Source: Escherichia phage vB_EcoP_SP7
Direction: 5' to 3' (one strand)
Sequence record: MT682707.1
Length of the DNA: 39,305 nt
Part shown: positions 1 to 39,305 of the stretch, in pieces
How positions within the stretch are numbered: the stretch's first letter is position 1
How the letters are laid out: the number at the start of each line of letters is the position of its first letter
The notes under the pieces: model-generated
Database searches by the model: none
What the model saw: only the letters and a program-made list of their open reading frames with translations
Told to the model about the DNA's origin: nothing
Position numbers and translations under genes: made by a program

Positions 1-155
1 TGGTAACTTATGGTCTCTGCCAGCATCACGTCACCAACGCCCGGCTTATGGTCAAGACAGGGCAGTTAAACCATGATGCGACTATGCGTCACCTGAAAGC
101 GGTCTATGAGGGGCGCAAGCGCATACACGACAGCTTACACTCTGAGGACAAGTAA
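1..155 (+). CDS. Early ORF in the gene 0.4 position, 5' end wraps around the window junction (ATG = base 39305 + bases 1-2); about 51 aa
   Basis: Frame is open from base 3 to TAA at 153-155; the start codon is reconstituted across the junction and overlaps the gene 0.3 stop (TAG TGA|TGG). Same length as T7 gp0.4 but no clear sequence similarity. Confidence 0.4.
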   Translation, partial: VTYGLCQHHVTNARLMVKTGQLNHDATMRHLKAVYEGRKRIHDSLHSEDK

Positions 156-157
156 AC

Positions 158-283
158 ATGTATCAGATAACTTATAGCAGCGAACAGGCGTTCTATGATG
201 GGTGCTACGAGATGATGAAACGCGGGGCTTGCTACGTAGCTGATCACCATAACCTGACTATAACGCTGAAAGGCGGTTACTAA
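158..283 (+). CDS. Small early ORF (41 aa), hypothetical
   Basis: ATG at 158 immediately after the previous stop; tightly packed early-gene arrangement. Below the ORF-track length cutoff; no recognisable motif. Confidence 0.3.
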   Translation: MYQITYSSEQAFYDGCYEMMKRGACYVADHHNLTITLKGGY

Positions 284-289
284 CTGCGA

Positions 290-646
290 GTGATAGACGA
301 GAGGTCATCGACCGATAGGTGGCCTCAAAGATTACCACTTACATTGATAGGAGTTAACTATGAACATAGGTTACTGGGTATGCTTATCTCCGGTCATCTT
401 TCTGATAGCTTGGGGCCTTCTGGACGCAATAAAGCGAGGGTCATTCTAATGAGCTGGATACTTCTGGTTATCTTCGGCTATGGACTTATCGCCTACGTGC
501 TGATGAGAGACATCAATAAAGCGCGCAAAGTCTATAAATTCAACTATGTAAGTCTGGGGCGCTGGACTGTACGCCAACCTAATGGACGATTCACGCGTAA
601 CTTAGCGAACGTCTGGGATATAGCAACACTTGGGAGCAAACTGTAA
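290..646 (+). CDS. Early hypothetical protein with a hydrophobic segment (start uncertain; internal ATG at 449 gives a 65-aa membrane peptide)
   Basis: Track ORF starting at a GTG; internal ATG at 449 is preceded by GAGGG and encodes a transmembrane-like stretch (SWILLVIFGYGLIAYVLM). A separate 29-aa hydrophobic ORF (360..449) lies upstream in another frame. Confidence 0.35.
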   Translation: MIDERSSTDRWPQRLPLTLIGVNYEHRLLGMLISGHLSDSLGPSGRNKARVILMSWILLVIFGYGLIAYVLMRDINKARKVYKFNYVSLGRWTVRQPNGRFTRNLANVWDIATLGSKL

Positions 647-1038
647 TGAATATGTCAAATCTGGTACACGCAATGGGCTCAATCATATCGCTTCGCACAT
701 TCACTGATAAGAACGGCGTAGAGTGGAAGTACGTTGGCACGGACTCTCGAGGTCGCAACTACTGGGAGAAGACAGGGAGCAAGACCGCTTATGTACATCG
801 CCACTCGTCACACACCGCACGTCAACAGCAGGAGCGGGACAGTGTACTACAGGCACGACTCCGGGCAGAGGGCCATAAGTCTGAGCTGATGTATCTAGCG
901 TATGGTGGACGGCCAATCACCGACGATGGTAAACTTCTGGTCTCAGGCTGGAAGGCGATAGACCAACGGTCAACCATCAAGCACACTACCCATGGTGACT
1001 TCAGCCATCTACACGCTAACCCTCTGATATGCAAGTAA
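646..1038 (+). CDS. Early hypothetical protein (130 aa)
   Basis: ATG overlaps the upstream stop (TAATGA); sits where T7 has gene 0.6/0.7 but has no kinase motifs. Confidence 0.5.
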   Translation: MNMSNLVHAMGSIISLRTFTDKNGVEWKYVGTDSRGRNYWEKTGSKTAYVHRHSSHTARQQQERDSVLQARLRAEGHKSELMYLAYGGRPITDDGKLLVSGWKAIDQRSTIKHTTHGDFSHLHANPLICK

Positions 1039-1043
1039 TTATG

Positions 1044-1066
1044 ACTTAACTATCACTATAGGACTC
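1044..1066 (+). promoter_or_regulatory. Phage-RNAP promoter immediately upstream of the RNAP gene
   Basis: ACTTAACTATCACTATAGGACTC matches the consensus of the other ten promoters; predicted +1 G at 1061. Confidence 0.7.
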
Positions 1067-1135
1067 AAGGTCTAAGACTACAAGTGAAATACCAAAGAGA
1101 CTTTAAGTGAAAGACTAATAACAAGGACTTTAAGT

Positions 1136-3817
1136 ATGAGCGTCATCTCTATTGACAAACACGACTTCTCTGATGTGTCGAACGCCATTGAGCCGTTTAA
1201 CCTGCTGGCTGACCATTACGGGCAAGACCTTGCAGTTAAACAGCTTCAGCTTGAGCATGAGGCATACACTGAAGGCGAGCGACGTTTCATCAAAAACCTT
1301 GAGCGCCAGACTGAGCGCGGGGAATTGGCAGACAATCAGGTAGCCAAGCCTCTCATGCAGACTCTGGTCCCTAAGATTGCGCAAGCCGTCAAGGAGTGGC
1401 ACGAAGGCGCGGACGGGAAGCTGTCAACTTCTCGCCCTAGCGTAGCGTTCACCATGTTGAGCACTGAAGAGAAGGCCGTCAAGGACCGCTCTCTACGCAT
1501 ATCCTGTGAGTCTGCTGCGGTTATCATACTGAAGGTCATCCTCTCCAAGCTGGTCAAGCCTGAAGGGATACCGATTACACCGATGGCCTCCGCGATAGGT
1601 CGCACACTTGAGGATGAAATCCGCTTCGGTCGCATCCGTGACAAGGAGCAGGAGCACTTCAAGAAGGCGATAGCTGAGAACCTGAACAAGCGCGCCGGGG
1701 CATCCTACAAAAAAGCCTACATGCAAGCGGTTGAGACATCCATGCTGGAGCAAGGACAGCTTGAAGATGCGTGGGGGACTTGGAGTCCGACCGAGGCGGT
1801 ACACGTTGGCATCAAGATGCTTGAGATTGTCATCCAGTCTACGCAACTGGTCGAGCTTAAGCGTTATGGTGCTGGCAATGCAGCGGCTGACGTTGAGATG
1901 GTCCACCTGTCAGACTTCTGGGTCAAGAAGATGGCACAACGTGGATTCAGCCTTGCGGGTATCGCACCAGTCTATCAGCCTTGCGTAGTTCCACCTAAGC
2001 CGTGGACGGGTGTCGTAGGCGGTGGTTACTGGGCTAAAGGTCGCAGACCGTTACCATTGATTCGCTTAGGGTCTAAGTCTGCGGTAGCACGTTACGAAGA
2101 CGTGTACATGCCTGAAGTCTATGACGCTGTGAACATCATCCAGAATACACCTTGGAAAGTTAACAAGAAGGTACTGGACGTGGTGAACATGGTCGAGAAG
2201 CTGAACAACACGCCTATTGATGACATCCCTCAGATGGAACCACTGAAGCCTGAGGACTACGCGGGTGAGACCGAAGAGGACCTCAAGGCATGGAAGAAGG
2301 CTGCTGCTGGTATCTACCGCCGAGAGAAGGCCCGGCAGTCACGCAGATTGTCACTGAGCTTTATCGTTAACCAAGCGAACAAGTTCTCTCAGTTCAAGGC
2401 CATCTGGTTCCCGTACAACATGGACTGGCGCGGTCGCGTCTACGCTGTGCCGATGTTCAACCCTCAGGGTAACGACATGCAGAAGGGTCTCCTGACTCTG
2501 GCAGTCGGCAAGCCCATTGGTGCTGATGGTTTCAAATGGCTGAAGGTCCACGGTGCAAACTGTGCTGGTGTCGATAAAGTCACCTTCGAGGAGCGCATCA
2601 AGTGGGTGGAAGACAACCACGACAACATCATGGCTGCTGCTAAGGCACCGATGGATAGCATTGAGTGGTGGGGCAAGTTAGACTCTCCGTTCTGCTTCCT
2701 TGCGTTCTGCTTCGAGTATGCTGGCGTAATGCACCACGGCCTGTCTTACTCCTGCTCTCTGCCCATAGCGTTCGATGGGTCCTGCTCCGGTATTCAGCAC
2801 TTTAGTGCTATGCTTCGTGACCACATCGGCGGACATGCAGTAAACCTGACGCCTTCCGGTAAGGTCCAAGACATCTACCGCATCGTGTCTGACCGCATTG
2901 AGGAGGAGCTTAAAGTCCTGCTGGTTAATGGCACGGACAACGAGGTGGTCACTCACGAGGACAAGAAAACTGGTGAGATTACCGAACGTCTCAAGCTGGG
3001 TACACGAGAGTTGGCCCGTCAGTGGCTGACTTACGGTATGTCACGCAAGGTCACTAAGCGTTCAGTCATGACTCTGGCCTATGGGTCGAAAGAGTACGGC
3101 TTCGCAGACCAAGTTTACGAGGACATCGTAATGCCTGCGATTGACTCAGGGTCTGGCGCTATGTTCACCGAACCAAGCCAAGCGTCCCGCTTCATGGCTA
3201 AGATGATTTGGGAAGCCGTGAGTGTGACCGTGGTTGCTGCTGTTGACGCGATGAAGTGGCTTCAAGGTGCTGCCAAGCTGCTGGCTGCTGAAGTGAAGGA
3301 CAAAAAGACTGGAGAAATCCTGAAGCCTTGCCTTCCGGTACACTGGGTCACACCTGATGGTTTCCCGGTCTGGCAGGAATACCGCAAGAAGGATACCACT
3401 CGTCTGAATCTGATGTTCTTAGGGTCATTCAACCTTCAGCCTACCGTCAACAAAGGCACGAAGAAGGAGTTGGATAAGCACAAGCAGGAGTCAGGTATTA
3501 GCCCGAACTTCGTCCACTCACAAGATGGTAGCCACCTACGCAAGACTGTAGTCCACACTCACCGCAAGTATGGCGTGATGTCATTCGCAGTGATTCACGA
3601 TAGCTTCGGGACCATCCCGGCTGACGCTGAGTATCTGTTCCGTGGTGTCCGTGAGACGATGGTCGAGACCTACCGAGACAACGATGTGCTGCTTGACTTC
3701 TACGAGCAGTTTGAATACCAACTTCATGAGAGCCAACGCGACAAGCTGCCTGAGCTTCCGAAGAAAGGTAAACTGAATATCGAAGACATCTTGTCTTCAG
3801 ACTTTGCATTCGCTTAA
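1136..3817 (+). CDS. DNA-directed RNA polymerase, single-subunit T7 type (gene 1), 893 aa
   Basis: Collinear with recalled T7 RNAP along its length (e.g. FNLLADHYG, CVVPPKPWTG, FPYNMDWRGRVYAV, HGANCAGVDK, SPFCFLAFCFEYAGV, LPIAFDGSCSGIQHFSAMLRD, SFAVIHDSFGT, C-terminal SDFAFA). Confidence 0.98.
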   Translation: MSVISIDKHDFSDVSNAIEPFNLLADHYGQDLAVKQLQLEHEAYTEGERRFIKNLERQTERGELADNQVAKPLMQTLVPKIAQAVKEWHEGADGKLSTSRPSVAFTMLSTEEKAVKDRSLRISCESAAVIILKVILSKLVKPEGIPITPMASAIGRTLEDEIRFGRIRDKEQEHFKKAIAENLNKRAGASYKKAYMQAVETSMLEQGQLEDAWGTWSPTEAVHVGIKMLEIVIQSTQLVELKRYGAGNAAADVEMVHLSDFWVKKMAQRGFSLAGIAPVYQPCVVPPKPWTGVVGGGYWAKGRRPLPLIRLGSKSAVARYEDVYMPEVYDAVNIIQNTPWKVNKKVLDVVNMVEKLNNTPIDDIPQMEPLKPEDYAGETEEDLKAWKKAAAGIYRREKARQSRRLSLSFIVNQANKFSQFKAIWFPYNMDWRGRVYAVPMFNPQGNDMQKGLLTLAVGKPIGADGFKWLKVHGANCAGVDKVTFEERIKWVEDNHDNIMAAAKAPMDSIEWWGKLDSPFCFLAFCFEYAGVMHHGLSYSCSLPIAFDGSCSGIQHFSAMLRDHIGGHAVNLTPSGKVQDIYRIVSDRIEEELKVLLVNGTDNEVVTHEDKKTGEITERLKLGTRELARQWLTYGMSRKVTKRSVMTLAYGSKEYGFADQVYEDIVMPAIDSGSGAMFTEPSQASRFMAKMIWEAVSVTVVAAVDAMKWLQGAAKLLAAEVKDKKTGEILKPCLPVHWVTPDGFPVWQEYRKKDTTRLNLMFLGSFNLQPTVNKGTKKELDKHKQESGISPNFVHSQDGSHLRKTVVHTHRKYGVMSFAVIHDSFGTIPADAEYLFRGVRETMVETYRDNDVLLDFYEQFEYQLHESQRDKLPELPKKGKLNIEDILSSDFAFA

Positions 3818-3829
3818 CAGGAGAGAGTT

Positions 3830-4045
3830 ATGAAATTCGCACACAAGCAGACTGGCGTTAAGGGTGGGACTCAAATCGTGACCGTAACAGAACACAACGG
3901 CAAGGGTCTGGTGAAGACCACTGTCATTCCAACTAAGATGTCCAAGCAGCTTAACATCCCGTTCAAGACCCTTGTATATCTGGTCGAGTCCAGCCATGAG
4001 AAGTACCTGAAGGACGCAGTGTCTAAACTGGAGCAGACCAAATGA
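3830..4045 (+). CDS. Hypothetical protein (71 aa), no T7 counterpart at this position
   Basis: ORF with RBS directly after gene 1; lies upstream of the promoter/RNase III pair that marks the gene 1.1 start in T7. Confidence 0.5.
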   Translation: MKFAHKQTGVKGGTQIVTVTEHNGKGLVKTTVIPTKMSKQLNIPFKTLVYLVESSHEKYLKDAVSKLEQTK

Positions 4046-4123
4046 CAGACCTACAGTTACTGGCCTTGTGGCTGGGAGCACTCGCAGTATTCACTTTAAT
4101 CCAACGCAGAAGAGGTTAACCCT

Positions 4124-4591
4124 ATGTTCGGTAAGTCAAAACTTAGAGCACAAATCAAAGAGTTGAGCATGAAGGTGGCATACTTGGAGCGAGCCGTAAT
4201 GGTCAGGGATAAAGACAACGAGAGACTGAAGGTTAAACTTGCTGAATCAGAGCGTAAGCGCCTAACGACACCAGCGGCTGTAACTGTCAAGCGTATGGTA
4301 GGCATCAAGTTCAAGGCACTTTTCAACGGTCTATACCAACCGACTGAGTTCAAGACCGGGCCGGGTAGCTGTGGGAAGAACGTTAAGCACTTCACCACAT
4401 CGAAGACTGAACGCACCATTACCATCCACCAACACCACGTAGACGGGTCTCAGAAAGACTTTGAGTACCGACTGAGCGACATAGACGGTCGCATCCAGTA
4501 TGACTACGAGCTGGTTCGGCTCTACGGCGAGGAGGAAGAGCAGGAACGTATAGTCCAAGCCTTCCGCAACATACCACGATTCATGCCCTAA
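4124..4591 (+). CDS. Hypothetical protein (155 aa) with predicted N-terminal coiled coil
   Basis: ORF with GAGG RBS; N-terminal heptad-like charged region (KELSMKVAYLERAVMVRDKDNERLKVKLAESERKRL). No recognised homolog. Confidence 0.55.
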   Translation: MFGKSKLRAQIKELSMKVAYLERAVMVRDKDNERLKVKLAESERKRLTTPAAVTVKRMVGIKFKALFNGLYQPTEFKTGPGSCGKNVKHFTTSKTERTITIHQHHVDGSQKDFEYRLSDIDGRIQYDYELVRLYGEEEEQERIVQAFRNIPRFMP

Positions 4592-4609
4592 ACTATCACT
4601 ATAGGATTA
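4587..4609 (+). promoter_or_regulatory. Phage-RNAP promoter (phi1.1 position)
   Basis: CTAAACTATCACTATAGGATTAG; +1 at 4604. Confidence 0.8.
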
Positions 4610-4650
4610 GACTCAAGGTCATGACTCAAAGTCGTGGCCTTCATGATTAA
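4609..4650 (+). promoter_or_regulatory. RNase III processing site (R1.1-like)
   Basis: AGACTCAAGGTCA...GTGGCCTTCATGATTAA; the same conserved element recurs at 11899 and 34856 and resembles the recalled T7 R0.5 site GACTCAAGGTCGC..GAGTGGCCTTTATGATT. Confidence 0.7.
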
Positions 4651-4679
4651 CCCTAACTCATTCAATCAGGAGCTACACC

Positions 4680-4859
4680 ATGTATCAGAACACTATCAAC
4701 TTCGAGCGCATCCGTGAACGTCAGCAGACTGAAGGTTACATTCCTAAGGGTCGCAAGCTGAACAAGACCAAACGTGGCGGTGGTGTCAAGGGTGCTTTCC
4801 GTAATGCTGAAGGTAAAGACTCTCTGGTTAACCAAGAGAAGTATTTCGTAGGAGCATAA
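4680..4859 (+). CDS. gp1.1-like small basic protein (59 aa)
   Basis: Contains KGRKLNKTKR, matching the recalled T7 gp1.1 motif; sits directly after promoter plus RNase III site as in T7. Confidence 0.6.
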   Translation: MYQNTINFERIRERQQTEGYIPKGRKLNKTKRGGGVKGAFRNAEGKDSLVNQEKYFVGA

Positions 4860-4863
4860 CCAA

Positions 4864-5127
4864 ATGGGCCGACTTTATAGTGGCAACCTCAACGCTTTCA
4901 AAGCAGCGTGTAACAGGCTCTATCAGTTAGACTTCGCTGTCATATCTCAAGAGTTTCAAGACCATGTGTCACGCCAAGAGTGCATGAAACTCAGGGTGGA
5001 GGACCGAGCTGGTAACATCTTCGCGCTTGAGACCTTCGCACACCACGATGAAGACGTACTGTACAACACTGCAACAGACTTCCTTAATGGTCTCGCTGAC
5101 CACCTCGACACATGGAGCAAATCATAA
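4864..5127 (+). CDS. gp1.2-like inhibitor of host dGTP triphosphohydrolase
   Basis: MGRLYSGNLNAFKAA..QLDFAVI..RVEDRAGN..HHDEDVLYN closely matches recalled T7 gp1.2. Confidence 0.85.
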   Translation: MGRLYSGNLNAFKAACNRLYQLDFAVISQEFQDHVSRQECMKLRVEDRAGNIFALETFAHHDEDVLYNTATDFLNGLADHLDTWSKS

Positions 5128-6233
5128 TGACTACGACTATTAAAACTAACCCGCACCGCGCTGTAGATTACTCTGAGTCCGGCGTTAAGAAAGCACTGGA
5201 AGCTGCCGGGTCACTGGAAGCTGAGGTGAAGTATGACGGTGTGCGCCTGAATCTCCCGGTCTTCCCGACAGGCGAGACCCAGTGGTTGAGCCGAGAGTCC
5301 AAGCCGCTTCCAGCCCTTGAATGGCTATCTGTCCTGACCAGCCTCGACAATATCGTGGAAGACCAGCAGCGCGCTAGCGACTGGCGGTGGTTCCTGAAGC
5401 AAGCTGGCTATGAGGGGACTGGCCTGATGGTTGATGGCGAGGTCATGGTGAAAGGGGTAGACTTCAACACATCCTCAGGTCTCATCCGAACGAAGTGGGT
5501 AAAGCAAAAGAACTTTGAGTTTTCAACTGGTGAGCACTGGGGTAAGAACTGGAAGAAAGAGAATCTACCGTTCTGTCTTGACAGGAAGCACATCAAGGTG
5601 GTCGTCTATGGTATCATCGACCTTAACGTCATCCTCGACCCGAAAGCCGAAGGTCCTATCCATAGCGTCACACGCCTGAAGGCCGAAGCTATCGTCCCTC
5701 TACTTCAGAAATACTTCCCGGAAATCGACTGGGTTCTGTCTGAGTCACACACGGTCTATGACCTTGAGTCGCTCAACTCCCTGTACGAAGAGAAGCGTCT
5801 GGAAGGACACGAGGGTCTGGTAGTCAAAGACCCACTTGGTAAATACAAGCGTGGTAAGAAGTCAGGCATGTGGAAAATGAAGCCTGAGGAGACAATTGAC
5901 GGGACCGTGTGTGGACTCGTGTGGGGGACTCAGGGTAAGGCCAACGAAGGCAAGGTCATTGGTTTTGAGGTTCTCTTGGAGGATGGCATGGTGGTTAACG
6001 CCTGTGGCCTGACTGAGGATCAGAAGGACGAGTTCACGGCAGAAGTATTTAACCGCAATGGGATTGACTCCCAGCGCGAGTACGAGGAATTGCTTTGTAT
6101 TGAGACTTTCAACCCTTACGGCGGGTGGCAGTGCGAGGTCCTCTTCATGGAGCGCTTCCCAGATGGTTCCTTACGTCACCCTAGCTTCAAGTGCTGGCGC
6201 GGGACGGAAGACAACCCTACCATTAAGAGCTAA
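5127..6233 (+). CDS. ATP-dependent DNA ligase (gene 1.3)
   Basis: IKTNP N-terminus, adenylation motif EVKYDGVR, and LMVDGEVMVKGVDFNTSSGLIRTKW match recalled T7 ligase. ATG at 5127 overlaps the gene 1.2 stop (track start 5112 is less likely). Confidence 0.95.
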   Translation: MTTTIKTNPHRAVDYSESGVKKALEAAGSLEAEVKYDGVRLNLPVFPTGETQWLSRESKPLPALEWLSVLTSLDNIVEDQQRASDWRWFLKQAGYEGTGLMVDGEVMVKGVDFNTSSGLIRTKWVKQKNFEFSTGEHWGKNWKKENLPFCLDRKHIKVVVYGIIDLNVILDPKAEGPIHSVTRLKAEAIVPLLQKYFPEIDWVLSESHTVYDLESLNSLYEEKRLEGHEGLVVKDPLGKYKRGKKSGMWKMKPEETIDGTVCGLVWGTQGKANEGKVIGFEVLLEDGMVVNACGLTEDQKDEFTAEVFNRNGIDSQREYEELLCIETFNPYGGWQCEVLFMERFPDGSLRHPSFKCWRGTEDNPTIKS

Positions 6234-6243
6234 CTAAATGTCA

Positions 6244-6276
6244 ACCCAGTGGTCTTAGGACTGCTGGGTCTTTTCA
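6244..6276 (+). terminator. Rho-independent terminator, probable early terminator TE
   Basis: CCCAGTGGTC-TTAG-GACTGCTGGG stem-loop (10 bp including G-U pairs) followed by TCTTTTC; same position after ligase as T7 TE. Confidence 0.6.
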
Positions 6277-6294
6277 CATCTGGAGGTTTACCAA

Positions 6295-6507
6295 ATGTCT
6301 AAGACCAAATTGTTTATCGGACAGTGGGACGTATGGGCGGTGACTGATGGCGTCGTTAGAGTCTGCCCTAAGTATCGCTTTATACTTGGCTACTATGAGT
6401 GGCGTGACGCCTACAGGACTGTATCGTCCCTTGAGGCAGACGAAGGGGTGAAGACCTTAGAGGTCAACAACTTCACTGAGAAGTCCGACCCTAAACTATC
6501 ACTGTAG
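6295..6507 (+). CDS. Hypothetical protein (70 aa), gene 1.4-1.6 region
   Basis: ORF with RBS (GGAGG) after the terminator. Confidence 0.5.
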   Translation: MSKTKLFIGQWDVWAVTDGVVRVCPKYRFILGYYEWRDAYRTVSSLEADEGVKTLEVNNFTEKSDPKLSL

Positions 6508-6512
6508 GACCA
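6490..6512 (+). promoter_or_regulatory. Phage-RNAP promoter, variant core CACTGTAGG
   Basis: CCTAAACTATCACTGTAGGACCA; A to G at -3 relative to consensus. Confidence 0.6.
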
Positions 6513-6546
6513 ACGTCGAGTTCATCAACTCAAAGGAGTAAACACT

Positions 6547-6807
6547 ATGTCTAAGAACTTAATGTTCAACCGTTATTCCAATACCTTCCACCTGTCCCAC
6601 AACCCGTTCGCTTGCATTAAGCGTAACGAGAAGCTGGGATACTTCGGGAAGGCCGTTAAGCTGTCACCTACAGTCTACGCGCTGATTACTCCGGGCAAAG
6701 CTGAAGAGGCTCGCCAGAAGCGTGAGACCAACGTACCTGTGGTCTACACTAAGTGGCCTCGCGTCCGTCTGTTCGTTGAGTTCGTGAAGGAGGTGGTAAA
6801 TGATTAA
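6547..6807 (+). CDS. Hypothetical protein (86 aa)
   Basis: ORF with AAAGGAG RBS. Confidence 0.5.
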   Translation: MSKNLMFNRYSNTFHLSHNPFACIKRNEKLGYFGKAVKLSPTVYALITPGKAEEARQKRETNVPVVYTKWPRVRLFVEFVKEVVND

Positions 6808-7249
6808 CCATAAACCAACTGCTGCCCAAGAACTTCTGGCACTTAACTTTAACGTAAGAGACGAAGCTAGCTGCGGTAAGGGGATAATCTGCAAGGGACT
6901 ATCATGTGATCGATGTCCAATGGTAGGTCAGTTGTCAGGTGATGGAGAGTACAAGACCCTTCGTGACTTACGGGCCTCTGTTGGAACAGTGGGAACGTGC
7001 AGCGAAGACGATGGTGTACGCAAGCCTCCCCACTATCAGGTCTTTGACGGTGTGGAATCCATTGAGGTTATCGCTAGGTCTATGACTGTCAGCGAGTTCC
7101 GTGGTTTCTGCATGGGTAACGTCCTGAAGTATCGACTACGAGCTGGTAAGAAGTCAGAGCTGGCGACTATGGAGAAGGACCTGAACAAAGCAGCCTTCTA
7201 TCAGGAGCTGTTCGACCTACATAAAGGTAAGTGCTATGCTGCCGAGTGA
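6800..7249 (+). CDS. Hypothetical Cys-rich protein (149 aa), possibly DUF3310-like C-terminus
   Basis: Cys cluster CGKGIICKGLSCDRCP; C-terminal GNVLKYRLRAGKK resembles the recalled DUF3310 signature (low certainty). Confidence 0.5.
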   Translation: MINHKPTAAQELLALNFNVRDEASCGKGIICKGLSCDRCPMVGQLSGDGEYKTLRDLRASVGTVGTCSEDDGVRKPPHYQVFDGVESIEVIARSMTVSEFRGFCMGNVLKYRLRAGKKSELATMEKDLNKAAFYQELFDLHKGKCYAAE

Positions 7250-7326
7250 GTGGTGCCGGGAGATGTACGAGAAGACTCTCAACCCGGACTACATTACGCT
7301 ATACAACCAATGGAAGGAGCGCGGTT

Positions 7327-7486
7327 TATGACTGAGGTTGAGAAGAAATACATCGTGGAGCTTGAGGGTCGCGTTCAGTCCTTCGAGGTTCCGGTGTACG
7401 CAAAGTCTCTTGAAGAGGCTACCATGAAGTCCCAAGAGTATGAGGACGCTGGGTTTGTGGTCGGACGGATTCGTCCTGAGACCTAA
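7327..7486 (+). CDS. gp2-like inhibitor of host RNA polymerase
   Basis: [14 protein letters not shown]...[10 protein letters not shown] matches recalled T7 gp2 (SFEVPIYAETLDEA...AGFEVTRVRP). AAGGAG sits 8 nt upstream of ATG 7327; the track's 7250 start is a GTG with no RBS. Confidence 0.75.
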
Positions 7487-7504
7487 ACTATCACTGTAGG
7501 ACAG
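7482..7504 (+). promoter_or_regulatory. Phage-RNAP promoter (phi2.5 position), variant core CACTGTAGG
   Basis: CCTAAACTATCACTGTAGGACAG. Confidence 0.6.
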
Positions 7505-7543
7505 ACGTCCAGTTCGTAACTTTAAAATAGGAGATTTACACCA

Positions 7544-8242
7544 ATGGCTAAAGAGCAACTGAAGACTTTCACCACTCCGGTAGCTGGTATCGTTGAGCCT
7601 TACGCATGGCTAAACAAAGCAGACACCAAGTTCAACGAGCGTGGTGAACACAAAGTCAACCTGACATTCGACCTGAACAACACGAAGGTCCGTAAGATGA
7701 TTGATGTCTTACAGAAGATTCATGACGATGCCTATGCGAAAGCACTCGCAGACCACGAGAAGAACCCACCTCAGGTTCAGCGTGGTAAGAAGCCTATTGA
7801 ACCACGAGAAGGCGACATGCCGTGGATTGAGAATGGTGACGGTACTGTTACCCTGAAGTTTAAGTGCTTCGCGTCTTACCTGAAGGATGGTAAGTCAGAG
7901 CCTATCGTATTACGGTTCTACGACACCGATGCTAAACTCATCCGTGACGTCCCGAATATTGGCGCTGGGTCTAAGCTGAAGGTCAAGTTCAAAGTCCTGC
8001 CGTTCAAGTGGAACGCTGCGACTGGTGCAAGCGTTAAGCTCCAGCTTGAGTCCTGCCTTCTGGTAGAACTGAAGGAGTGGAAAGGTGATGGTGCTGGTGG
8101 TGATGGTGGCTGGGGTGATGATGAAGACCTTGGTACTGGCTACAAAGCGTCAACAGATGGTGACTTCGGGTCTGATGACTTCGGTGATGATGGCTCCGAA
8201 GGTGGTGATGACTCCAGCTCTGGTGGCGATTACGACTTCTAA
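7544..8242 (+). CDS. Single-stranded DNA-binding protein (gene 2.5), 232 aa
   Basis: Same length as T7 gp2.5; conserved NPP..RGKKP, GDMP, ENGDGT, KLKVKFKV..KWNAATGASVKLQLES and the acidic C-terminal tail ending in F. Confidence 0.95.
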   Translation: MAKEQLKTFTTPVAGIVEPYAWLNKADTKFNERGEHKVNLTFDLNNTKVRKMIDVLQKIHDDAYAKALADHEKNPPQVQRGKKPIEPREGDMPWIENGDGTVTLKFKCFASYLKDGKSEPIVLRFYDTDAKLIRDVPNIGAGSKLKVKFKVLPFKWNAATGASVKLQLESCLLVELKEWKGDGAGGDGGWGDDEDLGTGYKASTDGDFGSDDFGDDGSEGGDDSSSGGDYDF

Positions 8243-8694
8243 TGGCCCAATGGTCTGCAAAACGGGGGCACTCTGTGGGTGCCTACCGCTCTGGACTTGA
8301 AGCCAAGAACCAGCAGTGGCTGGAACAGAACGGCGTCAAAGCGGAGTACGAAAGCCATTATATCAACTATGTGATTCCGGCTTCCGACCACAAGTACACA
8401 CCAGACTTTATCCTTCCAAACGGGATCATCGTGGAGACCAAAGGTATCTTCGATAGTGATGACCGTAAGAAGCACCTTCTGGTACGAGAACAGCACCCAG
8501 AGTTAGACATCCGGTTCGTGTTCTCAAGTTCCCGCTCCAAGCTATACAAAGGGTCTCCGACCACGTATGGCGCATGGTGCGAAAAGAACGGCTATAAGTA
8601 TGCCGATAAATTCATCCCGGTTGAGTGGCTTCGAGAGGCGACTGTACGTCTGCCTTCAGGTATACTCATCCCTAAGAAGAAAGGAGTTAAGTGA
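8242..8694 (+). CDS. Endonuclease I, Holliday-junction resolvase (gene 3)
   Basis: YRSGLE, YTPDFILPNGIIVETKG, DDRKKHLLVREQHPELDIRFVFSSSRSKLYKGSPTTYG match recalled T7 endonuclease I. Confidence 0.95.
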   Translation: MAQWSAKRGHSVGAYRSGLEAKNQQWLEQNGVKAEYESHYINYVIPASDHKYTPDFILPNGIIVETKGIFDSDDRKKHLLVREQHPELDIRFVFSSSRSKLYKGSPTTYGAWCEKNGYKYADKFIPVEWLREATVRLPSGILIPKKKGVK

Positions 8695-9185
8695 TGGGCA
8701 AGAAGTTTAAACTGTTAGAAGATAAGTGTGGCTGGTCTCGTGGGACTATCGTTACCAAGTGTGAGAATGATCCCGAACCCGATTCAGGAATGACCCTAGT
8801 TGAGTGCCAGACTCCAGGAGCATACAAACATGGGTCTAACGGCCGCAATACTCAGCCTGAGGGTATGTGGGGAGCATGGGTCCCTAATTACGAACTTGAG
8901 GAAATCAAACCAGAAGGGGAACTCACTGGAGTGCAGACCACTCAAGTCCTGCCAGCTTCTAGCGTACCACCTTTGACTGTGAAGCGTGAAGTCCTGACCA
9001 TCGACAAGATTGGTGTAGGCCAGACGTTCATCGTCCACGGCAAGCCTGACGAAGTTTACGTGAAGATTAGCAACTCACACGTCTTCAACCATAAGCGTCT
9101 CCAGATGCACACCACGGACGCACAACGCTTCACCCAGCACCTGAATCTAGTGGTCGTAGAATTGGTGGTGTACAATGGTAAGTAA
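8694..9185 (+). CDS. Hypothetical protein (163 aa) inserted between endonuclease I and lysozyme
   Basis: ATG overlaps the gene 3 stop, with AAGGAG RBS; no T7 counterpart (genes 3 and 3.5 are adjacent in T7). Confidence 0.55.
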   Translation: MGKKFKLLEDKCGWSRGTIVTKCENDPEPDSGMTLVECQTPGAYKHGSNGRNTQPEGMWGAWVPNYELEEIKPEGELTGVQTTQVLPASSVPPLTVKREVLTIDKIGVGQTFIVHGKPDEVYVKISNSHVFNHKRLQMHTTDAQRFTQHLNLVVVELVVYNGK

Positions 9186-9633
9186 GGTGCAATTCAACCA
9201 ACGGTCCCGGACTGACGCTATCTTCGTTCACTGTTCGGCTACCAAGCCAGAGATGGACATCGGGGTAGAGACCATCCGTATGTGGCACAAGCAGCAAGGC
9301 TGGCTGGACGTAGGCTACCACTTTATCATCAAGCGAGACGGTACTGTGGAAGAGGGTCGACCGGTCAATGTCGTAGGGTCACATGTTAAGGACTGGAACT
9401 CACGGTCTGTAGGCGTCTGCCTTGTAGGTGGAATCAACGCTAAGGGTCAGTTTGAAGCTAACTTCACTCCAGCCCAGATGAACTCCCTGCGCAACAAGCT
9501 GGCTGACCTGAAGTCCATGTATCCTCAGGCAGAAATCAAAGCACACCATGACGTAGCACCTAAGGCGTGTCCAAGTTTCGACTTGCAACGCTGGCTGTCT
9601 ACCAATGAACTGGTCACTTCCGACCGTGGATAA
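9175..9633 (+). CDS. Lysozyme, N-acetylmuramoyl-L-alanine amidase and RNAP inhibitor (gene 3.5)
   Basis: VQFNQRSRTDAIFVHCSATKP...WLDVGYHFIIKRDGTVEEGR...APKACPSFDL...NELVTSDRG is nearly collinear with recalled T7 lysozyme. Confidence 0.95.
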   Translation: MVSKVQFNQRSRTDAIFVHCSATKPEMDIGVETIRMWHKQQGWLDVGYHFIIKRDGTVEEGRPVNVVGSHVKDWNSRSVGVCLVGGINAKGQFEANFTPAQMNSLRNKLADLKSMYPQAEIKAHHDVAPKACPSFDLQRWLSTNELVTSDRG

Positions 9634-9733
9634 GATAGACTTTCTGCTTATCCTTCTGTTATCAGGAGCAATCACCTTCGTAGGATGGTGGTTCTTCCCT
9701 GAACACTTTGAACTCTAAAGGAGAACAACCCCA

Positions 9734-9949
9734 ATGATTAAACTTATTGAATTTCTTGGTCGTCTGGTGGTGCGTGGCTATCGTCGTGCTGCGGTTATGG
9801 AACGAAAGGTAGCAGAGAAGACCGCTGACGGTGCGGCTGATGCTGCTGCTCTAGCTGACAAGCTGACAATCCAGTCACTGGAAGCTGGCATGAAGGCTCG
9901 TCAGGCTGATACCAAAGCTGACCAGTTGGCGCATTTCTTCAAAGCCTAA
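9734..9949 (+). CDS. Hypothetical protein (71 aa), Ala-rich
   Basis: ORF with AAAGGAG RBS between lysozyme and the gene 4 promoter. Confidence 0.45.
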   Translation: MIKLIEFLGRLVVRGYRRAAVMERKVAEKTADGAADAAALADKLTIQSLEAGMKARQADTKADQLAHFFKA

Positions 9950-9967
9950 ACTATCACCTTAGGGATG
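9945..9967 (+). promoter_or_regulatory. Divergent phage-RNAP promoter-like site upstream of gene 4
   Basis: CCTAAACTATCACCTTAGGGATG; the upstream specificity region is intact, with two substitutions at -4 and -3. Confidence 0.45.
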
Positions 9968-10014
9968 GGACCGTGAGTCCTGTCCCTTTGTCCGCGTTTG
10001 TGATTAAGGAGTGA

Positions 10015-11894
<1,880 letters not shown>

Positions 11895-11898
11895 GTCT

Positions 11899-11940
11899 AG
11901 ACTCAAGGTCATTCACAGCGAGTGGCCTTTATGATTAGAC
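11899..11940 (+). promoter_or_regulatory. RNase III processing site upstream of the DNA polymerase gene
   Basis: AGACTCAAGGTCATTCACAGCGAGTGGCCTTTATGATTAGAC; same conserved element as at 4609 and 34856. Confidence 0.7.
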
Positions 11941-11957
11941 TAAACGGAGGATTAACC

Positions 11958-14129
11958 ATGTTTGACCTTAAGAGTATCTGGGGTTCTGACATCGAGACAA
12001 ACGGTCTCCTTGATACAGTCTCCCAGTTTCACTGTGGGGTACTGATTAACGCCGAGTCGAATGAGACCCTTAAGTATGGGGTAGCTCCGATGGTCGGTAT
12101 CATCGGTGGCTTCAAAGAGTATGTTCATAAAGTGGAAGAGATTGCCGCATCACCTGATGGTATGCTGGTATTCCACAACGGTATCAACTATGACGTCCCT
12201 GCTATTGACAAGCTGAAACGTCTGTACCTTGGGAAACGCTTTAACTTCCCGAAACACAAGATGATTGATACATTGGTGTTGGGACGCTTGATGTATCCCA
12301 ACATTAAGTTCTCAGACATGGGCGCGGTGAAAGCGGGTCGTCTACCACCTAAGATGATGGGACGTCAGTCTCTTGAGGCTTGGGGCTATCGTCTTGGTGA
12401 GATGAAAGGTGAGTACAAACACGATTACGTTGCCAAGTGCAAGGCTGAAGGTATCGAATATAAGGCTGGGGACGAATGGTTGTTCCCATCTCAGGAGATG
12501 CTGGACTATAACGTTCAAGACGTTGTGGTCACACTGGAGTTGTTCAAGAAGTTCCTGACTGACAAGTATTACTTCCAGTCTGAACAGTTCGCTTTCGACC
12601 AGATTTATGCGTTGCGTCTGGAACATGATGCTGCGTGGACCTGTGCGAAGATGGAACGTAATGGCTATCCAATGAACACCGAGATGGTCGAAGGCTTATA
12701 TCGTGAACTCACCGTCAAACGTGCAGAGCTGCTGGACAAGCTGCGCTCGACTTTCGGTAGCTGGTACGCACCAAAGGGAGGCAAAGAGTTCTTCAAGCAC
12801 CCCAGGACAGGCAAGGACCTTCCGAAGTATCCGCGAGTCGTGTATCCTAAAATAGGTGGCATCTTTAAGAAGCCGAAGAACAAAGCTCAACGCTTAGGTC
12901 TTGAACCTTGTGAGCGCGATACGCGAGACACGATGGAGGGAGCACCGTTCACGCCTATAACTTACGTTGAGTTTAATCCGGGAAGCGGAGACCACTTAGC
13001 GAAAGTCCTGATGGAGCGTGGATGGGAGCCTGTAGACTTCACTGACACCGGGAAACCTGTAGTCGATGACGAGACGTTAGAACACGTTAAGTTACAAGAT
13101 GAAGAGGCTCAGGCTTGCGTAGAGCTGGTCCGCGAGTATCTGGTAGTCCAGAAGCGCATCGGTCAGGCGGCTGAAGGTAAGAACGCATGGTTGAAACTTG
13201 TAGGTCCAGACGGACGTATGCACGGTTCAATCAACCCATGTGGTGCAGTAACCGGACGTGCGACCCATAGTACACCAAATATGGCTCAGGTCCCGGCTAA
13301 CGGTGCCCCATACGGTGAGACTTGCCGTGGTGCTTTCGGTGCAGCGTGGAACAAGACTAACGGTGAGCCAGACCCTTGGCTTCAGGTTGGTGTGGATGCT
13401 TCAGGTCTTGAGCTTCGCTGTCTGGGGAACAGAGCGGCTCCGTTTGACGGTGGTGAATACGCCAAGACTGTGGTCGAAGGTGACATCCACTGGGCCAACG
13501 CAGTAAACGCTGGGTTAGCACCTAACGTCCAACGCGATAAGTCTAACCACGACCATGATGCTTTCCGTAATAACGCTAAGACGTTCATCTATGCGTTCCT
13601 GTATGGTGCCGGGGCCGCGAAGATTGGACTGATAGTTGGAGGTGGTAAGAAGGAAGGTTCAGCTCTCATGAAGAAATTCATTGAGGGTACACCAGCCATA
13701 AAGGACCTCAGGGAAGCTGTGCAGAACACGCTCATCTCAGAGTCGAAGTGGGTAGATGGTGAGAACATCGTGAAGTGGAAACGTCGCTGGCTGAAAGGTC
13801 TGGATGGTCGCCGCATTCACATCCGGTCGCCACACTCAGCACTTAACGCATTACTTCAGGGCGATGGTGCGGTAGTCTGCAAGCACTGGATGGTACTTAC
13901 TGAGAAGAAACTTGAAGAGGCTGGTTACGGTAACGGATGGGACGGTGATTTTGCGCTAATGGCTTGGATTCACGATGAATTGCAGATAGCGTGTCGTACT
14001 CAGGAGATAGCAGAAGATGTCGTCCGTATTGCTCAAGAGGCGATGCGTGAGGTCGGACGCTTCTATAACTTCAAGTGTGAACTTGATACGGAGGGTAAGA
14101 TTGGACCAACGTGGAAAGAGTGTCATTGA
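11958..14129 (+). CDS. DNA polymerase (gene 5), family A
   Basis: 3'-5' exonuclease motif DIETNGL and polymerase motifs (VTGRATHS, RDKSNHDHDAFRNNAKTFIYAFLYGAG, WIHDELQ) match recalled T7 DNAP. ATG 11958 has a GGAGG RBS; the track's 11922 start overlaps the RNase III site. Confidence 0.97.
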   Translation: MFDLKSIWGSDIETNGLLDTVSQFHCGVLINAESNETLKYGVAPMVGIIGGFKEYVHKVEEIAASPDGMLVFHNGINYDVPAIDKLKRLYLGKRFNFPKHKMIDTLVLGRLMYPNIKFSDMGAVKAGRLPPKMMGRQSLEAWGYRLGEMKGEYKHDYVAKCKAEGIEYKAGDEWLFPSQEMLDYNVQDVVVTLELFKKFLTDKYYFQSEQFAFDQIYALRLEHDAAWTCAKMERNGYPMNTEMVEGLYRELTVKRAELLDKLRSTFGSWYAPKGGKEFFKHPRTGKDLPKYPRVVYPKIGGIFKKPKNKAQRLGLEPCERDTRDTMEGAPFTPITYVEFNPGSGDHLAKVLMERGWEPVDFTDTGKPVVDDETLEHVKLQDEEAQACVELVREYLVVQKRIGQAAEGKNAWLKLVGPDGRMHGSINPCGAVTGRATHSTPNMAQVPANGAPYGETCRGAFGAAWNKTNGEPDPWLQVGVDASGLELRCLGNRAAPFDGGEYAKTVVEGDIHWANAVNAGLAPNVQRDKSNHDHDAFRNNAKTFIYAFLYGAGAAKIGLIVGGGKKEGSALMKKFIEGTPAIKDLREAVQNTLISESKWVDGENIVKWKRRWLKGLDGRRIHIRSPHSALNALLQGDGAVVCKHWMVLTEKKLEEAGYGNGWDGDFALMAWIHDELQIACRTQEIAEDVVRIAQEAMREVGRFYNFKCELDTEGKIGPTWKECH

Positions 14130-14171
14130 CCCTCGAACCCAGACCCTACGCTTCCACACCATGCCTACCGG

Positions 14172-14441
14172 ATGTATCGTCTGCGTGTCCACAAGAGGAA
14201 CCAAGATGGGTACTTCCGGTACTCCATGGGAAGCTACAGGAAGGGTAACAAGTTCGCCTTCATGTTCCACCGATGGGTGTGGGAGCAGAAGCGTGGACCT
14301 ATACCAGATGGCTATGAGATAGACCATTTGTGCTTGAACCGTGGGTGCTGCAACATAGAGCACCTACAGTGTATTCCAAAGCGCGAACACGTCATTAAGA
14401 CGAACCGCGAGCGCAAACTTGTTAAGAAGGAGTGTCACTAA
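14172..14441 (+). CDS. HNH homing endonuclease
   Basis: HNH motif region GYEIDHLCLNRGCCNIEHLQCIPKREH; located immediately after gene 5, where T7 has no such gene. Confidence 0.8.
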   Translation: MYRLRVHKRNQDGYFRYSMGSYRKGNKFAFMFHRWVWEQKRGPIPDGYEIDHLCLNRGCCNIEHLQCIPKREHVIKTNRERKLVKKECH

Positions 14442-14629
14442 TGGGTCATTATGACAGCGCATACGAAGAGTTAGCTGAAGAAACACGCAGGCGTGAAGAG
14501 CTACGTCAGTCGCGGTGCGAACATCCAGATTGGGTACTTGTCTACTGCACGCAGGATGGCAAGCCCAAAGTAACTCAGTGCAGACTGTGTGGAAAGACCA
14601 ATCACATTGAATCCCAAGGAGAAATCTAA
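14441..14629 (+). CDS. Hypothetical small Cys-containing protein (62 aa), possible zinc ribbon
   Basis: AAGGAG RBS then ATG 14441; cysteines CEH...YC...CRLCGK. Confidence 0.45.
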   Translation: MGHYDSAYEELAEETRRREELRQSRCEHPDWVLVYCTQDGKPKVTQCRLCGKTNHIESQGEI

Positions 14630-14901
14630 TGGCTATTACTAAACGCCTTACCTGTAAGTTTGACATGAAGATTATCTTTACGTCTGAGGACGTGGAGTCA
14701 TACGCTCTTAATATGGTGGAGCTTACCAAGGGTTATGTCTCCGGTGAGAAACAGGATGGCATGACACGGAAGCTGGTAGAGACTGCTATAGAGCATGGGG
14801 TCGAAGCTGCCATTGAGCTGCACCTGAAGTCTATTCTGTCGTCCAATCTGAAAGACGCGCTGCAAGAGGTCTACAACATCAGCACGAGGTTCAAGCAATG
14901 A
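14629..14901 (+). CDS. gp5.5-like protein (candidate H-NS-binding host takeover factor)
   Basis: N-terminus MAITKR... and position resemble recalled T7 gp5.5; similarity is weak. Confidence 0.45.
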   Translation: MAITKRLTCKFDMKIIFTSEDVESYALNMVELTKGYVSGEKQDGMTRKLVETAIEHGVEAAIELHLKSILSSNLKDALQEVYNISTRFKQ

Positions 14902-15107
14902 GTGAATACTTACGGGTCCTTGCGGCCCTTAAGTCCTGCCCGAAGACCTTCCAGTCCAACTATGTGCGCAACAACGCTGCACTTGTGGCTGAGGCTGCGA
15001 GTCGTGGACATCTAAGCTGCCTGTCTATGGATGGGCGTAACAACGGTGCGTGGGAAATTACTGCTGCTGGCACCAAGTTCCTAAATCAACATGGAGGCTG
15101 TCTATGA
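14898..15107 (+). CDS. gp5.7-like protein (candidate host sigma-S/RNAP inhibitor)
   Basis: MSEYLRVLAALKSCPKTFQSNYVRNNAALVAEAASRGH...GAWEITAAGTKFL strongly resembles my recollection of T7 gp5.7. Confidence 0.6.
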   Translation: MSEYLRVLAALKSCPKTFQSNYVRNNAALVAEAASRGHLSCLSMDGRNNGAWEITAAGTKFLNQHGGCL

Positions 15108-15382
15108 ATCAAGACGTATCAGGACGCGAACTTAAGGTAGGACAGAAGGTTGCTTTCTGTCTGGCTGGAAAATCCTACGCAATGCGTATAGGCGAAGTCG
15201 TCCGGGTAATGCCTAAGACGGTAGCCATCAAGCATAAGACATATATTCGCTGGAAAGGAGCTGCCGAGGAAGTCGAGACGGTACGTGCATTCTCTTCAGT
15301 GTGTATCGTTGAGGAACCGAAAGCTTCATTGATGCCAGCTACGGTCGCTATGGCTACGGGAGGTCTGGACGATGGGTTCTGA
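15104..15382 (+). CDS. Hypothetical protein (92 aa), gene 5.9 position but not gp5.9-like
   Basis: GGAGG RBS then ATG 15104; no similarity to recalled T7 gp5.9. Confidence 0.45.
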   Translation: MNQDVSGRELKVGQKVAFCLAGKSYAMRIGEVVRVMPKTVAIKHKTYIRWKGAAEEVETVRAFSSVCIVEEPKASLMPATVAMATGGLDDGF

Positions 15383-16241
15383 GAAGAAGATAGCTCTGGT
15401 GTTGGATGGTGACTATCTGGTCTTCTCTTCTATGGCTGCTGCCGAGGACGAGACAGACTGGGGTGATGACATCTGGACCATTATCTGCGACCATGAGAAG
15501 GCTCGTCGTATCCTTGAGAACACCATCGCTGAAATCGTTAAGAAGCGTAAGGCGTGGAAAGACGCTAAGATTGTGATGTGCTTTACTGACGATAACAACT
15601 GGCGTAAGGATGTTCTGCCTACTTATAAGGCCAACCGTAAAGGTTCTCGCAAGCCTGTAGGTTACAAGAAGTTCGTAGCCGAGGTGATGGCTGACCCACG
15701 GTTCAACAGTTTCCTGCGTCCTACGCTTGAGGGTGATGACTGTATGGGTATCATCGGGACCCGACCTCAGATTGTAGGATGTGACCATGCGGTGCTGGTG
15801 TCCTGTGACAAGGACTTCAAGACAATCCCGAACTGTGAGTTCTTCTGGTTAACAACTGGTGAAATCCTGAGTCATACGACTGCCGAGGCAGACTACTGGC
15901 ACATGGAGCAGACCATCAAGGGTGACACTACAGATGGCTACGGTGGTATTCCGGGGATGGGTGAGGACACAACTCGTGCGTTCCTTGACGAGCCGTACTA
16001 CTTCGTGCAGGAGAGCCGTGAGCTTAAGACTGGTAAGAATAAAGGCCAGATTAAGACTGAGTGGAAGAAGTATCCGAAGCGTGAAGACATGACGCTGTGG
16101 GACTGCATGGTGACTCTGGCTGCTAAAGCTGGGATGACCGAGGAGGAACTTCTGGTCCAAGCTCAGGTAGCTCGCATTTGTCGAGCCTCCGACTATGACC
16201 CTAAGTCCAAGGAGGTCATCCTGTGGACACCATCCATGTAA
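15372..16241 (+). CDS. 5'-3' exonuclease (gene 6)
   Basis: LVLDGDYLVF, CDHEKARRILE, YKANRK..KPVGY, SCDKDFKTIPNC, TIKGDTTDGYGGIPG, KAGMTEEEL match recalled T7 gp6. Confidence 0.95.
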   Translation: MGSEKKIALVLDGDYLVFSSMAAAEDETDWGDDIWTIICDHEKARRILENTIAEIVKKRKAWKDAKIVMCFTDDNNWRKDVLPTYKANRKGSRKPVGYKKFVAEVMADPRFNSFLRPTLEGDDCMGIIGTRPQIVGCDHAVLVSCDKDFKTIPNCEFFWLTTGEILSHTTAEADYWHMEQTIKGDTTDGYGGIPGMGEDTTRAFLDEPYYFVQESRELKTGKNKGQIKTEWKKYPKREDMTLWDCMVTLAAKAGMTEEELLVQAQVARICRASDYDPKSKEVILWTPSM

Positions 16242-16367
16242 TTTACTGGGCCGGACTTCTGGCCATTTACTGCATGTACAAGTGGTTTGGGTCAAACAAC
16301 CGTCCTAAACACTGAGTCTAACCGATAGTCATATCCTATCAATCCAACAGTCATCCATAGGTGAAAC

Positions 16368-16390
16368 ACTAAACTATCACTATAGGGACT
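16368..16390 (+). promoter_or_regulatory. Phage-RNAP promoter (phi6.5 position)
   Basis: CACTAAACTATCACTATAGGGACT; +1 at 16385. Confidence 0.85.
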
Positions 16391-16451
16391 TTAGGACCTA
16401 AGATATGACTATAAGATAGACTTTAGTCTTAACTTAAAGAGGAGATTCAAG

Positions 16452-16724
16452 ATGGCGATTAATGCTATTGAAAACGTTGTTAAGCAGTTACAGGAAGAAA
16501 GACTTGATGTCCCGAACATCTCCCAGTCTGCCATCCAGTTCCTGCACGTACTGTTCAACGCAAGCTACGCTGAGAAGATGGGAGCCATTAGTCTCCTCAA
16601 GCAGCAGGGCTACAGCGATGCGTTCATTGCCGGATTCATCAAGGGTCTCCAGTATTGCTCTGACACTCTCGACTCTGCGATTGCTATGCGTCGTGAGCTG
16701 AAAGATACCGTTCAGTTTGATTAA
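16452..16724 (+). CDS. Hypothetical protein (90 aa), gene 6.5 position
   Basis: ORF with AAAGAGGAG RBS downstream of the promoter. Confidence 0.5.
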   Translation: MAINAIENVVKQLQEERLDVPNISQSAIQFLHVLFNASYAEKMGAISLLKQQGYSDAFIAGFIKGLQYCSDTLDSAIAMRRELKDTVQFD

Positions 16725-16738
16725 CTGTAGGAGGGACT

Positions 16739-16963
16739 ATGTGTTTCAGTCCAAAGATTAGCACTCCGAAGCCTTCGGTCCAAGCGCCTGAACCAGCACC
16801 TCTGAGTGAGGAAGTTGCGTCAGTTGACATCGGGGCTGAATCGGATGTGGATACCAACGAGACCAAAGGTATCAAAGACCTGAAGGTCAAGAAGGAGTCT
16901 GCACCTAAAGACAAATCGTCAGTAAGTCGCGCTATGCGTAACTCTGGCGTCAACATGGGGTAA
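16739..16963 (+). CDS. gp6.7-like virion protein
   Basis: MCFSPKISTPK...APEPAPLSEEV resembles recalled T7 gp6.7 (MCFSPKIKTPK...AVEPAPLTQEV). Confidence 0.7.
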   Translation: MCFSPKISTPKPSVQAPEPAPLSEEVASVDIGAESDVDTNETKGIKDLKVKKESAPKDKSSVSRAMRNSGVNMG

Positions 16964-16967
16964 GGCA

Positions 16968-17372
16968 ATGCTACCATATCTCAACTCACGCGAGGGTCGC
17001 CACATGTGCGCTTGTCGCCTCTGGGAAGACGGGCAGTCTAACTTCAAGTCATTCGAGGACTTCAAGGCTCATACTTACCGTATGGCTGACGAGTTCGACG
17101 GTGAAGAGTACACAATCTACGATGTCTCAGGTCAACCAGTAGCGTATCTCTACATGCTGGCTACCGCATCTTGGCACCGACCGACTCCCGGTCTTGACCT
17201 TTCAATCGTCGCTATCCGTCGTGACTCGCAGTCCTCCCGCAAGGTTCTTGAGACTGTCAGACACATCATAGACGAAGAGTGCAAGCGTTGGGGTCTTGGC
17301 TGGTATTCTCGTGTCAAGCATGTTTCCGGGTCGGTAGACATCGTAACAACTAAGGAGATTAACCGTGGGTAA
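16968..17372 (+). CDS. gp7-like protein (virion/host-range associated)
   Basis: Position and size (134 aa versus 133 aa in T7); sequence similarity not verified. Confidence 0.5.
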   Translation: MLPYLNSREGRHMCACRLWEDGQSNFKSFEDFKAHTYRMADEFDGEEYTIYDVSGQPVAYLYMLATASWHRPTPGLDLSIVAIRRDSQSSRKVLETVRHIIDEECKRWGLGWYSRVKHVSGSVDIVTTKEINRG

Positions 17373-17616
17373 ATCAATCAGTAAGGCTTTCAAGAAAGTG
17401 GTTAAAAGTACGTTAGGGACCGTTGGTCTTGGCTCTGACGATGCGCCTAAGGTTGTTGAGGCTCCAACCCCAGCAGCAGCGCCAGTGGAAGTCCCGAACG
17501 ACAAAGTGGAAGATGTGGATACTGAAGTGACCGCATCCGACGAGAAGAAAGTTAAGCGTTCCGGTAAGCGTAGCCTTCAGGTCTCTCGCACCTCTGGTGG
17601 CGGTATTTCTATTTAA
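17365..17616 (+). CDS. gp7.3-like tail/virion protein
   Basis: Lys-rich N-terminus and C-terminal KRSLQVSRTSGGGISI match recalled T7 gp7.3 (KKSLSVARSSGGGINI). Confidence 0.75.
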   Translation: MGKSISKAFKKVVKSTLGTVGLGSDDAPKVVEAPTPAAAPVEVPNDKVEDVDTEVTASDEKKVKRSGKRSLQVSRTSGGGISI

Positions 17617-17627
17617 GGAGGTGACGA

Positions 17628-19196
17628 ATGGCTGAACGTGAAGGGTTCGCTGCTGAAGGAGCCAAAGCGGTCTATGACCGACTGAAGAACGGTAGACAGC
17701 CATATGAGACACGCGCTCAGAACTGTGCTGCTGTCACTATCCCGTCACTGTTTCCTAAGGAGTCCGACAACTCGTCCACTGAGTACACAACTCCGTGGCA
17801 AGCTGTAGGTGCTCGCTGCTTGAACAACTTGGCGGCAAAGCTGATGTTGGCGTTATTCCCTCAGTCACCGTGGATGCGACTAACAGTCTCAGAATATGAG
17901 GCCAAGACCTTGAGTCAGGACTCAGAGGCTGCTGCTCGTGTTGACGAGGGGCTTGCTATGGTCGAGCGTGTGTTGATGGCATACATGGAGACAAACAGTT
18001 TCCGTGTGCCATTGTTCGAAGCTCTGAAGCAGCTTATAGTCTCCGGTAACTGTCTGCTCTACATTCCAGAGCCTGAACAGGGAACCTACAGTCCTATGCG
18101 AATGTACCGCTTAGTGTCCTATGTTGTTCAACGTGATGCTTTCGGTAACATCTTACAGATTGTGACTCTCGACAAGGTAGCGTTTAGTGCTCTACCGGAA
18201 GACGTGAAGTCTCAACTAAACGCAGATGACTATGAGCCTGACACAGAGCTGGAAGTGTATACGCACATTTACCGTCAGGACGACGAGTATCTGCGCTACG
18301 AGGAAGTGGAAGGAATTGAGGTAGCAGGGACCGATGGTTCTTACCCACTGACTGCCTGTCCATACATCCCGGTACGAATGGTTCGACTGGACGGTGAAGA
18401 CTATGGTCGCTCTTATTGCGAGGAGTATCTGGGAGACCTGAACTCGCTGGAGACGATTACAGAAGCTATCACCAAAATGGCTAAGGTAGCCTCCAAGGTG
18501 GTTGGCCTCGTTAACCCGAACGGTATCACGCAACCTCGTCGTCTGAATAAGGCGGCTACAGGTGAGTTCGTGGCTGGTCGCGTCGAGGACATCAACTTCC
18601 TGCAACTGACGAAAGGTCAGGACTTTACGATTGCCAAGTCGGTGGCTGACGCTATCGAGCAACGTTTAGGATGGGCCTTCCTTCTTAATAGTGCCGTTCA
18701 GCGTAATGCCGAGCGAGTCACTGCTGAAGAGATTCGTTATGTTGCCGGCGAACTGGAGGCGACCTTAGGTGGTGTGTACTCAGTACAATCCCAAGAGCTT
18801 CAGTTACCTATCGTCCGTGTGCTGATGAACCAACTTCAGTCTGCTGGCATGATTCCTGACCTTCCGAAAGAAGCGGTAGAGCCTACTGTCTCCACTGGTC
18901 TGGAAGCGTTAGGTCGTGGTCAAGACTTGGAGAAGCTAACTCAGGCAGTCAACATGATGACCGGTCTTCAGCAGCTCTCTCAGGACCCAGACATTAACTT
19001 GCCGACCCTGAAGCTTCGACTGCTGAATGCATTAGGTATTGACACAGCTGGTTTGCTACTGACTCAGGATGAGAAGATTCAGCGCATGGCTGAGCAGTCG
19101 TCTCAACAGGCAGTTGTCCAAGGCGCTAGTGCTGCTGGTGCTAACATGGGTGCTGCTGTAGGTCAGGGAGCTGGTGAGGACATGGCTCAAGCCTAA
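17628..19196 (+). CDS. Portal (head-tail connector) protein (gene 8)
   Basis: Collinear with recalled T7 gp8 (GAKAVYDRLKNGRQPYETRAQNCA, PWQAVGARCLNNLAAKLMLALFP, YRLVSYVVQRDAFGN, VRMVRLDGEDYGRSY, VTAEEIRYVAGELEATLGGVYS). Confidence 0.97.
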   Translation: MAEREGFAAEGAKAVYDRLKNGRQPYETRAQNCAAVTIPSLFPKESDNSSTEYTTPWQAVGARCLNNLAAKLMLALFPQSPWMRLTVSEYEAKTLSQDSEAAARVDEGLAMVERVLMAYMETNSFRVPLFEALKQLIVSGNCLLYIPEPEQGTYSPMRMYRLVSYVVQRDAFGNILQIVTLDKVAFSALPEDVKSQLNADDYEPDTELEVYTHIYRQDDEYLRYEEVEGIEVAGTDGSYPLTACPYIPVRMVRLDGEDYGRSYCEEYLGDLNSLETITEAITKMAKVASKVVGLVNPNGITQPRRLNKAATGEFVAGRVEDINFLQLTKGQDFTIAKSVADAIEQRLGWAFLLNSAVQRNAERVTAEEIRYVAGELEATLGGVYSVQSQELQLPIVRVLMNQLQSAGMIPDLPKEAVEPTVSTGLEALGRGQDLEKLTQAVNMMTGLQQLSQDPDINLPTLKLRLLNALGIDTAGLLLTQDEKIQRMAEQSSQQAVVQGASAAGANMGAAVGQGAGEDMAQA

Positions 19197-19214
19197 ACTA
19201 TCACTATAGGAACA
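19192..19214 (+). promoter_or_regulatory. Phage-RNAP promoter (phi9 position)
   Basis: CCTAAACTATCACTATAGGAACA; +1 at 19209. Confidence 0.85.
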
Positions 19215-19304
19215 ACACAACTTGAGTGAGTGAACGCATGGCCAGCCGTAATGGGAGGGCAGGTTGTTGTGTTTCCCTATTAACTACCAAAGGAGAATGA
19301 CTCA

Positions 19305-20189
19305 ATGTCTCAATCAGTTTATGCCGAGTTCGGCGTTAGCTCTAATGCAATCACTGGTTCCGTTGAGGACCTGAACGAACACCAGAAGTCTATGCTTGAA
19401 CAGGACGTAGCTGTTCGTGATGGCGACGACGCTATTACCTTCAAGCAACTGGAAGACGAAAACGAAGAGGCGACCGAAGAAGACGAGAACGTCGAAGAGA
19501 CTGAAGGTGAAGAAGATCACGAGTCAGATGACGAAGAGTCTGAGACCGATGGTGAGCATCCTGAGTTCATCGAACTAGGTGATGCACCAAAAGAGCTGAC
19601 CGAAAGTGTAACCGCTCTGGATGAAAACGAAGCTGCATTCGACGACATGGTGTCTTCTGCTGTAGAAGCTGGCAAGGTCACTGCTGATGAAATTACCGCT
19701 ATCAAGGCTGAATACGCCAAGGACGGTAAGCTGTCTGACGCATCCTACGCTAAGTTGCAGGAAGCAGGCTACACCAAGCGTTTCGTAGATTCGTTTGTCC
19801 GTGGTCAGGAAGCTCTTGCTGAACAGTATGCTGCTGGTGTGGTTCGCTACGCTGGTGGTGCTGAACAGTTTAATCGCATCCTGTCACACCTTGAGTCCAA
19901 CGACCCGTCAACTCGTGAAGCACTGGAAGCTGCTATCGTTCGTAAGGACATTGCTACTACCAAAGCTCTGCTGAATCTGGCTGGCAAGACTCTGGGTAAA
20001 GCTGTTGGTGTTAAACCTCAGCGTACCATCACCACTCATGCTAAACCTGTGGTCGCACCTAAGGCTCCTCAGGCCGAAGCATTCAGCTCTAAGGCTGACA
20101 TGATTAAGGCTATGAGTGACCCGCGATACCTGCGTGACACTAAATACACGATGGAAGTTCGCGCTAAGGTAGCTGCCTCAAGCCTGTAG
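19305..20189 (+). CDS. Capsid assembly (scaffolding) protein (gene 9)
   Basis: Highly acidic; conserved SYAKL.E.GYTK.F.DS..RGQEAL.EQY and IKAMSDPRY as in recalled T7 gp9. Confidence 0.85.
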   Translation: MSQSVYAEFGVSSNAITGSVEDLNEHQKSMLEQDVAVRDGDDAITFKQLEDENEEATEEDENVEETEGEEDHESDDEESETDGEHPEFIELGDAPKELTESVTALDENEAAFDDMVSSAVEAGKVTADEITAIKAEYAKDGKLSDASYAKLQEAGYTKRFVDSFVRGQEALAEQYAAGVVRYAGGAEQFNRILSHLESNDPSTREALEAAIVRKDIATTKALLNLAGKTLGKAVGVKPQRTITTHAKPVVAPKAPQAEAFSSKADMIKAMSDPRYLRDTKYTMEVRAKVAASSL

Positions 20190-20212
20190 GACTAAACTAT
20201 CACTATAGGGAG
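20190..20212 (+). promoter_or_regulatory. Phage-RNAP promoter (phi10 position), strong class III type
   Basis: ACTAAACTATCACTATAGGGAGA; the transcript starts with a GGGAGACC...GGTTTCCC 5' stem-loop like the T7 gene 10 leader. Confidence 0.9.
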
Positions 20213-20315
20213 ACCAAGAGACAGACTCAAGGTTTCCCTATTACTTCAGTCCATACGGATTGGGCGTACAGTAAGTAATAAACTTTATCTTTCAATTGAA
20301 TAGGAGAATTATCAT

Positions 20316-21359
20316 ATGGCAAACGTTCCGGGTCAGAAAATTGGTACAGACCAAGGTAAAGGCAAATCCAGTTCCGACGCTCTGGCGTTGTTCCTGAAGG
20401 TATTTGCTGGTGAAGTCCTGACCGCATTCACTCGCCGCTCTGTAACTGCTGATAAGCATATTGTCCGTACCATTCAGAACGGTAAGTCTGCTCAGTTCCC
20501 GGTCATGGGTCGCACCTCTGGTGTGTATCTGGCTCCGGGTGAGCGACTGTCCGATAAACGTAAAGGTATCAAACATACCGAGAAAGTGATTACCATTGAT
20601 GGTCTGCTGACTGCCGATGTGATGATTTTCGACATTGAAGACGCGATGAACCACTATGACGTGGCTGGTGAGTATTCCAACCAGTTGGGTGAAGCTCTGG
20701 CTATCGCTGCCGATGGTGCGGTTCTGGCTGAAATGGCTATCCTGTGTAACCTCCCATCCGCATCCAACGAGAACATCGCTGGTCTGGGTACCGCGTCAGT
20801 ACTGGAAGTTGGTAAGAAAGCTGACCTCGACACCCCAGCTAAACTGGGTGAGGCAATCATCGGTCAACTGACCATTGCTCGTGCGAAGCTGACCTCCAAC
20901 TACGTTCCTGCTGGCGACCGTTACTTCTACACTACGCCGGACAACTACTCTGCAATCCTCGCGGCTCTGATGCCGAACGCTGCTAACTATGCTGCGCTGA
21001 TTGACCCAGAGACTGGTAACATCCGTAACGTTATGGGCTTCGTTGTTGTTGAAGTTCCGCATCTGGTTCAGGGTGGTGCTGGTGAGACTCGTGGTGAAGA
21101 TGGTATCTCTATCGCTTCCGGCCAGAAACACGCATTCCCGGCGACTGCTACTGGCGACGTTAAAGTTGCTATGGATAACGTTGTGGGTCTGTTCTCTCAC
21201 CGTTCTGCTGTGGGTACTGTGAAGCTGCGTGATTTGGCGCTGGAACGTGACCGTGACGTCGATGCTCAGGGTGACCTGATTGTTGGTAAGTACGCTATGG
21301 GTCACGGTGGTCTTCGTCCTGAAGCGGCTGGCGCACTGGTTTTCAGCTCAGCGATGTAA
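20316..21359 (+). CDS. Major capsid protein 10A
   Basis: Collinear with recalled T7 gp10A (LALFLKVF.GEVLTAF, KHTEKVITIDGLLTADV, DIEDAMNHYDV, ILAALMPNAANYAALIDPE, SAVGTVKLRDLALER, KYAMGHGGLRPEAAGA). Confidence 0.98.
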   Translation: MANVPGQKIGTDQGKGKSSSDALALFLKVFAGEVLTAFTRRSVTADKHIVRTIQNGKSAQFPVMGRTSGVYLAPGERLSDKRKGIKHTEKVITIDGLLTADVMIFDIEDAMNHYDVAGEYSNQLGEALAIAADGAVLAEMAILCNLPSASNENIAGLGTASVLEVGKKADLDTPAKLGEAIIGQLTIARAKLTSNYVPAGDRYFYTTPDNYSAILAALMPNAANYAALIDPETGNIRNVMGFVVVEVPHLVQGGAGETRGEDGISIASGQKHAFPATATGDVKVAMDNVVGLFSHRSAVGTVKLRDLALERDRDVDAQGDLIVGKYAMGHGGLRPEAAGALVFSSAM

Positions 21360-21490
21360 GCACCTTTAGCCAACCTAACGTCGCTACAGTAGCGGCCGCA
21401 CCTGAAGAGGAGACTCTAACTCCTCAACAGAAAGCTGCGCGTACTCGTGCTGCGAATAGGGCCGCTAAACTGGCTAAGTCCAACAACTAA
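20316..21490 (+). CDS. Minor capsid protein 10B, predicted product of a -1 ribosomal frameshift near the end of gene 10 (about 391 aa)
   Basis: Slippery heptamer G GTT TTC at 21338-21344 (same as I recall for T7); the -1 frame stays open to TAA at 21488-21490 and encodes ...EETLTPQQKAARTRAANRAAK, resembling the recalled T7 10B tail (EETLTPAQEAARTRAANKARK). Confidence 0.6.
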
Positions 21491-21493
21491 TTG

Positions 21494-21536
21494 AAACCCC
21501 TTGGGTGCCTTCGGGTGCTTGAGGGGTTTTTTGCTT
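21494..21536 (+). terminator. T-phi-like terminator for phage RNAP (also intrinsic-terminator-like)
   Basis: AACCCCTTGGGTGCCTTCGGGTGCTTGAGGGGTTTTTTG: GC-rich hairpin plus U-tract, very similar to recalled T7 T-phi and in the same position after gene 10. Confidence 0.85.
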
Positions 21537-21553
21537 AAAGTGAGAGGAGACTT

Positions 21554-22120
21554 ATGGCTCAATACATTCCACTGAATGCTAACGATGACTTAGATGCCAT
21601 CAACGATATGTTAGCCGCTATCGGTGAACCAGCAGTCCTACAGCTTGACGAGGGGAACGCTGACGTCTCGAACGCTCAACGTATCCTGCATCGTGTCAAT
21701 CGTCAGGTCCAAGCTAAAGGCTGGAACTTTAACATCAACGAAGCTGCTGTCCTGACACCTGACATCCAAGACAATAGGATTCGATTCTTGCCGTCATACC
21801 TTCGTGTAATGACCGCTGGGGCCACCAGCTACTACAGCAACATGGGTGGGTACCTGTACGACCTGTCCACCCAGTCAACCACTTTCACCGACCCTATCAC
21901 GGTAGAGCTTGTGGAGATGAAGCCATTCTCCGAGATGCCTGTGGTATTCAGGGACTACATCGTAACTAAAGCTAGCCGTGAGTTCAACGCTAAGTTCTTC
22001 GGGAGCCCAGAGTCAGAGATATACCTTCGTGAGCAGGAAGCAGAACTCTATCAGCAGGTTATGGAGTACGAGATGGACACTGGTCGCTACAACATGATGT
22101 CTGACATCGGGAGGGACTAA
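21554..22120 (+). CDS. Tail tubular protein A (gene 11)
   Basis: RILHRVNRQVQAKGWNFNINE, GGYLYD, YIVTKASREFNAKFFG..E.E, EYEMD.GRYNM match recalled T7 gp11. Confidence 0.95.
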   Translation: MAQYIPLNANDDLDAINDMLAAIGEPAVLQLDEGNADVSNAQRILHRVNRQVQAKGWNFNINEAAVLTPDIQDNRIRFLPSYLRVMTAGATSYYSNMGGYLYDLSTQSTTFTDPITVELVEMKPFSEMPVVFRDYIVTKASREFNAKFFGSPESEIYLREQEAELYQQVMEYEMDTGRYNMMSDIGRD

Positions 22121-22347
22121 TGGCTAGTCACAACCTGAAGATTCACCGCCAGCACTTTGGCCCGGTACAGCTAGGTCTAAAGACAGCAGAGCTGAGACTT
22201 AACGACCGGGACTTTAAGGTTGGCGATTGGCTTATCCTGAATGAATGGGACAACGGGTATACTGGACAACAGGTAGCACGTAAGGTTGTCCACATTGCTG
22301 ACGTTGGTGACATCGCTGAGGGATACGTTCTAATGAGTATGATTTAA
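22120..22347 (+). CDS. Small PUA/ASCH-like protein (DUF3850-like), 75 aa, inserted between tail tubular genes
   Basis: HNLKIHRQHFGPVQLGLKTAELRLNDRDFKVGDWLILNEW resembles the DUF3850 signature as I recall it; ATG overlaps the gene 11 stop (TAATG). No T7 counterpart. Confidence 0.5.
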   Translation: MASHNLKIHRQHFGPVQLGLKTAELRLNDRDFKVGDWLILNEWDNGYTGQQVARKVVHIADVGDIAEGYVLMSMI

Positions 22348-22356
22348 GGAGGGCCT

Positions 22357-24714
22357 ATGCCGCTTATCACACAAAGCATAAAAAATCTTAAAGGTGGCAT
22401 TAGCCAACAGCCTGATATACTGAGGTTCTCAGACCAAGGCGAGGCACAGGTTAACTGCTGGTCATCCGAGAGTGATGGCCTCCAGAAGCGCCCACCTACA
22501 GTCTTCAAGCGCCGACTTAACATCGACGTGGGGAGCAACCCTAAGTTCCACCTTATTAACCGTGACGAGCAGGAGCAGTATTATATCGTGTTCAATGGGT
22601 CCAACATTCAGGTAGTTGACTTGAGTGGTACTCAATACCCAGTGTCAGGTGCAGTAGACTACGTTAAGTCATCCAACCCACGGGATGACATCCGTGTCGT
22701 TACCGTGGCAGACTATACGTTCGTAGTTAACCGTAAGGTTGTCGTCAAAGGTGGAAGCGAGAAGTCACACTCTGGCTATAACCGCAAAGCACGAGCTTTA
22801 ATTAACCTTCGTGGTGGACAGTACGGTAGAACCCTTAAGGTTGGAATCAACGGAGGAGTCAAGGTCTCGCATAAGCTACCAGCAGGTAATGATGCCGAGA
22901 ATGACCCACCTAAGGTTGACGCTCAGGCCATAGGTTCAGCTCTGAGAGACCTTCTTGTTGCTGCCTATCCAGACTTCACGTTCGACCTTGGGTCTGGCTT
23001 CCTGTTAATCACGGCGCCTTCAGGGACTGACATTAACTCAGTAGAGACGGAGGATGGCTACGCTAACCAGCTAATCAGCCCAGTCCTAGACACAGTGCAG
23101 ACAATCTCTAAGTTGCCTCTTGCGGCCCCTAATGGATATATCATTAAGATTCAGGGTGAGACCAACAGTAGCGCTGATGAATATTACGTGATGTATGACT
23201 CCAACACTAAGACTTGGAAGGAGACAGTGGAGCCGGGAGTGGTCACTGGGTTCGATAATGCCACAATGCCACATGCTCTGGTGCGACAAGCTGATGGCTC
23301 CTTTGAGTTCAAGACGCTGGAATGGTCTAAGCGTGGTGCTGGTAATGATGACACAAACCCTATGCCTAGCTTCGTGGATGCTGCGATTAACGATGTGTTC
23401 TTCTACAGGAACAGACTTGGGTTCTTGTCAGGAGAGAACGTAATCATGAGTCGTTCAGCCAGCTACTTTGCGTTCTTCCCTAAGAGTGTGGCGACATTGA
23501 GTGATGATGATCCTATTGACGTAGCTGTAAGTCACCCTAGAATCTCAATCCTTAAGTATGCCGTTCCGTTTAGCGAGCAGCTACTACTTTGGTCAGATGA
23601 GGTGCAGTTCGTGATGACAAGCTCAGGGGTCCTTACCTCGAAGTCTATCCAGCTCGATGTAGGCTCAGAGTTTGCCTTAGGTGATAATGCCAGACCGTTC
23701 GCTGTGGGACGCTCAGTCTTCTTCTCAGCGCCTCGTGGGTCATTCACCAGCATTAAGCGATACTTCGCTGTAGCAGATGTGTCTGACGTGAAGGATTCTG
23801 ATGATACCACTGGCCACGTGCTGTCCTATATCCCTAACGGGGTGTTTGACATTCACGGAACAGGGACTGAGAACTACATCTGCGTCAACTCTACAGGTGC
23901 ATACAACCGAATCTACATCTACAAGTTCTTGTTTAAGGACGGCGTACAGCTTCAAGCCTCTTGGTCGCACTGGGAGTTCCCTAAAGCTGATAAGATTCTG
24001 GCGTCTGCGTCGATTGGCTCTACCATGTTCATTGTTCGTCAGCACCAAGGCGGCGTAGACCTTGAGCACCTTAAGTTCATCAAGGAGGCAACTGACTTTC
24101 CATTAGAGCCGTATAGACTCCACGTTGACTCCAAGGTGTCTATGGTAATCCCAATTGGCTCATATAACGCTGACACCTATAAGACTACGGTAGACATTGG
24201 TTCTGCTTATGGTGGAAACGCTCCGTCTCCCGGTCGTTACTATCTGATTGACAGTCAGGGTGCCTATGTGGACCTTGGTGAGCTTACCGGCATCTCAACT
24301 GTGGCTATGCTCAATGGCGATTGGTCGGGACGTACAGTGTTCATCGGACGGTCTTATCTGATGTCCTACAAGTTCTCACGGTTCCTGATTAAGATTGAAG
24401 ACGAGAGCGGCACTCAGTCTGAAGACACTGGACGTCTACAACTTCGTAGGGCTTGGGTCAACTACAAGGACACTGGCGCTCTTAGACTCATTGTCAGAAA
24501 CGGTGAGCGGGAGTTCGTGAACACCTTTAATGGGTACACCCTTGGTCAGCAAACCATCGGTACTACAAACATTGGTGACGGGCAGTATCGCTTCGCTATG
24601 AATGGTAACGCATTAACCACGAGTCTAACCTTAGAGTCAGACTATCCTACCCCAGTGTCCATCGTTGGGTGTGGCTGGGAGGCGTCATACGCTAAGAAAG
24701 CTCGTTCCGTCTAA
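22357..24714 (+). CDS. Tail tubular protein B (gene 12)
   Basis: ITQSIKNLKGGISQQPDILR, HLINRDEQEQYY, VTVADYTFVVNRKV, NDVFFYRNRLGFLSGEN, ILKYAVPFSEQLLLWSDE, RLQLRRAWVNYKDTG, IVGCGWEASY match recalled T7 gp12. Confidence 0.97.
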   Translation: MPLITQSIKNLKGGISQQPDILRFSDQGEAQVNCWSSESDGLQKRPPTVFKRRLNIDVGSNPKFHLINRDEQEQYYIVFNGSNIQVVDLSGTQYPVSGAVDYVKSSNPRDDIRVVTVADYTFVVNRKVVVKGGSEKSHSGYNRKARALINLRGGQYGRTLKVGINGGVKVSHKLPAGNDAENDPPKVDAQAIGSALRDLLVAAYPDFTFDLGSGFLLITAPSGTDINSVETEDGYANQLISPVLDTVQTISKLPLAAPNGYIIKIQGETNSSADEYYVMYDSNTKTWKETVEPGVVTGFDNATMPHALVRQADGSFEFKTLEWSKRGAGNDDTNPMPSFVDAAINDVFFYRNRLGFLSGENVIMSRSASYFAFFPKSVATLSDDDPIDVAVSHPRISILKYAVPFSEQLLLWSDEVQFVMTSSGVLTSKSIQLDVGSEFALGDNARPFAVGRSVFFSAPRGSFTSIKRYFAVADVSDVKDSDDTTGHVLSYIPNGVFDIHGTGTENYICVNSTGAYNRIYIYKFLFKDGVQLQASWSHWEFPKADKILASASIGSTMFIVRQHQGGVDLEHLKFIKEATDFPLEPYRLHVDSKVSMVIPIGSYNADTYKTTVDIGSAYGGNAPSPGRYYLIDSQGAYVDLGELTGISTVAMLNGDWSGRTVFIGRSYLMSYKFSRFLIKIEDESGTQSEDTGRLQLRRAWVNYKDTGALRLIVRNGEREFVNTFNGYTLGQQTIGTTNIGDGQYRFAMNGNALTTSLTLESDYPTPVSIVGCGWEASYAKKARSV

Positions 24715-24738
24715 CTTATTGAATGGCCTATAGATTTA

Positions 24739-24761
24739 CCTTAACTATCACTATAGGGACT
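24739..24761 (+). promoter_or_regulatory. Phage-RNAP promoter (phi13 position)
   Basis: CCTTAACTATCACTATAGGGACT; +1 at 24756. Confidence 0.85.
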
Positions 24762-24790
24762 ATAGGCCCTTAAGGTTATAAGGAGACTTT

Positions 24791-25273
24791 ATGTATATTC
24801 GCAAGGCTACGGAACCAGATGTCCAATACTTTCTGTGTCATCTTTCAGCAGATGATGTTAATGAGTGCAAAGCAAACTATGGGACAACAGTTGGTCTCTC
24901 TGAAAGACTGCTTAAGCACCTATCTCCGTCATCTGTGGTTTTAACGAACGGTGTAGGCGAAGTGTTCGCCTATGGTGGAAACCAAGGGGACAACGTATGG
25001 TTCTTGACTTCCGGTCTGGTCCACAAGCTGAGACCTAAAGAGAAGCGAGAGTTCATAAAGCGTATCTCTGAGTACAGGGACTTAATGTTAGACCAATACG
25101 GGACCATCTGGAACTACGTGTGGTCAGGCAATAAGTCTCACATTAAATTCTTGAAGTTGCTTGGGGCTAAGTTCCATGATGATTGGACTATCAGCCCGGT
25201 AACTGGTGAGCGTTTTCAATTATTCACTATCTCTAAGGAGGACGTATGTGTGAACCAGTATCCATCGGTCTAG
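24791..25273 (+). CDS. Internal virion protein A (gene 13)-like
   Basis: Position between the promoter and gene 14; ORF with AAGGAG RBS. Sequence homology not verified. Confidence 0.55.
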   Translation: MYIRKATEPDVQYFLCHLSADDVNECKANYGTTVGLSERLLKHLSPSSVVLTNGVGEVFAYGGNQGDNVWFLTSGLVHKLRPKEKREFIKRISEYRDLMLDQYGTIWNYVWSGNKSHIKFLKLLGAKFHDDWTISPVTGERFQLFTISKEDVCVNQYPSV

Positions 25274-25833
25274 GAGTACTGTCTGTAGCCGGGGCCACTA
25301 TGTCCGCATCCCAACAGGCCAAGGCCGAAGGTGCAGCAATTGACGCTCAGAACCGACAGGCTCAGGAAATGGTTAAGCAGATGAACTACTCTGACGCCAA
25401 CCTGAAGATGCAGGAGCGCTACCTGAAGGAGCAGCAGATGGCTGAACTGACAGAGACCACGCTTAACGGTATCCGCAATCAGGGTATGGTCCGAGCTGCG
25501 GTGGCTGAGTCCGGTCTGGAAGGTAACTCTATGGACAGGATTGAACGTCAGGTCGAAGGAGATACAGTCAAGGAGCGAGCAGGGATTACCGAAAGTTACA
25601 ACCGCGACTATGCGGCTATCTTCGGGAACCGTATAGCCAACATTGAGAACACAAAGTCTGCTATCCGTGGTCAAGGTAAAATCATCAAGACCAGCCCGCT
25701 GGCTCATGCACTTAATGTTGCTAACGCCGGGATGCAAGGCTACGTCGCTGGTAAGTCAATCTCTGGAGAGTCCAGCTCTGGTGGTTCTGCACCAATTAGT
25801 GCTGCTAAAGGCACACCTACAGGTCATAGCTAA
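25246..25833 (+). CDS. Internal virion protein B (gene 14)
   Basis: MC... N-terminus, GNSMDRIERQVEGD, RDYAAIFGN and C-terminal PISAAKGTPTG match recalled T7 gp14. Confidence 0.9.
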   Translation: MCEPVSIGLGVLSVAGATMSASQQAKAEGAAIDAQNRQAQEMVKQMNYSDANLKMQERYLKEQQMAELTETTLNGIRNQGMVRAAVAESGLEGNSMDRIERQVEGDTVKERAGITESYNRDYAAIFGNRIANIENTKSAIRGQGKIIKTSPLAHALNVANAGMQGYVAGKSISGESSSGGSAPISAAKGTPTGHS

Positions 25834-25844
25834 GAGGAGGACTA

Positions 25845-28127
25845 ATGGCTAGTAATATTGAATCAGCTCTGGCTAATCGGACTATGGGTCGTGGCAGAGC
25901 ACCGGGTAAAACTATCGCCGTCAACTATCAAGCAGCCAACGTTCAGGCTCCGACTGGTGACTCCGGTCTGGCTCGTGCATTAACCAACTTCGTTGAGTCT
26001 GGGACTGGATTATACAAGCAGTTCAAGGACGAGGAGAAGACCAGAGCTGACGAGCGGTCTAACGAGATTATCCGTAAGTTGACGCCTCAGCAGAGACGTG
26101 AGGCTATCCAGAACGGTACACTGCTGTATCAGGATGACCCTTACGCTATGGAAGCACTTCGAGTCAAGACTGGTCGCAATGCTGCCTTTGCTGTAGACGA
26201 CGAGATTAACGTTAAGATTCAGAATGGTGAGTTCCGCACACGTCAGGAAATGGAAGAATATCGCCACCAGCGACTTCAAGACGCAGCTAAGTCCTATGCT
26301 GAAGAGGCTGGTATCAATCCTACAGACGAGTTCTTCCAGCGTGGATTTAACGATAATATCACTGACCGAAACATCGCTATCTACGGGTCATTCAATAAAT
26401 ATTTCAGCAAGCAGTCTGAAGAGACGGCAATGTTGAATACTCGAATTGAGATGAACTCGTTCCTGAACGATGGGGACCTAATGCGTTCACCTGAAGCTGG
26501 TAAGACCTTCATGGCCTACCTTCGGGATGGACTGACTACTGCTTCTATCCCTTCGGACCAGCGAGCACGAGAGGTCATCACCCAGACTGTCCGTGACGCA
26601 ATCCAGAAGTCAGGAGGCTCAAACTTCCTACAGCAAGTCCGTGGTGAGCGTATCAACCTTAACGGTGTCGATGCTACCGTAGAAGAGATTGTAGGACCTG
26701 ACGTCTTCAATGCTGCTATGGTAGAGGCTCAAGGCACTGAGTACAAACTGGTGGCTAAATATCAGGAAGACTTAGCGCTTGGAGTTCAGTCTGCTATTCT
26801 TCAGGATGACCCAACCATCGGTCTGGCCCAGATTCAGAAGCTAAAGGAGCAGAACAACCTGCTTCAACCGGGTGAAGAACTCACACCTCAGCGTCAGATG
26901 CTTATTAATGCCGAAGCCAGCCTACTGGAAGCGGTCAAGCGTAAGTCTGCTGAACAGGCAAAGGAGAACACTAAGTTAATCCAGACCCAGAACAAGCAAC
27001 TGGTCATCGACCAAGTGTATCAGCGACGTCTGGCTGGGGACAACGTGTCAACCAACTATGAGGACCTTCCTGTCTCTGAGGCTACAGGAGAGTTCAAACG
27101 TTCAGACATGAACAACTATGCGTCTGCCAAGCTACAGCAGATTGACCAGATGGACATCCCTGAGGCCACTAAGGACGCTCAGAAGGTGGCATTGTTAAGG
27201 GCTGACACTAACAACGGTCCGTTCCGTAATGCCTTCCAGACGCTGACTCAGGACGCTGCTGGTGAGTGGCAAGCTGCTGTCATCCGTGGACAGTACGACC
27301 CAGACAAGATGAAACGCTTCGAGTCTCTTCGTCGTGCCTACACTCAGGACCCTTCAAGTTTCGCTGCTCTGTATCCTGACCAAGCTCAGTTGTTCTCTAC
27401 GTTCGACCAGATGGACAAGATGGGTCTTGACCCTCAGACGATGATTGAAGCTGATAAGCAAGCTGCAAGTCAAAGCCGTGAGATGCGCATGGAGTCAGAC
27501 AAGGCGTGGCAGGAGTTGAAGAACGACTCCAAGAACACCCAGTTGTCTCGTCTCCCAACGTCTCTTGACTCAAGTGCTCGTAAGGTCTGGGACTCATGGT
27601 ACTATCGTACAGGTAACGCTGACGCTGCAACTCAGCAGACTCAACGCTGGCTGAATGAGAACACCGTAACGTTCCAGTCTGAAGGTTCTGACGGTAAGTC
27701 CATCGGCATGGTGTCAAAGCACCAGCTTATGGTTGGGGATAACCCAGAGTCGTGGCAGGTTGGTCGAGACATTATCGACACAGCTCGTCAGCAGCTCATT
27801 AAGGCCAACCCTTGGGTAGTGAACTCTCAGTTGTCCGTTGTTGAACAGAACGGCTCTATCTTCCTCCAAGACGCTACGGGGACTATTCGTATTCGCTACG
27901 ATAAAGAACTTGTAGGTAAACTCTACCGAGAACAACAGCAGAAGGCACAAGATGCCGCATATGCTCAGGCAGAACGTGACGCTAACAAGCGAGCGCGTAT
28001 CGTCGGGACTAAAGCTGCTGGTGACAAACGTCGAGCTGACCGAGAGTCCAACATCGAGAAGCGCGGTGGGATGTACAATGACGTCTCACTGGAGGGTATC
28101 GCAAACGTACTAATCGGTAAGGAGTAA
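25845..28127 (+). CDS. Internal virion (core) protein C (gene 15)
   Basis: ADERSNEIIRKLTPQQRREAIQNGTLLYQDDPYAMEALRVKTGRNAAF, MEEYRH.RLQ, NENTGEFK.SDM.NYA, SNPW..N.QL and IRIRYDKEL match recalled T7 gp15. Confidence 0.95.
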   Translation: MASNIESALANRTMGRGRAPGKTIAVNYQAANVQAPTGDSGLARALTNFVESGTGLYKQFKDEEKTRADERSNEIIRKLTPQQRREAIQNGTLLYQDDPYAMEALRVKTGRNAAFAVDDEINVKIQNGEFRTRQEMEEYRHQRLQDAAKSYAEEAGINPTDEFFQRGFNDNITDRNIAIYGSFNKYFSKQSEETAMLNTRIEMNSFLNDGDLMRSPEAGKTFMAYLRDGLTTASIPSDQRAREVITQTVRDAIQKSGGSNFLQQVRGERINLNGVDATVEEIVGPDVFNAAMVEAQGTEYKLVAKYQEDLALGVQSAILQDDPTIGLAQIQKLKEQNNLLQPGEELTPQRQMLINAEASLLEAVKRKSAEQAKENTKLIQTQNKQLVIDQVYQRRLAGDNVSTNYEDLPVSEATGEFKRSDMNNYASAKLQQIDQMDIPEATKDAQKVALLRADTNNGPFRNAFQTLTQDAAGEWQAAVIRGQYDPDKMKRFESLRRAYTQDPSSFAALYPDQAQLFSTFDQMDKMGLDPQTMIEADKQAASQSREMRMESDKAWQELKNDSKNTQLSRLPTSLDSSARKVWDSWYYRTGNADAATQQTQRWLNENTVTFQSEGSDGKSIGMVSKHQLMVGDNPESWQVGRDIIDTARQQLIKANPWVVNSQLSVVEQNGSIFLQDATGTIRIRYDKELVGKLYREQQQKAQDAAYAQAERDANKRARIVGTKAAGDKRRADRESNIEKRGGMYNDVSLEGIANVLIGKE

Positions 28128-28131
28128 CATA

Positions 28132-31100
28132 ATGGCGACTCGTGGTATTCGCAATAACAATCCGGGTAACATCCGGGTAAGTAAGGACCAATGGGAAGGA
28201 ATGACTGGGGATGATGGTGCATTCGTCATCTTTGATAGTCCAGAGTCTGGCGTCCGAGCTTTAGGTAAAAACCTGCTGTCCTACGGTCGCCAAGGTTATG
28301 ACTCCATCGAGAAGATTATCAACAGATGGGCTCCTCCTAACGAGAACGACACTCAGGCTTATATTGACTCTGTGGTGGCTGCGACTGGTATTCCAGCTAC
28401 CCAGAGTCTCGACCTCTCGAACCCGGACACCCTGTCTTCTCTGGCTCAAGCTATCAGCTTCCATGAGACAGGCTCCCGGTACAATCCTGAAGTATATCAG
28501 AAGGGAGTCGCACGAGCACTAAACGGTATCAGCCCAAAGACTCCACCAGTAAGCGCTAACGTAGTTGACGCACTCACGGAAGGACTCAAGGCTAAACCTA
28601 AAGTAGCTCTGGGAGAGAACCTTCCGACCGCTGCTGGTCTGAACATTGAGGGTCAAGCACCTGAAGCTCCAAACGAATCGTTCGGTGAGATGTTCTATAA
28701 GGCTACTGGCGAGACAATGCAGGAACGAGATGACCGCTCTACGTGGTTCGGCTTCGGGGCGGCTACAGAAGCTGAAGTGAAGAACTCTATGGTCGGCGTG
28801 GCTATCCGCGCTGGTCAGACCGAGGACTCACTTGATGTAATTGGCGATGTGTTCAACCCGACCCGCTGGAACAACCATAAGTGGACTCGTGAGGAGCTGG
28901 ACCAGATTCGTAACGCTGGGGTTCTGCCTCAGTATTACGGAGTCATTACTGGTGGCTCTCCTCAGAACCTGACCGAGCTGATTAACTTGGCGCTTGAGAA
29001 CCAGAAGTTGGATCAAGAGAAGGCCAAGGCCGGTATTGGTGCTCAGTTAGCTGCTGGCGTGATTGGTGCTGGTGTAGACCCGCTGACCTACGTTCCTATC
29101 GCTGGACAGGTTGGTAAGGGTGGTAAGCTGGTCAACAAGATGTTCACCGTGGCTGCTCAATCTGGAGCGCTGGCTGGTGTGTCTGAGATGGCTCGTACCT
29201 CAGTGGCTGGTGGTGATGCTCATGTGGCTGAAGCTATCCTCGGAGGTGCTCTCTTCGGGGGCGGAATGACCGCTATCGCTGACGGCTTAGGAAGAGCCTT
29301 AGGTCGCAACACTAACGAGTTCGCTGGCCCGGCTACACGTCTGGAAGCCCGTGAGACTGCTCGTAACGTTGATGGTCAGGACCTGTCTCGTCTCCCTATT
29401 CAGGAAGGTGAGCAGACCTTTAGTCATCAAGGCGTTAAGTTCGCTGACGTTCAGAATGAGCCGGGTAGTGTACGACTGGAGGATGGTTCAATCCTGATTG
29501 GTGAGAACCCTCTGAACCCTAAGACACGTCAGGTCTTTGACGAAGTGATTGAGCCTGAACGCGCAGCCGCTGGTGTTAACCTTGGGGGGCTGACTGAGAT
29601 TGGCCTGAAGCTGCTTCGGTCAGAGAACCCTGAGATTCGTGGAGTCGCTGCTGACTTAGTGCGTTCACCGACTGGTATGCAGTCAGGAGCCTCAGGTAAA
29701 ATTGGGACCACTGCGTCAGACGTGTTCGAGAGACTTCGTGCTGTGGACCATCGGTTCTACAACGACATCGACGATGCTGTTACTGAGGCACTCAAGGACC
29801 CCTACTTCCAGACAGCATTCTGGCGAGACTCTGGCGCATTCCGTCAGGACATCTACCAGCGTGTGTCTATGGCTATTGAAGATGTAAGTGGGAACCTGAA
29901 GGCTGAACTGACTCCGGGAGAACTGAAAGTCTATGACCTGCTGAAGAATCAGTTTGACGCAAAGCGTGAGATGATGGAGAACCCAGCTATGTTTGGTCGT
30001 CCAGACGCTAAGTCTATCTTCCCCGGCAGTCGCTTCAAGGGAACCTACGTCCCGCATGTGTATAGCAATCAGATGAAGGAGCTGTACATCAAGGAGCTTG
30101 GAAGCCCAGAGGCACTACAGGAGGCCATCAAGAAGTCATGGTTGACCAGCTATGCGTCTCGACCTGAAGTCAAGAAACGTGTGGACGAGGCACTCTTAGA
30201 GGCTGACCCTACGTTGACTCCAGATGGACTTGCTGCTGCGGTCTATAAGTACGCTAACGATAAGGCTTACGGTATCTCTCACACCGAGCAGTTCGAGCGT
30301 TCATCCGTAATGGAAGAGAACATCAATGGTCTGGTGGGTTTGGAGAACAACAGCTTCCTTGAGGCTCGTAACCTGTTTGATAGCGATATGTCAATCGTTC
30401 TGCCGAACGGTCATACCTTCAGTGTCAACAATCTGCGTGAGTGGGACATGGATAAGATTGTCCCTGCTTATAACCGTCGAGTTAATGGTGACATTGCTAT
30501 CATGGCTGGTACAGGAAAGACTACGAAGGAAATGAAGGATTTAGTTGAGACCATGATGAATAAGGCTGGTGATGATGGAAAGTTGAAAGGTGAGGTATCT
30601 ACCTTACGTGACACCCTGAAGATTCTAACTGGTCGTGCTCGACGTGATGGCGCTGATGATGCGGCCTTCGCTACCGTGATGCGCACGATGACAGACCTAT
30701 CGTTCTTCGCTAAAAATGCCTACATGGGTGTGCAGAACTTAACGGAGATTGGTGGTATGCTGGCTCGTGGTAACGTTCGTGCATTGCTACATGGAGTTCC
30801 TATGTTCCGTGACCTAGCCTTCCGTAACAAGAAGGTAGGGGCCTCAGAGATTAAGGACCTGCACAATGTTATCTTCGGTAAGGAACTGGACGACTCAATC
30901 CGCCCGTCTAAACAGGATGTCATCGACCGTCTGCGGTCTTACAGTGACCTCGGTCGTGGTGCAGCCACAGCTCTGGGGACTGCCAAGTATTACACTGGTG
31001 AACTTGCAGTACGCTCGCCGTTCACTAAAGTCCTCAACGGTACGACAAACTACCTGTTAGATGCTGGACGTCAAGGCTTCCTGTCTGACATCGTGGAGCA

Positions 31101-32019
31101 TAGTCTGACTGGCAGTAAGCGTCGGTTCGATGACCGCTGGCTGAAGACCGCTGGTATCTCTGACGAGCAGTGGAAGGGCATTAAGTCCCTAATCCGTGAG
31201 TCAGTGACTCGTGGTCCAGACGGGAAGTACACCATCAAGGATAAGAAGGCGTTCAGTCAGGACCCAAGGGCTATGGACTTATGGCGTATGGGTGACACCA
31301 TCGCTGATGAAACGTTACTACGTCCTCATAAGCTGTCCAACATGGATGCAAAGGCTTATGGTCCTCTCGCTAAGACTGTCCTTCAGTTTAAGAACTTCGT
31401 CATCAAGTCCATCAATGGGCGTACCATGCGAACCTTCTATAACGCCACGAAGAACAACCGAGCGATGGATGCTGCTCTGTCCACTGTGATGTCTATGGGC
31501 CTTGCTGGTATCTACTACATGGCTCAGGCACACATCAAGGCTTACGCTATGCAGGATGGTCGTGACCGTGACTACCTCAAGCAAGCTCTTGACCCGACGA
31601 TGATTGGTTACGCGGCTCTGTCCCGTAGCTCACACTTGGGTGGGCCACTTGGGGTAGCTAACATTCTGGGTGGCATCGCTGGGTATGAGGACACCAAGAT
31701 GCTCCGTTCGTCTATACTACCTCGTTCGCCTACAGAGAAGCCTGAACGTGCCATCTCGTATGGTGCAGCTACAAGTGACCCTGTGATGAATGTCGTCGGT
31801 AACTTCTTGGAGCAGGTTCCAGCTTTCGGATATGCTGCTAACGTTGGCGCTTCGGCTTACAACTTGGCTGGCTACCTCAAGGCGGATACTCGGGTAAACG
31901 AGAGAGACTACATGACCGGGATGTATAACACCTTCCGTGAACTGGTTCCGAACGACCCACTTACTCAGAAGTTGCTACTGGGAACGTTTGAGGAGCAAGG
32001 TATCCACATCAAGGACTAA
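28132..32019 (+). CDS. Internal virion protein D (gene 16) with a non-T7 N-terminal domain
   Basis: Residues after about 250 are collinear with recalled T7 gp16 (RLEARETARN, DLVRSPTGMQSGASGK, FLEARNLFDSD, RRVNGDIAIM, FFAKNAYMG.QN.TEI.GM, WTK.LNGTTNYLLDA, DPTMI..AALSRSS, ELVPNDPLTQ). The first ~130 aa (GIRNNNPGNIR...) differ from the T7 SLT-type lytic transglycosylase module. Confidence 0.95.
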   Translation: MATRGIRNNNPGNIRVSKDQWEGMTGDDGAFVIFDSPESGVRALGKNLLSYGRQGYDSIEKIINRWAPPNENDTQAYIDSVVAATGIPATQSLDLSNPDTLSSLAQAISFHETGSRYNPEVYQKGVARALNGISPKTPPVSANVVDALTEGLKAKPKVALGENLPTAAGLNIEGQAPEAPNESFGEMFYKATGETMQERDDRSTWFGFGAATEAEVKNSMVGVAIRAGQTEDSLDVIGDVFNPTRWNNHKWTREELDQIRNAGVLPQYYGVITGGSPQNLTELINLALENQKLDQEKAKAGIGAQLAAGVIGAGVDPLTYVPIAGQVGKGGKLVNKMFTVAAQSGALAGVSEMARTSVAGGDAHVAEAILGGALFGGGMTAIADGLGRALGRNTNEFAGPATRLEARETARNVDGQDLSRLPIQEGEQTFSHQGVKFADVQNEPGSVRLEDGSILIGENPLNPKTRQVFDEVIEPERAAAGVNLGGLTEIGLKLLRSENPEIRGVAADLVRSPTGMQSGASGKIGTTASDVFERLRAVDHRFYNDIDDAVTEALKDPYFQTAFWRDSGAFRQDIYQRVSMAIEDVSGNLKAELTPGELKVYDLLKNQFDAKREMMENPAMFGRPDAKSIFPGSRFKGTYVPHVYSNQMKELYIKELGSPEALQEAIKKSWLTSYASRPEVKKRVDEALLEADPTLTPDGLAAAVYKYANDKAYGISHTEQFERSSVMEENINGLVGLENNSFLEARNLFDSDMSIVLPNGHTFSVNNLREWDMDKIVPAYNRRVNGDIAIMAGTGKTTKEMKDLVETMMNKAGDDGKLKGEVSTLRDTLKILTGRARRDGADDAAFATVMRTMTDLSFFAKNAYMGVQNLTEIGGMLARGNVRALLHGVPMFRDLAFRNKKVGASEIKDLHNVIFGKELDDSIRPSKQDVIDRLRSYSDLGRGAATALGTAKYYTGELAVRSPFTKVLNGTTNYLLDAGRQGFLSDIVEHSLTGSKRRFDDRWLKTAGISDEQWKGIKSLIRESVTRGPDGKYTIKDKKAFSQDPRAMDLWRMGDTIADETLLRPHKLSNMDAKAYGPLAKTVLQFKNFVIKSINGRTMRTFYNATKNNRAMDAALSTVMSMGLAGIYYMAQAHIKAYAMQDGRDRDYLKQALDPTMIGYAALSRSSHLGGPLGVANILGGIAGYEDTKMLRSSILPRSPTEKPERAISYGAATSDPVMNVVGNFLEQVPAFGYAANVGASAYNLAGYLKADTRVNERDYMTGMYNTFRELVPNDPLTQKLLLGTFEEQGIHIKD

Positions 32020-32037
32020 ACTATCACTATAGGAAAC
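32015..32037 (+). promoter_or_regulatory. Phage-RNAP promoter (phi17 position)
   Basis: ACTAAACTATCACTATAGGAAAC; +1 at 32032, followed by a GGAGAC/GTCTCC hairpin at 32038..32059. Confidence 0.85.
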
Positions 32038-32082
32038 GGAGACGCTACCATAGGTCTCCATTTAAATCACAAAGGAGGCATA

Positions 32083-34269
32083 ATGTCCACGATTACACAA
32101 TTCCCCACAGGAAACACTCAGTACAGGATTGAGTTCGACTACCTATCCAGAACGTTTGTTGTTGTTACGCTGGTGAATAGCTCTAACCCTACCCTGAACC
32201 GTGTACTGGAAGTTGGTCGAGATTACCGATTCCTTAATCCAACGATGATTGAGATGTTGGCTGACCAATCAGGTTTCGACATCGTTCGTATTCACCGTCA
32301 GACTGGAACTGACTTAGTGGTAGACTTCAGAAATGGCTCAGTGTTGACAGCCAGTGACCTGACCAATGCAGAGCTTCAGGCTATCCATATTGCAGAAGAG
32401 GGTAGGGACCAAACGGTTGACTTAGCGAAGGAATATGCTGATGCTGCTGGTACCTCTGCCGGTAACGCTAAGGATAGCGAGGACGAAGCACGACGAATCG
32501 CTGAGGATATCAAGGCATCTGGTCGAATTGGCTATATTACCCGTCGCTCCTTCGAGAAAGGCTTCAACGTTATAACATGGAACGAGGTACTGCTATGGGA
32601 AGAGGATGGTGAGTATTACCGTTGGGATGGTACGCTTCCAAAGAACGTTCCTGCTGGTTCAACTCCTGAAACTTCCGGTGGGATTGGAGTAGGTGCGTGG
32701 GTTCTCGTAGGTGATGCTTCACTTCGTAGCGCACTAGCTTCTGAAGCAGGGGCATCAATGGTGTCCCGGAACGGCTCACCCCTAGGCAGAATCATTCGTG
32801 CGTCACTCTTCGAATACCTTACCGAATCAGATCAGCAAGCATTACTTACTACTTCTGGAGCAGTAGTTGCAGCGGATTATGCGTTAAAAGCCGCTATAGC
32901 TGCTGGAGTTATGGTCCTTGATATACCACGGAACATGGGGATTATTGAACTTGGTAGAGATCCAGCGACGCTTCCATTGGGGTTCTCGCTTATAGGATGG
33001 GGCTGCCGTCGACCTTATACTGTATCAGATGACAGTAGCTTCCTTAATTGCGGGGTAGTTATCCGCGTAGCAGCTGGGGCAAGTTTTCCTTTTTATTCAA
33101 CTGGTCGTCATGTGTTCCGGGATATTGTTTTTGACGGGCGAGATAAAACAACGTATCTTTTTTATTCCACAGATAGGTATACTGAGTTCAACGGTACTCG
33201 ACTAGAGGGGTGCGGAATTTATCGTTTTGCTATTGGTATTGGTTGGAATATTGGAGGAGTATCAAGGTACATTGCAACAGTAAAAGCTCATTTCTGTTCA
33301 ATATCTGGAAACGGGGACGGAGTTAAGAATTTAATAGACTCTATGATGATTGGTTGCACAATCAATGCCAATGACCGAGGCGTAGCTCTTGTCGGCGGGG
33401 CAAATAGTAACTTTTTCGGAGGATGCCGGAACGAATGGAACGCTGGTGATAACTGGTATGCGTATGAATCAATAGAAAACCAGATTTCAGGTGAACTGTG
33501 CGACAGAGCTGGGCGAGGCGGGGTAGTTGCTGGCAAGGATTCGTCATGGATTGTAACCGGAGTTGTCGTCGCTCGCAGTGGTGCTAATCAACCAATGAAT
33601 GATAACTACTCAGCAAACTTTGTTATTATTGATAACGGTAAAATCGTAATCTCTGGGGTGAGAACCAGAAACGGAGCTAACGAGTGGGGTCAGGGTGGGA
33701 CAAATTCTCCATCGTTTAACGTATCGGTTCTTGGTTCTGGTAATGGGACACTCCTGGTATCTGGAAGTGATATGACCGGTTTTGTTACTTCGGCAATTAA
33801 CCAGAAGGCTCCTACATTAAATAAAGCTATAACCGGAAATCTCGGTATGGATGATGATGTAAATGTTGGAATGTCTCAGGTTATTAAAGGAAGACGGATT
33901 ATTGGTTCACAGTCATCAGGTAGATTGCAAGACGCTGTGGGAGCAACGTTATCATTCACTAAGCCCAATATTGCGCAAGATTTATATGGTACATACGTCA
34001 CCAGAGCCATATTGATTGAGTGTAGAATTGGCAATACTGCACAAGGTGATTATATAAAAATACCTATAGGGGTAAGGCACGAAAACAATTTCTATCTTGA
34101 TATCATCACCAGCGGAATTGTTGCAAGCTCTGGAAGGATTGGCCTTTCAGGAACGGGGGTTACTGTTAGCTTATCTATTGATAGCGCAACGGGTGCCATA
34201 TCAGTCGTGTTAACTAGCGTTGATGGGCTGGTGAGAGATGTTAATGTCTCTTTACTACCATCAATGTAA
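32083..34269 (+). CDS. Tail fiber/tailspike (gene 17): T7 gp17-like N-terminal adaptor domain fused to a non-T7 putative beta-helix depolymerase/receptor-binding module
   Basis: N-terminal ~150 aa match recalled T7 gp17 ([47 protein letters not shown]). The rest is unrelated, Gly/Asn/Ser-rich with beta-helix-like repeats, and its coding DNA (about 33000..34270) is visibly AT-rich relative to the genome. Confidence 0.9.
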
Positions 34270-34387
34270 GAGTGAGAACGGAAGTCGAAACAGAACTGGT
34301 GGTTGTGGAGGTAGAGGCTAACTATACGCTGACCAACGTATGTAATAACTTTGGGTCACGGACGACCCGCTTTAAACTGGAGGTTTT

Positions 34388-34582
34388 ATGATTGAGTTAG
34401 ACTTCAAGAATGAGGTCCTTAAAGCCTCTCCTATCGTCGGGACCGCTGCGGCTGATGGTGCCAGTCGGTTCTTCTTCGGGCTCACACTTAACGAATGGTT
34501 CTACGTTGCAGCTATCGCGTACACCGTTGTCCAGATTGGTGTGCTAGTCTATAAAACGATTAAAGGAGGTGGTAAAACATGA
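34388..34582 (+). CDS. Holin, class II (gene 17.5)
   Basis: DFKNEVLKASPIVGTAAADGASRFFFGLTLNEWFYVAAIAYTVVQIG matches recalled T7 gp17.5. Confidence 0.9.
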   Translation: MIELDFKNEVLKASPIVGTAAADGASRFFFGLTLNEWFYVAAIAYTVVQIGVLVYKTIKGGGKT

Positions 34583-34842
34583 CGCAGATGGACTTAGAGA
34601 AGTTCCTCTTAATGCTGGATACTGAACGTGCTCGACTCATGCTGCAAGACCTGCGGGATGACTCTAAGCGTTCACCTCAGCTCTACAACGCCATTGAGAA
34701 GCTGCTTGCTCGTCACAACTTTGTGTTAAGCAAGGTGTCTGTTGACGAGAAGACTCTGGCTGATATGGAGGCCCTGAACGCAGAGTACGATAAGGTGCTC
34801 TCAGCTACGGAAGATAATGACACTGGGTATGGAGTGCAGTAA
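34579..34842 (+). CDS. Terminase small subunit (gene 18)
   Basis: FLLMLDT..A..ML.DL.....RSPQLYNAI motif and position match recalled T7 gp18. Confidence 0.85.
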   Translation: MTQMDLEKFLLMLDTERARLMLQDLRDDSKRSPQLYNAIEKLLARHNFVLSKVSVDEKTLADMEALNAEYDKVLSATEDNDTGYGVQ

Positions 34843-34855
34843 ATCTCTTAAGTGT

Positions 34856-34900
34856 TAGACTCAAGGTCATTACTATATGTAGTGGCCTTTATGGTTAACA
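34856..34900 (+). promoter_or_regulatory. RNase III processing site (R18.5-like)
   Basis: TAGACTCAAGGTCATTACTATATGTAGTGGCCTTTATGGTTAACA; conserved element in the same position as T7 R18.5. Confidence 0.7.
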
Positions 34901-34952
34901 CTAACTAGTGGAGGCGACTCTACGTGAAATCTGATAAACCGGGAGGGCAACT

Positions 34953-35402
34953 ATGCTCGAATTTTTAAAGAGAGCGGCTCCGTGGTTACTTGCAGCAGTG
35001 ATGTTTGCTGGTGGCTACCACACCGCTAACAATAAGTGGGAGGCTAAGGTCAATGCAGAATACACCTCGAATCTTAAGGCATCGGAAGATACAAGGCTTG
35101 CTGTCCAAGCTGAAGTCAACAAGGTGTCCAAACGGTTTCAGGACGAAATGTCCTCGCTGGAAGGCAGCACTGATAGGATTATTGCTGACCTTCAGTCTGA
35201 CAATAAGCGGTTGCGCATCCGAGTCAAACCAACGAGTGGAACCACGCAAAGTGACGGTCGATGCGTCATTGATGGTTACGCCGAACTTGACGAACGAGAT
35301 GCTAAACGTCTTATCTCCATCGGACTGAAAGGGGACGCTTGGATTAAGACCCTTCAGGACACTGTGAGAGCCTTGCAGCAAGAGAGGGGGAGTAATGATT
35401 AG
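34953..35402 (+). CDS. Rz-like i-spanin (gene 18.5)
   Basis: MLEFL N-terminus with a transmembrane segment, then LEGSTDRIIADLQSDNKRLRIRVK and DERDAKRLI..KGDAWI..LQDT matching recalled T7 gp18.5. Confidence 0.85.
   Translation: MLEFLKRAAPWLLAAVMFAGGYHTANNKWEAKVNAEYTSNLKASEDTRLAVQAEVNKVSKRFQDEMSSLEGSTDRIIADLQSDNKRLRIRVKPTSGTTQSDGRCVIDGYAELDERDAKRLISIGLKGDAWIKTLQDTVRALQQERGSND
35053..35328 (+). CDS. Rz1-like o-spanin lipoprotein embedded in the +1 frame of Rz (start uncertain)
   Basis: +1 frame ORF inside Rz with a lipobox-like LTISGC followed by ASES...SLMV.PNLT.EMLNV; start chosen at the internal ATG 35053, but 35005 is also possible. Confidence 0.4.
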   Translation: MQNTPRILRHRKIQGLLSKLKSTRCPNGFRTKCPRWKAALIGLLLTFSLTISGCASESNQRVEPRKVTVDASLMVTPNLTNEMLNVLSPSD

Positions 35403-35565
35403 AGTTAAATGCTTAAAGACTGACTCAAATGGGATTCTTGAGGTGGGTTCAGTCTACTGGGTTGACTCGCTTGAAGACATTGACTCCTATGTGCATATTA
35501 GAGGAGGGCGATACATTGGTATGTTCCCATCTAAGTGGTTTGAGCCTAAGGAGGAGAACCATTGA
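35395..35565 (+). CDS. Small hypothetical ORF (56 aa) bridging the Rz stop and the terminase start
   Basis: ATG overlaps the Rz stop; ORF ends 1 nt after the TTG start of gene 19. No T7 counterpart known to me. Confidence 0.3.
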
Positions 35566-37325
35566 GTAAAGACTTAGTGGCGCGTCAGGCGCTAATGACA
35601 GCACGTATGAAGGCAGACTTCGTGTTCTTCCTGTTCGTCCTATGGAAAGCCTTGTCACTCCCAGTCCCGACTCGCTGTCAGATTGACATGGCGAAGAAAC
35701 TATCGGCTGGGGACAACAGGCGTTTCATCCTACAGGCGTTCCGTGGTATCGGGAAGTCCTTCATTACATGTGCCTTCGTGGTCTGGAAGCTATGGAACAA
35801 CCCAGACTTGAAGTTCATGATTGTGTCGGCCTCAAAGGAACGAGCCGATGCGAACTCCATCTTCATCAAGCGAATCATCGACCTCATGCCACAGCTTCAG
35901 GAACTCAAACCTAAGCAGGGACAGCGAGATGCGGTTATCAGCTTCGATGTTGGGCCAGCAAAGCCAGACCACTCACCTTCGGTTAAGTCCGTTGGTATCA
36001 CTGGTCAGTTGACTGGTAGTCGTGCTGACATCCTTATTGCAGATGACGTTGAGGTTCCAAACAACTCAGCGACTCAGGCTGCGCGAGACCGACTGTCAGA
36101 GCTTGTTAAAGAGTTCGACGCTATTCTGAAGCCTGGAGGTACAATCATCTATCTGGGTACTCCTCAGAACGAGATGACCCTGTATCGTGAGTTGGAAGGC
36201 CGCGGGTACACCACTACTATCTGGCCAGCTCGTTATCCACGCGATAAGAAGGACTGGCAGTCTTACGGAGACCGTCTGGCTCCTATGCTTCAGGCAGAGC
36301 TTGAAGAGGACCCTGAGTCCTTCTACTGGCGTCCAACAGATGAGGTACGATTCGATGATACGGACCTGAAGGAACGTGAGCTGTCATACGGTAAAGCTGG
36401 CTTCGCTCTACAGTTCATGCTTAACCCGAACCTGAGTGATGCTGAGAAGTACCCTCTGAAGCTCCGTGACCTTATCGTAGCCGACTTGGACCCAGAGTCA
36501 AGCCCAATGGTCTACCAATGGCTGCCGAACCCTCAGAACAAGCGTGAGGACGTTCCTAACGTTGGACTCATGGGTGACTCGTACCACACGTATCAGACTG
36601 TAGGTTCTGCGTTCAGCTCATACACCCAGAAGATTCTGGTCATTGACCCCAGTGGTCGGGGTAAGGATGAAACTGGTTATGCGGTACTGTACCAGCTCAA
36701 CGGCTACATCTTCGCTATGGAAGTTGGTGGTATGCGTGGTGGATATGAAGACTCTACGCTGGAAGCCTTGGCTAAGATTGGTCGTAAGTGGAAGGTCAAC
36801 GAATACGTCATTGAGGGTAACTTCGGTGATGGTATGTACCTTGAGTTATTCAAGCCTGTTGCGGCCCGTACCCATCCTGCTGCTGTAACTGAAGTGAAGA
36901 GTAAGGGTCAGAAGGAACTCCGAATCTGTGACGTTCTGGAGCCTATCATGGGGTCTCACCGACTTATCGTCAACGCTGCTGCTATCGTCCAAGACTACCA
37001 GACAGCCTCTGACAAGGACGGTGTGCGTAACCCTATCTACTCTCTCTTCTATCAGATGACCCGTATATCTCGTGAACGTGGAGCCTTGGCACACGATGAC
37101 CGACTTGATGCGCTGGCTATCGGTGTACAGTTCTTCGTTGAGTCTATGGCTAAGGATGCCAACAAAGGTGAACGTGAAGTCACTGAGGAGTGGCTGGAGG
37201 AACAGATGGAGAACCCACGGAAGGGCTTCGAGTCCATCCACACTGAGTTCTGGGACAATGGTGTCCGGGTAACTCACGATACGGACGACGAGCCGGGACT
37301 AGGGTCCTACGTTACGTTCCACTAG
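35562..37325 (+). CDS. Terminase large subunit (gene 19); TTG start
   Basis: [45 protein letters not shown] (Walker A), [83 protein letters not shown] match recalled T7 gp19; AAGGAGG RBS before TTG 35562. Confidence 0.97.
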
Positions 37326-37334
37326 CTGAATGAA

Positions 37335-37383
37335 TAACTATAGGTGAAAGCTGCATGAATACGCGGTTAGTAACCTATAGTTA
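37335..37383. repeat. Perfect 11-bp inverted repeat (TAACTATAGGT ... ACCTATAGTTA) between gene 19 and the rightmost promoter
   Basis: Arms at 37335..37345 and 37373..37383, separated by 27 nt; each arm contains the promoter-core-like CTATAGG; CTGTTTT follows at about 37399..37406. Confidence 0.6.
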
Positions 37384-37419
37384 CTACCAGTCTAACCTAC
37401 TGTTTTACAAGGAGTTTGG

Positions 37420-37442
37420 ACTTAACTATCACTATAGGGAAG
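37420..37442 (+). promoter_or_regulatory. Phage-RNAP promoter (phiOR position)
   Basis: ACTTAACTATCACTATAGGGAAG; +1 at 37437. Confidence 0.85.
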
Positions 37443-37621
37443 ACCCCCGGTTACTTATAGTATTACTGTAGTGAATATACATATGCAGACTTTATGCAAG
37501 ACCTTAGGAGGCAGACTCCGAGTTCTTACCTAAGGCTTGCACCGATGGAAGGTGGGTGATATTAATCATAATCCCTCCAATACAGATAGTAAAGACCATA
37601 GATACAGGAGGTATGTAGCAT

Positions 37622-37780
37622 ATGGCAAAGACCAAAGCTGTGCTTAAAGCTCTGGCGACCAACCGAGCTACATACAGGTTTCTTGCTGCTGTTCTACTTG
37701 CTGCTGGCGTTACTGCTGGAAGTCAGTGGGTCGGGTGGGTCGAGACTCTCGTATGTTCTCTGGTCTCTCAGTGCAATTAA
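37622..37780 (+). CDS. Small ORF in the gene 19.5 position (52 aa, hydrophobic core)
   Basis: AGGAGG RBS; downstream of the phiOR-like promoter as T7 gene 19.5; below the ORF-track cutoff. Confidence 0.45.
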   Translation: MAKTKAVLKALATNRATYRFLAAVLLAAGVTAGSQWVGWVETLVCSLVSQCN

Positions 37781-38019
37781 CGCAATCGTGGTAACGATTC
37801 ATGAGCGGAAGACCTAAGGTCAGTACGTGGATAAAGACTCACTCTACTGACCTTAGCTACTGTAGTCAAGGACTTTAGGTAACACCTTAAGAGAAGCTCA
37901 CTTAGGGTCATCCTACTTATTGGTCTATCCTAGTGTCGCCTGACCTACGGTCCTTGACCTACAGTGGCTGTGGCCTACAGTAGTGACGATGAGTTTTGGA
38001 CCAAAAGTTTGAGACCACA

Positions 38020-38217
38020 TCTCACAGTTCAAGAACCTCAAGTCTCCCCATAGGCCCTCTTTCAGTCCAGACCAAAGGCCCTACCCAGTCTATCATAAGG
38101 TTGGACCGATGGTCAATACTTCAGGTCAACGATAGGTATAGGCTATGGCTGGAGGTCAGGACGATAGGTAGGGACTATGGGTCTTCTCTGAGTCTCTATC
38201 TGTATCAGACCTTTGAG
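38020..38217. repeat. Putative terminal-repeat region with the genome left end near 38020 (one copy, as expected in a circularised or concatemer-derived assembly)
   Basis: TCTCACAGT...TCCCCATAGGCCC resembles the recalled first bases of the T7 genome (TCTCACAGTGTACGG...CCCCCATAGGGGG); TCTCTATCTGTA near the distal end resembles the T7 ATCTGTT element; flanked by CCTACAG-type short repeat arrays on both sides as in T7. Confidence 0.45.
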
Positions 38218-38218
38218 T

Positions 38219-38277
38219 CACTACCTACAGTCTAACTACCTACAGTCTAACTACCTACAGTCTAACTACCTACAGTC
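38219..38277. repeat. 15-bp tandem repeat array (CTACCTACAGTCTAA, about 3.7 copies), with further CCTACAG copies to about 38330
   Basis: Directly visible; analogous to the short repeat arrays flanking the T7 terminal repeat. Confidence 0.85.
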
Positions 38278-38436
38278 ATCGACCATCGGTAATGCCGCTA
38301 CCTACAGTCAGAGACCTACAGTTAATAGACACAAAGGATATAGACTTAATGTCTAAGACATGTTAGTCAAAGATTATATCCTCTTACACCATGGGGGGCC
38401 GATGCTAGCTCAATCAATATTATTTCAAATTACCTA

Positions 38437-38465
38437 TTGACTATAGGTATCGACTATGGCTTAAT
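38437..38465 (+). promoter_or_regulatory. Candidate sigma70 early promoter (A1-like)
   Basis: TTGACT, 17-nt spacer, CTTAAT; the spacer contains CTATAGG as the T7 A1 spacer does. Confidence 0.45.
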
Positions 38466-38577
38466 AGCTTCCGTCAACACGACACGGCAACAACCGGATA
38501 GTGAAGACGCCTGGTCATCCCGGTCAAGTAGACAGCCTGATAAGTCATACGAAAAACAGGCAGATGACAGAAAGCAG

Positions 38578-38606
38578 TTGACAAGAAGTAAGACTTAAAG
38601 TAGTAT
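38578..38606 (+). promoter_or_regulatory. Candidate sigma70 early promoter (A2-like)
   Basis: TTGACA, 17-nt spacer (AGAAGTAAGACTTAAAG), TAGTAT; the upstream GTAGACAGCCTGATAAGTC..CGAAAAACAGG closely matches the recalled T7 early promoter region. Confidence 0.6.
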
Positions 38607-38731
38607 GAGTCACCAAGCAGTACAGCGAGCCGGAACTGATAACTACATCGGCTATGCGGAGTGACCAGCGCGAATATCTGGTCTAATGAGTAAGGCGGTA
38701 GGTTACTACAGCAAGCGAGTTAAGAAAGTGA

Positions 38732-38760
38732 TTGACAAGCTGGTTTGACTGTAGTAACTT
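38732..38760 (+). promoter_or_regulatory. Candidate sigma70 early promoter (A3-like), weak -10
   Basis: TTGACA, 17-nt spacer, TAACTT. Confidence 0.35.
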
Positions 38761-38830
38761 ATACGACAAGCAAGATTAGTGAGTCCCAACACTGAAACGG
38801 GATAGCACGGCGACGACAGCCAATGCGAAT

Positions 38831-38843
38831 GCTCTTTAACAAT
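38831..38843 (+). promoter_or_regulatory. boxA-like element in the early leader
   Basis: GCTCTTTAACAAT matches the E. coli rrn boxA core and the equivalent T7 leader sequence (recalled). Confidence 0.6.
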
Positions 38844-38882
38844 CTGGACAAACTCTTAATGTGCGCCGATAGCGACTAACTA

Positions 38883-38914
38883 CAGGGTCTTTGAGTCTAC
38901 ATCTAAAGGCCCTG
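38883..38914 (+). promoter_or_regulatory. Stem-loop upstream of gene 0.3 (R0.3-like candidate RNase III site)
   Basis: CAGGGTCTTT...AAAGGCCCTG inverted repeat about 45 nt upstream of the ocr start. Confidence 0.45.
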
Positions 38915-38960
38915 ACTGATAGTCACTAACATACACAAACAACTTTGAGAGGATATAGCT

Positions 38961-39302
38961 ATGGAACGTAACGCTAACGCATACTATGAGCTGCTGGCTG
39001 CAACTGTTGAAGCATTTAACGAGAGCATTCAGCATGACGAAATAGCTGAAGGTGACGACTACAGCGATGCGCTGCACGAAGTCGTAGAAGGTATGGTTCC
39101 GCATTATTACCACGAGATTTTCACGGTGATGGCTGCTGATGGTATTGACCACGAGTTCGAAGACTCTGGGCTGATGCCTGAGACCAAGGACGTAACGCGT
39201 ATACTACAAGCCCGAATCTATGAGGCGCTTTATAACGACGTGTCTAATAGCTCGGATGTGGTCTGGTTTGAGGATGAAGAGAACGACGAAGAGGACTGCT
39301 AG
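38961..39302 (+). CDS. ocr: Ocr-like DNA mimic, anti-restriction protein (gene 0.3)
   Basis: [43 protein letters not shown] closely matches recalled T7 Ocr; acidic C-terminus; first early gene downstream of the host-type promoters. Confidence 0.9.
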
Positions 39303-39305
39303 TGA

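What the first reader, a model, noticed from the sequence alone, without database searches (positions are those of the whole stretch)
14441..15382. Host-takeover cluster after the polymerase with unassigned members
gp5.5-like and gp5.7-like ORFs (host nucleoid/RNAP regulators in T7) are flanked by a 62-aa Cys-containing ORF (possible zinc ribbon) and a 92-aa ORF at the gp5.9 position that lacks similarity to the T7 RecBCD inhibitor. The unassigned members may target different host factors.
Basis: partly seen in the sequence, partly recalled or inferred. Interest (0 to 1): 0.4.

Follow-up and report, generated by a model that had tools for sequence, protein, structure and literature searches.

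The report
Swappable accessory genes flanking gp5.5/gp5.7
In this T7-like coliphage, the two known host-shutoff genes (5.5 and 5.7) sit between two interchangeable gene slots that hold small phage-only proteins of unknown function: a zinc-ribbon-like mini-protein, and a small beta-barrel protein that is unrelated to the RecBCD inhibitor gp5.9. This is an ordinary case of phage gene mosaicism, and the targets of both proteins are untested.

Summary
The window is the complete genome of Escherichia phage vB_EcoP_SP7, a Kayfunavirus. All four ORFs exist exactly as described, and their start and stop codons overlap in a chain that also includes an upstream HNH gene and the gene 6 exonuclease.

- **gp5.7** is a clear orthologue: 77% identical to T7, with all six residues needed for activity kept.
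- **gp5.5** is a divergent member of its family.
- **The 62-aa ORF** belongs to a rare phage-only family (PHROG 27296). It has invariant C26-x-H28...C47-x2-C50 and an invariant N-terminal HYD..Y motif. It is predicted as a helix plus a three-stranded sheet, with no fold match.
- **The 92-aa ORF** is a DUF7205 (PF23835, PHROG 2251) five-stranded SH3/Tudor/KOW-like barrel. It carries a disordered 20-aa tail acquired by recombination from the 3' end of an unrelated 149-aa gene.

The 92-aa ORF fails every gp5.9 criterion tested: sequence, profile, charge and fold. A survey of about 90 related loci shows that both flanks of 5.5/5.7 are hypervariable cassette slots. DUF7205 is the commonest occupant of the slot before gene 6, and it can occur together with gp5.9-like proteins.

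The idea that these proteins bind host targets is plausible but untested. This is a new member of known uncharacterised families, of low to moderate interest.

The parts
14172..14441 (+). HNH homing-endonuclease gene (89 aa) in the slot after the polymerase. It is 5'-truncated or frameshifted relative to intact 108-111 aa relatives; the lost N-terminal remnant reads in another frame at 14143-14196.
   Evidence: Pfam HNH_3 E 8e-20. PHROG endonuclease families. Frameshift shown by tblastn with the intact relative from L022.
14441..14629 (+). 62-aa ORF, PHROG_27296 family. It has an invariant N-terminal H3-Y4-D5..Y8 motif, a predicted helix at residues 5-25, and a three-stranded sheet carrying invariant C26-x-H28...C47-x2-C50, a putative CHCC zinc site.
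14629..14901 (+). gp5.5-like protein (90 aa). It is a divergent allele of the T7 gene 5.5 family, whose T7 member inhibits H-NS.
   Evidence: PHROG_1452 E 1.2e-18. Pfam PF11247 17.7 bits, below the 25-bit cutoff. 25% identity to T7 gp5.5 over the full length. Sole member of its 90% cluster. Best phage match 86.7%.
14898..15107 (+). gp5.7 orthologue (69 aa). In T7 this is a winged-helix protein that inhibits host RNA polymerase.
   Evidence: 77% identity to T7 gp5.7, E 7e-43. F18, Q19, R24, S35, L42 and W52, which are required in T7 (PMC5569994), are all present. The identical sequence occurs on 803 contigs.
15104..15319 (+). DUF7205 (PF23835, PHROG_2251) domain of the 92-aa ORF: a five-stranded SH3/Tudor/KOW-like beta-barrel (strands within residues 15-70). 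It is 94-96% identical to the free-standing 72-aa gene of EcoDS1 and Peacock.
15308..15316 (+). Recombination junction (microhomology GTTGAGGA) between the EcoDS1-type DUF7205 gene and the 3' end of the TM1/EP1-type 149-aa gene.
   Evidence: DNA alignment of the window, EcoDS1, Peacock, TM1 and EP1. Protein alignment.
15317..15382 (+). C-terminal tail PKASLMPATVAMATGGLDDGF plus the stop codon. It is predicted to be disordered. It contains the gene 6 Shine-Dalgarno sequence (GGAGG, 15359-15363) and overlaps the gene 6 start.
   Evidence: pLDDT < 50 for residues 75-92. The last 17 residues (LMPATVAMATGGLDDGF) are identical to the C-terminus of the unrelated 149-aa protein of phage TM1; phage EP1 differs at one residue. 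Similar tails occur on other, unrelated slot proteins.
15372..16241 (+). Gene 6 5'-3' exonuclease, the right-hand boundary of the variable slot.
   Evidence: Pfam 5_3_exonuc_N. PHROG_107 E 2e-80.
9949..9965 (+). Nearest upstream phage-RNAP promoter. No phage promoter lies inside the cluster; the next one is at 16372-16388.
   Evidence: Pattern search with the EcoDS1 phi6.5 promoter core: 11 matches against 0.07 expected. No sigma-70 or terminator signal above background, and no Rfam match above chance.

Best explanation
The region is the gene 5.3-5.9 segment of a T7-like phage (Kayfunavirus vB_EcoP_SP7). It is transcribed in the middle (class II) phase from upstream phage promoters, and six ORFs from the HNH gene through gene 6 are linked by overlapping stop and start codons.

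Two genes form the stable core: a divergent gp5.5 and a highly conserved gp5.7. Either side of this core is a hypervariable cassette slot.

Slot A (polymerase to 5.5) holds two things here:
- a decaying HNH homing endonuclease gene;
- a 62-aa mini-protein made of an N-terminal helix and a probable Cys-His-Cys-Cys zinc ribbon.

Slot B (5.7 to gene 6, the T7 5.9 position) holds a DUF7205 SH3/Tudor/KOW-like beta-barrel protein. Its last 20 residues were acquired by recombination, at a GTTGAGGA microhomology, from the 3' end of an unrelated 149-aa slot-B gene. That segment carries the ribosome-binding site of gene 6.

Shown: ORF reality, family membership, predicted folds, the chimeric junction, slot hypervariability, and the absence of any gp5.9 relationship.

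Inferred: both small proteins have no catalytic motifs and are too small for enzymes, so they most likely act as stoichiometric binders of a host or phage macromolecule. They would be dispensable, niche-specific accessory factors (host takeover or anti-defence). The DUF7205 protein is not a DNA-mimic RecBCD inhibitor.
For: - **Identity of the genome:** exact protein look-up gives vB_EcoP_SP7, 39,305 bp. The nearest relative in the phage collection is SEA1f, at 95.4% identity.
- **Core genes:**
- **Coupling and promoters:**
- **Slot B is variable:** the gap between 5.7 and gene 6 ranges from 3 to 602 nt across about 90 loci anchored on gp5.7. Occupants fall into at least 6 unrelated families, and about 20 loci have no gene there. 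DUF7205 is the commonest occupant, in 28 loci with several divergent sequence types and lengths.
- **Slot A is variable:** it can be empty or hold an HNH gene, a T7 5.3-type gene, a 53-56 aa family, or others.
- **Chimera:** residues 1-71 match 72-aa proteins only, and residues 69-92 match the ends of other genes only. The exact 92-aa sequence occurs on one contig among about 15 billion proteins.
- **Fold of the 92-aa protein:**
- **Not gp5.9:**. Its pI is 9.0 against 4.1 for gp5.9. gp5.9 is an acidic parallel coiled-coil DNA mimic (PMC9836394).
- **Co-occurrence:** DUF7205 occurs together with a gp5.9-like acidic ORF in L085.
- **Phage-only distribution:** the DUF7205 family lies among DNA-metabolism genes in Kayfunavirus, Drulisvirus, Warsawvirus and Pakpunavirus. 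No close relative was found in 185,579 bacterial and archaeal species genomes.
- **62-aa family:**
Against: - No experiment or characterised homologue exists for either family, so 'binder of a host or phage macromolecule' rests only on size, fold class and context.
- The 62-aa model has no fold match, and zinc binding is inferred from four invariant ligand-type residues only.
- Net charge in the DUF7205 family ranges from -2.5 to +4.6, which points neither to nucleic-acid binding nor to DNA mimicry.
- The local Pfam copy did not return PF23835 for these proteins. The DUF7205 label therefore rests on precomputed hits for relatives plus PHROG_2251.
- The slot survey is biased to close gp5.7 relatives (78-100% identity).
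Confidence: 0.6

Rival explanations
1. The 92-aa DUF7205 protein is a functional analogue of gp5.9. It would neutralise RecBCD (or MukBEF) by a mechanism other than DNA mimicry, as P22 Abc2 does, and so fill the same position in the genome.
For: It occupies the same position as T7 gene 5.9, immediately before gene 6. The window has no gp5.9-like protein and no other small, strongly acidic protein except Ocr. RecBCD inhibitors have diverse folds (PMC9836394).
Against: DUF7205 occurs together with a gp5.9-like acidic ORF in the same slot in L085. About 20 of roughly 90 related loci have an empty slot. The family also occurs in Pseudomonas myoviruses and Klebsiella Drulisviruses at other positions. 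Its charge is near neutral to basic and its fold is a beta-barrel.
Confidence: 0.1
2. DUF7205 is a nucleic-acid-binding accessory factor, similar to a KOW domain or the Tudor-like C-terminal domain of ProQ. It would act on phage transcripts or on replication and recombination intermediates rather than on a host protein.
For: The best structural neighbours include Spt5/NusG KOW and Tudor domains. 7 of 26 family members give weak hits to Pfam Phage_ProQ_C_like, best E 0.015. The window protein is basic, pI 9.0. K38 and R61 are invariant. The gene always lies among nucleases, ligase and nucleotide-metabolism genes.
Against: All Pfam hits are below threshold. Family net charge ranges from -2.5 to +4.6 with a median pI of 7.8. 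SH3-like barrels bind proteins just as often as nucleic acids.
Confidence: 0.22
3. One or both unassigned ORFs are not real genes, but chance ORFs or decaying remnants between conserved genes.
For: The 62-aa ORF is not annotated in SEA1f. Neither the 62-aa product nor the 65-aa product from the GTG start has an NCBI accession in the protein collection. The 62-aa ORF is absent from all 80 IMG/VR loci surveyed. Differences between close relatives are too few to test selection. The neighbouring HNH gene is visibly decaying.
Against: Both ORFs match PHROG families strongly. The 62-aa family keeps 12 invariant positions (11 besides the start Met) at 35-54% identity across different phage types, and keeps its position in L013. 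DUF7205 shows mostly third-position, synonymous change. Both ORFs have a Shine-Dalgarno sequence and precise stop/start overlaps. Both AF2 models are confident.
Confidence: 0.04
4. The shared C-terminal tail (L-x-x-A-T-V/L-A-M-A-x-G-G plus an acidic tip ending in Phe) is a portable docking peptide that brings different cargo domains to the phage replisome or to gene 6 exonuclease. It would imitate the acidic, Phe-terminated tails of gp2.5 and gp4.
For: Tails of this kind end at least four unrelated kinds of slot-B N-terminal region (DUF7205 of several types, the 149-aa family and the 111-aa family). In the A-T-x-A-M-A core, the Ala, Thr and Ala codons differ between lineages only at synonymous third positions. 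In this phage gp2.5 ends ...GDYDF and gp4 ends ...EDTDF, while the 92-aa ORF ends ...LDDGF. The role of those tails in T7 comes from my own knowledge of the T7 replisome literature, not from a tool result.
Against: The tail overlaps the ribosome-binding site and the first codons of gene 6, which alone can explain conservation of GG and the acidic tip. Other tail variants end in RDE, SDE, DER or DDGC, without a terminal Phe. Over the whole tail, pN/pS is not clearly below 1. Many DUF7205 genes have no tail at all. AF2 gives no structure for it.
Confidence: 0.1

Closest known systems
T7 gp5.7 (winged-helix inhibitor of host RNA polymerase; PMC5569994)
   Same: The 69-aa ORF at 14898-15107 is 77% identical over the full length. 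It has the same length and the same position after 5.5, and all six residues whose alanine substitution abolishes activity in T7 are present.
   Different: R60 is K and R64 is Q. In T7 these are residues of non-specific DNA contact. No functional data exist for this phage.
T7 gp5.5 (H-NS inhibitor; Pfam PF11247, PHROG_1452)
   Same: Same position, and similar length (90 aa against 99). It aligns over the full length and gives a strong PHROG match.
   Different: Only 25% identical to T7 gp5.5. It scores below the Pfam gathering threshold. Its C-terminus is shortened, and it is a rare allele: the sole member of its 90% cluster. H-NS binding is inferred only.
T7 gp5.9 (RecBCD/MukBEF inhibitor, acidic parallel coiled-coil DNA mimic; PMC9836394)
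   Same: Only the position in the genome, directly upstream of and overlapping gene 6.
   Different: No similarity at sequence or profile level. pI 9.0 against 4.1. Predicted beta-barrel rather than a coiled coil. It can occur together with gp5.9-like ORFs.
DUF7205 (PF23835) / PHROG_2251, e.g. the EcoDS1 'unknown product' YP_002003763 and Peacock gp032
   Same: Residues 1-71 are 94-97% identical to these 72-aa proteins, at the same position.
   Different: This copy carries a 20-aa tail recombined from a different gene. That exact chimera was seen only in this genome. The family has no known function.
Tudor / KOW / PWWP SH3-like beta-barrels (e.g. Spt5 and NusG KOW, SMN and TDRD3 Tudor)
   Different: Sequence identity of 6-19%. 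No Pfam assignment to any of these families. This is a similarity of fold class only, not evidence of shared function.
Small C-x-C/H ... C-x2-C zinc ribbons such as ribosomal protein bL31
   Same: The ligand spacing in the 62-aa ORF, C-x-H-(18)-C-x2-C, on a small three-stranded sheet. A profile search of solved structures gives bL31 and the aIF2-beta zinc ribbon as the best, though non-significant, hits at E 0.18-0.57.

Membership tests
T7 gp5.7 | Full-length sequence similarity to T7 gp5.7 | tested here: met
   77% identity over 69/69 residues, E 7e-43. PHROG_1334 E 7e-39.
T7 gp5.7 | Residues required for activity in T7 (F18, Q19, R24, S35, L42, W52) | tested here: met
   All six are identical in the alignment. 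The residue list comes from PMC5569994.
T7 gp5.7 | Binds and inhibits host RNA polymerase | not testable with these tools
   Needs biochemistry.
T7 gp5.5 (PF11247 Phage_T7_55) | Pfam gathering score reached | tested here: not met
   17.7 bits against a 25-bit cutoff, E 0.0041, although positions 1-90 of the 99-position profile are matched.
T7 gp5.5 (PF11247 Phage_T7_55) | Membership of the wider gp5.5-like family by profile and by position in the genome | tested here: met
   PHROG_1452 E 1.2e-18. tblastn links it to 346 phage records, many of them annotated as H-NS binding proteins, at the same position. BLASTP to T7 gp5.5 gives 25% identity, E 1e-6.
T7 gp5.5 (PF11247 Phage_T7_55) | Binds H-NS | not testable with these tools
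   Needs a pull-down or a genetic assay.
T7 gp5.9 RecBCD inhibitor | Sequence or profile similarity to gp5.9 | tested here: not met
   No alignment at E <= 100. Best tblastn E in the whole window is 0.22. hhalign probability 0.3%.
T7 gp5.9 RecBCD inhibitor | Small and highly acidic (pI about 4), as expected of a DNA mimic | tested here: not met
   The 92-aa ORF has pI 9.0 and charge +2.6. T7 gp5.9 has pI 4.1 and charge -8.5. gp5.9 properties are from PMC9836394.
T7 gp5.9 RecBCD inhibitor | Alpha-helical parallel coiled-coil dimer | tested here: not met
   The AF2 model is a five-stranded beta-barrel with a disordered tail.
T7 gp5.9 RecBCD inhibitor | Inhibits RecBCD | not testable with these tools
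   Needs an enzyme assay or phage genetics.
DUF7205 (PF23835) / PHROG_2251 | Significant profile match over the domain | tested here: met
   PHROG_2251 E 8.6e-21, positions 2-71 of 74. Relatives that are 80-92% identical carry precomputed PF23835 = DUF7205. The local Pfam copy did not return PF23835.
DUF7205 (PF23835) / PHROG_2251 | Family-invariant residues (G7, G13, K38, R61; nearly invariant D4, G30, V40) | tested here: met
   All are present in the window protein in the 26-sequence alignment.
PHROG_27296 (62-aa family) | Profile match and family-invariant residues (H3, Y4, D5, Y8, Q23, C26, H28, W31, G40, C47, C50) | tested here: met
   E 2.6e-17, positions 1-59 of 61. Invariant columns.
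Zinc ribbon (generic) | Four conserved metal ligands arranged as two knuckles on a small beta-sheet | tested here: inconclusive
Zinc ribbon (generic) | Binds zinc | not testable with these tools
   Needs metal analysis.

The most novel reading that the evidence does not exclude
The roughly 20-aa tail (L-x-x-A-T-V/L-A-M-A-x-G-G plus an acidic tip, here ending in Phe) is not just read-through of the gene 6 ribosome-binding region. On this reading it is a portable docking peptide that phage recombination attaches to unrelated cargo domains, including DUF7205 and two very acidic DNA-mimic-like families. It would deliver them to the replisome or to gene 6 exonuclease by imitating the acidic, Phe-terminated C-termini of gp2.5 and gp4.
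Probability: 0.08. Interest if true: 0.6.

Novelty: new member of a known kind. Interest (0 to 1): 0.25.

Why it matters
This corrects a tempting annotation by position: in Kayfunaviruses, the gene at the T7 5.9 position is usually not a RecBCD inhibitor.

It also defines two recombination-prone slots flanking gp5.5/gp5.7. T7-like phages exchange small accessory genes there, including several very acidic DNA-mimic candidates in relatives.

DUF7205 is widespread. It occurs in Escherichia, Salmonella, Enterobacter and Klebsiella T7-likes, in Drulisviruses, and in Pseudomonas Pakpunaviruses used in phage therapy, and it has no characterised member. The 62-aa CHCC protein is not annotated in SEA1f and has no NCBI accession for this genome in the protein collection.

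Both are tractable candidates for screens of host takeover or anti-defence functions. Nothing here is mechanistically surprising yet.

Tried and rejected
- **Homology of the 92-aa ORF to gp5.9.** Tested by BLASTP, by tblastn over the whole window, and by profile-profile comparison. None found.
- **Homology of the 62-aa ORF to T7 gp5.3.** None.
- **Family libraries for both ORFs.** NCBIfam and PADLOC gave nothing. Pfam gave only sub-threshold chance-level hits (CusF_Ec, zf-Sec23_Sec24).
- **PDB sequence-profile searches.** Nothing significant.
- **Fold searches.** The barrel gives only generic Tudor/KOW matches, and only uncharacterised viral proteins. The 62-aa model gives nothing. The afdb50 library was unavailable.
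- **Long repetitive proteins** (up to 4384 aa) that hit the 62-aa query. They have no informative Pfam content and were treated as repeat or low-complexity artefacts.
- **A promoter or RNA element hidden in the conserved tail DNA.** There is no phage promoter match in the cluster, no Rfam hit above chance, and no terminator.
- **Selection test on the 62-aa ORF among close relatives.** Too few differences.
- **Selection test on the tail.** Inconclusive: pN/pS is about 0.1-2, and only the A-T-x-A-M-A core shows purely synonymous change.
- **Search of bacterial genomes for DUF7205.** The alignment was too divergent to use as a query. A single-protein scan found no relative.
- **Literature searches** for PF23835, DUF7205 and Kayfunavirus + gp5.9. 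No papers.
- **The 65-aa product from the GTG start.** It is not in the protein collection, so I could not establish how GenBank annotates this ORF in SP7.
Full report
**What the window is.** An exact-sequence look-up places four of the five local proteins in Escherichia phage vB_EcoP_SP7, on a contig of 39,305 bp, which is the length of the window. The window is therefore the complete genome of a published ETEC swine phage (genome announcement PMC7471389). It belongs to the genus Kayfunavirus (Studiervirinae, T7-like). The nearest record in the phage collection is Klebsiella phage SEA1f, at 95.4% identity over 96% of the first 25 kb.

**Anatomy.** The gene order is as follows.

| Feature | Coordinates | Size |
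|---|---|---|
| Primase-helicase (gp4) | 10018-11718 | 566 aa |
| DNA polymerase (gp5) | 11922-14129 | 735 aa |
| HNH endonuclease | 14172-14441 | 89 aa |
| 62-aa ORF | 14441-14629 | 62 aa |
| gp5.5-like | 14629-14901 | 90 aa |
| gp5.7 | 14898-15107 | 69 aa |
| 92-aa ORF | 15104-15382 | 92 aa |
| Gene 6 exonuclease | 15372-16241 | 289 aa |

Every junction from the HNH gene to gene 6 is a stop/start overlap (TAATG, TAATG, ATGA, ATGA, and an 11-nt overlap). Each start has an AAGGAG, GAGG or GGAGG motif 6-8 nt upstream. A search with the EcoDS1 phage-promoter core finds 11 sites in the genome against 0.07 expected. The nearest are at 9949 and 16372, and none lies inside the cluster. The region has no sigma-70 or terminator signal above background and no Rfam match above chance. 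The cluster is therefore one translationally coupled block inside a class II transcript.

**Checking the observation.**
- **gp5.7.** It is 77% identical to T7 gp5.7 (E 7e-43). It keeps F18, Q19, R24, S35, L42 and W52, the residues whose alanine substitution abolishes T7 gp5.7 activity (PMC5569994). The identical sequence occurs on 803 contigs.
- **gp5.5.** It belongs to the family but is divergent. PHROG_1452 gives E 1.2e-18. It is 25% identical to T7 gp5.5 and aligns over the full length. It scores below the Pfam gathering threshold, 17.7 against 25 bits. This allele is the only member of its 90% cluster. The gp5.5 family as a whole is highly variable, at 22-87% identity.
- **62-aa ORF.** It has four cysteines.
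- **92-aa ORF.** It has no similarity to T7 gp5.9 by BLASTP. No gp5.9-like sequence exists anywhere in the window (best E 0.22). A profile-profile comparison between the two families gives a probability of 0.3%.

**The 92-aa ORF.** It is a chimera.
- Residues 1-71 are 94-97% identical to free-standing 72-aa proteins at the same position in EcoDS1, Peacock, GA2A, SEA1f and others.
- The last 17 residues (LMPATVAMATGGLDDGF) are identical to the C-terminus of an unrelated, very acidic 149-aa protein that occupies the same position in TM1. EP1 differs at one residue. The few residues before them (E-P-K-A-S) are similar but not identical.
- The DNA alignment puts the crossover at a GTTGAGGA microhomology, 15308-15316.
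- No phage record matches the whole 92-aa sequence at high identity. The exact sequence is on one contig only, among about 15 billion proteins.

The N-terminal part belongs to PHROG_2251 (E 8.6e-21). Its relatives carry the precomputed Pfam label PF23835, which is DUF7205. The local Pfam copy did not return that model.

The window protein is basic (pI 9.0), whereas T7 gp5.9 has a pI of 4.1. gp5.9 is a highly acidic parallel coiled-coil DNA mimic (PMC9836394). Across the DUF7205 family, net charge ranges from -2.5 to +4.6. The family is therefore neither a DNA mimic nor a consistently basic nucleic-acid binder.

The family is restricted to phages. It occurs in:
- Kayfunaviruses, between 5.7 and gene 6;
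- Drulisviruses, between the exonuclease and endonuclease VII genes;
- a Warsawvirus, after the ligase gene;
- Pseudomonas Pakpunaviruses, near the dCMP deaminase and ligase genes.

No close relative was found in one genome from each of 185,579 bacterial and archaeal species. Codon changes against a diverged copy are mostly synonymous, 16 against 6.

**The 62-aa ORF.** PHROG_27296 matches at E 2.6e-17. tblastn finds it in only two phage records, SEA1f (where it is not annotated) and TH20. An exhaustive phmmer search of 1.84 billion representative proteins finds only a handful of 55-62 aa proteins, plus repetitive artefacts.

A 54%-identical member sits at the same position, between the polymerase and gp5.5, in another T7-like contig. 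More distant members lie among small early ORFs of larger phages.

**Context: two hypervariable slots.** I fetched 80 IMG/VR loci anchored on gp5.7 and added the reference loci.

The distance from gp5.7 to gene 6 (slot B) ranges from 3 to 602 nt. Its occupants are as follows.

| Slot B occupant | Loci |
|---|---|
| DUF7205, in several divergent sequence types, with or without a tail | 28 |
| A 58-78 aa basic family | 16 |
| A 127-150 aa family, charge -16 | 11 |
| A 94-121 aa family, charge -14 | 8 |
| Several gp5.9-like acidic proteins (T7 type and a GVDNW-motif type) | about 8 |
| A 42-aa zinc ribbon | 2 |
| Nothing | about 20 |

One locus, L085, carries DUF7205 together with a gp5.9-like acidic ORF, so the two are not alternatives.

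The distance from the polymerase to gp5.5 (slot A) ranges from 3 to 754 nt. It can hold HNH genes, the T7 5.3 type, a 53-56 aa family and others. The 62-aa ORF was absent from all 80 IMG/VR loci. The HNH gene and the 62-aa ORF occur independently of each other.

**The tail.** Related tails end at least four unrelated kinds of slot-B N-terminal region. Examples are LMPATVAMATGGLDDGF, LLGATLAMAKGGLRDE, LLAATVPAMSKAKAVSDE and PLPATLAMAKVGQHDER. The tail DNA contains the gene 6 Shine-Dalgarno sequence (the two glycines are encoded by GGAGG) and overlaps the first codons of gene 6. That alone explains part of the conservation, and it makes this segment the natural right-hand boundary for cassette exchange.

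In the A-T-x-A-M-A core, the lineages differ only at synonymous third positions. Over the whole tail, however, pN/pS is not clearly below 1. Selection on the peptide itself is therefore unresolved. In this phage gp2.5 ends ...GDYDF and gp4 ends ...EDTDF, and the 92-aa ORF ends ...LDDGF. The resemblance to the polymerase-binding tails of the T7 replisome comes from my own knowledge of that literature and is a lead only. Other tail variants lack the terminal Phe.

**How it most likely works.**
- *Shown:* a conserved gp5.5/gp5.7 core flanked by two slots whose contents are exchanged by recombination at short conserved junctions.
- *Inferred from T7:* gp5.7 restrains host RNA polymerase, and gp5.5 counteracts H-NS.
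- *Inferred, at lower confidence:* the two unassigned proteins are small and lack catalytic motifs, so they most likely act by binding a host or phage macromolecule. They are dispensable and niche-specific. The DUF7205 protein does not work as a gp5.9-type DNA mimic.

Rivals:
- DUF7205 as a RecBCD antagonist that does not use DNA mimicry: about 0.1.
- DUF7205 as a nucleic-acid-binding KOW- or Tudor-like factor: about 0.2.
- The tail as a docking peptide: about 0.1.
- The ORFs are not real genes: about 0.04.

**Novelty and verdict.** Both proteins belong to already catalogued but uncharacterised families, in a deposited genome where the 92-aa ORF is annotated as hypothetical. The chimeric tail, and the fact that the 62-aa ORF is not annotated in SEA1f and has no NCBI accession for this genome in the protein collection, are small additions. 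No paper mentions DUF7205 or PF23835. This is a new member of a known kind. Interest is low to moderate, mainly as a list of tractable candidates and as a caution against assigning gp5.9 function by position.

Noticed in passing
window 14143-14441: The HNH endonuclease gene is frameshifted relative to intact 108-111 aa relatives. The first 18 residues (TLRFHTMPTGCIVCVSTR, which include a C-x2-C pair) read in frame +1 at 14143-14196, and the rest reads in frame +3 from 14190. The 89-aa ORF starts at an internal ATG. This is either a decaying homing endonuclease or a sequencing error.
   Followed up: partly
window 38961-39302: A very acidic 113-aa ORF (pI 4.05, charge -27) contains the Ocr (gp0.3) motif VPHYY...EFEDSGLMP...ILQARIYE; the motif was recognised from memory of the T7 Ocr sequence, not by a search. 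It lies at the right end of the record, so the deposited genome is permuted relative to the T7 convention. It is the only strongly acidic small protein in the window.
   Followed up: partly
window 7544-8242, 10018-11718 and 15104-15382: gp2.5 ends ...GGDYDF, gp4 ends ...WEDTDF, and the 92-aa ORF ends ...GGLDDGF. All three have an acidic C-terminus ending in Phe.
   Followed up: partly
window 1048, 4591, 6494, 7486, 9949, 16372, 19196, 20195, 24743, 32019, 37424 (+ strand): Eleven phage-RNAP promoter-like sites match AACTATCACTATAGGGA with 3 or fewer mismatches, against 0.07 expected by chance.
   Followed up: partly
window 14629-14901 versus 14898-15107: There is a strong contrast in evolutionary rate between neighbouring genes. 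This gp5.5 allele is unique at the 90% clustering level (best phage match 86.7%, many relatives below 45%), while the adjacent gp5.7 sequence is found identical on 803 contigs.
   Followed up: partly
related loci L002, L003, L025, L027, L054, L092, L013 (slot between gp5.7 and gene 6): Relatives carry several unrelated, extremely acidic slot-B proteins: a 149-aa family (charge -16), a 111-aa family (charge -14), and 54-66 aa GVDNW-motif proteins (charge -14 to -16). These look like DNA-mimic candidates. The L092 ORF joins the N-terminal motif of T7 gp5.9 (REAWNDMQ.YI..LE) to the GVDNW motif, which links the two acidic types.
   Followed up: partly
locus L026 2707-3042; proteins P0050 and P0054: Some EcoDS1-type and ST57-type DUF7205 genes carry a different tail followed by a Cys/His-rich extension (for example ...CQACQENDDRYGHECGKEA). 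This is another 3'-end recombinant of the same domain.
   Followed up: no
window 16223-16315: A 30-aa hydrophobic ORF (MDTIHVIYWAGLLAIYCMYKWFGSNNRPKH) overlaps the end of gene 6, at the position of T7 gene 6.3. EcoDS1 annotates a 30-aa ORF there.
   Followed up: no
window 14607-14639: The sequence just upstream of the gp5.5 start reads, in frame +3, LNPKEKSNGYY. That matches the C-terminal residues (LIKKEKTNGYY) of intact HNH genes that abut gp5.5 directly in other phages. It suggests the 62-aa cassette sits between duplicated junctions containing ribosome-binding sites.
   Followed up: no
tool behaviour (versus 25, 35, 63): The precomputed Pfam table assigns PF23835 (DUF7205) to close relatives, but the local Pfam-A hmmscan never returned that model for them or for the window protein.
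   Followed up: no

What the first reader, a model, noticed from the sequence alone, without database searches (positions are those of the whole stretch)
21336..21490. Conserved programmed -1 frameshift producing a capsid 10B extension
The heptamer G GTT TTC (21338-21344) lies 13 nt before the 10A stop and the -1 frame is open for 48 more codons ending 4 nt before the terminator; the extension resembles the recalled T7 10B tail (EETLTP..AARTRAAN).
Basis: partly seen in the sequence, partly recalled or inferred. Interest (0 to 1): 0.5.

Follow-up and report, generated by a model that had tools for sequence, protein, structure and literature searches.

The report
T7-type capsid 10A/10B frameshift site
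This is the well-known trick of T7-like phages, in which some ribosomes slip back one base near the end of the major capsid gene to make a longer minor capsid protein; it is real here but ordinary.

Summary
The window is a T7-like phage of the genus Kayfunavirus. Its closest relative is Klebsiella phage SEA1f, 95% identical. Gene 10A (20316..21359, 347 aa) carries G_GTT_TTC at 21338-21344, in the same frame and alignment position as the T7 gene 10 shift site. The -1 frame has no start codon. It runs 48 codons past the slip to TAA at 21488-21490, 3 nt before the T-phi-like terminator. The predicted 10B is 391 aa and 41.0 kDa.

The tail is homologous to the T7 10B tail. Across five Studiervirinae genera it evolves as protein in the -1 frame: window versus T7 shows 12 synonymous and 4 non-synonymous codon changes in a 19-codon core. 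In 74 metagenomic relatives, 24 of 25 with the in-frame heptamer have a long -1 extension. Relatives without an extension use non-slippery synonymous codons such as GTC TTC.

The feature is already documented. The EcoDS1 and CR44b records annotate it. K1F, whose tail is 95% identical, has been engineered through g10b fusions. Kvp1 10B was confirmed by mass spectrometry.

What stimulates the slip is unresolved. A candidate hairpin 5 nt downstream has no covariation support.

The parts
20191..20213 (+). Phage RNA polymerase promoter in front of gene 10 (phi10-type, ...ACTATCACTATAGGGAGA). Context only.
   Evidence: Positional homology to the promoter annotated in EcoDS1; sequence read.
20316..21359 (+). 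Gene 10A, major capsid protein, 347 aa, 36.3 kDa, the zero-frame product.
   Evidence: ORF list. Pfam Gp10A-like PF21703, E 1.3e-105. 96-97% DNA identity to Kayfunavirus capsid genes.
21338..21344 (+). Slippery heptamer G_GTT_TTC (Val342-Phe343 of 10A), the proposed -1 shift site.
   Evidence: Sequence. Identical heptamer at the homologous position in T7 and in 25 of 74 IMG/VR relatives. It is the only GGTTTTC on the + strand of the window. G_GU is named as the X_XX part of the T7 gene 10 shift site in PMC5009743.
21344..21490 (+). The -1 frame extension specific to 10B: 48 codons (QLSDVSTFSQPNVATVAAAPEEETLTPQQKAARTRAANRAAKLAKSNN) plus TAA. C21344 is read twice. The full 10B is 20316..21344 joined to 21344..21490, 391 aa, 41.0 kDa.
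   Evidence: Translation. No ATG, GTG or TTG in the -1 ORF 21323-21487. Codon-position substitution pattern 7/5/18 across 14 phages. PHROG 12582 'head protein', E 2.6e-9.
21350..21385 (+). Candidate stimulatory hairpin: an 8-bp stem (AGCGAUGU / ACGUCGCU) with a 20-nt loop, starting 5 nt after the heptamer and spanning the 10A stop. Unproven.
   Evidence: Part of the MFE fold. In 9 Kayfunavirus sequences, 98.6% of cells pair, but there are only one-sided changes and no compensatory ones.
21494..21529 (+). T-phi-type transcription terminator (AACCCCTTGGGTGCC-TTCG-GGTGCTTGAGGGGTT, then a T-run), 3 nt after the 10B stop. It contains the CCCC that in T7 is implicated in frameshift stimulation.
   Evidence: Fold; terminator scan; EcoDS1 annotation 'terminator phiTE'; PMC5009743 on the T7 CCCC.

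Best explanation
The window is a Kayfunavirus, a T7-like phage. Late mRNA from the gene 10 promoter is translated into the 347-aa major capsid protein 10A. In a minority of rounds (about 10% in T7), the ribosome holds tRNA-Val on GUU in the P site and tRNA-Phe on UUC in the A site. Both tRNAs then slip one base back, to GGU and UUU at G_GUU_UUC (21338-21344). The ribosome misses the 10A stop at 21357 and reads 48 more codons in the -1 frame to UAA at 21488. This gives the 391-aa, 41-kDa minor capsid protein 10B, which co-assembles with 10A and shows its C-terminal tail on the capsid surface. Shown here: the site, its phase, the start-less -1 ORF, homology of the tail to T7 10B, purifying selection in the -1 frame, and co-occurrence of heptamer and extension. 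Inferred: that the slip happens in this phage, its efficiency, and what stimulates it. The function of the conserved basic C-terminal motif (LTPxQKAARTRAAN-K/R-A-A/R-K) is unknown.
For: The heptamer is identical to the T7 site, in the same phase and alignment position. The -1 ORF has no ATG, GTG or TTG.

The tail core is conserved in Kayfunavirus, Teseptimavirus, Berlinvirus, Unyawovirus and Elunavirus. Variable columns fall 7/5/18 at codon positions 1/2/3 of the -1 frame. Window versus T7 shows 21 differences in 57 nt, 14 of them at third positions, with 12 synonymous and 4 non-synonymous codon changes.

Among 74 IMG/VR relatives, 24 of 25 with the in-frame heptamer have a -1 extension of at least 39 codons. 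Of the 49 without it, 20 do (Fisher p = 2.5e-6; the loci are not phylogenetically independent). Of those 20, most encode Big_2-like domains behind other slip-prone motifs, and three simply read into the frame of gene 11. Relatives with no extension keep Val-Phe but use GTC, GTA or GTG before TTC.

The EcoDS1 record says gp10A 'may be translated via slippery sequence' and marks a 'region of similarity to gp10B'. CR44b annotates a joined 10B CDS whose length corresponds to 391 aa.

In K1F the tail DNA is 95% identical. GFP fused to the end of g10b gives stable fluorescent phage, and g10b is used for display (PMC6277420; PMC13370021). Kvp1 10B, made at TTTTCA, was confirmed by MS/MS (PMC2579914). 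T7 makes 10B in about 10% of translations (PMC1635266).
Against: There are no protein data for this phage. No stimulatory element is demonstrated. The candidate hairpin has no compensatory changes. Complementarity between the slip-proximal region and the terminator is no better than in shuffles, for the window or for T7. No Shine-Dalgarno-like element lies within about 20 nt upstream (by eye). No Rfam family matches. CR44b mass spectrometry notes are attached to 10A, not 10B. One close relative, L008, has the heptamer but a tail moved out of the -1 frame by a 1-nt deletion, so 10B may be dispensable.
Confidence: 0.9

Rival explanations
1. The extension is an untranslated relic. The region 21360-21490 would be only the 3' UTR of gene 10, conserved for mRNA stability or terminator function, and this phage would make only 10A.
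For: 10B may be dispensable. L008 has lost the -1 phase of the tail. Many T7-like relatives have no extension at all. No stimulatory structure is proven.
Against: Substitutions concentrate at third positions of the -1 frame. Synonymous changes far outnumber non-synonymous ones across five genera, which RNA-level conservation does not predict. The frame stays open in 24 of 25 heptamer-bearing relatives. K1F g10b fusions are expressed on virions.
Confidence: 0.04
2. The tail is a separate small gene translated from its own start, as several records annotate it (Yepe2 '10B', DU_PP_II, Stepyanka).
For: Some GenBank records annotate a stand-alone 40-50 aa CDS over the tail. PHROG 12582 is built from such entries.
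Against: In the window the -1 ORF (21323-21487) has no ATG, GTG or TTG, only one CTG at codon 49 of 55. The ORF listing reports no + strand ORF there. No ribosome-binding site is evident.
Confidence: 0.02
3. The longer product arises by RNA polymerase slippage on the T4 run, giving mRNAs with one base missing, or by a ribosomal slip at another codon in the 34-nt overlap (21323-21356), rather than by tandem tRNA slippage on G_GUU_UUC.
For: The sequence alone cannot tell a transcriptional from a translational shift. Stepyanka has A_GTT_TTC and BA14 has GGTTTTAAAAAAG, so P-site re-pairing on GGU is not strictly kept.
Against: A run of four T is much shorter than the homopolymer tracts known to cause productive transcriptional slippage (general knowledge). 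The TTTTC/TTTTA core is what is conserved, and the heptamer is synonymously invariant wherever this tail exists. In T7 the site is treated as a ribosomal shift site (PMC5009743).
Confidence: 0.04

Closest known systems
Bacteriophage T7 gene 10A/10B programmed -1 ribosomal frameshift (Condron, Atkins and Gesteland 1991; reviewed in PMC5009743)
   Same: Identical heptamer G_GUU_UUC at the homologous Val-Phe codons, 9-12 nt before the 10A stop. The -1 tail is homologous (…EETLTPxQxAARTRAAN…). The 10B stop lies just upstream of a T-phi terminator that carries the CCCC.
   Different: The tail is 48 codons here and 56 in T7. The proximal half of the tail is unrelated in sequence. T7 has a GGGGG run about 17 nt after the site that the window lacks, so the 3' context differs. 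10A is 71% identical.
Kayfunavirus gene 10b: K1F g10b (PMC6277420, PMC13370021), EcoDS1 'region of similarity to gp10B', CR44b joined 10B CDS
   Same: Same genus, same heptamer, same 48-codon tail (94-96% DNA identity; 100% in SEA1f), same 44-residue net extension, same terminator.
   Different: Only point differences (for example QLSD against QPSG, and ...KLAKSNN against ...KLAESNN). This phage itself is not in the collection searched; its best genome match is 95.4%.
Kluyvera phage Kvp1 10B (PMC2579914)
   Same: A -1 shift on the poly-U/Phe site (TTTTCA) of the capsid gene, with the product verified by MS/MS.
   Different: Different genus. The product is about 42.1 kDa. Its tail was not compared here.
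T3 / phiYeO3-12 type capsid frameshift, and Ig-like domains added by frameshift (PMC5009743; PMC2579914)
   Same: A -1 frameshift near the 3' end of the T7-family capsid gene gives a minor, surface-exposed extension.
   Different: Those shifts occur at lysyl codons and add an Ig-like domain. The window's tail is short, has no Pfam domain, and uses the Phe site. Big_2 extensions behind A_AAG-type sites were seen in more distant relatives.

Membership tests
T7-type gene 10A/10B -1 programmed ribosomal frameshift | Slippery heptamer G_GUU_UUC in the zero frame, a few codons before the 10A stop, at the homologous position of a T7-family (Gp10A-like) capsid gene | tested here: met
   21338-21344, phase G|GTT|TTC, 12 nt before TAA. 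T7 has the same heptamer at the aligned codons. Pfam Gp10A-like, E 1.3e-105.
T7-type gene 10A/10B -1 programmed ribosomal frameshift | A -1 ORF that overlaps the end of 10A, has no initiation codon of its own and extends past the 10A stop | tested here: met
   The -1 frame is open over 21323-21487, with no ATG, GTG or TTG. It runs 48 codons after the slip. The +1 frame closes after 3 codons.
T7-type gene 10A/10B -1 programmed ribosomal frameshift | Extension homologous to the T7 10B tail and evolving as protein in the -1 frame | tested here: met
   The core TLTPxQKAARTRAAN(K/R)A(A/R)K is shared with T7 and four other genera. Variable columns are 7/5/18 by codon position. There are 12 synonymous and 4 non-synonymous codon changes against T7. 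PHROG 12582, E 2.6e-9.
T7-type gene 10A/10B -1 programmed ribosomal frameshift | A 3' stimulatory element (in T7, distal sequence including CCCC of the terminator) | tested here: inconclusive
   The terminator with CCCC is present about 150 nt 3' of the site, but it is needed for termination anyway. Slip-region to terminator complementarity is not above shuffles. The local 8-bp hairpin is compatible but shows no covariation.
T7-type gene 10A/10B -1 programmed ribosomal frameshift | Two gene 10 products in virions, with the longer a minority species carrying the junction peptide | not testable with these tools
   Needs SDS-PAGE or MS of this phage. Indirect support comes from K1F g10b::gfp fluorescent phage, Kvp1 MS/MS and about 10% in T7.
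Frameshift-added Ig-like capsid decoration (T3 type) | Extension folds as an Ig-like (for example Big_2) domain | tested here: not met
   There is no Pfam domain in the 48-aa tail of the window's 10B. Big_2 was found only in extensions of more distant relatives, for example L042 at E 5e-20.

The most novel reading that the evidence does not exclude
The most novel reading not excluded has two parts. First, the tail motif LTPxQKAARTRAAN(K/R)A(A/R)K, kept under purifying selection across at least five Studiervirinae genera although 10B looks dispensable, may have a specific, undescribed function such as a binding partner on the host or on the capsid. Second, in Kayfunavirus the shift may be stimulated by a local hairpin that spans the 10A stop (21350-21385), rather than by the distal terminator element described for T7.
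Probability: 0.15. Interest if true: 0.4.

Novelty: already known. Interest (0 to 1): 0.12.

Why it matters
The main value is for annotation. Gene 10 of this phage should carry a second, joined CDS (20316..21344, 21344..21490) for a 391-aa minor capsid protein. Many close relatives either omit it or mislabel 10A as 'minor capsid protein'. In practice, the 10B C-terminus is the natural low-copy display site in T7 and K1F, so the same engineering handle exists here. It does not open a new biological question. What stimulates T7-type gene 10 frameshifting, and what the conserved tail does, remain open, but this window adds no special leverage on either.

Tried and rejected
- A tblastn search with the 50-aa tail against the phage collection found nothing, probably because of low-complexity masking. 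It was replaced by a distant blastn search of the tail DNA, which hit 190 records.
- Long-range pairing between the 40 nt after the heptamer and the terminator was no better than dinucleotide shuffles, for the window (73 of 300 shuffles as good) or for T7 (119 of 300).
- The local hairpin 21350-21385 is compatible in 9 sequences but has no compensatory changes, and shuffles are uninformative because the 3' arm is invariant. A competing small hairpin (GTCGCTA-CAG-TAGCGGC) uses the same 3' arm.
- The Rfam scan of 20150-21650 gave only a chance sub-threshold snoRNA hit.
- Pfam finds no domain in the tail.
- The primary T7 papers (PMC209055, PMC328964, PMC5952207) are not held, so T7 details are cited from reviews and secondary papers.
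- A stand-alone tail gene was considered and rejected because there is no start codon.
- Openness of the -1 frame was considered as evidence and rejected as weak: 12 of 34 long ORFs in the window show it.

Full report
**What the window is.** The gene 10 region (20200-21560) is 96-97% identical to many Kayfunavirus genomes, including ST31, SH3 and EcoDS1. Over bases 1-25000 the best match is Klebsiella phage SEA1f at 95.4%, and EcoDS1 is at 92.8%. The window is therefore a T7-like phage (Autographiviridae, Studiervirinae, Kayfunavirus). It is close to deposited genomes in the collection searched but identical to none.

**Checking the observation.**
- Gene 10A is the ORF 20316..21359 (+), 347 aa, ending ...RPEAAGALVFSSAM*. 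It matches Pfam Gp10A-like with E 1.3e-105.
- GGTTTTC lies at 21338-21344, phased G|GTT|TTC. Twelve nucleotides separate it from the TAA at 21357.
- The -1 frame read from 21338 gives GFQLSDVSTFSQPNVATVAAAPEEETLTPQQKAARTRAANRAAKLAKSNN*, with the stop at 21488-21490.
- A strong hairpin with a T-run follows after 3 nt. It is homologous to the 'phiTE' terminator annotated in EcoDS1.
- If the slip occurs with Val and Phe decoded in the zero frame, 10B is 343 + 48 = 391 aa and 41.0 kDa. 10A is 36.3 kDa.

**Is it more than chance?** Within the window alone, barely.
- Twelve of 34 long + strand ORFs have a -1 frame open for at least 43 codons past their stop, mostly because the next gene lies in that frame.
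- GGTTTTC occurs once on the + strand, against about 2.4 expected.
- Gene 10 is, however, the only one of the 34 with an in-frame slippery heptamer in its last 60 nt.
- Its -1 ORF is not the next gene, because gene 11 starts at 21554, beyond the terminator.
- The -1 ORF (21323-21487) has no ATG, GTG or TTG, so it can only be translated by ribosomes arriving from 10A.

**Comparative evidence.** T7 itself (NC_001604) has the same heptamer at the aligned codons (...AAGAVVF against ...AAGALVF) and the tail ...EETLTPAQEAARTRAANKARKEAELAAATAEQ. I collected tails from Kayfunavirus (EcoDS1, K1F, CR44b, SEA1f, P7124, PRF-SP2), Teseptimavirus (T7), Berlinvirus (BA14, Yepe2, A7, RN5i1, K12P1.1), Unyawovirus (DU_PP_II) and Elunavirus (Stepyanka).
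- All share the core TLTPxQKAARTRAAN(K/R)A(A/R)K.
- In a gap-free 19-codon core from 14 phages, variable columns fall 7/5/18 at codon positions 1/2/3 of the -1 frame.
- Window versus T7 differs at 21 of 57 nt, 14 of them at third positions, giving 12 synonymous and 4 non-synonymous codon changes.

This is the signature of a translated, selected peptide in the -1 frame, not of a conserved RNA.

**Heptamer and extension go together.** Of 74 IMG/VR relatives where the 10A stop could be located (44-99% capsid identity), 25 have the in-frame heptamer. Of those 25, 24 have a -1 extension of at least 39 codons. Of the 49 without the heptamer, 29 have short -1 frames.
- Most of the 20 heptamer-less loci with long -1 frames encode Big_2-like extensions behind other slip-prone motifs such as A_AAG, G_GTT_TTT and C_GTT_TTC. 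Big_2 was confirmed by Pfam for two of them.
- Three others simply run into the frame of gene 11.
- Relatives with no extension keep Val-Phe but spell it GTC, GTA or GTG before TTC.
- The Fisher p of 2.5e-6 overstates independence, because the loci are related.

**Prior knowledge.** The same feature is already recorded in this genus.
- CR44b has a joined 10B CDS whose length equals 391 aa.
- For K1F, the tail DNA is 94.7-95.3% identical to the window's. PMC6277420 states that gene 10 undergoes a -1 frameshift adding 44 triplets. That paper also shows that GFP fused to the end of g10b gives stable fluorescent phage. PMC13370021 uses the same locus for display. The window's 10B is likewise 44 residues longer than 10A.
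- For Kvp1, MS/MS proved a -1 shift at TTTTCA. The same paper contrasts this poly-U type with the lysyl-codon shifts of T3 and phiYeO3-12 (PMC2579914).
- The Atkins et al. review lists G_GU as the X_XX part of the T7 gene 10 site. It says a CCCC in the terminator, more than 200 nt downstream, is involved, and that the T7 extension, unlike that of T3, is not Ig-like (PMC5009743).
- T7 makes 10B in about 10% of translations (PMC1635266).

**Mechanism.** The best-supported account is tandem -1 slippage of tRNA-Val and tRNA-Phe from GUU UUC to GGU UUU. In the new frame, the A-site tRNA-Phe pairs fully and the P-site tRNA-Val pairs partly; this rests on established knowledge of X_XXY_YYZ sites. The ribosome then reads to the UAA at 21488.

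The stimulator is unresolved.
- The MFE fold places an 8-bp stem (21350-21357 with 21378-21385) 5 nt after the heptamer, spanning the 10A stop.
- In nine Kayfunavirus sequences it pairs in 98.6% of cells, but only through one-sided changes (A-U to G-U, U-G to C-G). There is no compensatory pair, and the 3' arm is invariant.
- A rival small hairpin shares that arm.
- Complementarity between the slip-proximal 40 nt and the terminator is not above shuffles, for the window or for T7.
- No SD-like element lies within about 20 nt upstream (by eye). No Rfam family matches.

**Rivals.**
- *An untranslated relic.* This is contradicted by the codon-position pattern.
- *A stand-alone small gene.* Some records annotate one, but the window's frame has no start codon.
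- *Transcriptional slippage on four T.* This is unlikely on general grounds and cannot be excluded by sequence.

**Verdict.** The feature is an ordinary, already documented property of T7-like phages and of this genus. Its practical consequence is annotation: a joined 10B CDS, 20316..21344 with 21344..21490.

Noticed in passing
L051 (IMGVR_UViG_3300034349_000001) about 1240-2680; L060 (IMGVR_UViG_3300034127_000003) about 960-2400: Two environmental T7-like contigs (capsid 73% identical to the window's) have G_GTT_TTT at the homologous slip position, followed by a 470-codon open -1 frame. It starts with a Big_2 domain (Pfam E 1.5e-10). By eye it then contains GDSL-like 'ALFEGDSLT' and 'DGTHSN' motifs. 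This could be an enzyme displayed on the capsid by frameshift, but Pfam gave no hit for that part.
   Followed up: partly
L010, L012-L022, L069, L073, L074 (region just after locus position about 2520): Kayfunavirus capsid genes 94-98% identical to the window's carry, behind the same G_GTT_TTC, an unrelated 84-88-codon -1 extension in place of the T7-type tail. It matches PHROG 7473 (unknown function, E 5.6e-37) and has no Pfam hit. The 10B tail therefore appears to be a swappable module, with the exchange boundary at the slip site.
   Followed up: partly
L008 (IMGVR_UViG_2974615076_000001) 2523-2600: This locus has the heptamer, but a 1-nt deletion at the 10A stop (TAAG to TAG) moves the T7-type tail into the +1 frame. 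A -1 shift would then add only 10 codons past the stop. This is either natural loss of 10B or a sequencing error.
   Followed up: partly
L090 (phage BA14, EU734171) about 425-445; L089 (Erwinia phage Stepyanka) about 430-450: BA14 has GGTTTTAAAAAAG at the shift position, which contains the dnaX-type A_AAA_AAG. Stepyanka has A_GTT_TTC. The T7-type tail is thus reached through variant slip sequences in other genera.
   Followed up: no
L083 (Klebsiella phage SEA1f, OR287805) 322-1315; also L002, L003: The closest relative's record splits the capsid gene into two overlapping CDS, probably because of an indel in that record, and does not annotate 10B. Several other records label the plain 347-aa 10A ORF 'minor capsid protein (10B)'. 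The window's 10A is intact.
   Followed up: no
window 21416-21562 (- strand): A 48-aa TTG-started ORF on the minus strand overlaps the 10B tail and the terminator. It is almost certainly spurious, because T7-like phages are transcribed from one strand only (general knowledge) and the + strand -1 frame carries the coding signature here.
   Followed up: no

Follow-up and report, generated by a model that had tools for sequence, protein, structure and literature searches.

Escherichia phage vB_EcoP_SP7, a K1F-like Kayfunavirus of the T7 type, carries a 75-codon gene of the DUF3850/ASCH family between its two tail tubular genes (Table 1). We examined the complete 39,305-nucleotide sequence (MT682707.1; the window) and compared the gene and its junction with those of related phages. 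With high confidence, this is a real, non-structural accessory gene of the ASCH family. The fuller explanation that we favor, in which the gene is translated, its expression is coupled to that of gene 11, and its product probably hydrolyzes a base or nucleoside, is tentative, and we rate it at somewhat less than an even chance.

Table 1. Features of the gene 11/12 region of SP7; positions are those of the window.
Feature	Position	Strand	Description and basis
Phage RNA polymerase promoter	20191..20213	+	Upstream of gene 10; last before the gene 11/DUF3850/gene 12 unit
Tphi-like intrinsic terminator CCCCTTGGGTGCCTTCGGGTGCTTGAGGGGTTTTTT	21497..21535	+	Between genes 10 and 11; terminator scan
Gene 11, tail tubular protein A (gatekeeper/Tube)	21554..22120	+	Pfam PF17212 Tube, E=5.4e-46; annotated relatives
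Shine-Dalgarno GGGAGGG for the DUF3850 gene	22109..22115	+	Within the last codons (G-R-D) of gene 11; sequence
Left copy of imperfect direct repeat, GGAGGGACTAATG (Shine-Dalgarno plus ATG)	22110..22122	+	SP7/K1F alignment, junction table
DUF3850/ASCH-fold gene, 75 aa	22120..22347	+	ATG start, stop codon included; equivalent to gene 11.05 of CR44b
Shine-Dalgarno AAGGAGGG for gene 12	22346..22353	+	Overlaps the DUF3850 stop TAA (22345-22347); sequence
Right copy of direct repeat, GGAGGGCCTATG (Shine-Dalgarno plus ATG)	22348..22359	+	Provides the gene 12 start; SP7/K1F alignment, junction table
Gene 12, tail tubular protein B (nozzle)	22357..24714	+	Pfam PF25675 Phage_nozzle, 1091 bits, E=0
Next phage promoter	24739..24761	+	Downstream of gene 12, upstream of gene 13
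DUF3850 gene product			MASHNLKIHRQHFGPVQLGLKTAELRLNDRDFKVGDWLILNEWDNGYTGQQVARKVVHIADVGDIAEGYVLMSMI; SP7 ORF listing
Predicted tryptic peptides of the DUF3850 protein			IHR/QHFGPVQLGLK, VVHIADVGDIAEGYVLMSMI

Family, fold and conservation

The original prediction had noticed a micro-gene resembling the DUF3850/ASCH signature (LKI....F.....G.KT.E.R.NDRDF.VGD.L.L.EW). Every residue of this signature agrees with the translation of the SP7 ORF, and the resemblance is backed by Pfam, PHROG 986, and PDB entry 3IUW, by sequence and by fold. In the Pfam search, PF12961 (DUF3850) reached 70.1 bits (cut-off, 22.9; E=1.9e-19) over profile positions 2-76 of 77. PF04266 (ASCH, PUA-like clan) reached 26.2 bits (cut-off, 21.2; E=1.4e-5) with partial coverage, positions 2-61 of 103. 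PHROG 986, the best PHROG match, is a 253-position profile in which the domain lies at 95-171; a search of NCBIfam profiles gave no match. The gene was also placed correctly: its flanks match Pfam Tube and Phage_nozzle, and the overlap of its ATG with the gene 11 stop is seen in the SP7 sequence as TAATG (TAA at 22118-22120, ATG at 22120-22122).

The structure model of the SP7 protein is confident, and ASCH structures dominate its fold-search matches. The predicted fold is that of the 3IUW family: beta1, alpha1, and four more strands that build a small barrel. The crystal-structure homolog 3IUW is a structural-genomics deposit (Enterococcus faecalis V583 NP_814290, "activating signal cointegrator") that is bacterial, unlike the phage protein, and whose entry title and molecule name give no function. 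Full-length ASCH domains comprise about 100-150 residues with a C-terminal helical part. Since the SP7 protein ends at residue 75, it is without this part, which holds Glu74 in YqfB and Tyr81 in TthASCH. Judged by its sequence, the protein is a truncated, minimal version of the ASCH domain.

Many Kayfunavirus records in GenBank and RefSeq already document this gene with its family and position; they report no function. More than 100 public Kayfunavirus genomes have the gene annotated, as "RNA-binding protein" or "DUF3850 domain-containing protein". Public records include 48 at ≥99% identity and 146 at ≥90%, and the protein is 100% identical in ST31, Pkp-1, CHX131, EPr2, and others. Escherichia phage ST31 gp33 (NC_047829) is named "RNA-binding protein", EFA-1 and FFK3 use the label "DUF3850 domain-containing protein", and EcoDS1 uses "unknown product"; these records share the 11/12 slot and the TAATG overlap of SP7. 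Gene 11.05 of Citrobacter phage CR44b is a diverged ortholog, 45% identical to the SP7 protein, that has lost K7, N28, D29, R30, and Y47 and has E24 changed to D; its ORF is still intact.

The dN/dS ratio of the gene is 0.14-0.18, with dS above 1 and saturated synonymous sites, which indicates purifying selection as strong as that on gp12. The protein co-diverges with gp12 (69-79% versus 70% amino-acid identity), and the slot and TAATG overlap are retained in contigs that are only 69-77% identical. Given the dN/dS values, this retained synteny, and the conservation of key residues described below, we rejected a spurious ORF. Evidence that the ORF is not translated had been proposed in advance as a refutation; purifying selection and the Shine-Dalgarno sequence kept in the last codons of gene 11 instead point to an ORF that is very probably translated. 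Recent horizontal import was also rejected. The GC content of the gene (48.2%; GC3, 51.3%) matches that of the genome (50.1%; GC3, 51.6%) and its divergence tracks gp12; the gene is a long-term resident. Beyond the T7-like phages, its closest relatives belong to Kagunavirus and Deseoctovirus siphophages and are about 60-65% identical.

Expression, loss and the gene 11/12 junction

Genes 11, DUF3850, and 12 all lie downstream of the Tphi-like terminator; in T7, Tphi is annotated at the same relative position. The phage promoter repeat family (CTAAACTATCACTATAGG) has 11 copies in the window, and the repeat-family scan found none between 20196 and 24744. The terminator scan found no terminator-like site within or adjoining 22120-22347, the nearest being at 21508 and 25065. 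Because the gene is without a flanking promoter or terminator of its own in these scans, we rejected a classical "moron". We propose that the gene would be transcribed as part of the late mRNA that continues past the Tphi-like terminator and would be translated by coupling, with its ATG on the gene 11 stop, its Shine-Dalgarno in the last codons of gene 11, and its own stop overlapping the Shine-Dalgarno of gene 12. Across the junction table, the Shine-Dalgarno inside gene 11 survives only in phages whose gene 11 stop is overlapped by a start codon. In SH4 no downstream start overlaps this stop; its G-R-D is spelled GGT CGA GAC, unlike that of SP7, and the Shine-Dalgarno is thus missing.

Relative to gene 11, DUF3850 is read in the -1 frame. 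Production of a gp11-DUF3850 fusion through -1 frameshifting was nonetheless rejected: a TGA at 22102-22104 closes the -1 frame, no X XXY YYZ slippery heptamer occurs in the 15 nucleotides past it (CATCGGGAGGGACTA), and mass spectrometry of CR44b has no match to 11.05.

T7 had been said to have nothing at this position, and indeed a 23-nucleotide spacer with no ORF separates its genes 11 and 12. The DUF3850 gene is also absent from K1F, phiYIO1-1, SH4, YZ1, and SR04, and present in ST31 and SP7. In the SP7/K1F alignment, the segment between the two direct-repeat copies is exactly the 237 bp absent from K1F, where a scar still shows the ribosome site and ATG context that belonged to the gene. 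Only the first five codons remain in LI10P1. Read from these sequences, the gene is dispensable and has been deleted in several lineages. A history that would fit our explanation is that an ancestor of the K1F-like phages acquired the gene between tail genes 11 and 12 and that it has been beneficial yet dispensable, such that several lineages could delete it.

Repeated loss is also in keeping with a selfish or neutral passenger that arrived alongside a homing endonuclease and persists only through linkage or as a translational spacer, functionless for the phage. In Hafnia phage yong1 this junction is occupied by an Endonuclease VII-type HNH gene, in phage B1 by a 158-aa ORF, and residues invariant in the family have been lost from the CR44b copy. 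We nevertheless regard a passenger as highly improbable, since selection on the gene is as strong as on gp12, almost every ortholog, down to 65% identity, retains the key residues, and the most frequent junction state, which the most divergent lineages also show, is the one with DUF3850 alone.

The position between both tail tube genes would suit a tail component or tail-assembly chaperone. However, K1F, whose gp11 and gp12 are 98.9% and 96.7% identical to those of SP7, builds the same tail without the gene, as do phiYIO1-1, SH4, and T7. The CR44b record marks gp7.3, 8, 9, 10A, 11, 12, 14, 15, 16, 17, and 17.01 as matched by virion mass spectrometry; 11.05 is not marked among them, though a protein of only 82 aa (gp7.3) was detected. 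Virion mass spectrometry of phage B1 covers six major proteins only and is uninformative on the DUF3850 product. Moreover, the family spans sipho-, myo-, and podoviruses, where it lies within replication modules, and its matches to hub proteins are much weaker than those to ASCH. The product is probably not part of the virion, and a role in the tail, to which we give very little credence, is largely refuted.

Conserved residues and candidate activities

All of the residues conserved in DUF3850 (H4, K7, K21, E24, R26, D29, R30, G35, D36, E42, and G49) are present in the SP7 protein. Among 59 diverse stand-alone homologs, K21, R26, and E42 are invariant and the other family residues are at least 90% conserved; the key residues are kept in 28 of 30 database orthologs (P0001-P0030). 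At the alpha1-beta2 junction, the ASCH octapeptide GxKxx[E/T/S]xR reads G19-L-K21-T-A-E24-L-R26. In a profile alignment, this GLKTAELR aligns with GRKTITIR of YqfB and GKKRIEVR of PF0469.

YqfB, the E. coli N4-acetylcytidine amidohydrolase (PDB 9KYF/9KYH, 1TE7), is 16-17% identical to the SP7 protein, and in the alignment its K21, T24, and R26 correspond to SP7 K21, E24, and R26. The catalytic Lys21 and oxyanion-hole Arg26 of YqfB are both matched in SP7, whereas Thr24 (GKTR type) and the general acid Glu74, in the C-terminal helical region, are not. Because it has Glu at position 24 and no segment equivalent to that with Glu74, the SP7 protein is not of the YqfB type and belongs at most to the GKER group. 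As D29, R30, and E42 are specific to DUF3850 and have no counterpart in YqfB, its substrate may also differ from that of YqfB.

The GKER-type proteins (TthASCH, 2DP9; EOLA1, 5Y7D; the TRIP4 ASCH domain) have the GxKxxExR octapeptide and the Lys/Glu pair in common with the SP7 protein; the aromatic residue of their helix 1, Tyr14 in TthASCH, is F13 in SP7. According to a 2026 preprint, ac4C34 of E. coli tRNA was removed in vitro by all 19 ASCH proteins tested, which were of GKTR and GKER types and included no DUF3850 or phage member. The octapeptide Lys and Glu/Thr were reported as essential for this removal, and mutagenesis showed the Lys/Glu pair to be essential in TthASCH, EOLA1, and TRIP4 (bioRxiv 10.64898/2026.02.27.708502). 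As cited in that preprint, Meng et al. 2025 (Structure 33:2095) described Glu-type ASCH proteins as inactive on ac4C, so the activity of the GKER type is disputed.

In our preferred explanation, the product would be a minimal ASCH/PUA-like beta-barrel of the DUF3850 family that uses a putative conserved polar pocket (H4, K7, K21, E24, R26, D29, R30, D36, and E42) in the infected cell. This pocket would bind, and probably hydrolyze, a nucleoside or nucleic-acid base. Since the Lys/Glu catalytic pair of GKER-type ASCH enzymes is analogous, the likeliest chemistry would be to strip cytidine of an N4-acyl group, with ac4C34 of host elongator tRNA-Met or free ac4C as example substrates. Arguing from this analogy, we give a catalytic protein, rather than a pure binder, about an even chance, and ac4C specifically as the substrate is distinctly doubtful. 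It is unlikely that the protein is a 75-residue ASCH enzyme that would erase an N4-acyl mark in late infection, be it ac4C34 of tRNA-Met or an acetyl mark of a host GNAT-type defense or toxin. As separate observations, tRNA deacetylation late in infection has no evident benefit for a lytic phage, which speaks against deacetylation, and the intactness of CR44b 11.05 despite its lost residues speaks against an enzyme.

Alternatively, the barrel could be a non-catalytic reader that binds RNA or DNA, perhaps at a modified or flipped-out base, and sequesters or marks nucleic acid. We treat this as a serious possibility, though we lean against it. The database label "RNA-binding protein" is in keeping with such a reader, but is homology-based naming. 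The 8.5-kDa SP7 protein is acidic to neutral (pI 6.4; family median, 6.3; 73% of homologs below 7), a slight acidity that seems unlike a general RNA binder. In addition, nine conserved charged residues in 75, including the exact catalytic Lys/Glu pair of other ASCH proteins, resemble an active site. A ribonuclease that cleaves single-stranded RNA like the Zymomonas ASCH protein, acting in host mRNA turnover or phage transcript processing, is very unlikely. Identity to ZmASCH, which is twice as long, is only 9%, and small ASCH proteins and YqfB are closer structural neighbors. T7-like phages depend on host RNase III for transcript processing.

The family in other phages

In metagenomes DUF3850 forms 5,324 clusters at 50% identity, and 560 phage records from unrelated phage types contain it. 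Its location in a late structural operon, which had been called unusual, is so: in other phages it sits in replication/recombination modules, with helicase/primase, P2 replication gene A, SSB, and NinB/Orf as neighbors. Our search for related loci in IMG/VR used a query alignment of 10 sequences. The 65 non-T7 loci contained generic early-region genes (NinB/Orf in 18, helicase in 10, and small unknowns); acetyltransferase, methyltransferase, tRNA, or other genes that could be specific partners were not among them. Ten multi-domain relatives had no Pfam domain beyond DUF3850/ASCH; by eye, several of their extensions resemble lambdoid early-region proteins, and these fusions gave no clue to function.

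Prophages also encode ParB-CTPase-DUF3850 fusions, and the domain is enriched in phages and prophages (PNAS 2025, PMC12704722). In these prophages, DUF3850 is fused to a CTP-binding ParB fold and encoded beside parA, whereas the SP7 protein stands alone, with no parA or parB. As we read the architectures, DUF3850 follows the CTPase fold, where canonical ParB has its DNA-binding HTH and dimerization domains. By analogy, this position is a hint that the domain may bind rather than catalyze.

One further possibility is a counter-defense enzyme that undoes or intercepts a host immune modification, such as acetylation of a base or aminoacyl-tRNA by GNAT-type toxins, or that destroys a modified nucleotide on which a defense system relies. 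A variable, dispensable, and patchy accessory gene of lytic phages is typical of anti-defense genes, ASCH proteins accompany (PIN-)GNAT-EVE toxin-like operons (PMC7641849), and amidohydrolase chemistry would be the reverse of the GNAT reaction. However, expression from the late operon is poorly timed against early-acting immunity, the PADLOC profile search gave only a marginal match (E=0.007, 14 bits), and the literature links DUF3850 to neither defense nor anti-defense, by paper or experiment. We consider counter-defense improbable. Literature searches on DUF3850, on ASCH in phage or Autographiviridae, and on ac4C with bacteriophage turned up neither a functional study of this protein nor an assay of any DUF3850 member.

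The 11/12 locus shows how a gene can enter a translationally coupled late operon, and leave it cleanly, while tail gene expression stays undisturbed. DUF3850 is a large family. Among the K1F-like phages, carriers of the gene and phages that lack it form natural, isogenic-like pairs, and the value of the protein as an experimental system lies in its tiny size and in a concrete, cheap hypothesis, hydrolysis of ac4C or another N4-acyl group via K21 and E24. If late erasure of an N4-acyl mark, unlikely as it is, were true, no viral "epitranscriptomic eraser" would precede this protein and no known member of its enzyme class would be smaller, and the DUF3850-specific D29, R30, and E42 would stand in for the missing C-terminal catalytic elements.

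Identity and fold of the DUF3850 gene

The original prediction, a PUA/ASCH-like gene of the DUF3850 type between tail genes 11 and 12, is supported, and the feature is real. The ORF has the predicted coordinates and length, its ATG overlaps the gene 11 stop (see table), and the DUF3850/ASCH signature quoted in the prediction agrees residue for residue with the translation. The upstream neighbor encodes gp11, tail tubular protein A (Pfam Tube, E=5e-46), and the downstream neighbor encodes gp12, tail tubular protein B (Pfam Phage_nozzle, 1091 bits). As also predicted, T7 has no gene at this position, only a 23-nt spacer between genes 11 and 12.

Features at the 11/12 junction and of the preceding intergenic region
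Feature	Position	Strand	Remark
Tphi-like hairpin, then T-run	21497-21535		between genes 10 and 11
Gene 11 stop TAA	22118-22120	+	overlaps DUF3850 ATG
DUF3850 gene ATG	22120-22122	+	shares one base with gene 11 TAA (TAATG)
DUF3850 gene	22120-22347	+	75 codons plus stop
DUF3850 gene stop	22345-22347	+	overlaps gene 12 Shine-Dalgarno AAGGAGGG

Both proposed Pfam profiles scored above threshold: DUF3850 (PF12961) at 70.1 bits (gathering cut-off 22.9; E=1.9e-19; profile positions 2-76 of 77) and ASCH (PF04266) at 26.2 bits (cut-off 21.2), with the match confined to positions 2-61 of 103. The top PHROGs match was phrog_986, "RNA-binding protein" (E=2.8e-35). Among solved structures, 3IUW alone, a structural-genomics deposit from Enterococcus faecalis, matched well by sequence (E=1.2e-10 with the single sequence, 1.1e-25 with a profile). 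An AlphaFold2 model built from an alignment of 59 homologs had a mean pLDDT of 97 and the topology beta1, alpha1, beta2 to beta5; Foldseek matched it to 3IUW (TM 0.92) and next to YqfB, the E. coli N4-acetylcytidine (ac4C) amidohydrolase (9KYF/9KYH, probability 1.0). On these family, structure, and fold matches, the protein is a genuine, if minimal, barrel of the ASCH superfamily in which the customary C-terminal helices are missing.

The window belongs to Kayfunavirus, among the K1F-like phages of the T7 group; over positions 21400-23000, DNA identity is 98.4% with Klebsiella phage SEA1f and 93-97% with scores of phages of Escherichia and Salmonella. Using tblastn, we found the protein in 560 phage records (48 at ≥99% identity, 146 at ≥90%), and in the close records sampled the gene always lay between the two tail tubular genes. 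Many public genomes already carry an annotation for it, and the family is known though uncharacterized: the 100% identical gp33 of ST31 (RefSeq) is called "RNA-binding protein"; EFA-1, FFK3, and EPr2 carry "DUF3850 domain-containing protein"; EcoDS1 has "unknown product"; and a diverged ortholog in Citrobacter phage CR44b is "11.05: RNA-binding protein".

Three records with host labels outside Enterobacterales match coliphage-type sequence: MT350292 (Enterococcus phage EFA-1) and PV615262 (Acinetobacter phage vB_Aba_01KA), with 94-96% DNA identity over the tail-gene region, and OR786095 (Staphylococcus phage MBBL139), with 84% protein identity. These host assignments may be erroneous or due to contamination. 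In many metagenomic relatives (e.g., P0052, P0080, P0160), DUF3850 forms the N terminus of 200-400-aa proteins, whose extensions had no Pfam match, share motifs such as NACRAAMLQG, and by eye resemble proteins encoded in the early region of lambdoid prophages.

Expression and selection

We counted 11 copies of the core sequence of the phage promoter (ACTATCACTATAGG with its variants) in the window, and our scan found none between 20196, ahead of gene 10, and 24744, ahead of gene 13. The Tphi-like hairpin before gene 11 occupies the same relative position as the annotated Tphi of T7. Given this terminator and the promoter-free interval, genes 11, DUF3850, and 12 form a single late unit reached by terminator read-through. 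Promoter and terminator scans of the window detected no expression signals belonging to the DUF3850 gene itself. We therefore rejected a classical moron in favor of a translationally coupled insert.

Gene 11 itself bears on translation of the DUF3850 gene. Wherever a downstream start codon overlaps the gene 11 stop, its last three codons (Gly-Arg-Asp) read GGG AGG GAC, a Shine-Dalgarno site. In Citrobacter phage SH4 (L010, 1690-1715), which has nothing between genes 11 and 12 and no overlapping start, the same residues are encoded by GGT CGA GAC. This restricted use of Shine-Dalgarno-forming codons is a further sign of translation.

Two metagenomic T7-like contigs hold orthologs (69% and 77% identical) in the same slot, and there too the ATG overlaps the stop codon of gp11. 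Comparing the window with these contigs by the Nei-Gojobori method, we obtained dN/dS values of 0.14-0.18 (dS > 1) for the DUF3850 gene and a comparable 0.14-0.19 for gp12. Amino-acid identity, 69-79%, tracks that of gp12 (70%). This low dN/dS and parallel divergence indicate long vertical co-residence under purifying selection. Both GC content and GC3 of the gene equal the genome average.

Separately, a conserved 45-64-nt element (TAGACTCAAGGTCAT…GTGGCCTTTATGGTTAAC) is present in three intergenic copies (4595-4658, 11892-11937, and 34843-34906) that may be T7-type RNase III processing sites.

Gain and loss at the 11/12 junction

The junction exists in several states. The commonest, DUF3850 only, is shared by most relatives and the window; of 204 DNA matches, 157 span the junction completely. 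An empty junction in which the gene 11 stop overlaps the gene 12 ATG is annotated in K1F and phiYIO1-1 and inferred from match span in YZ1, 216Ecol046PP, SR04, and others, while SH4 has an 11-nt spacer with its own Shine-Dalgarno. In Hafnia phage yong1 (L002, MK610268.1, 1460-1900), a 146-aa Endonuclease VII-type HNH gene (Endonuclease_7, PF02945, E=2.6e-20) separates the DUF3850 gene from gene 12, its 3′ end overlapping the gene 12 start. In phage B1, a 158-aa ORF (ORF41) occupies the same position (PMC12785254). The junction is a recurrent insertion site.

Although K1F and the window are 98.9% identical in gp11 and 96.7% in gp12, exactly 237 bp are missing from K1F. An imperfect direct repeat, GGAGGGACTAATG / GGAGGGCCTATG, brackets the missing stretch, and the K1F gene 12 ATG (L001, 2929-2942) sits in the context GGGAGGGACTAATG, the one used by the DUF3850 gene in the window. 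In both K1F and phiYIO1-1 (L008, around 1701), the overlap of the gene 11 stop with the gene 12 ATG has the context GGGAG(G/A)GACTAATG, which in other phages belongs to the DUF3850 start. Since the gene persists in lineages that have diverged much further, and the T7 and SH4 spacers carry separate Shine-Dalgarno sequences, the K1F state is best read as a deletion scar between two Shine-Dalgarno-plus-ATG repeats.

A remnant in LI10P1 (L007, OZ035801.1, 490-631) is direct evidence of loss. Here the first five DUF3850 codons (MASHN) are all that is left. They are joined in frame, at a 6-bp stretch of microhomology (CACAAC), to the final 41 codons of the HNH gene that is intact in yong1, and the resulting frame reaches into the gene 12 start. 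Of about 222 records with a Kayfunavirus-type gp11 (≥60% identity), 154, roughly three quarters, also encode the DUF3850 protein (≥80%). This distribution argues that the gene is beneficial enough to be conserved, but dispensable.

Elsewhere in the window, 14126-14888 has no ST31 counterpart and is probably a homing endonuclease insertion; it contains an 89-aa ORF directly after the DNA polymerase gene (14172-14441, plus strand) with an HNH-like motif recognized by eye (…DHLCLNRGCCNIEHLQ…). Near the right genome end, 38220-38277 is a perfect tandem repeat of about four copies of the 15-nt unit ACTACCTACAGTCTA, with related copies (CTACCTACAGTC) at 38266 and 38298.

Predicted role of the DUF3850 protein

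Phages with an empty junction (K1F, phiYIO1-1, SH4) build the same tail without this gene. In the CR44b record, marks for virion mass-spectrometry matches accompany gp7.3 (82 aa), 8, 9, 10A, 11, 12, 14, 15, 16, 17, and 17.01 and not 11.05, an absence that is only moderately strong evidence, as gp13 and gp6.7 are also unmarked. Gene 11.05 (L009, 1674-1898) is moreover diverged, an intact ORF with only 45% identity to the window protein that retains the scaffold GDWLI..EWDNG.TG.QV.RKV.H and carries substitutions at family-invariant residues (K7I, E24D, N28S, D29I, R30P, Y47I); these changes may reflect relaxed selection or altered function. We are highly confident that the window gene is a real, non-structural ASCH-family accessory gene.

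The late structural location, flagged as unusual in the original prediction, is indeed so, since other phages place the family in early, replication, or recombination modules. DUF3850 adjoins helicase and primase in Shigella phage DS8, follows replication gene A in a P2-like phage, is close to SSB in a Listeria phage, and sits within the early region in a T1-like phage. Of 65 IMG/VR loci from outside the T7 group, 18 have a NinB/Orf neighbor and 10 a helicase.

Across 59 stand-alone homologs, three residues (K21, R26, and E42) never vary, and conservation is at least 90% at H4, K7, E24, D29, R30, G35, D36, L40, and G49; the full set is retained by nearly all Kayfunavirus-type orthologs. The protein contains the ASCH octapeptide G19-x-K21-x-x-E24-x-R26, to which YqfB GRKTITIR aligns by profile with identical numbering. 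According to a February 2026 preprint, all 19 ASCH proteins tested, of both Thr (GKTR) and Glu (GKER) types, removed ac4C34 from E. coli tRNA in vitro, and the octapeptide Lys and Glu/Thr are essential in the GKER-type proteins TthASCH, EOLA1, and TRIP4 (bioRxiv 10.64898/2026.02.27.708502). With a pI of 6.4 (family median 6.3), the phage protein is mildly acidic, which is more in keeping with a pocket enzyme than with general binding of RNA. Based on the octapeptide match, the preprint results, and the acidic pI, our leading hypothesis is that the protein is a minimal amidohydrolase of N4-acyl-cytidine, or at any rate recognizes a specific base through its conserved pocket.

The case for catalysis is, in our assessment, evenly balanced, and ac4C itself would be an unlikely substrate. 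Unlike YqfB and TthASCH, the phage protein lacks the C-terminal segment bearing Glu74 and Tyr81, respectively. Because E42, D29, and R30 are specific to DUF3850, the substrate may differ. The preprint also cites an earlier study in which ASCH proteins of the Glu type showed no activity on ac4C (via bioRxiv 10.64898/2026.02.27.708502). ParB-CTPase-DUF3850 fusions encoded next to parA hint at a binding instead of a catalytic role. The proposed activity also has no obvious advantage for a lytic phage at a late stage of infection.

The DUF3850 gene is chiefly valuable because it makes the function of its family tractable to test, and the 11/12 junction is a clear example of insertion and deletion inside a translationally coupled late operon.

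Follow-up and report, generated by a model that had tools for sequence, protein, structure and literature searches.

A fused tailspike at the gene 17 position

The window analyzed here is a 39,305-nt stretch of Escherichia phage vB_EcoP_SP7 (MT682707.1), which sequence comparison places as a T7-like genome of the genus Kayfunavirus. A tailspike gene occupies the gene 17 position of its T7-like late operon (Table 1), with internal virion protein D on one side and a class II holin and the small terminase on the other, as in Klebsiella phage SEA1f and Kayfunavirus CLB_P1. The task that CLB_P1 divides between gp17 and gp17.1 falls in SP7 to one fused protein, and the SP7 genome has no second spike gene. 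The tailspike gene is preceded by a motif resembling phage RNA-polymerase promoters. At three mismatches or fewer over the whole SP7 genome, this motif (ACTATCACTATAGG) occurs in nine copies, all on the + strand, against a chance expectation of 0.02; by analogy with T7-like phages, these copies may act as promoters. A scan for sigma-70 promoters and terminators near the tailspike gene returned background levels only.

Table 1. Features of the SP7 tailspike locus; positions are those of the window
Feature	Position	Strand	Basis or remark
Phage RNA-polymerase promoter-like motif ACTATCACTATAGGAAAC	32020..32037	+	45 nt upstream of the tailspike start codon
Tailspike gene (gene 17 position)	32083..34269	+	ORF, ATG start, 728 aa
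T7 gp17-type N-terminal adaptor, putatively docking the trimer on the tail (aa 10-114)	32110..32424	+	Pfam PF03906
Ala/Asp/Glu-rich connector (aa 115-152)	32425..32538	+	Read from the sequence
Tail_spike_N domain (aa 153-211)	32539..32715	+	Pfam PF18668
Alpha-helical cap/neck of the imported module (aa 214-276)	32722..32910	+	Model helices, module residues 2-60
Left recombination junction (aa 217-222)	32731..32748	+	Just after conserved motif VGDASLRS
Right-handed parallel beta-helix, putative catalytic domain (aa 277-588)	32911..33846	+	
Stretch with D419, E451, D474 and R498; motifs NLIDS, CTINAN, GANSN, RNEWN and ELCDRAG	33337..33576	+	Candidate active-site residues
C-terminal beta-sandwich, 'pouf-like' domain (aa 598-728)	33874..34266	+	Model strands, module residues 385-512
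29 nt of 3' flank moved along with the module	34270..34298	+	Homology past the stop codon

The SP7 tailspike is a known kind of protein, and its annotation already exists in GenBank for a near-identical phage. Its counterpart there, with 99.1% nucleotide identity, is orf043 of Klebsiella phage SEA1f (WPH66108.1, GenBank OR287805), annotated 'tailspike protein with depolymerase domain', whose product also has 728 residues, the same architecture and genomic position, and a module 99.4% identical in protein sequence. We considered whether the tailspike is unusually conserved between the two phages and rejected this, as the entire late region (26-35 kb) is 98.4% identical. The genomes differ more in the left 25 kb of SP7, where identity to SEA1f drops to 95.4% (and identity to E. 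coli Kayfunaviruses is ~93%), and by a 163-nt segment at 35384-35546 that is extra in SP7. Our literature search turned up neither biochemistry nor a capsule type for SEA1f, and no usable host K-type for SEA1f, VLCpiS11a/S10a or SBP, the latter phages carrying relatives of the module described below.

Conserved anchor domains

The protein opens with a T7 gp17-type adaptor. Pfam PF03906 (Phage_T7_tail) matches aa 10-114 with 60.1 bits (cut-off 25.2, E 2.6e-16), and the T7 gp17 PDB chains 7boz, 8dsp, and 8e4g align with aa 6-116 (E ~1e-16), to which the likeness to T7 gp17 is limited. The original prediction, made from the sequence without database searches, had extended the gp17 match over the first ~150 residues; both PF03906 and the T7 chains confirm the match but shorten it to ~115 residues. 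A non-enzymatic T7-type fiber with a gp17 shaft and tip was thus rejected, because the T7 alignment ends at aa 115-116 and the C-terminal part is a beta-helix; collinearity of the whole protein with such a fiber, which the same prediction had named as the observation that would speak against it, is not seen with T7 gp17. The connector that follows yields a sub-threshold LEA_4 match as its sole Pfam signal, and is kept in Kayfunavirus gp17.

The second anchor domain is Tail_spike_N, matched by Pfam PF18668 at aa 153-211 with 71.7 bits (cut-off 25, E 5.5e-20). PDB chains 4oj5, 5w6f, 5w6h, and 9occ align with aa 147-232; the domain, of the G7C gp66 type, is common to the CBA120 TSP1/3/4 structures (4oj5, 5w6f, 5w6h), where it is N-terminal. 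Moreover, aa 1-226 are ~95% identical to a solved Kayfunavirus-type spike, 9vvr_A, whose entry was deposited with 18 chains, equivalent to six trimers. Residues that had been described as a short linker lie at aa 178-217, and the PF18668 match together with the identity to 9vvr_A places them in a folded, conserved domain instead. We found no Pfam match at E <= 1 to a sialidase beta-propeller or a Peptidase_S74 chaperone anywhere in the tailspike, and a K1F-type endosialidase tailspike, as known from Kayfunaviruses, was rejected since K1-type Kayfunaviruses resemble the gene over nt 1-640 only.

Fold and candidate residues of the C-terminal module

For aa 214-728, neither Pfam nor NCBIfam has a matching model. 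An AlphaFold2 monomer model of this region, built from a 58-sequence alignment of family representatives, reached a pLDDT of 94.4 and a pTM of 0.87, and runs from a helical cap through a long succession of short strands into a C-terminal beta-sandwich. Foldseek aligns the model with the Kp9 gp42 structure (7xy1) at a TM score of 0.85, so that the beta-helix anticipated from the sequence is now supported by structure prediction. When the family profile was compared with solved structures, 7xy1 was the only full-length match; two further matches (CBA120 TSP3, E ~7e-06) are confined to an N-terminal stretch. The structural neighbors include the beta-helix tailspikes of CBA120, Sf6, HK620, and Det7. 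The cap/neck sequence is kept in all carriers of the module, and the strands of the terminal beta-sandwich align with the C-terminal domain of 7xy1.

Four residues, D419, E451, D474, and R498, are invariant across 58 family members whose identity to the SP7 module is 21-94%. They are separated by 32, 23, and 24 residues, approximately one helix turn each, and in the model each sits at a strand end. Such spacing and position would suit residues stacked rung after rung along the beta-helix, an arrangement that is inferred. Their conservation marks all four as candidates for a catalytic role; D419, E451, and D474 would be the likely catalytic or substrate-binding acids, and a glycoside hydrolase mechanism would be more likely than a lyase. 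For Kp9 gp42, catalytic residues have not been reported, and we found no mutagenesis in the consulted parts of the DepoCatalog and Kp7/Kp9/Kp11 papers.

A family of Klebsiella capsule depolymerases

The module belongs to a family of 208 clusters at 50% identity, and Klebsiella phages account for 95 of the 100 phage records that match it. Compared on its own, as the original prediction had proposed, the C-terminal module proved homologous to the recombinant K25 depolymerases S2-2 of phage K64-1 (35.4% identity, E 4e-65) and gp300 of FBKp24 (KP24gp300; 35.2% identity, E 2e-58), and it matches PHROG 6518 at E 1e-123. The Webervirus SF_KL25 spike (~66%) and the Drulisvirus K25PH129C1 and SU552A spikes (45-48%) are also relatives, more distant than the carriers described below, and our search turned up no characterisation of any of these three; a Kp9 gp42-like protein is ~29% identical.

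In DepoCatalog, S2-2 and KP24gp300 (both targeting K25), 184_43 and FKANgp232 (both KL111), and KLEO13gp10 (K22/K37/KL111) make up Class 1B, the five 'pouf-like' classical depolymerases (PMC13385381). There, all five specificities are described as assigned experimentally with recombinant enzymes, in the study itself or in the literature; the authors also suggest that the active site, with its conserved motifs, lies between subunits, and tie the C-terminal domain to substrate range (PMC13385381). The motifs NLIDS, CTINAN, GANxN, RNEWN, and GELxDR are common to the SP7 module, Kp9 gp42 and the Class 1B enzymes, among them the recombinant KL111 depolymerases 184_43 and FKANgp232. The SP7 module also shows the fold of the class, in which a right-handed parallel beta-helix leads into a C-terminal beta-sheet domain that runs parallel to it, along with the homology to active members (S2-2, FBKp24 gp300) and to PHROG 6518. 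The Class 1B depolymerases, including Kp9 gp42, are only 29-36% identical to the SP7 module and differ in their N-terminal anchors; at such identity, their specificity is not transferable to it.

The DepoCatalog supplements, searched by accession and by name, held no enzyme closer than these ~35% relatives, and we found no measured activity for the SP7 tailspike or for any relative more than 48% identical. The suggestion that the module may be an uncharacterised depolymerase holds in its noun, through the homology to recombinant S2-2 and KP24gp300, and fails in its adjective, as a 99% identical SEA1f gene is annotated and the family has characterised members; the term applies to the substrate alone.

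Carriers, borders and composition of an imported cassette

Behind unrelated N-terminal anchors, the module recurs in four other phage lineages at 77-91.5% nucleotide identity and in E. coli prophages at ~75%. The phages are Escherichia phage vB_EcoP_SP5M (Gamaleyavirus, Schitoviridae; 91.5%), Klebsiella phage SBP (a Jedunavirus, with baseplate and sheath-initiator genes annotated beside the spike; 89.8%), VLCpiS11a (Guernseyvirinae; 78.5%), and VLCpiS10a (unclassified, 60 kb; 77.2%). Prophages of E. coli and K. pneumoniae encode proteins of 694 or 720 residues, found on hundreds of contigs, with 77% amino-acid identity. Among six carrier proteins, SP7 included, mutual module identity is 71-94%. 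SP5M, an N4-like phage with a 72.9 kb genome whose record gives Escherichia as host genus, encodes a tailspike (QLF80674.1) that is 94% identical to SP7 over the module in protein (91.5% in nucleotides) and has Tail_spike_N, the 3' flank, and GC3 in common with it, but bears another N-terminal anchor without the gp17 adaptor.

The borders of the shared segment are sharp. Up to nt 32730, the backbone part of the SP7 gene shows 94-95% nucleotide identity to gp17 of E. coli Kayfunaviruses; what follows is unrelated to them, in agreement with the mosaic tailspike that had been predicted. Homology to CLB_P1 stops at 32730, while that to S10a begins at 32738 and that to SBP and S11a at 32749; the SP5M match reaches further left, to nt 32617, because SP5M also carries Tail_spike_N. 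The left crossover thus lies in or just after VGDAxLR, a motif conserved on both sides, at the end of Tail_spike_N. On the right, homology to SP5M, SBP, S11a, and S10a extends 27-29 nt beyond the stop codon, to 34296-34298; the junction falls at 34299-34300, and Kayfunavirus homology is back at 34301. From these borders on both sides, we delimit the imported cassette to ~32731-34300 (1.57 kb). It would have entered a Kayfunavirus backbone by recombination within the conserved ...VGDAxLRxxLxSExGA... seam on the left and by a right crossover 29 nt beyond the stop codon.

The base composition of the module is deviant in SP7. Its GC content is 0.444, against 0.505 (sd 0.015) over the 681 other SP7 windows of the same length (z = -4.0), and it falls below every one of them (their minimum is 0.451); over 33000-34270, the part of the gene originally described as visibly AT-rich, it is 0.434. 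GC3 is 0.346, compared with 0.560 +/- 0.046 (minimum 0.464) in the other 20 long SP7 ORFs. The AT-richness is therefore real and beyond chance, and as it is largest at silent sites, amino-acid composition alone fails to explain it. Residue counts likewise support the description of the C-terminal region as rich in Gly, Asn, and Ser: the C-terminal 515 residues contain 13.0% G, 9.7% S, and 6.6% N, against 8.9%, 6.6%, and 5.2% in the N-terminal part. Across all carriers, module GC stays at 0.44-0.475, with flanking genomes ranging from 0.43 to 0.56. Only in SP5M does it fit its surroundings (0.439 vs 0.434), where GC3 is 0.340 in a flanking genome of 43.4% GC; S10a shows a modest gap (0.474 vs 0.436). 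A phage of ~44% GC, similar to the Gamaleyavirus SP5M, is the probable donor, although GC cannot prove the direction of transfer. Occurrence of the cassette in five phage lineages and in prophages, together with its deviant GC3 in SP7, upholds the proposed horizontal acquisition.

The arrangement, in which a conserved attachment head carries a module gained by horizontal transfer from a known capsule-degrading family, is an ordinary one. Receptor-binding proteins of Klebsiella phages have this as their standard build, a conserved anchor and an exchangeable depolymerase module meeting at a conserved seam, and the title of one published paper (PMC6872550) is on this subject. The SP7 tailspike offers a clean case of a well-described process, in which receptor-binding modules are swapped at a conserved seam between unrelated phages.

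Proposed function

Overall, we put at roughly 85% the probability that the tailspike is the only receptor-binding protein of this Kayfunavirus, and that its module is a capsule-binding and capsule-cleaving beta-helix enzyme which sets host range and was imported by recombination. The tailspike would form trimers, six of which probably dock on the tail via the gp17-type adaptor (aa 1-115) and Tail_spike_N (aa 153-211). The C-terminal 512 residues, comprising the beta-helix enzyme and the beta-sandwich end domain, would then bind the surface polysaccharide of the host, most likely a Wzy-type (group 1, Klebsiella-type) capsule, and processive cleavage of that capsule would let the virion tunnel to the outer membrane. 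The imported module would in this way set host range and, as the host-range determinant, would decide the strains against which the phage could be used.

The genomes of E. coli bearing prophage homologues bear on the nature of the polysaccharide. Such a homologue is present in 69 of 5426 complete E. coli genomes. In strain WCHEC035148, we identified a Klebsiella-type K locus comprising galF, a PAP2 phosphatase gene, wzi-wza-wzb-wzc-wcaJ, a hypothetical gene, three glycosyltransferase-like genes, a gene for a beta-helix protein, wzx, gnd, and ugd, and its type-specific 6.2 kb recurs at >=99% identity in 126 of the 5426 genomes. Counted among the 91 K-locus genomes and 64 prophage-bearing genomes listed, at least 39 of the 64 share the WCHEC035148-type locus where ~1.5 are expected by chance, a statistic that the clonal ST410 and ST361 lineages inflate and that concerns a homologue only 77% identical to the SP7 module. 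In NZ_CP029369.1, the K locus at issue in ST410/ST361 isolates occupies 1,784,225-1,803,099. The overlap spans differing O-antigen loci, O8-type in WCHEC035148 and O9-type in strain ST361. Strain ST540 is an exception, having the prophage homologue but a different Klebsiella-type K locus.

These same genomes supply an argument for an O-antigen as the substrate, namely the polymannose O8/O9 of E. coli, the counterpart of O5/O3 in Klebsiella. All three prophage-homologue hosts inspected carry O8- or O9-family wzm/wzt/wbdA loci, so that O-antigen and capsule are confounded as possible targets, and the beta-helix tailspikes of CBA120, Sf6, HK620, and Det7, structural neighbors of the module, cleave O-antigens. 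However, the association of O8/O9 strains with group 1 capsules is a classical one, and the co-occurrence is therefore expected from confounding. Moreover, the structures of O8 and O9 differ, yet one homologue is found with both; every characterised family member acts on capsule (K25, KL111, K22/K37); the family is dominated by Klebsiella phages; and the K-locus association is strong. We regard O-antigen cleavage as improbable, and retain capsule as the favored substrate.

A module that only binds its receptor, as a non-catalytic beta-helix fiber, is less probable still. It draws on the closest solved structure, Kp9 gp42, a trimer in 7xy1, which was inactive in the single assay reported. That assay used the K2 capsule, which is not cognate for Kp9 gp42, and a 98% identical twin, tspA192, confers KL111 tropism. 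The family members 184_43, FKANgp232, KLEO13gp10, KP24gp300, and S2-2 are active enzymes, and the invariance of the three acidic residues at 21-94% identity argues for conserved chemistry. Least probable of all, and very unlikely, is an old resident gene of the lineage whose low GC reflects the amino-acid and codon needs of a beta-helix: the module's richness in Gly, Ser, Asn, and Ile and its constant GC whatever the carrier genome's would suit that account, but the deviation is greatest at third codon positions, E. coli Kayfunaviruses whose N-terminal parts are 94-95% identical have unrelated C-terminal parts, the cassette is shared with a Schitoviridae phage across sharp borders that include the 29 nt of 3' flank, and the data contradict a module evolving in step with the Kayfunavirus backbone and absent from unrelated phages.

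Candidate capsule types and host range

Given an enzyme acting on capsule, the relatives of the module offer a lead to the type. Two phages named for K25/KL25 carry module relatives at 66% and 45% identity, and the two experimentally confirmed K25 enzymes, S2-2 and KP24gp300, are only 42% identical to each other; from these values, a K25-like capsule common to Klebsiella and some E. coli is a reasonable guess as the target of the SP7 module, and no more. Tentatively, the module may recognize one capsule type, perhaps K25/KL25-like, both in K. pneumoniae and in E. coli lineages whose group 1 capsules are of the Klebsiella type, although we hold this cross-genus reading to be less likely than its converse. 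Were it true, SP7, SP5M, SBP, S11a, S10a, and the prophages would form a cross-genus guild set by capsule rather than host species, and a single 1.57-kb swap would have taken a Kayfunavirus from E. coli to Klebsiella, or would let it infect both. Among E. coli, the candidates are the ST410 and ST361 clones, which are carbapenem-resistant; should the link to E. coli prove right, it would point to an enzyme that acts on group 1 capsules of high-risk E. coli clones. Once identified, the capsule type of the module adds one specificity to the catalogue of Klebsiella depolymerases.

In papers on ST410, ST361, and ST167 we found no name for the WCHEC035148 K locus, and a paper that predicts capsule types from Klebsiella lysogens yielded nothing usable for the module. 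We also considered KL124 as the identity of the shared E. coli K locus and rejected it, since the locus of the KL124 reference strain NZ_CP083869 carries rfbBADC and acyltransferase genes. Nor is the prophage copy part of the cps locus: the prophage sits at yecD/aspS, ~177 kb away.

The 3' border of the tailspike module and related receptor-binding loci

The imported tailspike module does not end with its reading frame, as the 29 nt 3' of the tailspike stop codon (window 34270-34298) were co-transferred with it. Three other carriers of the module or its homolog, phages VLCpiS11a and VLCpiS10a and an Escherichia coli prophage, share a small conserved ORF (59-62 aa) that begins 8 nt past the spike gene. 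In the window, the right-hand crossover lies inside the would-be start of this ORF, of which only a remnant therefore persists. The related Kayfunavirus CLB_P1, a phage of E. coli, divides the receptor-binding function between a short gp17 and a separate gp17.1, whereas the window encodes a single fused protein. The Klebsiella-type K locus of E. coli NZ_CP029369.1, associated with the prophage homolog, carries its own parallel beta-helix gene amid glycosyltransferase genes.

Coordinates of features in the window and comparison loci
Feature	Source	Position	Strand	Description
Small ORF 3' of spike	VLCpiS11a (L005)	6515-6703		
Small ORF 3' of spike	VLCpiS10a (L006)	6541-6729		
Small ORF 3' of spike	E. 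coli prophage (L007)	21519-21698		
gp17 and gp17.1	CLB_P1 (L004)	3001-5279		gp17, 326 aa (adaptor + Tail_spike_N); gp17.1, 431 aa
Beta-helix gene	E. coli NZ_CP029369.1 K locus (L010)	12825-13949		'right-handed parallel beta-helix repeat-containing protein'
Small ORF in SEA1f-absent segment	Window	35395..35565		56 aa
ACTATCACTATAGG copies	Window	1049, 4592, 7487, 16373, 19197, 20196, 24744, 32020, 37425	+	Motif match

Genome mosaicism, promoter-like motifs and composition

Set against SEA1f, the Klebsiella phage with a near-identical tailspike, the window is itself mosaic, and identity differs by region: 95.4% across the early and middle region (window 1-25000), approximately 98.4% across the late structural block (26000-35400), and approximately 95% in the terminase region. 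Homology to SEA1f stops near 38049 in the locus compared because the SEA1f record ends there. A segment of approximately 163 nt between the Rz and large terminase genes (35384-35546) is missing in SEA1f.

The motif ACTATCACTATAGG occurs nine times in the window (at most three mismatches), each time on the + strand, against a chance expectation of 0.02. These copies look like promoters for the phage's own RNA polymerase.

Two further compositional features were observed. The ORF at 24791-25273 has the lowest overall GC among the long ORFs, the tailspike excepted (0.449), despite a normal GC3 of 0.516. Near the right end, window 38001-39000 forms a second low-GC stretch (GC 0.44-0.456), and the GC skew of -0.149 at 38001-38500 is the sole clearly negative value in the window.

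Follow-up and report, generated by a model that had tools for sequence, protein, structure and literature searches.

A small, optional gene for a predicted SH3-fold protein, located between spanin and terminase in Escherichia phage vB_EcoP_SP7

Small optional open reading frames (ORFs) with no assigned function are common in phage genomes, and small phage proteins that bind other proteins have repeatedly proved to be take-over or counter-defence factors. In phage T7, gene 18.5 ends at 37348 and gene 19 starts at 37370, and the 21-nt gap between them holds no gene. Outside T7 this slot is not always empty, and Kayfunaviruses other than the one studied here hold genes there, for example gene 18.8 of CLB_P1. 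A small SH3-like phage protein has been described in another setting. This is TifA (Orf65) of Enterococcus phage phi47, of which the N-terminal domain is reported to be SH3-like with a myosin-I SH3 domain as the top match, and which binds type IV restriction enzymes directly and thereby inhibits them (PMC11322646).

Escherichia phage vB_EcoP_SP7 was announced with a genome of 39,305 bp and a G+C content of 50.1%, and its closest relative was ST31 (PMC7471389). The window analysed here is the whole 39,305-nt stretch, which is the complete genome. The phage is a Kayfunavirus, and its genome matched Kayfunavirus genomes (K1F-like, T7 group) with 94–97% nucleotide identity. We investigated a 56-aa ORF in the interval that is empty in T7. 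Its position at 35395–35565 on the + strand, its amino acid sequence and the lack of a T7 counterpart, all given in the initial annotation, were confirmed. The ORF product is 100% identical to UniProt A0A7D5JH21 (56 aa, vB_EcoP_SP7, "uncharacterized protein", with a structure entry in BFVD), and the ORF is already annotated as a hypothetical protein in SP7. The features of the locus are as follows.

32016..32033, + strand: closest phage-RNAP promoter on the upstream side, CTAAACTATCACTATAGG, followed by another copy only at about 37421–37438
34953..35402, + strand: i-spanin gene Rz, homologue of gene 18.5; stop TAG at 35400–35402; its last codons (ERGSND and stop) come from the left end of the cassette
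35053..35328, + strand: embedded o-spanin gene Rz1, homologue of gene 18.7, with the lipobox LTISGC; its position matches the annotated o-spanin of Pipis
35384..35546, + strand: 163-nt cassette (Shine-Dalgarno sequence, ATG and SH3-coding codons) that is missing from most Kayfunaviruses, from megablast and the Pipis comparison
35384..35392, + strand: Shine-Dalgarno sequence of the small ORF, GAGGGGGAG, 2 nt 5′ of the ATG, from anti-SD duplex energy
35395..35565, + strand: small ORF of 56 aa for a predicted soluble 6.5-kDa protein with a pI of 5.5; ATG at 35395–35397, TGA at 35563–35565
35398..35547, + strand: codons 2–51 of the small ORF, conserved core with a predicted SH3 fold (five strands, RT-like loop at residues 7–19, 3-10 turn at 46–48)
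35548..35565, + strand: codons 52–56 and stop of the small ORF (KEENH and stop), a putative dual-use tail with the terminase Shine-Dalgarno sequence AAGGAGG (35548–35554), a 7-nt spacer and ATTGA (35561–35565)
35562..37325, + strand: large terminase gene with a TTG start at 35562–35564; PF22530 (Terminase-T7_RNaseH-like)

Both overlaps that had been reported for the ORF are present. Its start lies within the end of Rz (8-nt overlap, with the Rz stop at 35400–35402), and its stop overlaps the start of the terminase gene, the TGA and the TTG sharing ATTGA. The ORF product does not have the hydrophobic N-terminus of an o-spanin (max KD(15) 0.64), and the real o-spanin is the separate gene inside Rz (35053–35328, LTISGC).

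Spurious ORFs of 50–130 aa are numerous near the locus in the ORF list. Thus, the length of the small ORF is within chance, and the ORF is recognised as a gene by its Shine-Dalgarno (SD) sequence, conservation, selection and fold. The SD sequence GAGGGGGAG pairs with the 16S anti-SD at −11.1 kcal/mol, which is in the top ~1% of positions (window mean −3.2, 1st percentile −10.8 kcal/mol), and its strength is similar to that of the neighbouring genes. Furthermore, an SD sequence stands upstream of the ORF in every copy, and the homologues at L007, L009 and L010 have a perfect TAAGGAGG 4 nt 5′ of the ATG.

The homologues formed 17 clusters among 5.8 billion proteins, all of them 46–62 aa long and none with a Pfam domain, and in all about 20 protein clusters keep the frame. 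A profile search of 1.84 billion proteins gave five stand-alone representatives. In addition, neither the ORF protein nor any of the 16 family members scanned belonged to a family in Pfam, PHROGs or NCBIfam. Several other matches were rejected. For instance, the matches of 1,400–1,600 aa in the exhaustive profile search were spurious, being DUF5122 beta-propeller repeat proteins that shared only an 18-residue hairpin motif; the same search also gave a 370-aa repeat protein. A PHROG 'MazF-like' match (E = 0.24 over 32 residues) was noise, and the match at IMG/VR locus L022 was a spurious 12-residue motif within unrelated ORFs. The 251-aa protein P0015 contains two repeats that are weakly similar to the ORF family (E = 3e-4).

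The selection analysis covered 50 alignable codons, and dN/dS was 0.03–0.13 for most pairs. Compared with the Drulisvirus homologues, pS was 0.93–0.99 (saturated) and pN was 0.18–0.28. The variable columns were distributed as 9/9/28 over the three codon positions, and the excess of synonymous changes between the SP7 ORF and the distant homologues gave binomial P values of 1e-6 to 1e-9. The frame is therefore conserved under dN/dS well below 1, as is the case for protein-coding sequence. The remaining five frames carry stops in all homologues, and two overlapping ORFs, of 46 aa in the +2 frame and of 69 aa on the minus strand, were rejected for this reason. Conservation of the frame in relatives had been proposed as a check by the initial annotation, and we found the frame kept in divergent homologues in which the other frames have stops. 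Its suggestion of a genuine micro-gene was borne out by purifying selection, by occurrence in three genomic contexts and by a confident SH3-fold model. The sequence evidence strongly supports the view that the 56-codon ORF is a real gene.

Between 34300 and 35800, the + strand showed no sigma-70 promoter, and none of the terminator candidates was convincing. The 11-mers of the phage promoter motif recur eight times across the window, including 32016–32023 and 37424–37428. Since the nearest phage promoters are at ~32016 and ~37421 and none is internal, the ORF should lie on the late gene 17–19 transcript. A candidate phage promoter at 34865–34885 was rejected, because the true consensus is CTAAACTATCACTATAGG and the site lies in a stable hairpin. 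Late transcription of the ORF would start at the gene-17 promoter, and its translation would use the SD sequence of the ORF itself, while the Drulisvirus copy would be made together with DNA-metabolism genes.

The ORF is rare. Megablast split nearly all of the 304 related records into two aligned pieces, which together span 638 nt where SP7 has 801 nt, so that 163 nt are missing. A tblastn search of 50,697 phage records found the ORF in only two of these 304 records (Baskent_phicoli_1 and Bas105) and in three Drulisvirus records. Pipis, for which the compared sequence was caagaTAAGGAGGtgacgcaTTGA, is an exact empty site. Its junction reads caagaTAAGGAGGTGACGCATTGAgt, and its Rz ends with KEVTH and a TGA that overlaps the terminase TTG. 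In SP7 and Baskent, the cassette is placed between "caaga" and "TAAGGAGG". The codons that end Rz in Pipis end the small ORF instead in the carriers (PKEVTH and stop in Baskent, PKEENH and stop in SP7), and the C-terminus of Rz is QQDKEVTH in Pipis but QQERGSND in SP7. In addition, the G+C content of the ORF is 42.7%, compared with 50.1% for the genome. The flanking genes terS, Rz and terL of SP7 are 94–97% identical to those of L007 and L010, whereas the ORF is just 81% (L007) or 75% (L010) identical.

Where Kayfunavirus contigs from metagenomes carry the ORF, it directly precedes the terminase gene in every case. The content between Rz and the ORF varies: there is nothing in L009, a 52-aa ORF in L010, a 263-aa ORF in L007 and a 141-aa relative of the 263-aa ORF in Bas105. 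The 263-aa gene is also found where the small ORF is absent, namely in P762 and in CLB_P1, where it is gene 18.8. In the Drulisviruses AV102, KX1 and Kpph9, the homologue (54–72% identity) lies between the genes for a 5′-3′ exonuclease and endonuclease VII. Most Drulisviruses, including KP34, do not have the ORF, and others have HNH endonuclease genes or small ORFs in the slot. A third lineage, with 42–47% identity, consists of ~140-kb uncultured phages distantly related to Vequintavirinae, and there the neighbours are nucleotide-metabolism (NrdD) and homing-endonuclease (HNH) genes. No relative was found in the genomes of 185,579 bacterial and archaeal species (one genome each). The Rz–terminase interval thus shows the two marks of an accessory hot spot, an empty site (Pipis and ~300 others) and alternative cargo (CLB_P1, P762, Bas105, L007 and L010), and the same pattern is repeated in the Drulisvirus slot. 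These comparisons show that the ORF is an optional gene that has been exchanged horizontally across three unrelated enterobacterial phage lineages. The interval would be a recombination hot spot that hosts the 163-nt cassette, and the SD-like direct repeats around the cassette (TAAGGAGG ... TAAGGAGG) are plausible recombination points for its gain and loss.

The terminase TTG is preceded by the SD sequence AAGGAGG (−12.0 kcal/mol), while the next in-frame ATG at 35595, which is the start in some annotations, has no SD sequence (−2.5 kcal/mol). This backs the TTG start of the Kayfunavirus terminase. With AAGGAGG inside the ORF and ATTGA across its stop, the junction has the architecture of a coupling element. 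However, phages that lack the ORF have exactly the same TTG, AAGGAGG and ATTGA overlap as those that carry it, and in them Rz is the upstream gene. Thus, the TTG start and the overlap are ancestral and do not need the ORF. Furthermore, the stop (TAA) of the ORF in the IMG/VR relative L016 is 2 nt before the TTG, which means that the overlap is not obligatory. In KX1, the ORF uses the resident SD sequence and ATG of endonuclease VII and supplies endonuclease VII with a new SD sequence (GAGGAG, in the F-E-E codons) and an overlapping GTGA start. RNA folding placed the TTG in a short hairpin whether or not the ORF was present, and the junction RNA folds were no more stable than shuffled sequence (z = −0.25 to −0.56). 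The ORF residues after WFE are variable and have low pLDDT, and this fits constraint by the downstream SD sequence rather than protein function.

The initial annotation had offered a translational-coupling device for the terminase as another possibility. One part of it stood, as the layout of the junction is preserved and the last codons (PKEENH or PKEVTH) form the terminase SD sequence and spacer. As the reason for which the ORF exists, it was not supported, since Pipis and other phages have the same TTG, SD sequence and ATTGA behind Rz. The cassette seems merely to preserve the ancestral overlap and to encode the ribosome-binding site of the terminase in its own last codons. Coupling itself may well take place, but it does not account for the presence of the ORF. 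The 3′ end of the ORF would serve as SD sequence, spacer and stop/start overlap for the essential next gene (the terminase gene or, in Drulisvirus, the endonuclease VII gene), and gain or loss of the cassette would thereby be non-polar.

The ORF protein (6.5 kDa) has a net charge of −2 and no hydrophobic segment, so it is probably soluble and cytoplasmic. AlphaFold2 gave a pLDDT of 62 with seven close homologues and of 90.1 with 16 diverse family members; because the family is so small, these 16 sequences are the whole alignment behind the final model. Five strands are predicted, with a long loop at residues 7–19 and a helical turn at 46–48 ahead of the last strand, and the model contains the fold-level elements of SH3 (five-stranded barrel, RT, n-Src, distal hairpin and 3-10 helix). 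However, no Pfam SH3 model matched the ORF protein or the 16 family members at E ≤ 10, and a sequence-profile search of the PDB gave nothing significant (best E = 0.25; STAC3 SH3 domain, E = 1.6). The hhalign comparison with eight SH3 sequences gave only a faint signal (P = 0.0026, probability 11.6%), with a 12-residue ORF segment in register with G-x-x-GYIPSNYV. In this alignment, S31 stands at the position of the Trp of the WW dipeptide (Src W118) and M43 at that of Src Y131, and our own strand mapping would place the ALYDY tyrosines (Src Y90 and Y92) at C6 and K8. P45 and the aromatic W48 are kept and invariant. The canonical ligand pocket is thus partly kept, and classical PxxP binding is not implied. 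The invariant residues are M1, C6, D10, Y21, V23, D30, V33, G42, M43, P45, W48 and F49; on the model they seem to comprise core positions and a cluster on the presumed SH3 ligand face, with acidic loop residues alongside. Taken together, the model indicates a fold of SH3 type outside the SH3 sequence family, and the proteins form a tiny, previously unclassified family of free-standing phage proteins with this predicted fold and no match in Pfam, PHROGs or NCBIfam.

We think it likely, with a probability of about 0.6, that the ORF is a genuine and dispensable accessory gene that is expressed late from its own SD sequence, encodes an SH3-barrel protein binder and resides on a non-polar cassette. 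The mildly acidic, soluble 56-aa protein would fold as a free-standing five-stranded barrel of SH3 type and would act stoichiometrically as a protein- or peptide-binding module whose target is a protein of the host or of the phage. Binding would most likely occur at the counterpart of the SH3 ligand face, where C6, M43, P45 and W48 lie with D10 and D30 on its flanks. Most probably, the protein would modulate a host factor, in take-over or in counter-defence, like other small optional phage proteins. The optional, mobile and low-GC nature of the gene fits a host-interaction accessory factor. Nevertheless, the SH3 fold by itself gives no function, a late gene at the last-entering end of the genome is poorly placed against early-acting defences, and the nuclease neighbours in two lineages fit a role in DNA processing equally well.

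Other readings of the locus were also considered. That the ORF is not a gene at all, and is a chance ORF in the spacer or the leftover of a larger gene, is suggested by its shortness, by the lack of a Pfam, PHROGs or NCBIfam family and by the many chance ORFs of this size in the window. But a frame kept at about 43–54% identity in other phage lineages, saturated synonymous sites beside a constrained protein sequence, an SD sequence in every copy and a confident fold leave this reading with a negligible probability, and it is already effectively refuted. It is also very unlikely that the ORF is a pure coupling device, in which ribosomes ending at its TGA would re-initiate at the weak TTG and the peptide would be unimportant. 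The ATTGA overlap and the terminase SD sequence within the final codons are what such a device would have, the TTG lies in an 8-bp hairpin (AUUGAGU/ACUUAGU) that an upstream ribosome might have to melt, and the overlap type recurs in Drulisvirus (GTGA with endonuclease VII). Yet the same TTG, SD sequence, overlap and hairpin occur behind Rz in ~300 relatives that have no ORF, the L016 stop falls short of the TTG, the terminase SD sequence is strong by itself, and the hairpin region does not exceed its shuffles. Furthermore, strong purifying selection acts on the amino acids in all three unrelated contexts, and in two of these no terminase gene lies downstream.

The remaining readings concern what a real protein would do. 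An accessory of DNA processing, whose barrel binds or tunes the downstream nuclease (terminase, or endonuclease VII in Drulisvirus) or binds DNA or RNA itself, is a reasonable rival, and small barrels such as KOW, Tudor and Sso7d-like proteins do bind DNA or RNA. However, we consider it unlikely, being weakened by the fact that the two nucleases are unrelated proteins and by general hot spots: the adjacency is explained more simply by insertion at hot spots, and the Drulisvirus slot also takes HNH genes. Moreover, most relatives manage without the gene, and a pI of 5.5 with a net charge of −2 argues against direct binding of nucleic acid. In counter-defence, the small protein would bind and neutralise a component of host immunity, which late proteins may have triggered. 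This reading falls within the accessory-gene explanation and is not truly separate from it, and we put it forward only tentatively. The gene is optional, rare and of low GC, enterobacterial phages have exchanged it, its slot is variable, its alleles are far more divergent than the flanks, and TifA provides the precedent of an SH3-like phage protein that inhibits type IV restriction by direct binding. On the other hand, the 27-kb part of phi47 presumed to hold tifA has no similarity to the ORF (best E = 0.44), and the gene is placed late in Kayfunavirus. In addition, a diversifying pattern is common in anti-defence genes, and the low dN/dS of the ORF is not diversifying. A long shot would be that a eukaryote-like SH3 module travels as a mobile cassette, inserts immediately upstream of essential nuclease genes and is co-translated with the terminase or endonuclease VII in order to bind them or a host sensor of them. 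It might, for example, hide the large terminase from immune receptors that sense terminases, or time nuclease activity. If this were true, the module would represent a new class of chaperone or cloak that acts co-translationally and is borne on a self-contained, non-polar gene cassette.

With the dispensable accessory gene as the preferred explanation, the points that we regard as settled from the sequence comparisons are that the ORF is a real gene, that the TTG start of the terminase is independent of it, and that it belongs to a tiny, unclassified family with a predicted SH3 fold across three lineages. The ORF adds a further candidate to the small binders of host or phage proteins, and it opens no long-standing question. 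The locus also offers a clean case in which a T7-type phage may take up or lose a gene at ribosome-binding-site repeats and leave the expression of the essential downstream gene undisturbed.

The ORF protein differs from the canonical SH3 domains (SH3_1 and clan SH3; yeast Myo3, c-Src and Nbp2) in that it has no Pfam SH3 match and in that the ALYDY tyrosines and the ligand-binding Trp are replaced (C6, K8 and S31). Furthermore, canonical SH3 domains are modules of signalling proteins, whereas the ORF product is a free-standing phage protein. TifA resembles the ORF protein, as myosin-I SH3 domains are the top matches for both. However, TifA is a two-domain protein of strongly acidic composition (21% D+E, compared with 16% D+E in the ORF protein), and it comes from another host phylum and another genomic position. 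A search with the ORF-family profile against the six-frame ORFs of phi47 30000–57289, the presumed tifA half, gave a best E of 0.44. TifA is thus best taken as an analogy and not as a member of the same family.

Like morons of the Hendrix type, the ORF is an extra gene that is present in some relatives only and has a deviating (lower) GC content. The classical moron has its own promoter and terminator; the SP7 ORF, with neither found in 34300–35800, would use the resident late transcript, and SP7 is a strictly lytic phage. The 4-nt stop/start overlap and the SD sequence in the upstream coding sequence are shared with coupled overlapping phage gene pairs (ATGA, TTGA or GTGA), but the SP7 overlap appears to be inherited from the ancestral Rz–terminase junction and kept by the insertion. 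Finally, gene 18.8 of CLB_P1 (263 aa, 'putative protease', phrog_17779) occupies the same slot between Rz (18.5/18.7) and the terminase gene (19) and is also optional. The two genes occur together in some contigs (L007), and Bas105 has a shortened form of 18.8. However, the gene 18.8 protein is unrelated to the small ORF, each gene occurs without the other, and the small ORF is always the terminase-proximal one.

The terminase large subunit gene of Baskent_phicoli_1 (a Kayfunavirus locus carrying the small ORF, L001) was annotated from a downstream ATG at 2197 rather than from the TTG at 2164. The counterparts of these two starts in the window are TTG 35562 and ATG 35595, the TTG being located 33 nt upstream. 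We found that the Shine-Dalgarno (SD) strength was -12.0 kcal/mol for the TTG versus -2.5 kcal/mol for the downstream ATG. In addition, the TTG is conserved and was chosen as the start in the annotations of Pipis and Bas105. In Baskent_phicoli_1, the gene as annotated probably lacks its first 11 codons. Furthermore, the TTG is taken in by a short hairpin, AUUGAGU-aaag-ACUUAGU (window 35560-35580; 1997-2017 of locus L003), which was found both with and without the small ORF. This hairpin could make initiation dependent on an upstream ribosome that terminates, but the stability of the hairpin region was not significantly higher than that of shuffled sequence.

At the other end of the small ORF, the SD of the cassette includes a run of GGGGG in the window (35386-35390) but GGGGGG in Baskent_phicoli_1 (1984-1989 of L001). 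This difference of one base shifts the frame of Rz, and the protein ends with ERGSND* in the window and with DRGE* in Baskent_phicoli_1. Therefore, the C-terminus of Rz is tolerant of change.

The slot between Rz and terminase that holds the small ORF also holds a second optional gene, gene 18.8 or its shorter version:

CLB_P1 (L026) 701-1492, 263-aa gene 18.8, annotated as 'putative protease'
Metagenomic contig L007 1700-2491, 263-aa optional gene
Bas105 (L002) 1002-1424, 141-aa version of gene 18.8

The gene 18.8 product matched phrog_17779, which is uncharacterised. Its relatives, at 28-36% identity, were found in Salmonella/Shigella phages of ~72 kb and among Aeromonas phages, where some carry a collagen-like annotation.

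In the Drulisviruses, the slot between the exonuclease and endonuclease VII genes holds a small-ORF homologue in KX1 and AV102, and HNH homing-endonuclease genes in other members (for example, PWKp9B, vB_Kpn_K24PH164C1, AttikonH4, and Kp_Pokalde_001). This slot may be a hot spot of homing or recombination. A homologue is also present in Klebsiella phage Kpph9 (3001-3165 of L006), but it is missing from the features annotated in the GenBank record, of which there are just 24. A 251-aa metagenomic protein (P0015) has two copies of a longer domain, and the N-terminal hairpin of this domain, VKCVRADGNGLLRVGASYLV, resembles the first 23 residues of the small ORF (E = 3e-4). P0015 may represent a distant relative of the small-ORF fold, in expanded form, from a high-GC organism or phage.

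Three further features were found in the window:

34851-34902, stable RNA hairpin between terS (34579-34842) and Rz (from 34953), with an 11-bp perfect stem in the GGUCAUUACUA/UAGUGGCCUU region
~1045, 4587, 6490, 7482, 9945, 16369, 19192, 20192, 24740, 32016, and 37421, recurrent motif (C)CTAAACTATCACTATAGG
38221-38310, tandem array near the right genome end, with a period of ~15 nt and CTACCTACAGTC in at least 5 copies

For the 116 nt between terS and Rz, the folding energy was -35.2 kcal/mol, with z = -3.55 relative to shuffled sequence. The hairpin may be the equivalent of the R18.5 RNase III processing site of T7, because its position agrees with that of R18.5. The recurrent motif presumably represents the promoter consensus for the phage RNA polymerase of SP7, a Kayfunavirus, and its positions were used only for assigning the small ORF to the late transcript. 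Finally, the right-end array is reminiscent of T7, where short repeat arrays lie near the concatemer junctions.

What the first reader, a model, noticed from the sequence alone, without database searches (positions are those of the whole stretch)
37335..37406. Promoter-core palindrome followed by CTGTTTT between terminase and the rightmost promoter
A perfect 11-bp inverted repeat built from the promoter core (TAACTATAGGT / ACCTATAGTTA) could form a hairpin in RNA or a cruciform or protein-binding site in DNA. The CTGTTTT about 15 nt downstream resembles the T7 class II pause/termination signal (ATCTGTT) implicated in concatemer processing. Its location near the right genome end suggests a role in transcription pausing or packaging.
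Basis: partly seen in the sequence, partly recalled or inferred. Interest (0 to 1): 0.45.

Follow-up and report, generated by a model that had tools for sequence, protein, structure and literature searches.

The report
Conserved RNA hairpin after terminase gene
The palindrome is real and is best read as a conserved RNA stem-loop at the end of the terminase message of a K1F-like (T7-group) phage, probably a message-processing or stability element, while the neighbouring CTGTTTT is not a T7-type pause signal; the phage's likely pause signal lies about 800 bases further right, at the edge of the terminal repeat.

Summary
The window is a circularly permuted Kayfunavirus (K1F-like, T7-group) genome. 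They lie between the terminase stop (37325) and the phiOR-like promoter (+1 at 37437).

The repeat is the lower stem of a two-tier hairpin (-20.8 kcal/mol, z -4.8). In relatives the stem sequence changes but pairing is kept. Five or six pairs show compensatory double changes, and two lineages carry entirely different arms at the same place. Most single changes give G.U pairs on the + strand. This favours an RNA hairpin, not a sequence-specific DNA site.

The likeness to the promoter core occurs only in some lineages. The internal loop (GAA / AGUA, the sarcin-ricin sequence) and the apical loop are more conserved than the stem.

CTGTTTT fails the strict class II core (TACTGTT versus ATCTGTT). 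It is no more frequent than chance and is absent from three hairpin lineages. The positional homologue of the T7 junction signal is TATCTGTAT at 38197-38205, found in 13 of 13 relatives that extend that far.

Isolated phages with an HNH gene in place of the hairpin show it is dispensable. The most likely role is an mRNA 3'-end stabiliser or processing site. This is inferred, not shown.

The parts
37323..37337 (+). Terminase (gp19) stop codon TAG, followed by stop codons in all three frames (TGA 37327-29, TGA 37331-33, in-frame TAA 37335-37). The last one overlaps the first bases of the hairpin.
   Evidence: Read directly. The ORF 35562-37325 is listed and named terminase large subunit in relatives.
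37335..37345 (+). 5' arm of the lower stem (UAACUAUAGGU).
   Evidence: Pairs covary in relatives.
37346..37348 (+). 5' side of the internal loop, GAA. It is invariant in lineages A, A', B and C.
   Evidence: invariant columns G15 A16 A17. Together with AGUA it gives the sarcin-ricin motif sequence.
37349..37354 (+). 5' strand of the upper stem (AGCUGC).
   Evidence: A-U, G.U and G-C alternate at single pairs across relatives.
37355..37362 (+). Apical loop AUGAAUAC. A UGAAUA-like sequence is kept in most lineages (C reads UGUAUA).
37363..37368 (+). 3' strand of the upper stem (GCGGUU). It forms two G.U pairs in this phage.
37369..37372 (+). 3' side of the internal loop, AGUA. It is invariant in lineages A, A', B and C.
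   Evidence: invariant A38 G39 T40 A41.
37373..37383 (+). 3' arm of the lower stem (ACCUAUAGUUA).
37400..37406 (+). CTGTTTT, judged not to be a functional class II signal. It lies in AU-rich single-stranded spacer between the hairpin and the promoter. A weak second hairpin around it is not significant.
   Evidence: (z -1.1).
37420..37442 (+). phiOR-equivalent phage promoter (-17 to +6, +1 = 37437). It marks the downstream boundary of the 101-104-nt spacer that is kept constant in length in all hairpin lineages.
   Evidence: A promoter is annotated at the same place in phage ASO2B.

Best explanation
The palindrome is the lower stem of a structured RNA element. The element has an 11-bp stem, a GAA/AGUA internal loop, a 6-bp upper stem and an 8-nt loop. 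It starts 10 nt after the terminase stop codon, on late polycistronic transcripts that read rightwards through gene 19. It acts after transcription. Most likely it blocks 3'-to-5' exonucleases and/or serves as a double-strand-specific processing site. Either way it would define and stabilise the 3' end of the terminase message, just upstream of the independent phiOR transcription unit.

The likeness of the arms to the promoter core is a lineage-specific accident of sequence or a relic of a promoter copy, not the functional determinant. CTGTTTT is ordinary spacer.

Shown here: the fold, its conservation by compensatory change, a bias towards the + strand, its presence as a single copy, its restriction to Kayfunavirus, and its dispensability. 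Inferred: that it is used as RNA, and that its effect is on message stability or processing.
For: 1. Fold: -20.8 kcal/mol, z -4.8. The + strand folds to -20.2 and the - strand to -14.0.
2. Unfitted MAFFT alignment of 23 distinct Kayfunavirus spacers: 83% of cells pair, against 22-45% when partners are slid; 6 pairs have changes on both sides.
3. RNAalifold predicts the two-tier hairpin de novo on lineages A-C: 16 pairs, 5 of them compensatory.
4. Lineages C, D and E have different arm sequences at the same place and still fold (z -4.1, -1.2 and -5.7).
5. Single-side changes are mostly transitions to G.U on the + strand. The series A-U, G.U, G-C is seen at one pair.
6. The + strand is the more stable in 13 of 19 distinct sequences.
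7. The stop-to-promoter distance is held at 101-104 nt.
8. All eight promoters found in the window face rightwards. No terminator-like site was found in or next to the gene 19 to promoter spacer, so read-through from upstream promoters is assumed, as in T7.
9. T7 offers precedents: hairpins beside or around promoters, some built from promoter cores (R13, R3.8, R6.5; folds). The window has an inverted repeat at the position of R13.
10. Hairpins after the terminase stop recur in other T7-like lineages.
Against: There are no transcript-end or cleavage data for any Kayfunavirus. The hairpin lacks the conserved sequence of the three canonical T7-type RNase III sites in this genome. A generic exonuclease barrier would not need the conserved internal and apical loops. 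The strand bias is moderate, and 6 of 19 sequences fold better on the - strand. Lineage D folds weakly (z -1.2). T7 itself has no significant structure at this position. Phages without the hairpin are viable, so any effect is modest.
Confidence: 0.5

Rival explanations
1. One reading: the hairpin plus CTGTTTT forms a pause or termination signal for the phage RNA polymerase, like the T7 class II signal at the concatemer junction, and is linked to concatemer processing or packaging.
For: CTGTT followed by T's and ACA loosely resembles the T7 CJ sequence ATCTGTTACAG. CTAACCTACTGTTTTAC is identical in lineages A and E and in the HNH-bearing L013. The pause specificity of the K1F polymerase has not been studied.
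Against: The core has 2 mismatches in 7 (TACTGTT), and the signal is reported to lose function with any base change. CTGTTTT and WWCTGTT occur at chance frequency. The site is upstream of phiOR, so phiOR transcripts never cross it. It is replaced in lineages B, C and D. Both the hairpin and CTGTTTT are absent from the isolated phages JSS1 and Emlis. A better, universally conserved homologue (TATCTGTAT) sits at the right edge of the terminal repeat, as in T7. No U run follows the hairpin, unlike this phage's own Tphi-like terminator at 21508-21525.
Confidence: 0.05
2. The hairpin is a specific protein-binding RNA. The conserved GAA/AGUA internal loop folds as a sarcin-ricin (bulged-G) motif and, with the conserved apical loop, is recognised by a phage or host factor, for example to regulate the terminase message or couple it to another process.
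For: GAA and AGUA are invariant in 14 distinct sequences of lineages A-C, while the flanking stems covary. AGUA/GAA is the classical sarcin-ricin motif sequence. In this window both sides are flanked by Watson-Crick pairs. A UGAAUA-like apical loop sequence is kept in most lineages.
Against: Lineages D and E lack GAA/AGUA. Lineages A-C are closely related and mosaic, so loop conservation may only reflect recent common descent. There is no 3D evidence and no candidate binding partner. The element is dispensable.
Confidence: 0.15
3. The element works at the DNA level: a cruciform, a single-strand DNA hairpin on the lagging-strand template, or a binding site tied to the phiOR-associated secondary origin or to packaging.
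For: It lies next to phiOR, which in T7 is associated with a secondary origin (my recollection, not checked here). Covariation alone cannot separate an RNA hairpin from a + strand DNA hairpin. Six of 19 sequences fold at least as well on the - strand.
Against: The arm sequences are unrelated between lineages, which argues against sequence-specific binding. Many + strand G.T pairs would be C.A mismatches on the other strand of a cruciform. A 27-nt spacer disfavours cruciform extrusion (general knowledge). As I recall, the known T7/T3 packaging signals lie to the right of phiOR; the paper found here gave no coordinates. The element is absent from viable phages.
Confidence: 0.12
4. It is a decayed promoter copy, or a chance palindrome that persists without function.
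For: The arm TAACTATAGG equals the promoter TAACTAT[CACTAT]AGG with its internal direct repeat collapsed. T7 also carries CACTATAG between gene 19 and phiOR. One 11-bp inverted repeat per genome is not unexpected by chance. The element is dispensable.
Against: Compensatory changes, and the replacement of the arms by other complementary arms at a fixed position, indicate selection for pairing. The arm mismatches the promoter at -7 and -10 to -12, so it should not be an active promoter (inferred from T7 promoter genetics).
Confidence: 0.1
5. It encodes a small protein: the 38-aa ORF 37355-37471, whose counterpart is annotated as gp41 in K1F and as a hypothetical protein in phage EPr2.
For: The ATG lies in the apical loop, and AGGTGA sits 7 nt upstream. 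The ORF is annotated in two records.
Against: The frame is closed after 4 codons in lineage C and after 10 in lineage B. The ATG is missing in L001 and L012. The ORF runs through the promoter.
Confidence: 0.02

Closest known systems
T7 RNase III processing hairpins, especially R13, R3.8 and R6.5, which lie at or around phage promoters
   Same: It is a two-tier hairpin about two helical turns long (11 bp, internal loop, 6 bp). It sits in an intergenic spacer of a rightward polycistronic message, directly upstream of a phage promoter. Its stem contains promoter-core sequence, as in T7 R13, where the promoter core pairs with an upstream inverted copy. Cleavage would leave a stabilising 3' hairpin on the upstream message.
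   Different: It lacks the CTCAAGGTC...GGCCTTTATGATT consensus of the canonical sites, three of which are present in this window. T7 has no known RNase III site after gene 19 (my recollection of Dunn and Studier 1983). Cleavage is untested.
T7 class II pause/termination signal (CJ, PTH and VSV type; core ATCTGTT)
   Same: It shares CTGTT followed by T's, on the non-template strand, in the right-hand part of the genome.
   Different: The first two core positions are wrong, the location is wrong (upstream of phiOR rather than at the junction), and it is not conserved. The real positional homologue is at 38197-38205.
T7 Tphi, the class I terminator
   Same: Both are stable hairpins in a late transcript.
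   Different: This hairpin is AU-rich and no U run follows it. The phage has a true Tphi-like site at 21508-21525, CCTTCGGGTGCTTGAGGG followed by GTTTTTTG.
Sarcin-ricin / loop E (bulged-G) internal loop motif
   Same: It is an asymmetric 3 x 4 internal loop reading GAA / AGUA, closed by Watson-Crick pairs on both sides in this window. The loop is invariant across lineages whose stems covary.
   Different: The match is at sequence level only. The context is a phage mRNA, not rRNA. The motif is absent in lineages D and E.
Generic 3' stem-loops that stabilise bacterial and phage mRNAs against exonucleases
   Same: It lies immediately after a stop codon at the end of a long operon, is stable, has no terminator U run, and is dispensable.
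   Different: Its loops are more conserved than such a role requires.

Membership tests
T7 class II (CJ-type) pause/termination signal | Exact 7-nt core ATCTGTT on the non-template strand | tested here: not met
   The window reads TACTGTT at 37398-37404. The core is described as intolerant of any base change. No + strand ATCTGTT lies near.
T7 class II (CJ-type) pause/termination signal | Natural location at the concatemer junction, downstream of phiOR, at the right edge of the terminal repeat | tested here: not met
   The site is 37 nt upstream of the phiOR +1 position. The repeat edge is at about 38201, where TATCTGTAT is found.
T7 class II (CJ-type) pause/termination signal | Conservation among related phages | tested here: not met
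   It is replaced by CTATGATTCT or CTATGTATTC in lineages B, C and D.
T7 class II (CJ-type) pause/termination signal | Polymerase pauses or releases 6-8 nt downstream in vitro | not testable with these tools
   Needs transcription with the K1F-type polymerase.
T7 class I (Tphi-type) terminator | G+C-rich hairpin immediately followed by a run of U | tested here: not met
   The hairpin is followed by ACUACCAGUCUAACC. The scan found no terminator-like site in 36800-39305. A genuine Tphi-like site is at 21508-21525.
Canonical T7-type RNase III site | Conserved sequence CTCAAGGTC...GGCCTT(T/C)ATG(A/G)TT | tested here: not met
   Three such sites are found at 4615, 11905 and 34863, and none at 37335.
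RNase III substrate (general) | About 20 bp of coaxial helix, often with an internal loop that restricts cleavage to one strand | tested here: met
   11 bp, a 3x4 internal loop and 6 bp. The architecture is kept in lineages A-D.
RNase III substrate (general) | Cleavage by E. coli RNase III | not testable with these tools
   Needs an in vitro cleavage assay, or a comparison of rnc mutant and wild-type hosts.
Kayfunavirus phage promoter | Match to CT(A/T)AACTATCACTATAGG(G/A)A over -17 to +3 | tested here: not met
   The arm matches -6..+2 plus -8, -9 and -13. It mismatches at -7 and -10 to -12. Lineages C-E have no CTATAGG in the corresponding arm.
Sarcin-ricin (bulged-G) motif | AGUA opposite GAA in an internal loop flanked by helices | tested here: met
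   GAA at 37346-48 lies opposite AGUA at 37369-72, between a U-A and an A-U closing pair in this window. The motif sequence is given. Both triplet and tetrad are invariant in 14 of 14 lineage A-C sequences.
Sarcin-ricin (bulged-G) motif | S-turn three-dimensional geometry | not testable with these tools
   Needs probing or structure determination.
Any curated RNA family (Rfam 15) | A covariance-model match | tested here: not met
   Nothing relevant was found in 36800-38600, even at E-values up to 10.

The most novel reading that the evidence does not exclude
The hairpin is a previously undescribed, Kayfunavirus-specific structured RNA. Its conserved GAA/AGUA internal loop forms a sarcin-ricin-type S-turn, which together with the conserved apical loop is read by a specific phage or host protein. 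It would then be a regulatory RNA element on the terminase message rather than a passive stem-loop.
Probability: 0.15. Interest if true: 0.55.

Novelty: new member of a known kind. Interest (0 to 1): 0.25.

Why it matters
Intergenic hairpins that process and stabilise long messages are a classic feature of T7-group phages, so one more is of modest importance. Four points have practical value.

1. The element is a clean example of structure kept by compensatory change.
2. It shows that the ORF annotated inside it (K1F gp41 and similar calls) is spurious.
3. It corrects the idea that a pause signal lies here. The analysis locates the likely real junction signal and the true genome ends inside this permuted assembly, which is useful for annotation and for engineering K1F-type therapeutic phages.
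4. The hairpin site is where HNH homing-endonuclease genes insert. The region therefore tolerates insertions and could serve as a landing site for payloads.

Tried and rejected
1. Rfam scan of 36800-38600 at a permissive threshold: nothing relevant.
2. A covariance model of the hairpin (R1), searched against the window, T7, T3 and 38 other loci. It found only the element itself (85 bits on +, 19.5 on -) and weak hits at the homologous lineage D site. The element is therefore single-copy and genus-restricted.
3. RNAalifold on all 23 sequences gave no structure, because lineages D and E are out of register in the sequence alignment. It worked on lineages A-C.
4. A second hairpin around CTGTTTT (37389-37422) is not significant (z -1.1).
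5. The small-ORF reading was rejected because the frame is not conserved.
6. AGTCTAAC is over-represented in the window (12 copies against 1.8 expected), but its contexts show no coherent pattern.
7. ACCTACTG (37395) looks like the ACCTACAG words that flank the terminal repeat, but it is a single one-mismatch copy.
8. The metagenome scan added no new hairpin types.
9. Literature searches found no transcript mapping for K1F-like phages and no coordinates for T7 pacB. The K1F genome paper is not in the library.
10. A genome-wide list of stable 64-nt folds did not discriminate, because coding sequence folds about as well.

Full report
**What the window is.** A megablast of 36900-38100 finds 228 phage records, nearly all Kayfunavirus (K1F-like members of the T7 group), at 80-99% identity. 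The ORF ending at 37325 is the terminase large subunit, gp19, in those records. Eight phage promoters with the consensus CT(A/T)AACTATCACTATAGG(G/A)A are present, all pointing rightwards. The last has its +1 at 37437 and corresponds to T7 phiOR. The window is a circular permutation of a linear genome. The terminal repeat begins at 38020 (TCTCACAGTT, as in T7) and ends at about 38201, judged against the annotated repeat of phage SH3. The finding is therefore about 700 bp left of the true right-end repeat, not 1.9 kb from a genome end.

**The observation.** TAACTATAGGT (37335-37345) and ACCTATAGTTA (37373-37383) are exact reverse complements separated by 27 nt. CTGTTTT lies at 37400-37406, 16 nt after the 3' arm. 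The arms share ACTATAGG with every promoter. One perfect repeat of this size is not unusual by itself: 0.55 are expected per shuffled window, and 33% of shuffles have at least one. The RNA fold is unusual. It has an 11-bp lower stem, an internal loop GAA/AGUA, a 6-bp upper stem (AGCUGC/GCGGUU) and an 8-nt loop. Its energy is -20.8 kcal/mol, z -4.8, and none of 200 shuffles folds as well. CTGTTTT occurs twice in the window against 5.1 expected, so it carries no statistical weight.

**Comparative evidence for the hairpin.** I collected the spacer between the terminase stop and the promoter from viral contigs, GenBank phages and metagenomes. There are 23 distinct Kayfunavirus versions in six forms.
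- A: this window and K1F.
- A': a changed upper stem.
- B: ACTATGGGT / ACCCATAGT.
- C: ATACCTACGCA / TGCG-T-TAGGTAT.
- D: GTACCG / CGGTAC.
- E: GTTAGTC-A-GAGATAC / GTATCTCGACTAAC.

The spacer length stays at 101-104 nt in all six. On a sequence-only MAFFT alignment that includes the out-of-register forms D and E, 83% of cells pair, against 22-45% when the partners are slid. Six pairs have changes on both sides. On forms A-C, RNAalifold predicts the same two-tier hairpin de novo, with 16 pairs of which 5 are compensatory. Forms A', B, C and E fold with z between -3.6 and -5.7. Form D folds weakly, with z -1.2.

**RNA or DNA.** Single-side changes are mostly transitions that give G.U on the + strand, and one pair shows the series A-U, G.U, G-C. 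In this window the + strand folds 6 kcal/mol better than the - strand. The + strand is also the more stable in 13 of 19 distinct sequences. This favours a structure read on the sense strand, that is, in RNA, over a cruciform or a sequence-specific DNA site. The bias is moderate rather than decisive. A covariance model built from forms A-C finds one copy in the window (85 bits on +, 19.5 on -), weak hits at the form D site, and nothing in T7, T3 or other T7-like lineages. No Rfam family matches.

**What is and is not conserved.** The promoter-like arm sequence is confined to forms A, A' and B. Forms C, D and E have unrelated arms. Even in this window the arm matches the promoter only from -6 to +2 and mismatches at -7 and -10 to -12. 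Those are positions where T7-type polymerases read specificity (established T7 knowledge), so the arm should not be an active promoter. The unpaired parts are conserved instead. GAA and AGUA are invariant in all 14 distinct A-C sequences, and a UGAAUA-like apical loop sequence recurs in most forms. AGUA opposite GAA is the classical sarcin-ricin (bulged-G) motif sequence. In this window it is closed by Watson-Crick pairs on both sides. This match is at sequence level only.

**The ORF inside the hairpin.** The ORF starting in the apical loop (37355-37471) is annotated as gp41 in K1F and as a hypothetical protein in EPr2. Its frame closes after 4 codons in form C and after 10 in form B, and the ATG is missing in L001 and L012. 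It is not a gene.

**Dispensability.** In seven loci an HNH homing-endonuclease gene of 138 or 180 codons occupies the spacer and the hairpin is gone. These are L013, L014, L016, L071, L073 and the isolated phages JSS1 and Emlis. Six of the seven also lack CTGTTTT; L013 keeps it. The hairpin cannot be essential for growth or packaging.

**The pause-signal idea.** The class II signal has the core ATCTGTT and is described as losing function with any base change. Here the sequence is TACTGTT. The site lies upstream of phiOR, so transcripts from that promoter never cross it. It is replaced by other sequence in forms B, C and D.

In T7 the signal ATCTGTT follows directly after the 160-bp terminal repeat. 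At the same position this window has CTCTATCTGTATCAG (38194-38208), with ATCTGTA at 38198-38204. GAGTC(N)CTATCTGTAT is present in all 13 Kayfunavirus loci that extend past the repeat, including forms B, C and D. That is the credible homologue of the junction signal.

The hairpin is not a class I terminator either, because no U run follows it. The phage has a typical Tphi-like terminator at 21508-21525.

**Comparison with T7 RNase III sites.** Folding the ten T7 sites (coordinates recalled from Dunn and Studier 1983) shows the conserved CTCAAGGTC...GGCCTTTATGATT hairpin at most of them. Three such sites are present in this window, at 4615, 11905 and 34863. The hairpin at 37335 lacks that sequence, so it is not a member of the canonical family.

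T7 R13, R3.8 and R6.5 are relevant precedents all the same. They lie on or around promoters, and the R13 stem is the promoter core paired with an upstream inverted copy. The window has an inverted repeat GGCCTATAG / CTATAGGCC enclosing the promoter between genes 12 and 13, the position of R13. A hairpin about two helical turns long, with an internal loop, just upstream of a promoter, therefore fits the way T7-group phages organise message processing. Hairpins after the terminase stop also recur in several other T7-like lineages, though not in all, and T7 itself has no significant fold there.

**Most likely mechanism.** I assume, as in T7, that late transcripts from upstream promoters such as the one at 32032 read through gene 19. 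The hairpin forms 10 nt after the stop codon, which is followed by stops in all three frames. It then either blocks 3' exonucleases after a downstream endonucleolytic cut in the AU-rich spacer, or is itself cut by RNase III. Both routes leave a stable 3' hairpin on the terminase message and separate it from the phiOR/gene 19.5 unit. The structure and its conservation are shown here; the function is inferred. I put 0.5 on this.

**Novelty.** No description of this element was found in Rfam or in the searchable literature. It is a new, genus-specific example of a familiar kind of element, so the interest is low to moderate.

Noticed in passing
window 38020-38205: The window is a circular permutation of a linear genome. 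The direct terminal repeat lies inside it (about 38020-38201, starting TCTCACAGTT as in T7). TATCTGTAT (38197-38205) straddles the repeat's right edge. It is the positional homologue of the T7 concatemer-junction pause signal, and it is present in 13 of 13 related loci that extend that far.
   Followed up: yes
window 38151-38214: A strong hairpin (-32.2 kcal/mol, z -3.2) pairs GAUAGGUAGGGACU with AGUCUCUAUCUGUAUC. The junction-signal homologue therefore lies in the 3' arm of a stem at the end of the terminal repeat. I do not know of an equivalent in T7.
   Followed up: partly
window 38220-38277 and 37957-38321: A perfect 15-bp tandem repeat, ACTACCTACAGTCTA x 3.9, lies immediately right of the terminal repeat. 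The word ACCTACAG is enriched (18 copies against 3 expected) and clusters on both sides of the repeat, much as CCTAAAG does in T7.
   Followed up: partly
window 37814-37856: A perfect 12-bp inverted repeat (CTAAGGTCAGTA / TACTGACCTTAG, 19 nt between the arms; -24.1 kcal/mol, z -4.6) lies just after gene 19.5 and about 165 bp left of the terminal repeat. From memory, T7 concatemer processing involves a hairpin end formed at an inverted repeat left of the junction (Chung, Nardone and Hinkle 1990). I did not establish whether this repeat is its counterpart.
   Followed up: partly
window 4615-4646, 11905-11934, 34863-34894: Three canonical T7-type RNase III hairpins (GACTCAAGGTCAT...GTGGCCTT(T/C)ATG(A/G)TTA). 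The third lies just upstream of the gene 18.5 equivalent, as R18.5 does in T7.
   Followed up: partly
window 24722-24771: The inverted repeat GGCCTATAG / CTATAGGCC encloses the promoter between genes 12 and 13 (+1 at 24756), at the position of T7 R13. It is a second hairpin in this genome whose stem uses the CTATAGG promoter-core word.
   Followed up: partly
window 21508-21535: A Tphi-like class I terminator, CCTTCGGGTGCTTGAGGG followed by GTTTTTTG, resembles the T7 Tphi tail.
   Followed up: no
L013 2912-3328; L014 2914-3456; L016 2910-3452; L067, L068, L071, L073: HNH homing-endonuclease genes of two kinds (138 and 180 codons) are inserted between the terminase gene and phiOR in some Kayfunavirus genomes. 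They replace the hairpin. This spacer is a recurrent insertion site.
   Followed up: partly
window 37495-37580: Two further hairpins lie in the phiOR leader: GCAAGACCUUAGG...CCUAAGGCUUGC, and the palindromic GGTGATATTAATCATAATCCC, which has counterparts in T7 and T3. Phage ASO2B annotates this stretch as a rho-independent terminator, although no U run follows it.
   Followed up: no
L002 (Providencia phage EPr2) 2618-3296: This record carries a second copy of the sequence from the 3' flank of the hairpin through phiOR, and two annotated terminal-repeat copies. It looks like an end-duplication artefact of assembly.
   Followed up: no
window 37326-37337; T7 39263-39274 (L058 364-375): CTGAATGAATA(A/C) follows the terminase stop here and supplies stop codons in all three frames. 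The same word occurs in T7 downstream of phiOR. TGCAT-containing words also recur on both sides of phiOR in T7, T3 and Kayfunavirus, for example the 11-mer TGCATAAAGTA shared by T7 (GTGCATAAAGTATGC) and form D (TTGCATAAAGTACC). Their meaning is unknown.
   Followed up: no

What the first reader, a model, noticed from the sequence alone, without database searches (positions are those of the whole stretch)
38020..38330. Candidate genome ends and terminal repeat embedded in the window
TCTCACAGT at 38020 and the following bases resemble the recalled first bases of the T7 genome; the region ends near a T7-like ATCTGT element and is followed by about 3.7 copies of a 15-bp tandem repeat (38219..38277). 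This suggests the physical ends lie here and that the window is a circularised or concatemer-derived representation with a single terminal-repeat copy.
Basis: partly seen in the sequence, partly recalled or inferred. Interest (0 to 1): 0.5.

Follow-up and report, generated by a model that had tools for sequence, protein, structure and literature searches.

The report
T7-type genome ends in permuted assembly
The flagged stretch is the ordinary, well-known "concatemer junction" of a T7-like (K1F-group) phage: the one retained copy of the 178-bp terminal repeat that marks where the linear virion DNA begins and ends, inside an assembly that was opened at an arbitrary point.

Summary
The window is a complete Kayfunavirus (K1F-like, Studiervirinae) genome written as a circular permutation. 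Rotated to 38020, it is colinear with phage K1F from K1F base 1 to the base before its right terminal repeat, and a K1F alignment crosses the window's end/start join without a gap. 38020-38197 (178 bp) is the only copy of the terminal repeat (TR).

Both TR boundaries carry motifs shared with phages whose ends are in their linear records (T7, T3, K1F, Vec13, SH4):
- left: ...AAAA.T.TGA......A|TCTCA(C/T)AGT
- right: TCT.TG.GTC.CT|ATCTGT

ATCTGT (38198-38203) sits where T7 has its RNA-polymerase class II pause site, but here and in 20 of 20 sampled Kayfunavirus junctions the heptamer is ATCTGTA, not ATCTGTT. The 15-bp x 3.9 tandem (38220-38277) lies outside the TR. It belongs to the variable short-repeat array that follows the TR in T7-like phages; relatives have 2-5 copies of the same unit.

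The functional region extends left to about 37812: a nearly invariant non-coding block with a hairpin centred 185 nt before the TR (190 nt in T7, 184 in T3). Predicted virion DNA is 39,483 bp. This is a known kind of feature and of low interest.

The parts
34579..34842 (+). Terminase small subunit (T7 gp18 homologue), a trans-acting packaging protein
   Evidence: Pfam PF11123 DNA_Packaging_2, E = 4.7e-12. PHROG 1351 terminase small subunit, E = 1e-34.
35562..37325 (+). Terminase large subunit (T7 gp19 homologue)
   Evidence: Pfam PF22530 Terminase-T7_RNaseH-like, E = 2.5e-38. PHROG 38, E = 1.6e-131. About 95% DNA identity to the K1F gene.
37420..37443 (+). Phage-RNA-polymerase promoter in the position of T7/T3 phiOR, reading rightward toward the junction
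   Evidence: Exact match to the window's own promoter consensus TAACTATCACTATAGG at 37423-37438. It lies 760 nt upstream of ATCTGT, against 709 nt in T7 and 755 nt in T3. No terminator-like site lies between them.
37622..37780 (+). Gene 19.5 homologue, the last gene before the right end
   Evidence: 52-aa ORF. PHROG 2193, E = 6e-25. Annotated gp19.5 in PE3-1.
37814..37856 (.). Perfect 12-bp inverted repeat (CTAAGGTCAGTA / TACTGACCTTAG, 19-nt spacer) forming a hairpin centred 185 nt left of the TR
   Evidence: Inverted repeat found. DNA fold -11.3 kcal/mol, z = -3.6. Arms invariant and loop variable across 18 Kayfunavirus junctions. T7 and T3 have a hairpin centred 190 and 184 nt left of their TRs, and their stems differ by compensatory changes.
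37857..37967 (.). Longer-range inverted repeat (about 37857-37880 pairs with 37943-37967). It places inverted copies of the CCTACAGT motif opposite the direct ones.
   Evidence: Pairs I2 and I4. Present in the minimum-free-energy folds (z = -4.3 as RNA, -3.7 as DNA). In PE3-1 an extra G gives ACTGTAGGTCAAGGAC, whose reverse complement GTCCTTGACCTACAGT is present downstream, i.e. a perfect 16-nt match by my reading of the sequence.
37941..37981 (+). Short repeats left of the TR (counterpart of T7's right-end CCTAAAG repeats): 3 copies of CCTAC(A/G)GT
   Evidence: Nearly invariant in relatives.
37988..38019 (+). Conserved block abutting the left cut site. It contains the palindrome TTTTGG-A-CCAAAA (37994-38006) and TGAGACCACA.
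   Evidence: Read. Columns AAAA.T.TGA......A before the cut are invariant in the window, K1F, SH4, T7 and T3.
38020..38197 (+). Terminal repeat, the single copy retained (178 bp). 38020 is the predicted first base of virion DNA and 38197 (possibly up to 38201) the predicted last base.
   Evidence: 93-97% identical to TRs at the ends of linear Kayfunavirus records. Boundaries match T7, T3, K1F, Vec13 and SH4 and the EPr2 record's annotated 179-bp DTR. Only one copy in the window.
38198..38204 (+). ATCTGTA: positional counterpart of the T7 concatemer-junction class II pause/termination signal ATCTGTT, immediately right of the TR
   Evidence: In a sample chosen only by the left-end 18-mer, 22 of 22 loci with enough sequence have ATCTGT 166-240 nt downstream: 20 ATCTGTA and 2 T3-like ATCTGTT. 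Signal definition taken from bioRxiv 10.64898/2026.02.12.705533 and 10.1101/2021.01.11.426313.
38209..38322 (+). Short-repeat array right of the TR (counterpart of T7's left-end CCTAAAG repeats): six CCTACAGT cores, including the perfect 15-bp x 3.9 tandem at 38220-38277
   Evidence: Least conserved block of the junction (mean pairwise identity 0.57). The same unit occurs in 2-5 tandem copies in relatives, and other relatives have other 15-16-bp units.
38578..38606 (+). Host sigma-70-type early promoter (A2-like), part of the early promoter cluster upstream of gene 0.3 (38961-39302). This is context showing the left end of the genome starts here.
   Evidence: TTGACA-17-TAGTAT, 10 of 12. T7 and T3 annotate A1-A3 in the same position. 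Gene 0.3/ocr ORF.

Best explanation
38020-38197 is the single retained copy of the short exact direct terminal repeat of a T7-type (Kayfunavirus) phage, sitting in its concatemer-junction context.

What the virion DNA looks like (inferred). It is predicted to run from 38020, through the window's end/start join, round to 38197. It carries the 178-bp repeat at both ends and totals 39,483 bp. An assembler, or a real concatemer, collapses the two copies into one, which is why the window reads as a circle opened at an arbitrary base.

How it works. Each step is established for T7/T3 and inferred here from conserved anatomy.
1. Replication leaves single-stranded repeat ends that anneal, giving head-to-tail concatemers with one repeat per junction.
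2. Phage RNA polymerase starting at the phiOR-like promoter (about 37437) transcribes through gene 19.5 and the repeat. It pauses just past ATCTGTA (38198-38204).
3. The paused polymerase-lysozyme complex recruits terminase (gp18/gp19) and a prohead.
4. Cuts are made at the two conserved boundaries. The repeat is duplicated by DNA synthesis so that both neighbouring genomes receive a copy.
5. The hairpin-forming inverted repeat 185 nt to the left (37814-37856) is the likely site of the 'hairpin end' intermediate.

The 15-bp tandem array is outside the repeat. It is part of a fast-evolving, probably dispensable short-repeat region.
For: Shown by computation here:
- Colinearity with K1F and seamless closure of the window.
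- One repeat copy only.
- Boundary motifs shared with T7, T3, K1F, Vec13 and SH4.
- 22 of 22 unbiased relatives have ATCTGT at the repeat's right edge, and the right-end copies at contig ends (L047, L050, L058, L059) stop at ...GAGTC(C/T)CT.
- T7-type terminase large and small subunits are present.
- The phiOR-like promoter is at a T7/T3-like distance with no terminator in between.
- The RNA polymerase is 63% identical to T7's and keeps K172/R173.
- The hairpin sits at a conserved distance in three genera.
- Conservation pattern across 18 junctions: pre-repeat block 0.90 mean pairwise identity, ATCTGTA 1.0, repeat centre 0.59, array 0.57.

From papers:
- Ends of SH3/SH4/SH5 by run-off sequencing, and K1F TR 179 bp (PMC4925675).
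- IME-SF2 190-bp DTR (PMC3896407).
- DTR generation and arbitrary assembly start (PMC5557969).
- Polymerase-lysozyme pausing at the concatemer junction and recruiting gp18/gp19 (PMC3276506).
- Repeat duplication and a hairpin intermediate (PMC4281155).
- In T7, only insertions at positions 142 and 162, at the repeat's right edge, were essential among end loci (PMC11482910).
Against: - No reads or virion DNA for this phage, so the termini are inferred, not observed.
- The heptamer is ATCTGTA, whereas for T7 polymerase any change to ATCTGTT is reported to abolish class II termination. Pausing here is therefore unproven.
- The right end is uncertain by 0-4 nt. SH3 and CR44b contigs extend to ...CTATCT and ...CTA. 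A run-off read cannot tell a templated A from a polymerase-added one.
- The hairpin has invariant arms and so shows no covariation within the genus. It could act at the RNA level instead.
- The location of the T7 'hairpin end' near 39,587 is my recollection; the paper was not available.
Confidence: 0.9

Rival explanations
1. The phage has fixed ends with a direct terminal repeat in this region, but its boundaries differ materially (more than 10 nt) from 38020/38197. For example, the repeat might extend into the tandem array or begin further left.
For: Repeat length varies among relatives from 166 to 240 nt. The right boundary in deposited records varies by up to 4 nt. The strongly conserved block continues left of 38020.
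Against: In every relative whose linear record or contig carries the repeat at both ends, the repeat starts at TCTCA(C/T)AGT (a few records have 1-2 extra leading bases) and stops within 0-4 nt of the CT before ATCTGT. Length differences come from indels in the repeat's centre. The nearest such relative in array type, Vec13, has a 179-bp annotated repeat with the same flanks.
Confidence: 0.06
2. The genome has no fixed ends. It is packaged by a headful mechanism, or is truly circular, and the resemblance to T7 ends is a relic.
For: The window closes on itself with no duplicated end. Many database records of relatives are deposited permuted and without repeats, such as SEA1f.
Against: T7-type terminase (PF22530) and gp18 are present. 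The genome is colinear with K1F at about 93-95% identity. Relatives tested physically have unique termini. Permuted records are the expected assembler artefact for such genomes. The boundary motifs are under strong conservation, which a relic would not be.
Confidence: 0.02
3. The match is coincidental: TCTCACAGT, ATCTGT and the tandem repeat are unrelated features with no connection to genome ends.
For: Taken alone, the 9-mer (2 found, 0.75 expected) and TATCTGT (5 found, 5.5 expected) are not beyond chance.
Against: The full 184 nt matches terminal repeats at E = 9e-81. The motifs lie exactly at the repeat boundaries in three genera. The neighbouring genes are 19.5 on the left and 0.3 on the right, as at T7's ends.
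Confidence: 0.01

Closest known systems
Terminal repeat and concatemer junction of Escherichia phage K1F and other Kayfunavirus (Vec13, SH3/SH4/SH5, GA2A, CR44b, PE3-1, EPr2)
   Same: - Same sequence family: 90-97% identity over the repeat.
- Same flanks on both sides and the same ATCTGTA.
- Same CCTACAGT-type repeats.
- Repeat length 178 bp here against 178-191 bp in relatives.
- PE3-1's record even annotates CTATCTGT as 'concatemeric junction'.
   Different: - The window is not any deposited record. The closest is Klebsiella phage SEA1f at 95-97%.
- It has a 1-nt deletion in the repeat relative to K1F.
- It has four tandem copies of the 15-bp unit, where Vec13 has three and SH3 five.
Phage T7 ends: 160-bp terminal repeat flanked by CCTAAAG short-repeat arrays (Dunn and Studier 1983, from my own knowledge; sequence checked)
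   Same: - Same architecture: phiOR promoter, gene 19.5, hairpin, short repeats, repeat starting TCTCACAGT, ATCTGT, short-repeat array, early host promoters, gene 0.3.
- Boundary motifs are shared.
   Different: - The interior of the repeat is unrelated in sequence.
- The repeat core is CCTACAGT instead of CCTAAAG.
- The heptamer is ATCTGTA instead of ATCTGTT.
- No phiOL-type phage promoter lies after the array.
- The hairpin sequence is unrelated.
T7 RNA polymerase class II pause/termination signal at the concatemer junction (CJ; Lyakhov et al. 1997, as cited)
   Same: - Same position, immediately right of the repeat.
- Same orientation relative to phiOR transcription.
- First six bases are identical, and the preceding base is T, which is allowed (A, C or T).
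   Different: - The seventh base is A, not T, in all 20 sampled Kayfunavirus junctions.
- The cognate polymerase is only 63% identical to T7's.
- Pausing has not been tested.
PhageTerm class 'DTR (short), T7 type' (PMC5557969)
   Same: The predicted termini type and the collapsed, arbitrarily opened assembly are exactly the situation that tool was designed for. The EPr2 record's annotation of its 179-bp repeat uses the same wording, 'DTR (short)'.
   Different: No reads were available to run it on this genome.

Membership tests
T7-type short direct terminal repeat / concatemer junction (Studiervirinae) | The same sequence is present at both ends of the linear virion DNA | not testable with these tools
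   The window holds one copy only. Reads or virion DNA are needed.
T7-type short direct terminal repeat / concatemer junction (Studiervirinae) | Homology of the candidate repeat to repeats found at both ends of related linear genomes | tested here: met
   E = 9e-81, 90-97% identity. K1F, Vec13, GA2A, CR44b, SH4 and yong1 match at record base 1-3 and again at a second place; the second place is confirmed to be the other end for K1F, Vec13 and SH4.
T7-type short direct terminal repeat / concatemer junction (Studiervirinae) | Left boundary motif: A|TCTCA(C/T)AGT preceded by AAAA.T.TGA | tested here: met
   Invariant columns in the window, K1F, SH4, T7 and T3.
T7-type short direct terminal repeat / concatemer junction (Studiervirinae) | Right boundary motif: TCT.TG.GTC.CT|ATCTGT | tested here: met
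   Invariant columns in the same five genomes. 22 of 22 in the unbiased sample.
T7-type short direct terminal repeat / concatemer junction (Studiervirinae) | Located between gene 19.5 (right end) and the early promoters plus gene 0.3 (left end), with arrays of short repeats on both sides | tested here: met
   Gene 19.5 at 37622-37780 and gene 0.3 at 38961-39302. CCTACAGT is enriched tenfold and clustered on both sides of the repeat.
T7-type short direct terminal repeat / concatemer junction (Studiervirinae) | T7-type terminase large and small subunits encoded | tested here: met
   PF22530, PF11123, PHROG 38 and PHROG 1351.
T7 RNA polymerase class II pause/termination signal (CJ type) | Strictly conserved heptamer ATCTGTT in the non-template strand | tested here: not met
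   The window has ATCTGTA, 6 of 7. The same is true in 20 of 20 Kayfunavirus junctions. For T7 polymerase any base change is reported to abolish the signal.
T7 RNA polymerase class II pause/termination signal (CJ type) | Heptamer preceded by A, C or T | tested here: met
   T at 38197. Rule taken.
T7 RNA polymerase class II pause/termination signal (CJ type) | Read in the sense orientation by phage polymerase from an upstream phage promoter | tested here: met
   phiOR-like promoter 760 nt upstream on the same strand, with no terminator-like site between.
T7 RNA polymerase class II pause/termination signal (CJ type) | The cognate polymerase actually pauses or terminates 6-8 nt downstream | not testable with these tools
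   Needs in vitro transcription with this phage's polymerase. Only supportive evidence exists: K172/R173 of T7 polymerase are conserved, and R173C is reported to lose class II recognition.
Headful (pac) packaging with circular permutation | Headful-type terminase and no conserved exact termini in relatives | tested here: not met
   The terminase is T7-type. Relatives have unique termini.

The most novel reading that the evidence does not exclude
In the K1F group the packaging-linked polymerase pause signal may have co-diverged with the polymerase. ATCTGTA is fixed in 20 of 20 sampled junctions, against ATCTGTT in T7 and T3. It may work together with a genus-specific, nearly invariant 208-nt cis block (37812-38019), whose hairpin sits at the same 184-190-nt distance from the repeat as the unrelated-sequence hairpin of T7 and T3. 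If so, class II pause specificity is not universal among T7-family polymerases, and the hairpin-to-repeat distance is a mechanistic ruler for duplicating the repeat.
Probability: 0.3. Interest if true: 0.35.

Novelty: new member of a known kind. Interest (0 to 1): 0.15.

Why it matters
The main value is practical. It tells an annotator how to orient and complete this genome:
- start the genome at window base 38020;
- append a second copy of 38020-38197 at the right end, giving 39,483 bp;
- do not call genes across 37781-38960. ORFs over the repeat and the array have no family matches, and their frame is broken by indels in relatives.

It also shows that several deposited relatives are mis-opened or mis-arranged (SEA1f, EPr2).

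Biologically it adds nothing new in kind. The modest points of interest are the fixed ATCTGTA variant of the polymerase pause motif, the fixed hairpin-to-repeat distance across three genera, and the copy-number variation of the adjacent 15-bp array.

Tried and rejected
1. CCTACAGT repeats as inverted promoter cores. Two minus-strand hits (6501, 7493) are the reverse complement of variant promoters AAACTATCACTGTAGG. However, T3 keeps T7's CCTAAAG repeats despite a different promoter. The link is therefore not supported.
2. Coding potential of ORFs across the junction (37996-38235, 79 aa; 38213-38356, 47 aa).
   - No Pfam or PHROG match.
   - A 1-nt indel against K1F inside the first ORF.
   - Repeat length in relatives varies by non-multiples of 3.
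   - Rejected as genes, although some GenBank records annotate 'hypothetical proteins' there.
3. Rfam scan of 37300-39305 at E <= 1: nothing.
4. Intrinsic terminators in 37300-39305: none.
5. A phiOL-type phage promoter after the array: none within 3 mismatches, in the window or in K1F.
6. A second repeat copy or an assembler overlap at the window ends: none.
7. Primary papers not held by the library: Chung, Nardone and Hinkle 1990, and Scholl and Merril 2005, and a review on phage termini. The mapped position of the T7 hairpin end therefore rests on my memory.
8. One literature search found nothing, and two calls failed on term length.

Full report

Yes. TCTCACAGT lies at 38020-38028 and ATCTGT at 38198-38203. 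Tandem Repeats Finder reports a perfect 15-bp repeat, 3.9 copies, at 38220-38277. The continuation, TCTCACAGTTCAAGAACC, is closer to T3's TCTCATAGTTCAAGAACCC.

The short words alone are not beyond chance:
- TCTCACAGT: 2 found against 0.75 expected.
- TATCTGT: 5 found against 5.5 expected.

The context is what makes them significant:
- The 184 nt at 38020-38203 match 228 phage records, with best E = 9e-81. In many linear records the match is at base 1-3 and again at the other end.
- The octamer CCTACAGT occurs 17 times against 1.7 expected. Eight of these, all on the + strand, flank the repeat.

**2. What the window is**

It is a complete genome of a K1F-like phage (Kayfunavirus, Studiervirinae).
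- The closest deposited record is Klebsiella phage SEA1f, at 95-97% identity.
- Rotated to start at 38020, the window is colinear with K1F from K1F base 1 to base 39526, the last base before K1F's right terminal repeat.
- One alignment block (K1F 1606-1769) crosses the window's own end/start join (...GCTAGTGA|TGGTAACTT...) without a gap.
- The window has no prefix/suffix overlap. Its longest exact repeat is the 28-nt self-overlap of the tandem array, and there is only one copy of the repeat.

So the window is a circular permutation with the two terminal copies collapsed into one. This is what assemblers do with such genomes (PMC5557969).

**3. Where the ends are**

I extracted the terminal repeat from linear records as the longest prefix that equals the suffix:

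| Phage | Repeat length (bp) |
|---|---|
| T7 | 160 |
| T3 | 231 |
| K1F | 178 (179 in the literature) |
| Vec13 | 179 |
| SH4 | 191 |

In all five, the repeat begins TCTCA(C/T)AGT and ends ...GTC(C/T)C(T), with the next bases being (T)ATCTGT.

Five-genome alignments give these invariant columns:
- Left cut: AAAA.T.TGA......A|TCTCA.AGT.
- Right edge: TCT.TG.GTC.CT|ATCTGT.

To avoid selecting for the right-hand motif, I collected IMG/VR loci by the left-end 18-mer only.
- All 22 loci with enough downstream sequence have ATCTGT 166-240 nt downstream.
- Four of the copies that lie at contig right ends (L047, L050, L058, L059) stop at ...GAGTC(C/T)CT. Two others run 1-4 nt further.

Physical support exists for relatives:
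- SH3, SH4 and SH5 ends came from run-off Sanger sequencing of phage DNA (PMC4925675).
- IME-SF2 (40,387 bp) has a 190-bp repeat from read pile-ups (PMC3896407). That equals the TCTCACAGT-to-ATCTGT distance in a contig of that same length.
- The EPr2 record annotates a 179-bp 'DTR (short)' with the same limits.

By homology the window's repeat is 38020-38197 (178 bp). The right end is uncertain by up to about 4 nt, and the virion DNA is predicted to be 39,483 bp.

**4. Anatomy around the repeat**

From left to right on the + strand:
- Terminase small and large subunits of the T7 type.
- A phage promoter identical to the window's own consensus at 37423-37438.
  - It lies 760 nt upstream of ATCTGT, against 709 nt for T7 phiOR and 755 nt for T3.
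  - No terminator-like site lies between.
- Gene 19.5 at 37622-37780.
- A perfect 12-bp inverted repeat at 37814-37856. Its DNA hairpin folds at -11.3 kcal/mol, z = -3.6.
- A longer inverted repeat, 37857-37880 pairing with 37943-37967.
- Three CCTAC(A/G)GT repeats at 37941-37981.
- A conserved block, 37988-38019, that contains the palindrome TTTTGG-A-CCAAAA.
- The repeat itself, followed by ATCTGTA.
- An array of six CCTACAGT cores at 38209-38322, which includes the tandem.
- Host-type early promoters and gene 0.3/ocr at 38961-39302.

No Rfam family matches. ORFs over the repeat and the array match no protein family. Their frame is broken by a 1-nt indel against K1F.

**5. Conservation**

In a MAFFT alignment of 18 distinct Kayfunavirus junctions, mean pairwise identity was:

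| Block | Mean pairwise identity |
|---|---|
| 3' end of gene 19.5 plus spacer | 0.58 |
| Non-coding block 37812-38019 | 0.90 (137 of 208 columns invariant) |
| First part of the repeat (38038-38080) | 0.91 |
| Centre of the repeat | 0.59 |
| Last 38 nt of the repeat | 0.85 |
| ATCTGTA | 1.0 |
| Array after the repeat | 0.57 |

- The sequences were selected by the 18-mer at 38020-38037, so that stretch is invariant by construction.
- The hairpin's arms are invariant and its loop varies.
- The array is a copy-number-variable locus. The same 15-bp unit is present in 2 (L064), 3 (Vec13), 4 (window) and 5 (SH3) tandem copies. Other relatives carry other 15-16-bp units with CCTACAGT or CCATAGGT cores.

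**6. A shared hairpin position**

- T7 and T3 have a hairpin after gene 19.5 whose stems differ by compensatory swaps: TGAT/ATCA against TAGT/ACTA, and AG/CT against GT/AC.
- Its centre lies 190 nt (T7, base 39588) and 184 nt (T3) left of the repeat.
- The window's hairpin has an unrelated sequence but lies 185 nt left of the repeat.
- This fits the 'hairpin end' intermediate of T7 concatemer processing. I saw the title of Chung, Nardone and Hinkle 1990 in reference lists, and the concept is summarised in PMC4281155.
- I recall, but could not verify, that this intermediate maps about 190 bp left of the repeat. The paper is not held.

**7. Mechanism**

The steps below are established for T7/T3 and inferred here.
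1. Replication intermediates anneal through the repeat into concatemers with one repeat per junction.
2. Phage polymerase from phiOR pauses at the class II signal at the right edge of the junction. Together with lysozyme, it recruits gp18/gp19 to start maturation and packaging (PMC3276506; signal described).
3. Cutting is multi-step because the repeat must be duplicated by DNA synthesis.

A T7 insertion screen found the genome ends dispensable except at positions 142 and 162. These are the conserved right edge of the repeat and the ATCTGT (PMC11482910). That agrees with the conservation pattern here and suggests the tandem array is not essential.

One defining feature of the T7 class II signal is not met. 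The heptamer is ATCTGTA, in the window and in 20 of 20 Kayfunavirus junctions, while for T7 polymerase any change is reported to abolish the signal. The cognate polymerase is 63% identical to T7's and keeps K172/R173. I therefore file the motif as working like the junction pause site, not as a proven member of that class.

**8. Rivals**

- Fixed ends but with different boundaries. This remains possible at the level of a few nucleotides, but is unlikely beyond that.
- Headful packaging or true circularity. This is contradicted by the terminase type and by relatives' unique termini.
- Coincidence. This is excluded.

**9. Verdict**

The feature is the standard T7-type concatemer junction in a new Kayfunavirus genome, so interest is low.

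Corrections to the finding:
- The repeat is only 38020-38197.
- The tandem array is outside it.
- The functional region extends left to about 37812.
- ATCTGT is the polymerase pause-site position, in a variant form.

Physical confirmation needs reads or virion DNA, as set out under the decisive next steps.

Noticed in passing
window 37812-38019: This 208-nt non-coding block left of the terminal repeat is far better conserved across 18 Kayfunavirus genomes (0.90 mean pairwise identity, 137 invariant columns) than the adjacent 42-nt stretch to its left (the last bases of gene 19.5 plus the spacer, 0.58). It looks like a cis-acting packaging region.
   Followed up: partly
window 37814-37856; L004 468-515 (T7 39567-39614); L010 374-421 (T3 37773-37820): A hairpin-forming inverted repeat is centred 185, 190 and 184 nt left of the repeat in three genera. 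The T7 and T3 stems differ by compensatory changes, and the Kayfunavirus hairpin has an unrelated sequence.
   Followed up: yes
L001 (OM256482.1, Providencia phage EPr2) 1-679: The record annotates the 179-bp repeat at 1-179 and again at 501-679, with right-end sequence (gene 19.5 tail and pre-repeat block) in between. It looks mis-arranged rather than a true structure.
   Followed up: partly
L043/L044 (OR287805.1, Klebsiella phage SEA1f): The closest relative's 'complete genome' record is opened about 28 nt inside the terminal repeat and carries no repeat at its ends. It is another permuted assembly.
   Followed up: yes
window 38204-38960; L005 (K1F) 180-1113: No phiOL-type phage promoter lies between the repeat array and gene 0.3 in the window or K1F (up to 3 mismatches in the window; a degenerate consensus regex in K1F). 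T7 (405) and T3 (366-388) annotate one there.
   Followed up: partly
window 1047-1062 (RNA polymerase gene 1136-3817); K1F 2477: A perfect phage promoter sits about 75 nt upstream of the phage RNA polymerase gene, so the polymerase could transcribe its own gene. It is conserved in K1F.
   Followed up: partly
window about 32718-34301: This stretch has no K1F match and lies where K1F's gene 17 tail protein sits. The SEA1f match that spans it lists a 'tailspike protein with depolymerase domain' among its features. This suggests a receptor-binding module swap.
   Followed up: no
window about 13967-13974 (K1F 14930-15535): The roughly 600-bp insertion that splits K1F's DNA polymerase gene (HNH endonuclease, joined CDS) is absent from the window.
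   Followed up: no
window 38116-38087 (minus strand, inside the repeat): A leftward sigma-70-like site is present: TTGACC-18-TAGACT with TG upstream of the -10. It is comparable to the leftward A0 promoter annotated inside T3's repeat.
   Followed up: no
window 6493-6508 and 7485-7500: Two phage promoters carry ACTGTAGG instead of ACTATAGG. Their reverse complement is the CCTACAGT octamer that is repeated around the terminal repeat. A functional link was considered and not supported.
   Followed up: partly
window 38220-38277; L029, L045, L064: The same 15-bp unit, ACTACCTACAGTCTA, occurs in 2, 3, 4 and 5 tandem copies in different relatives. The array behaves as a copy-number-variable locus and could serve as a strain marker. 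Short-read assemblies may misjudge its copy number.
   Followed up: yes
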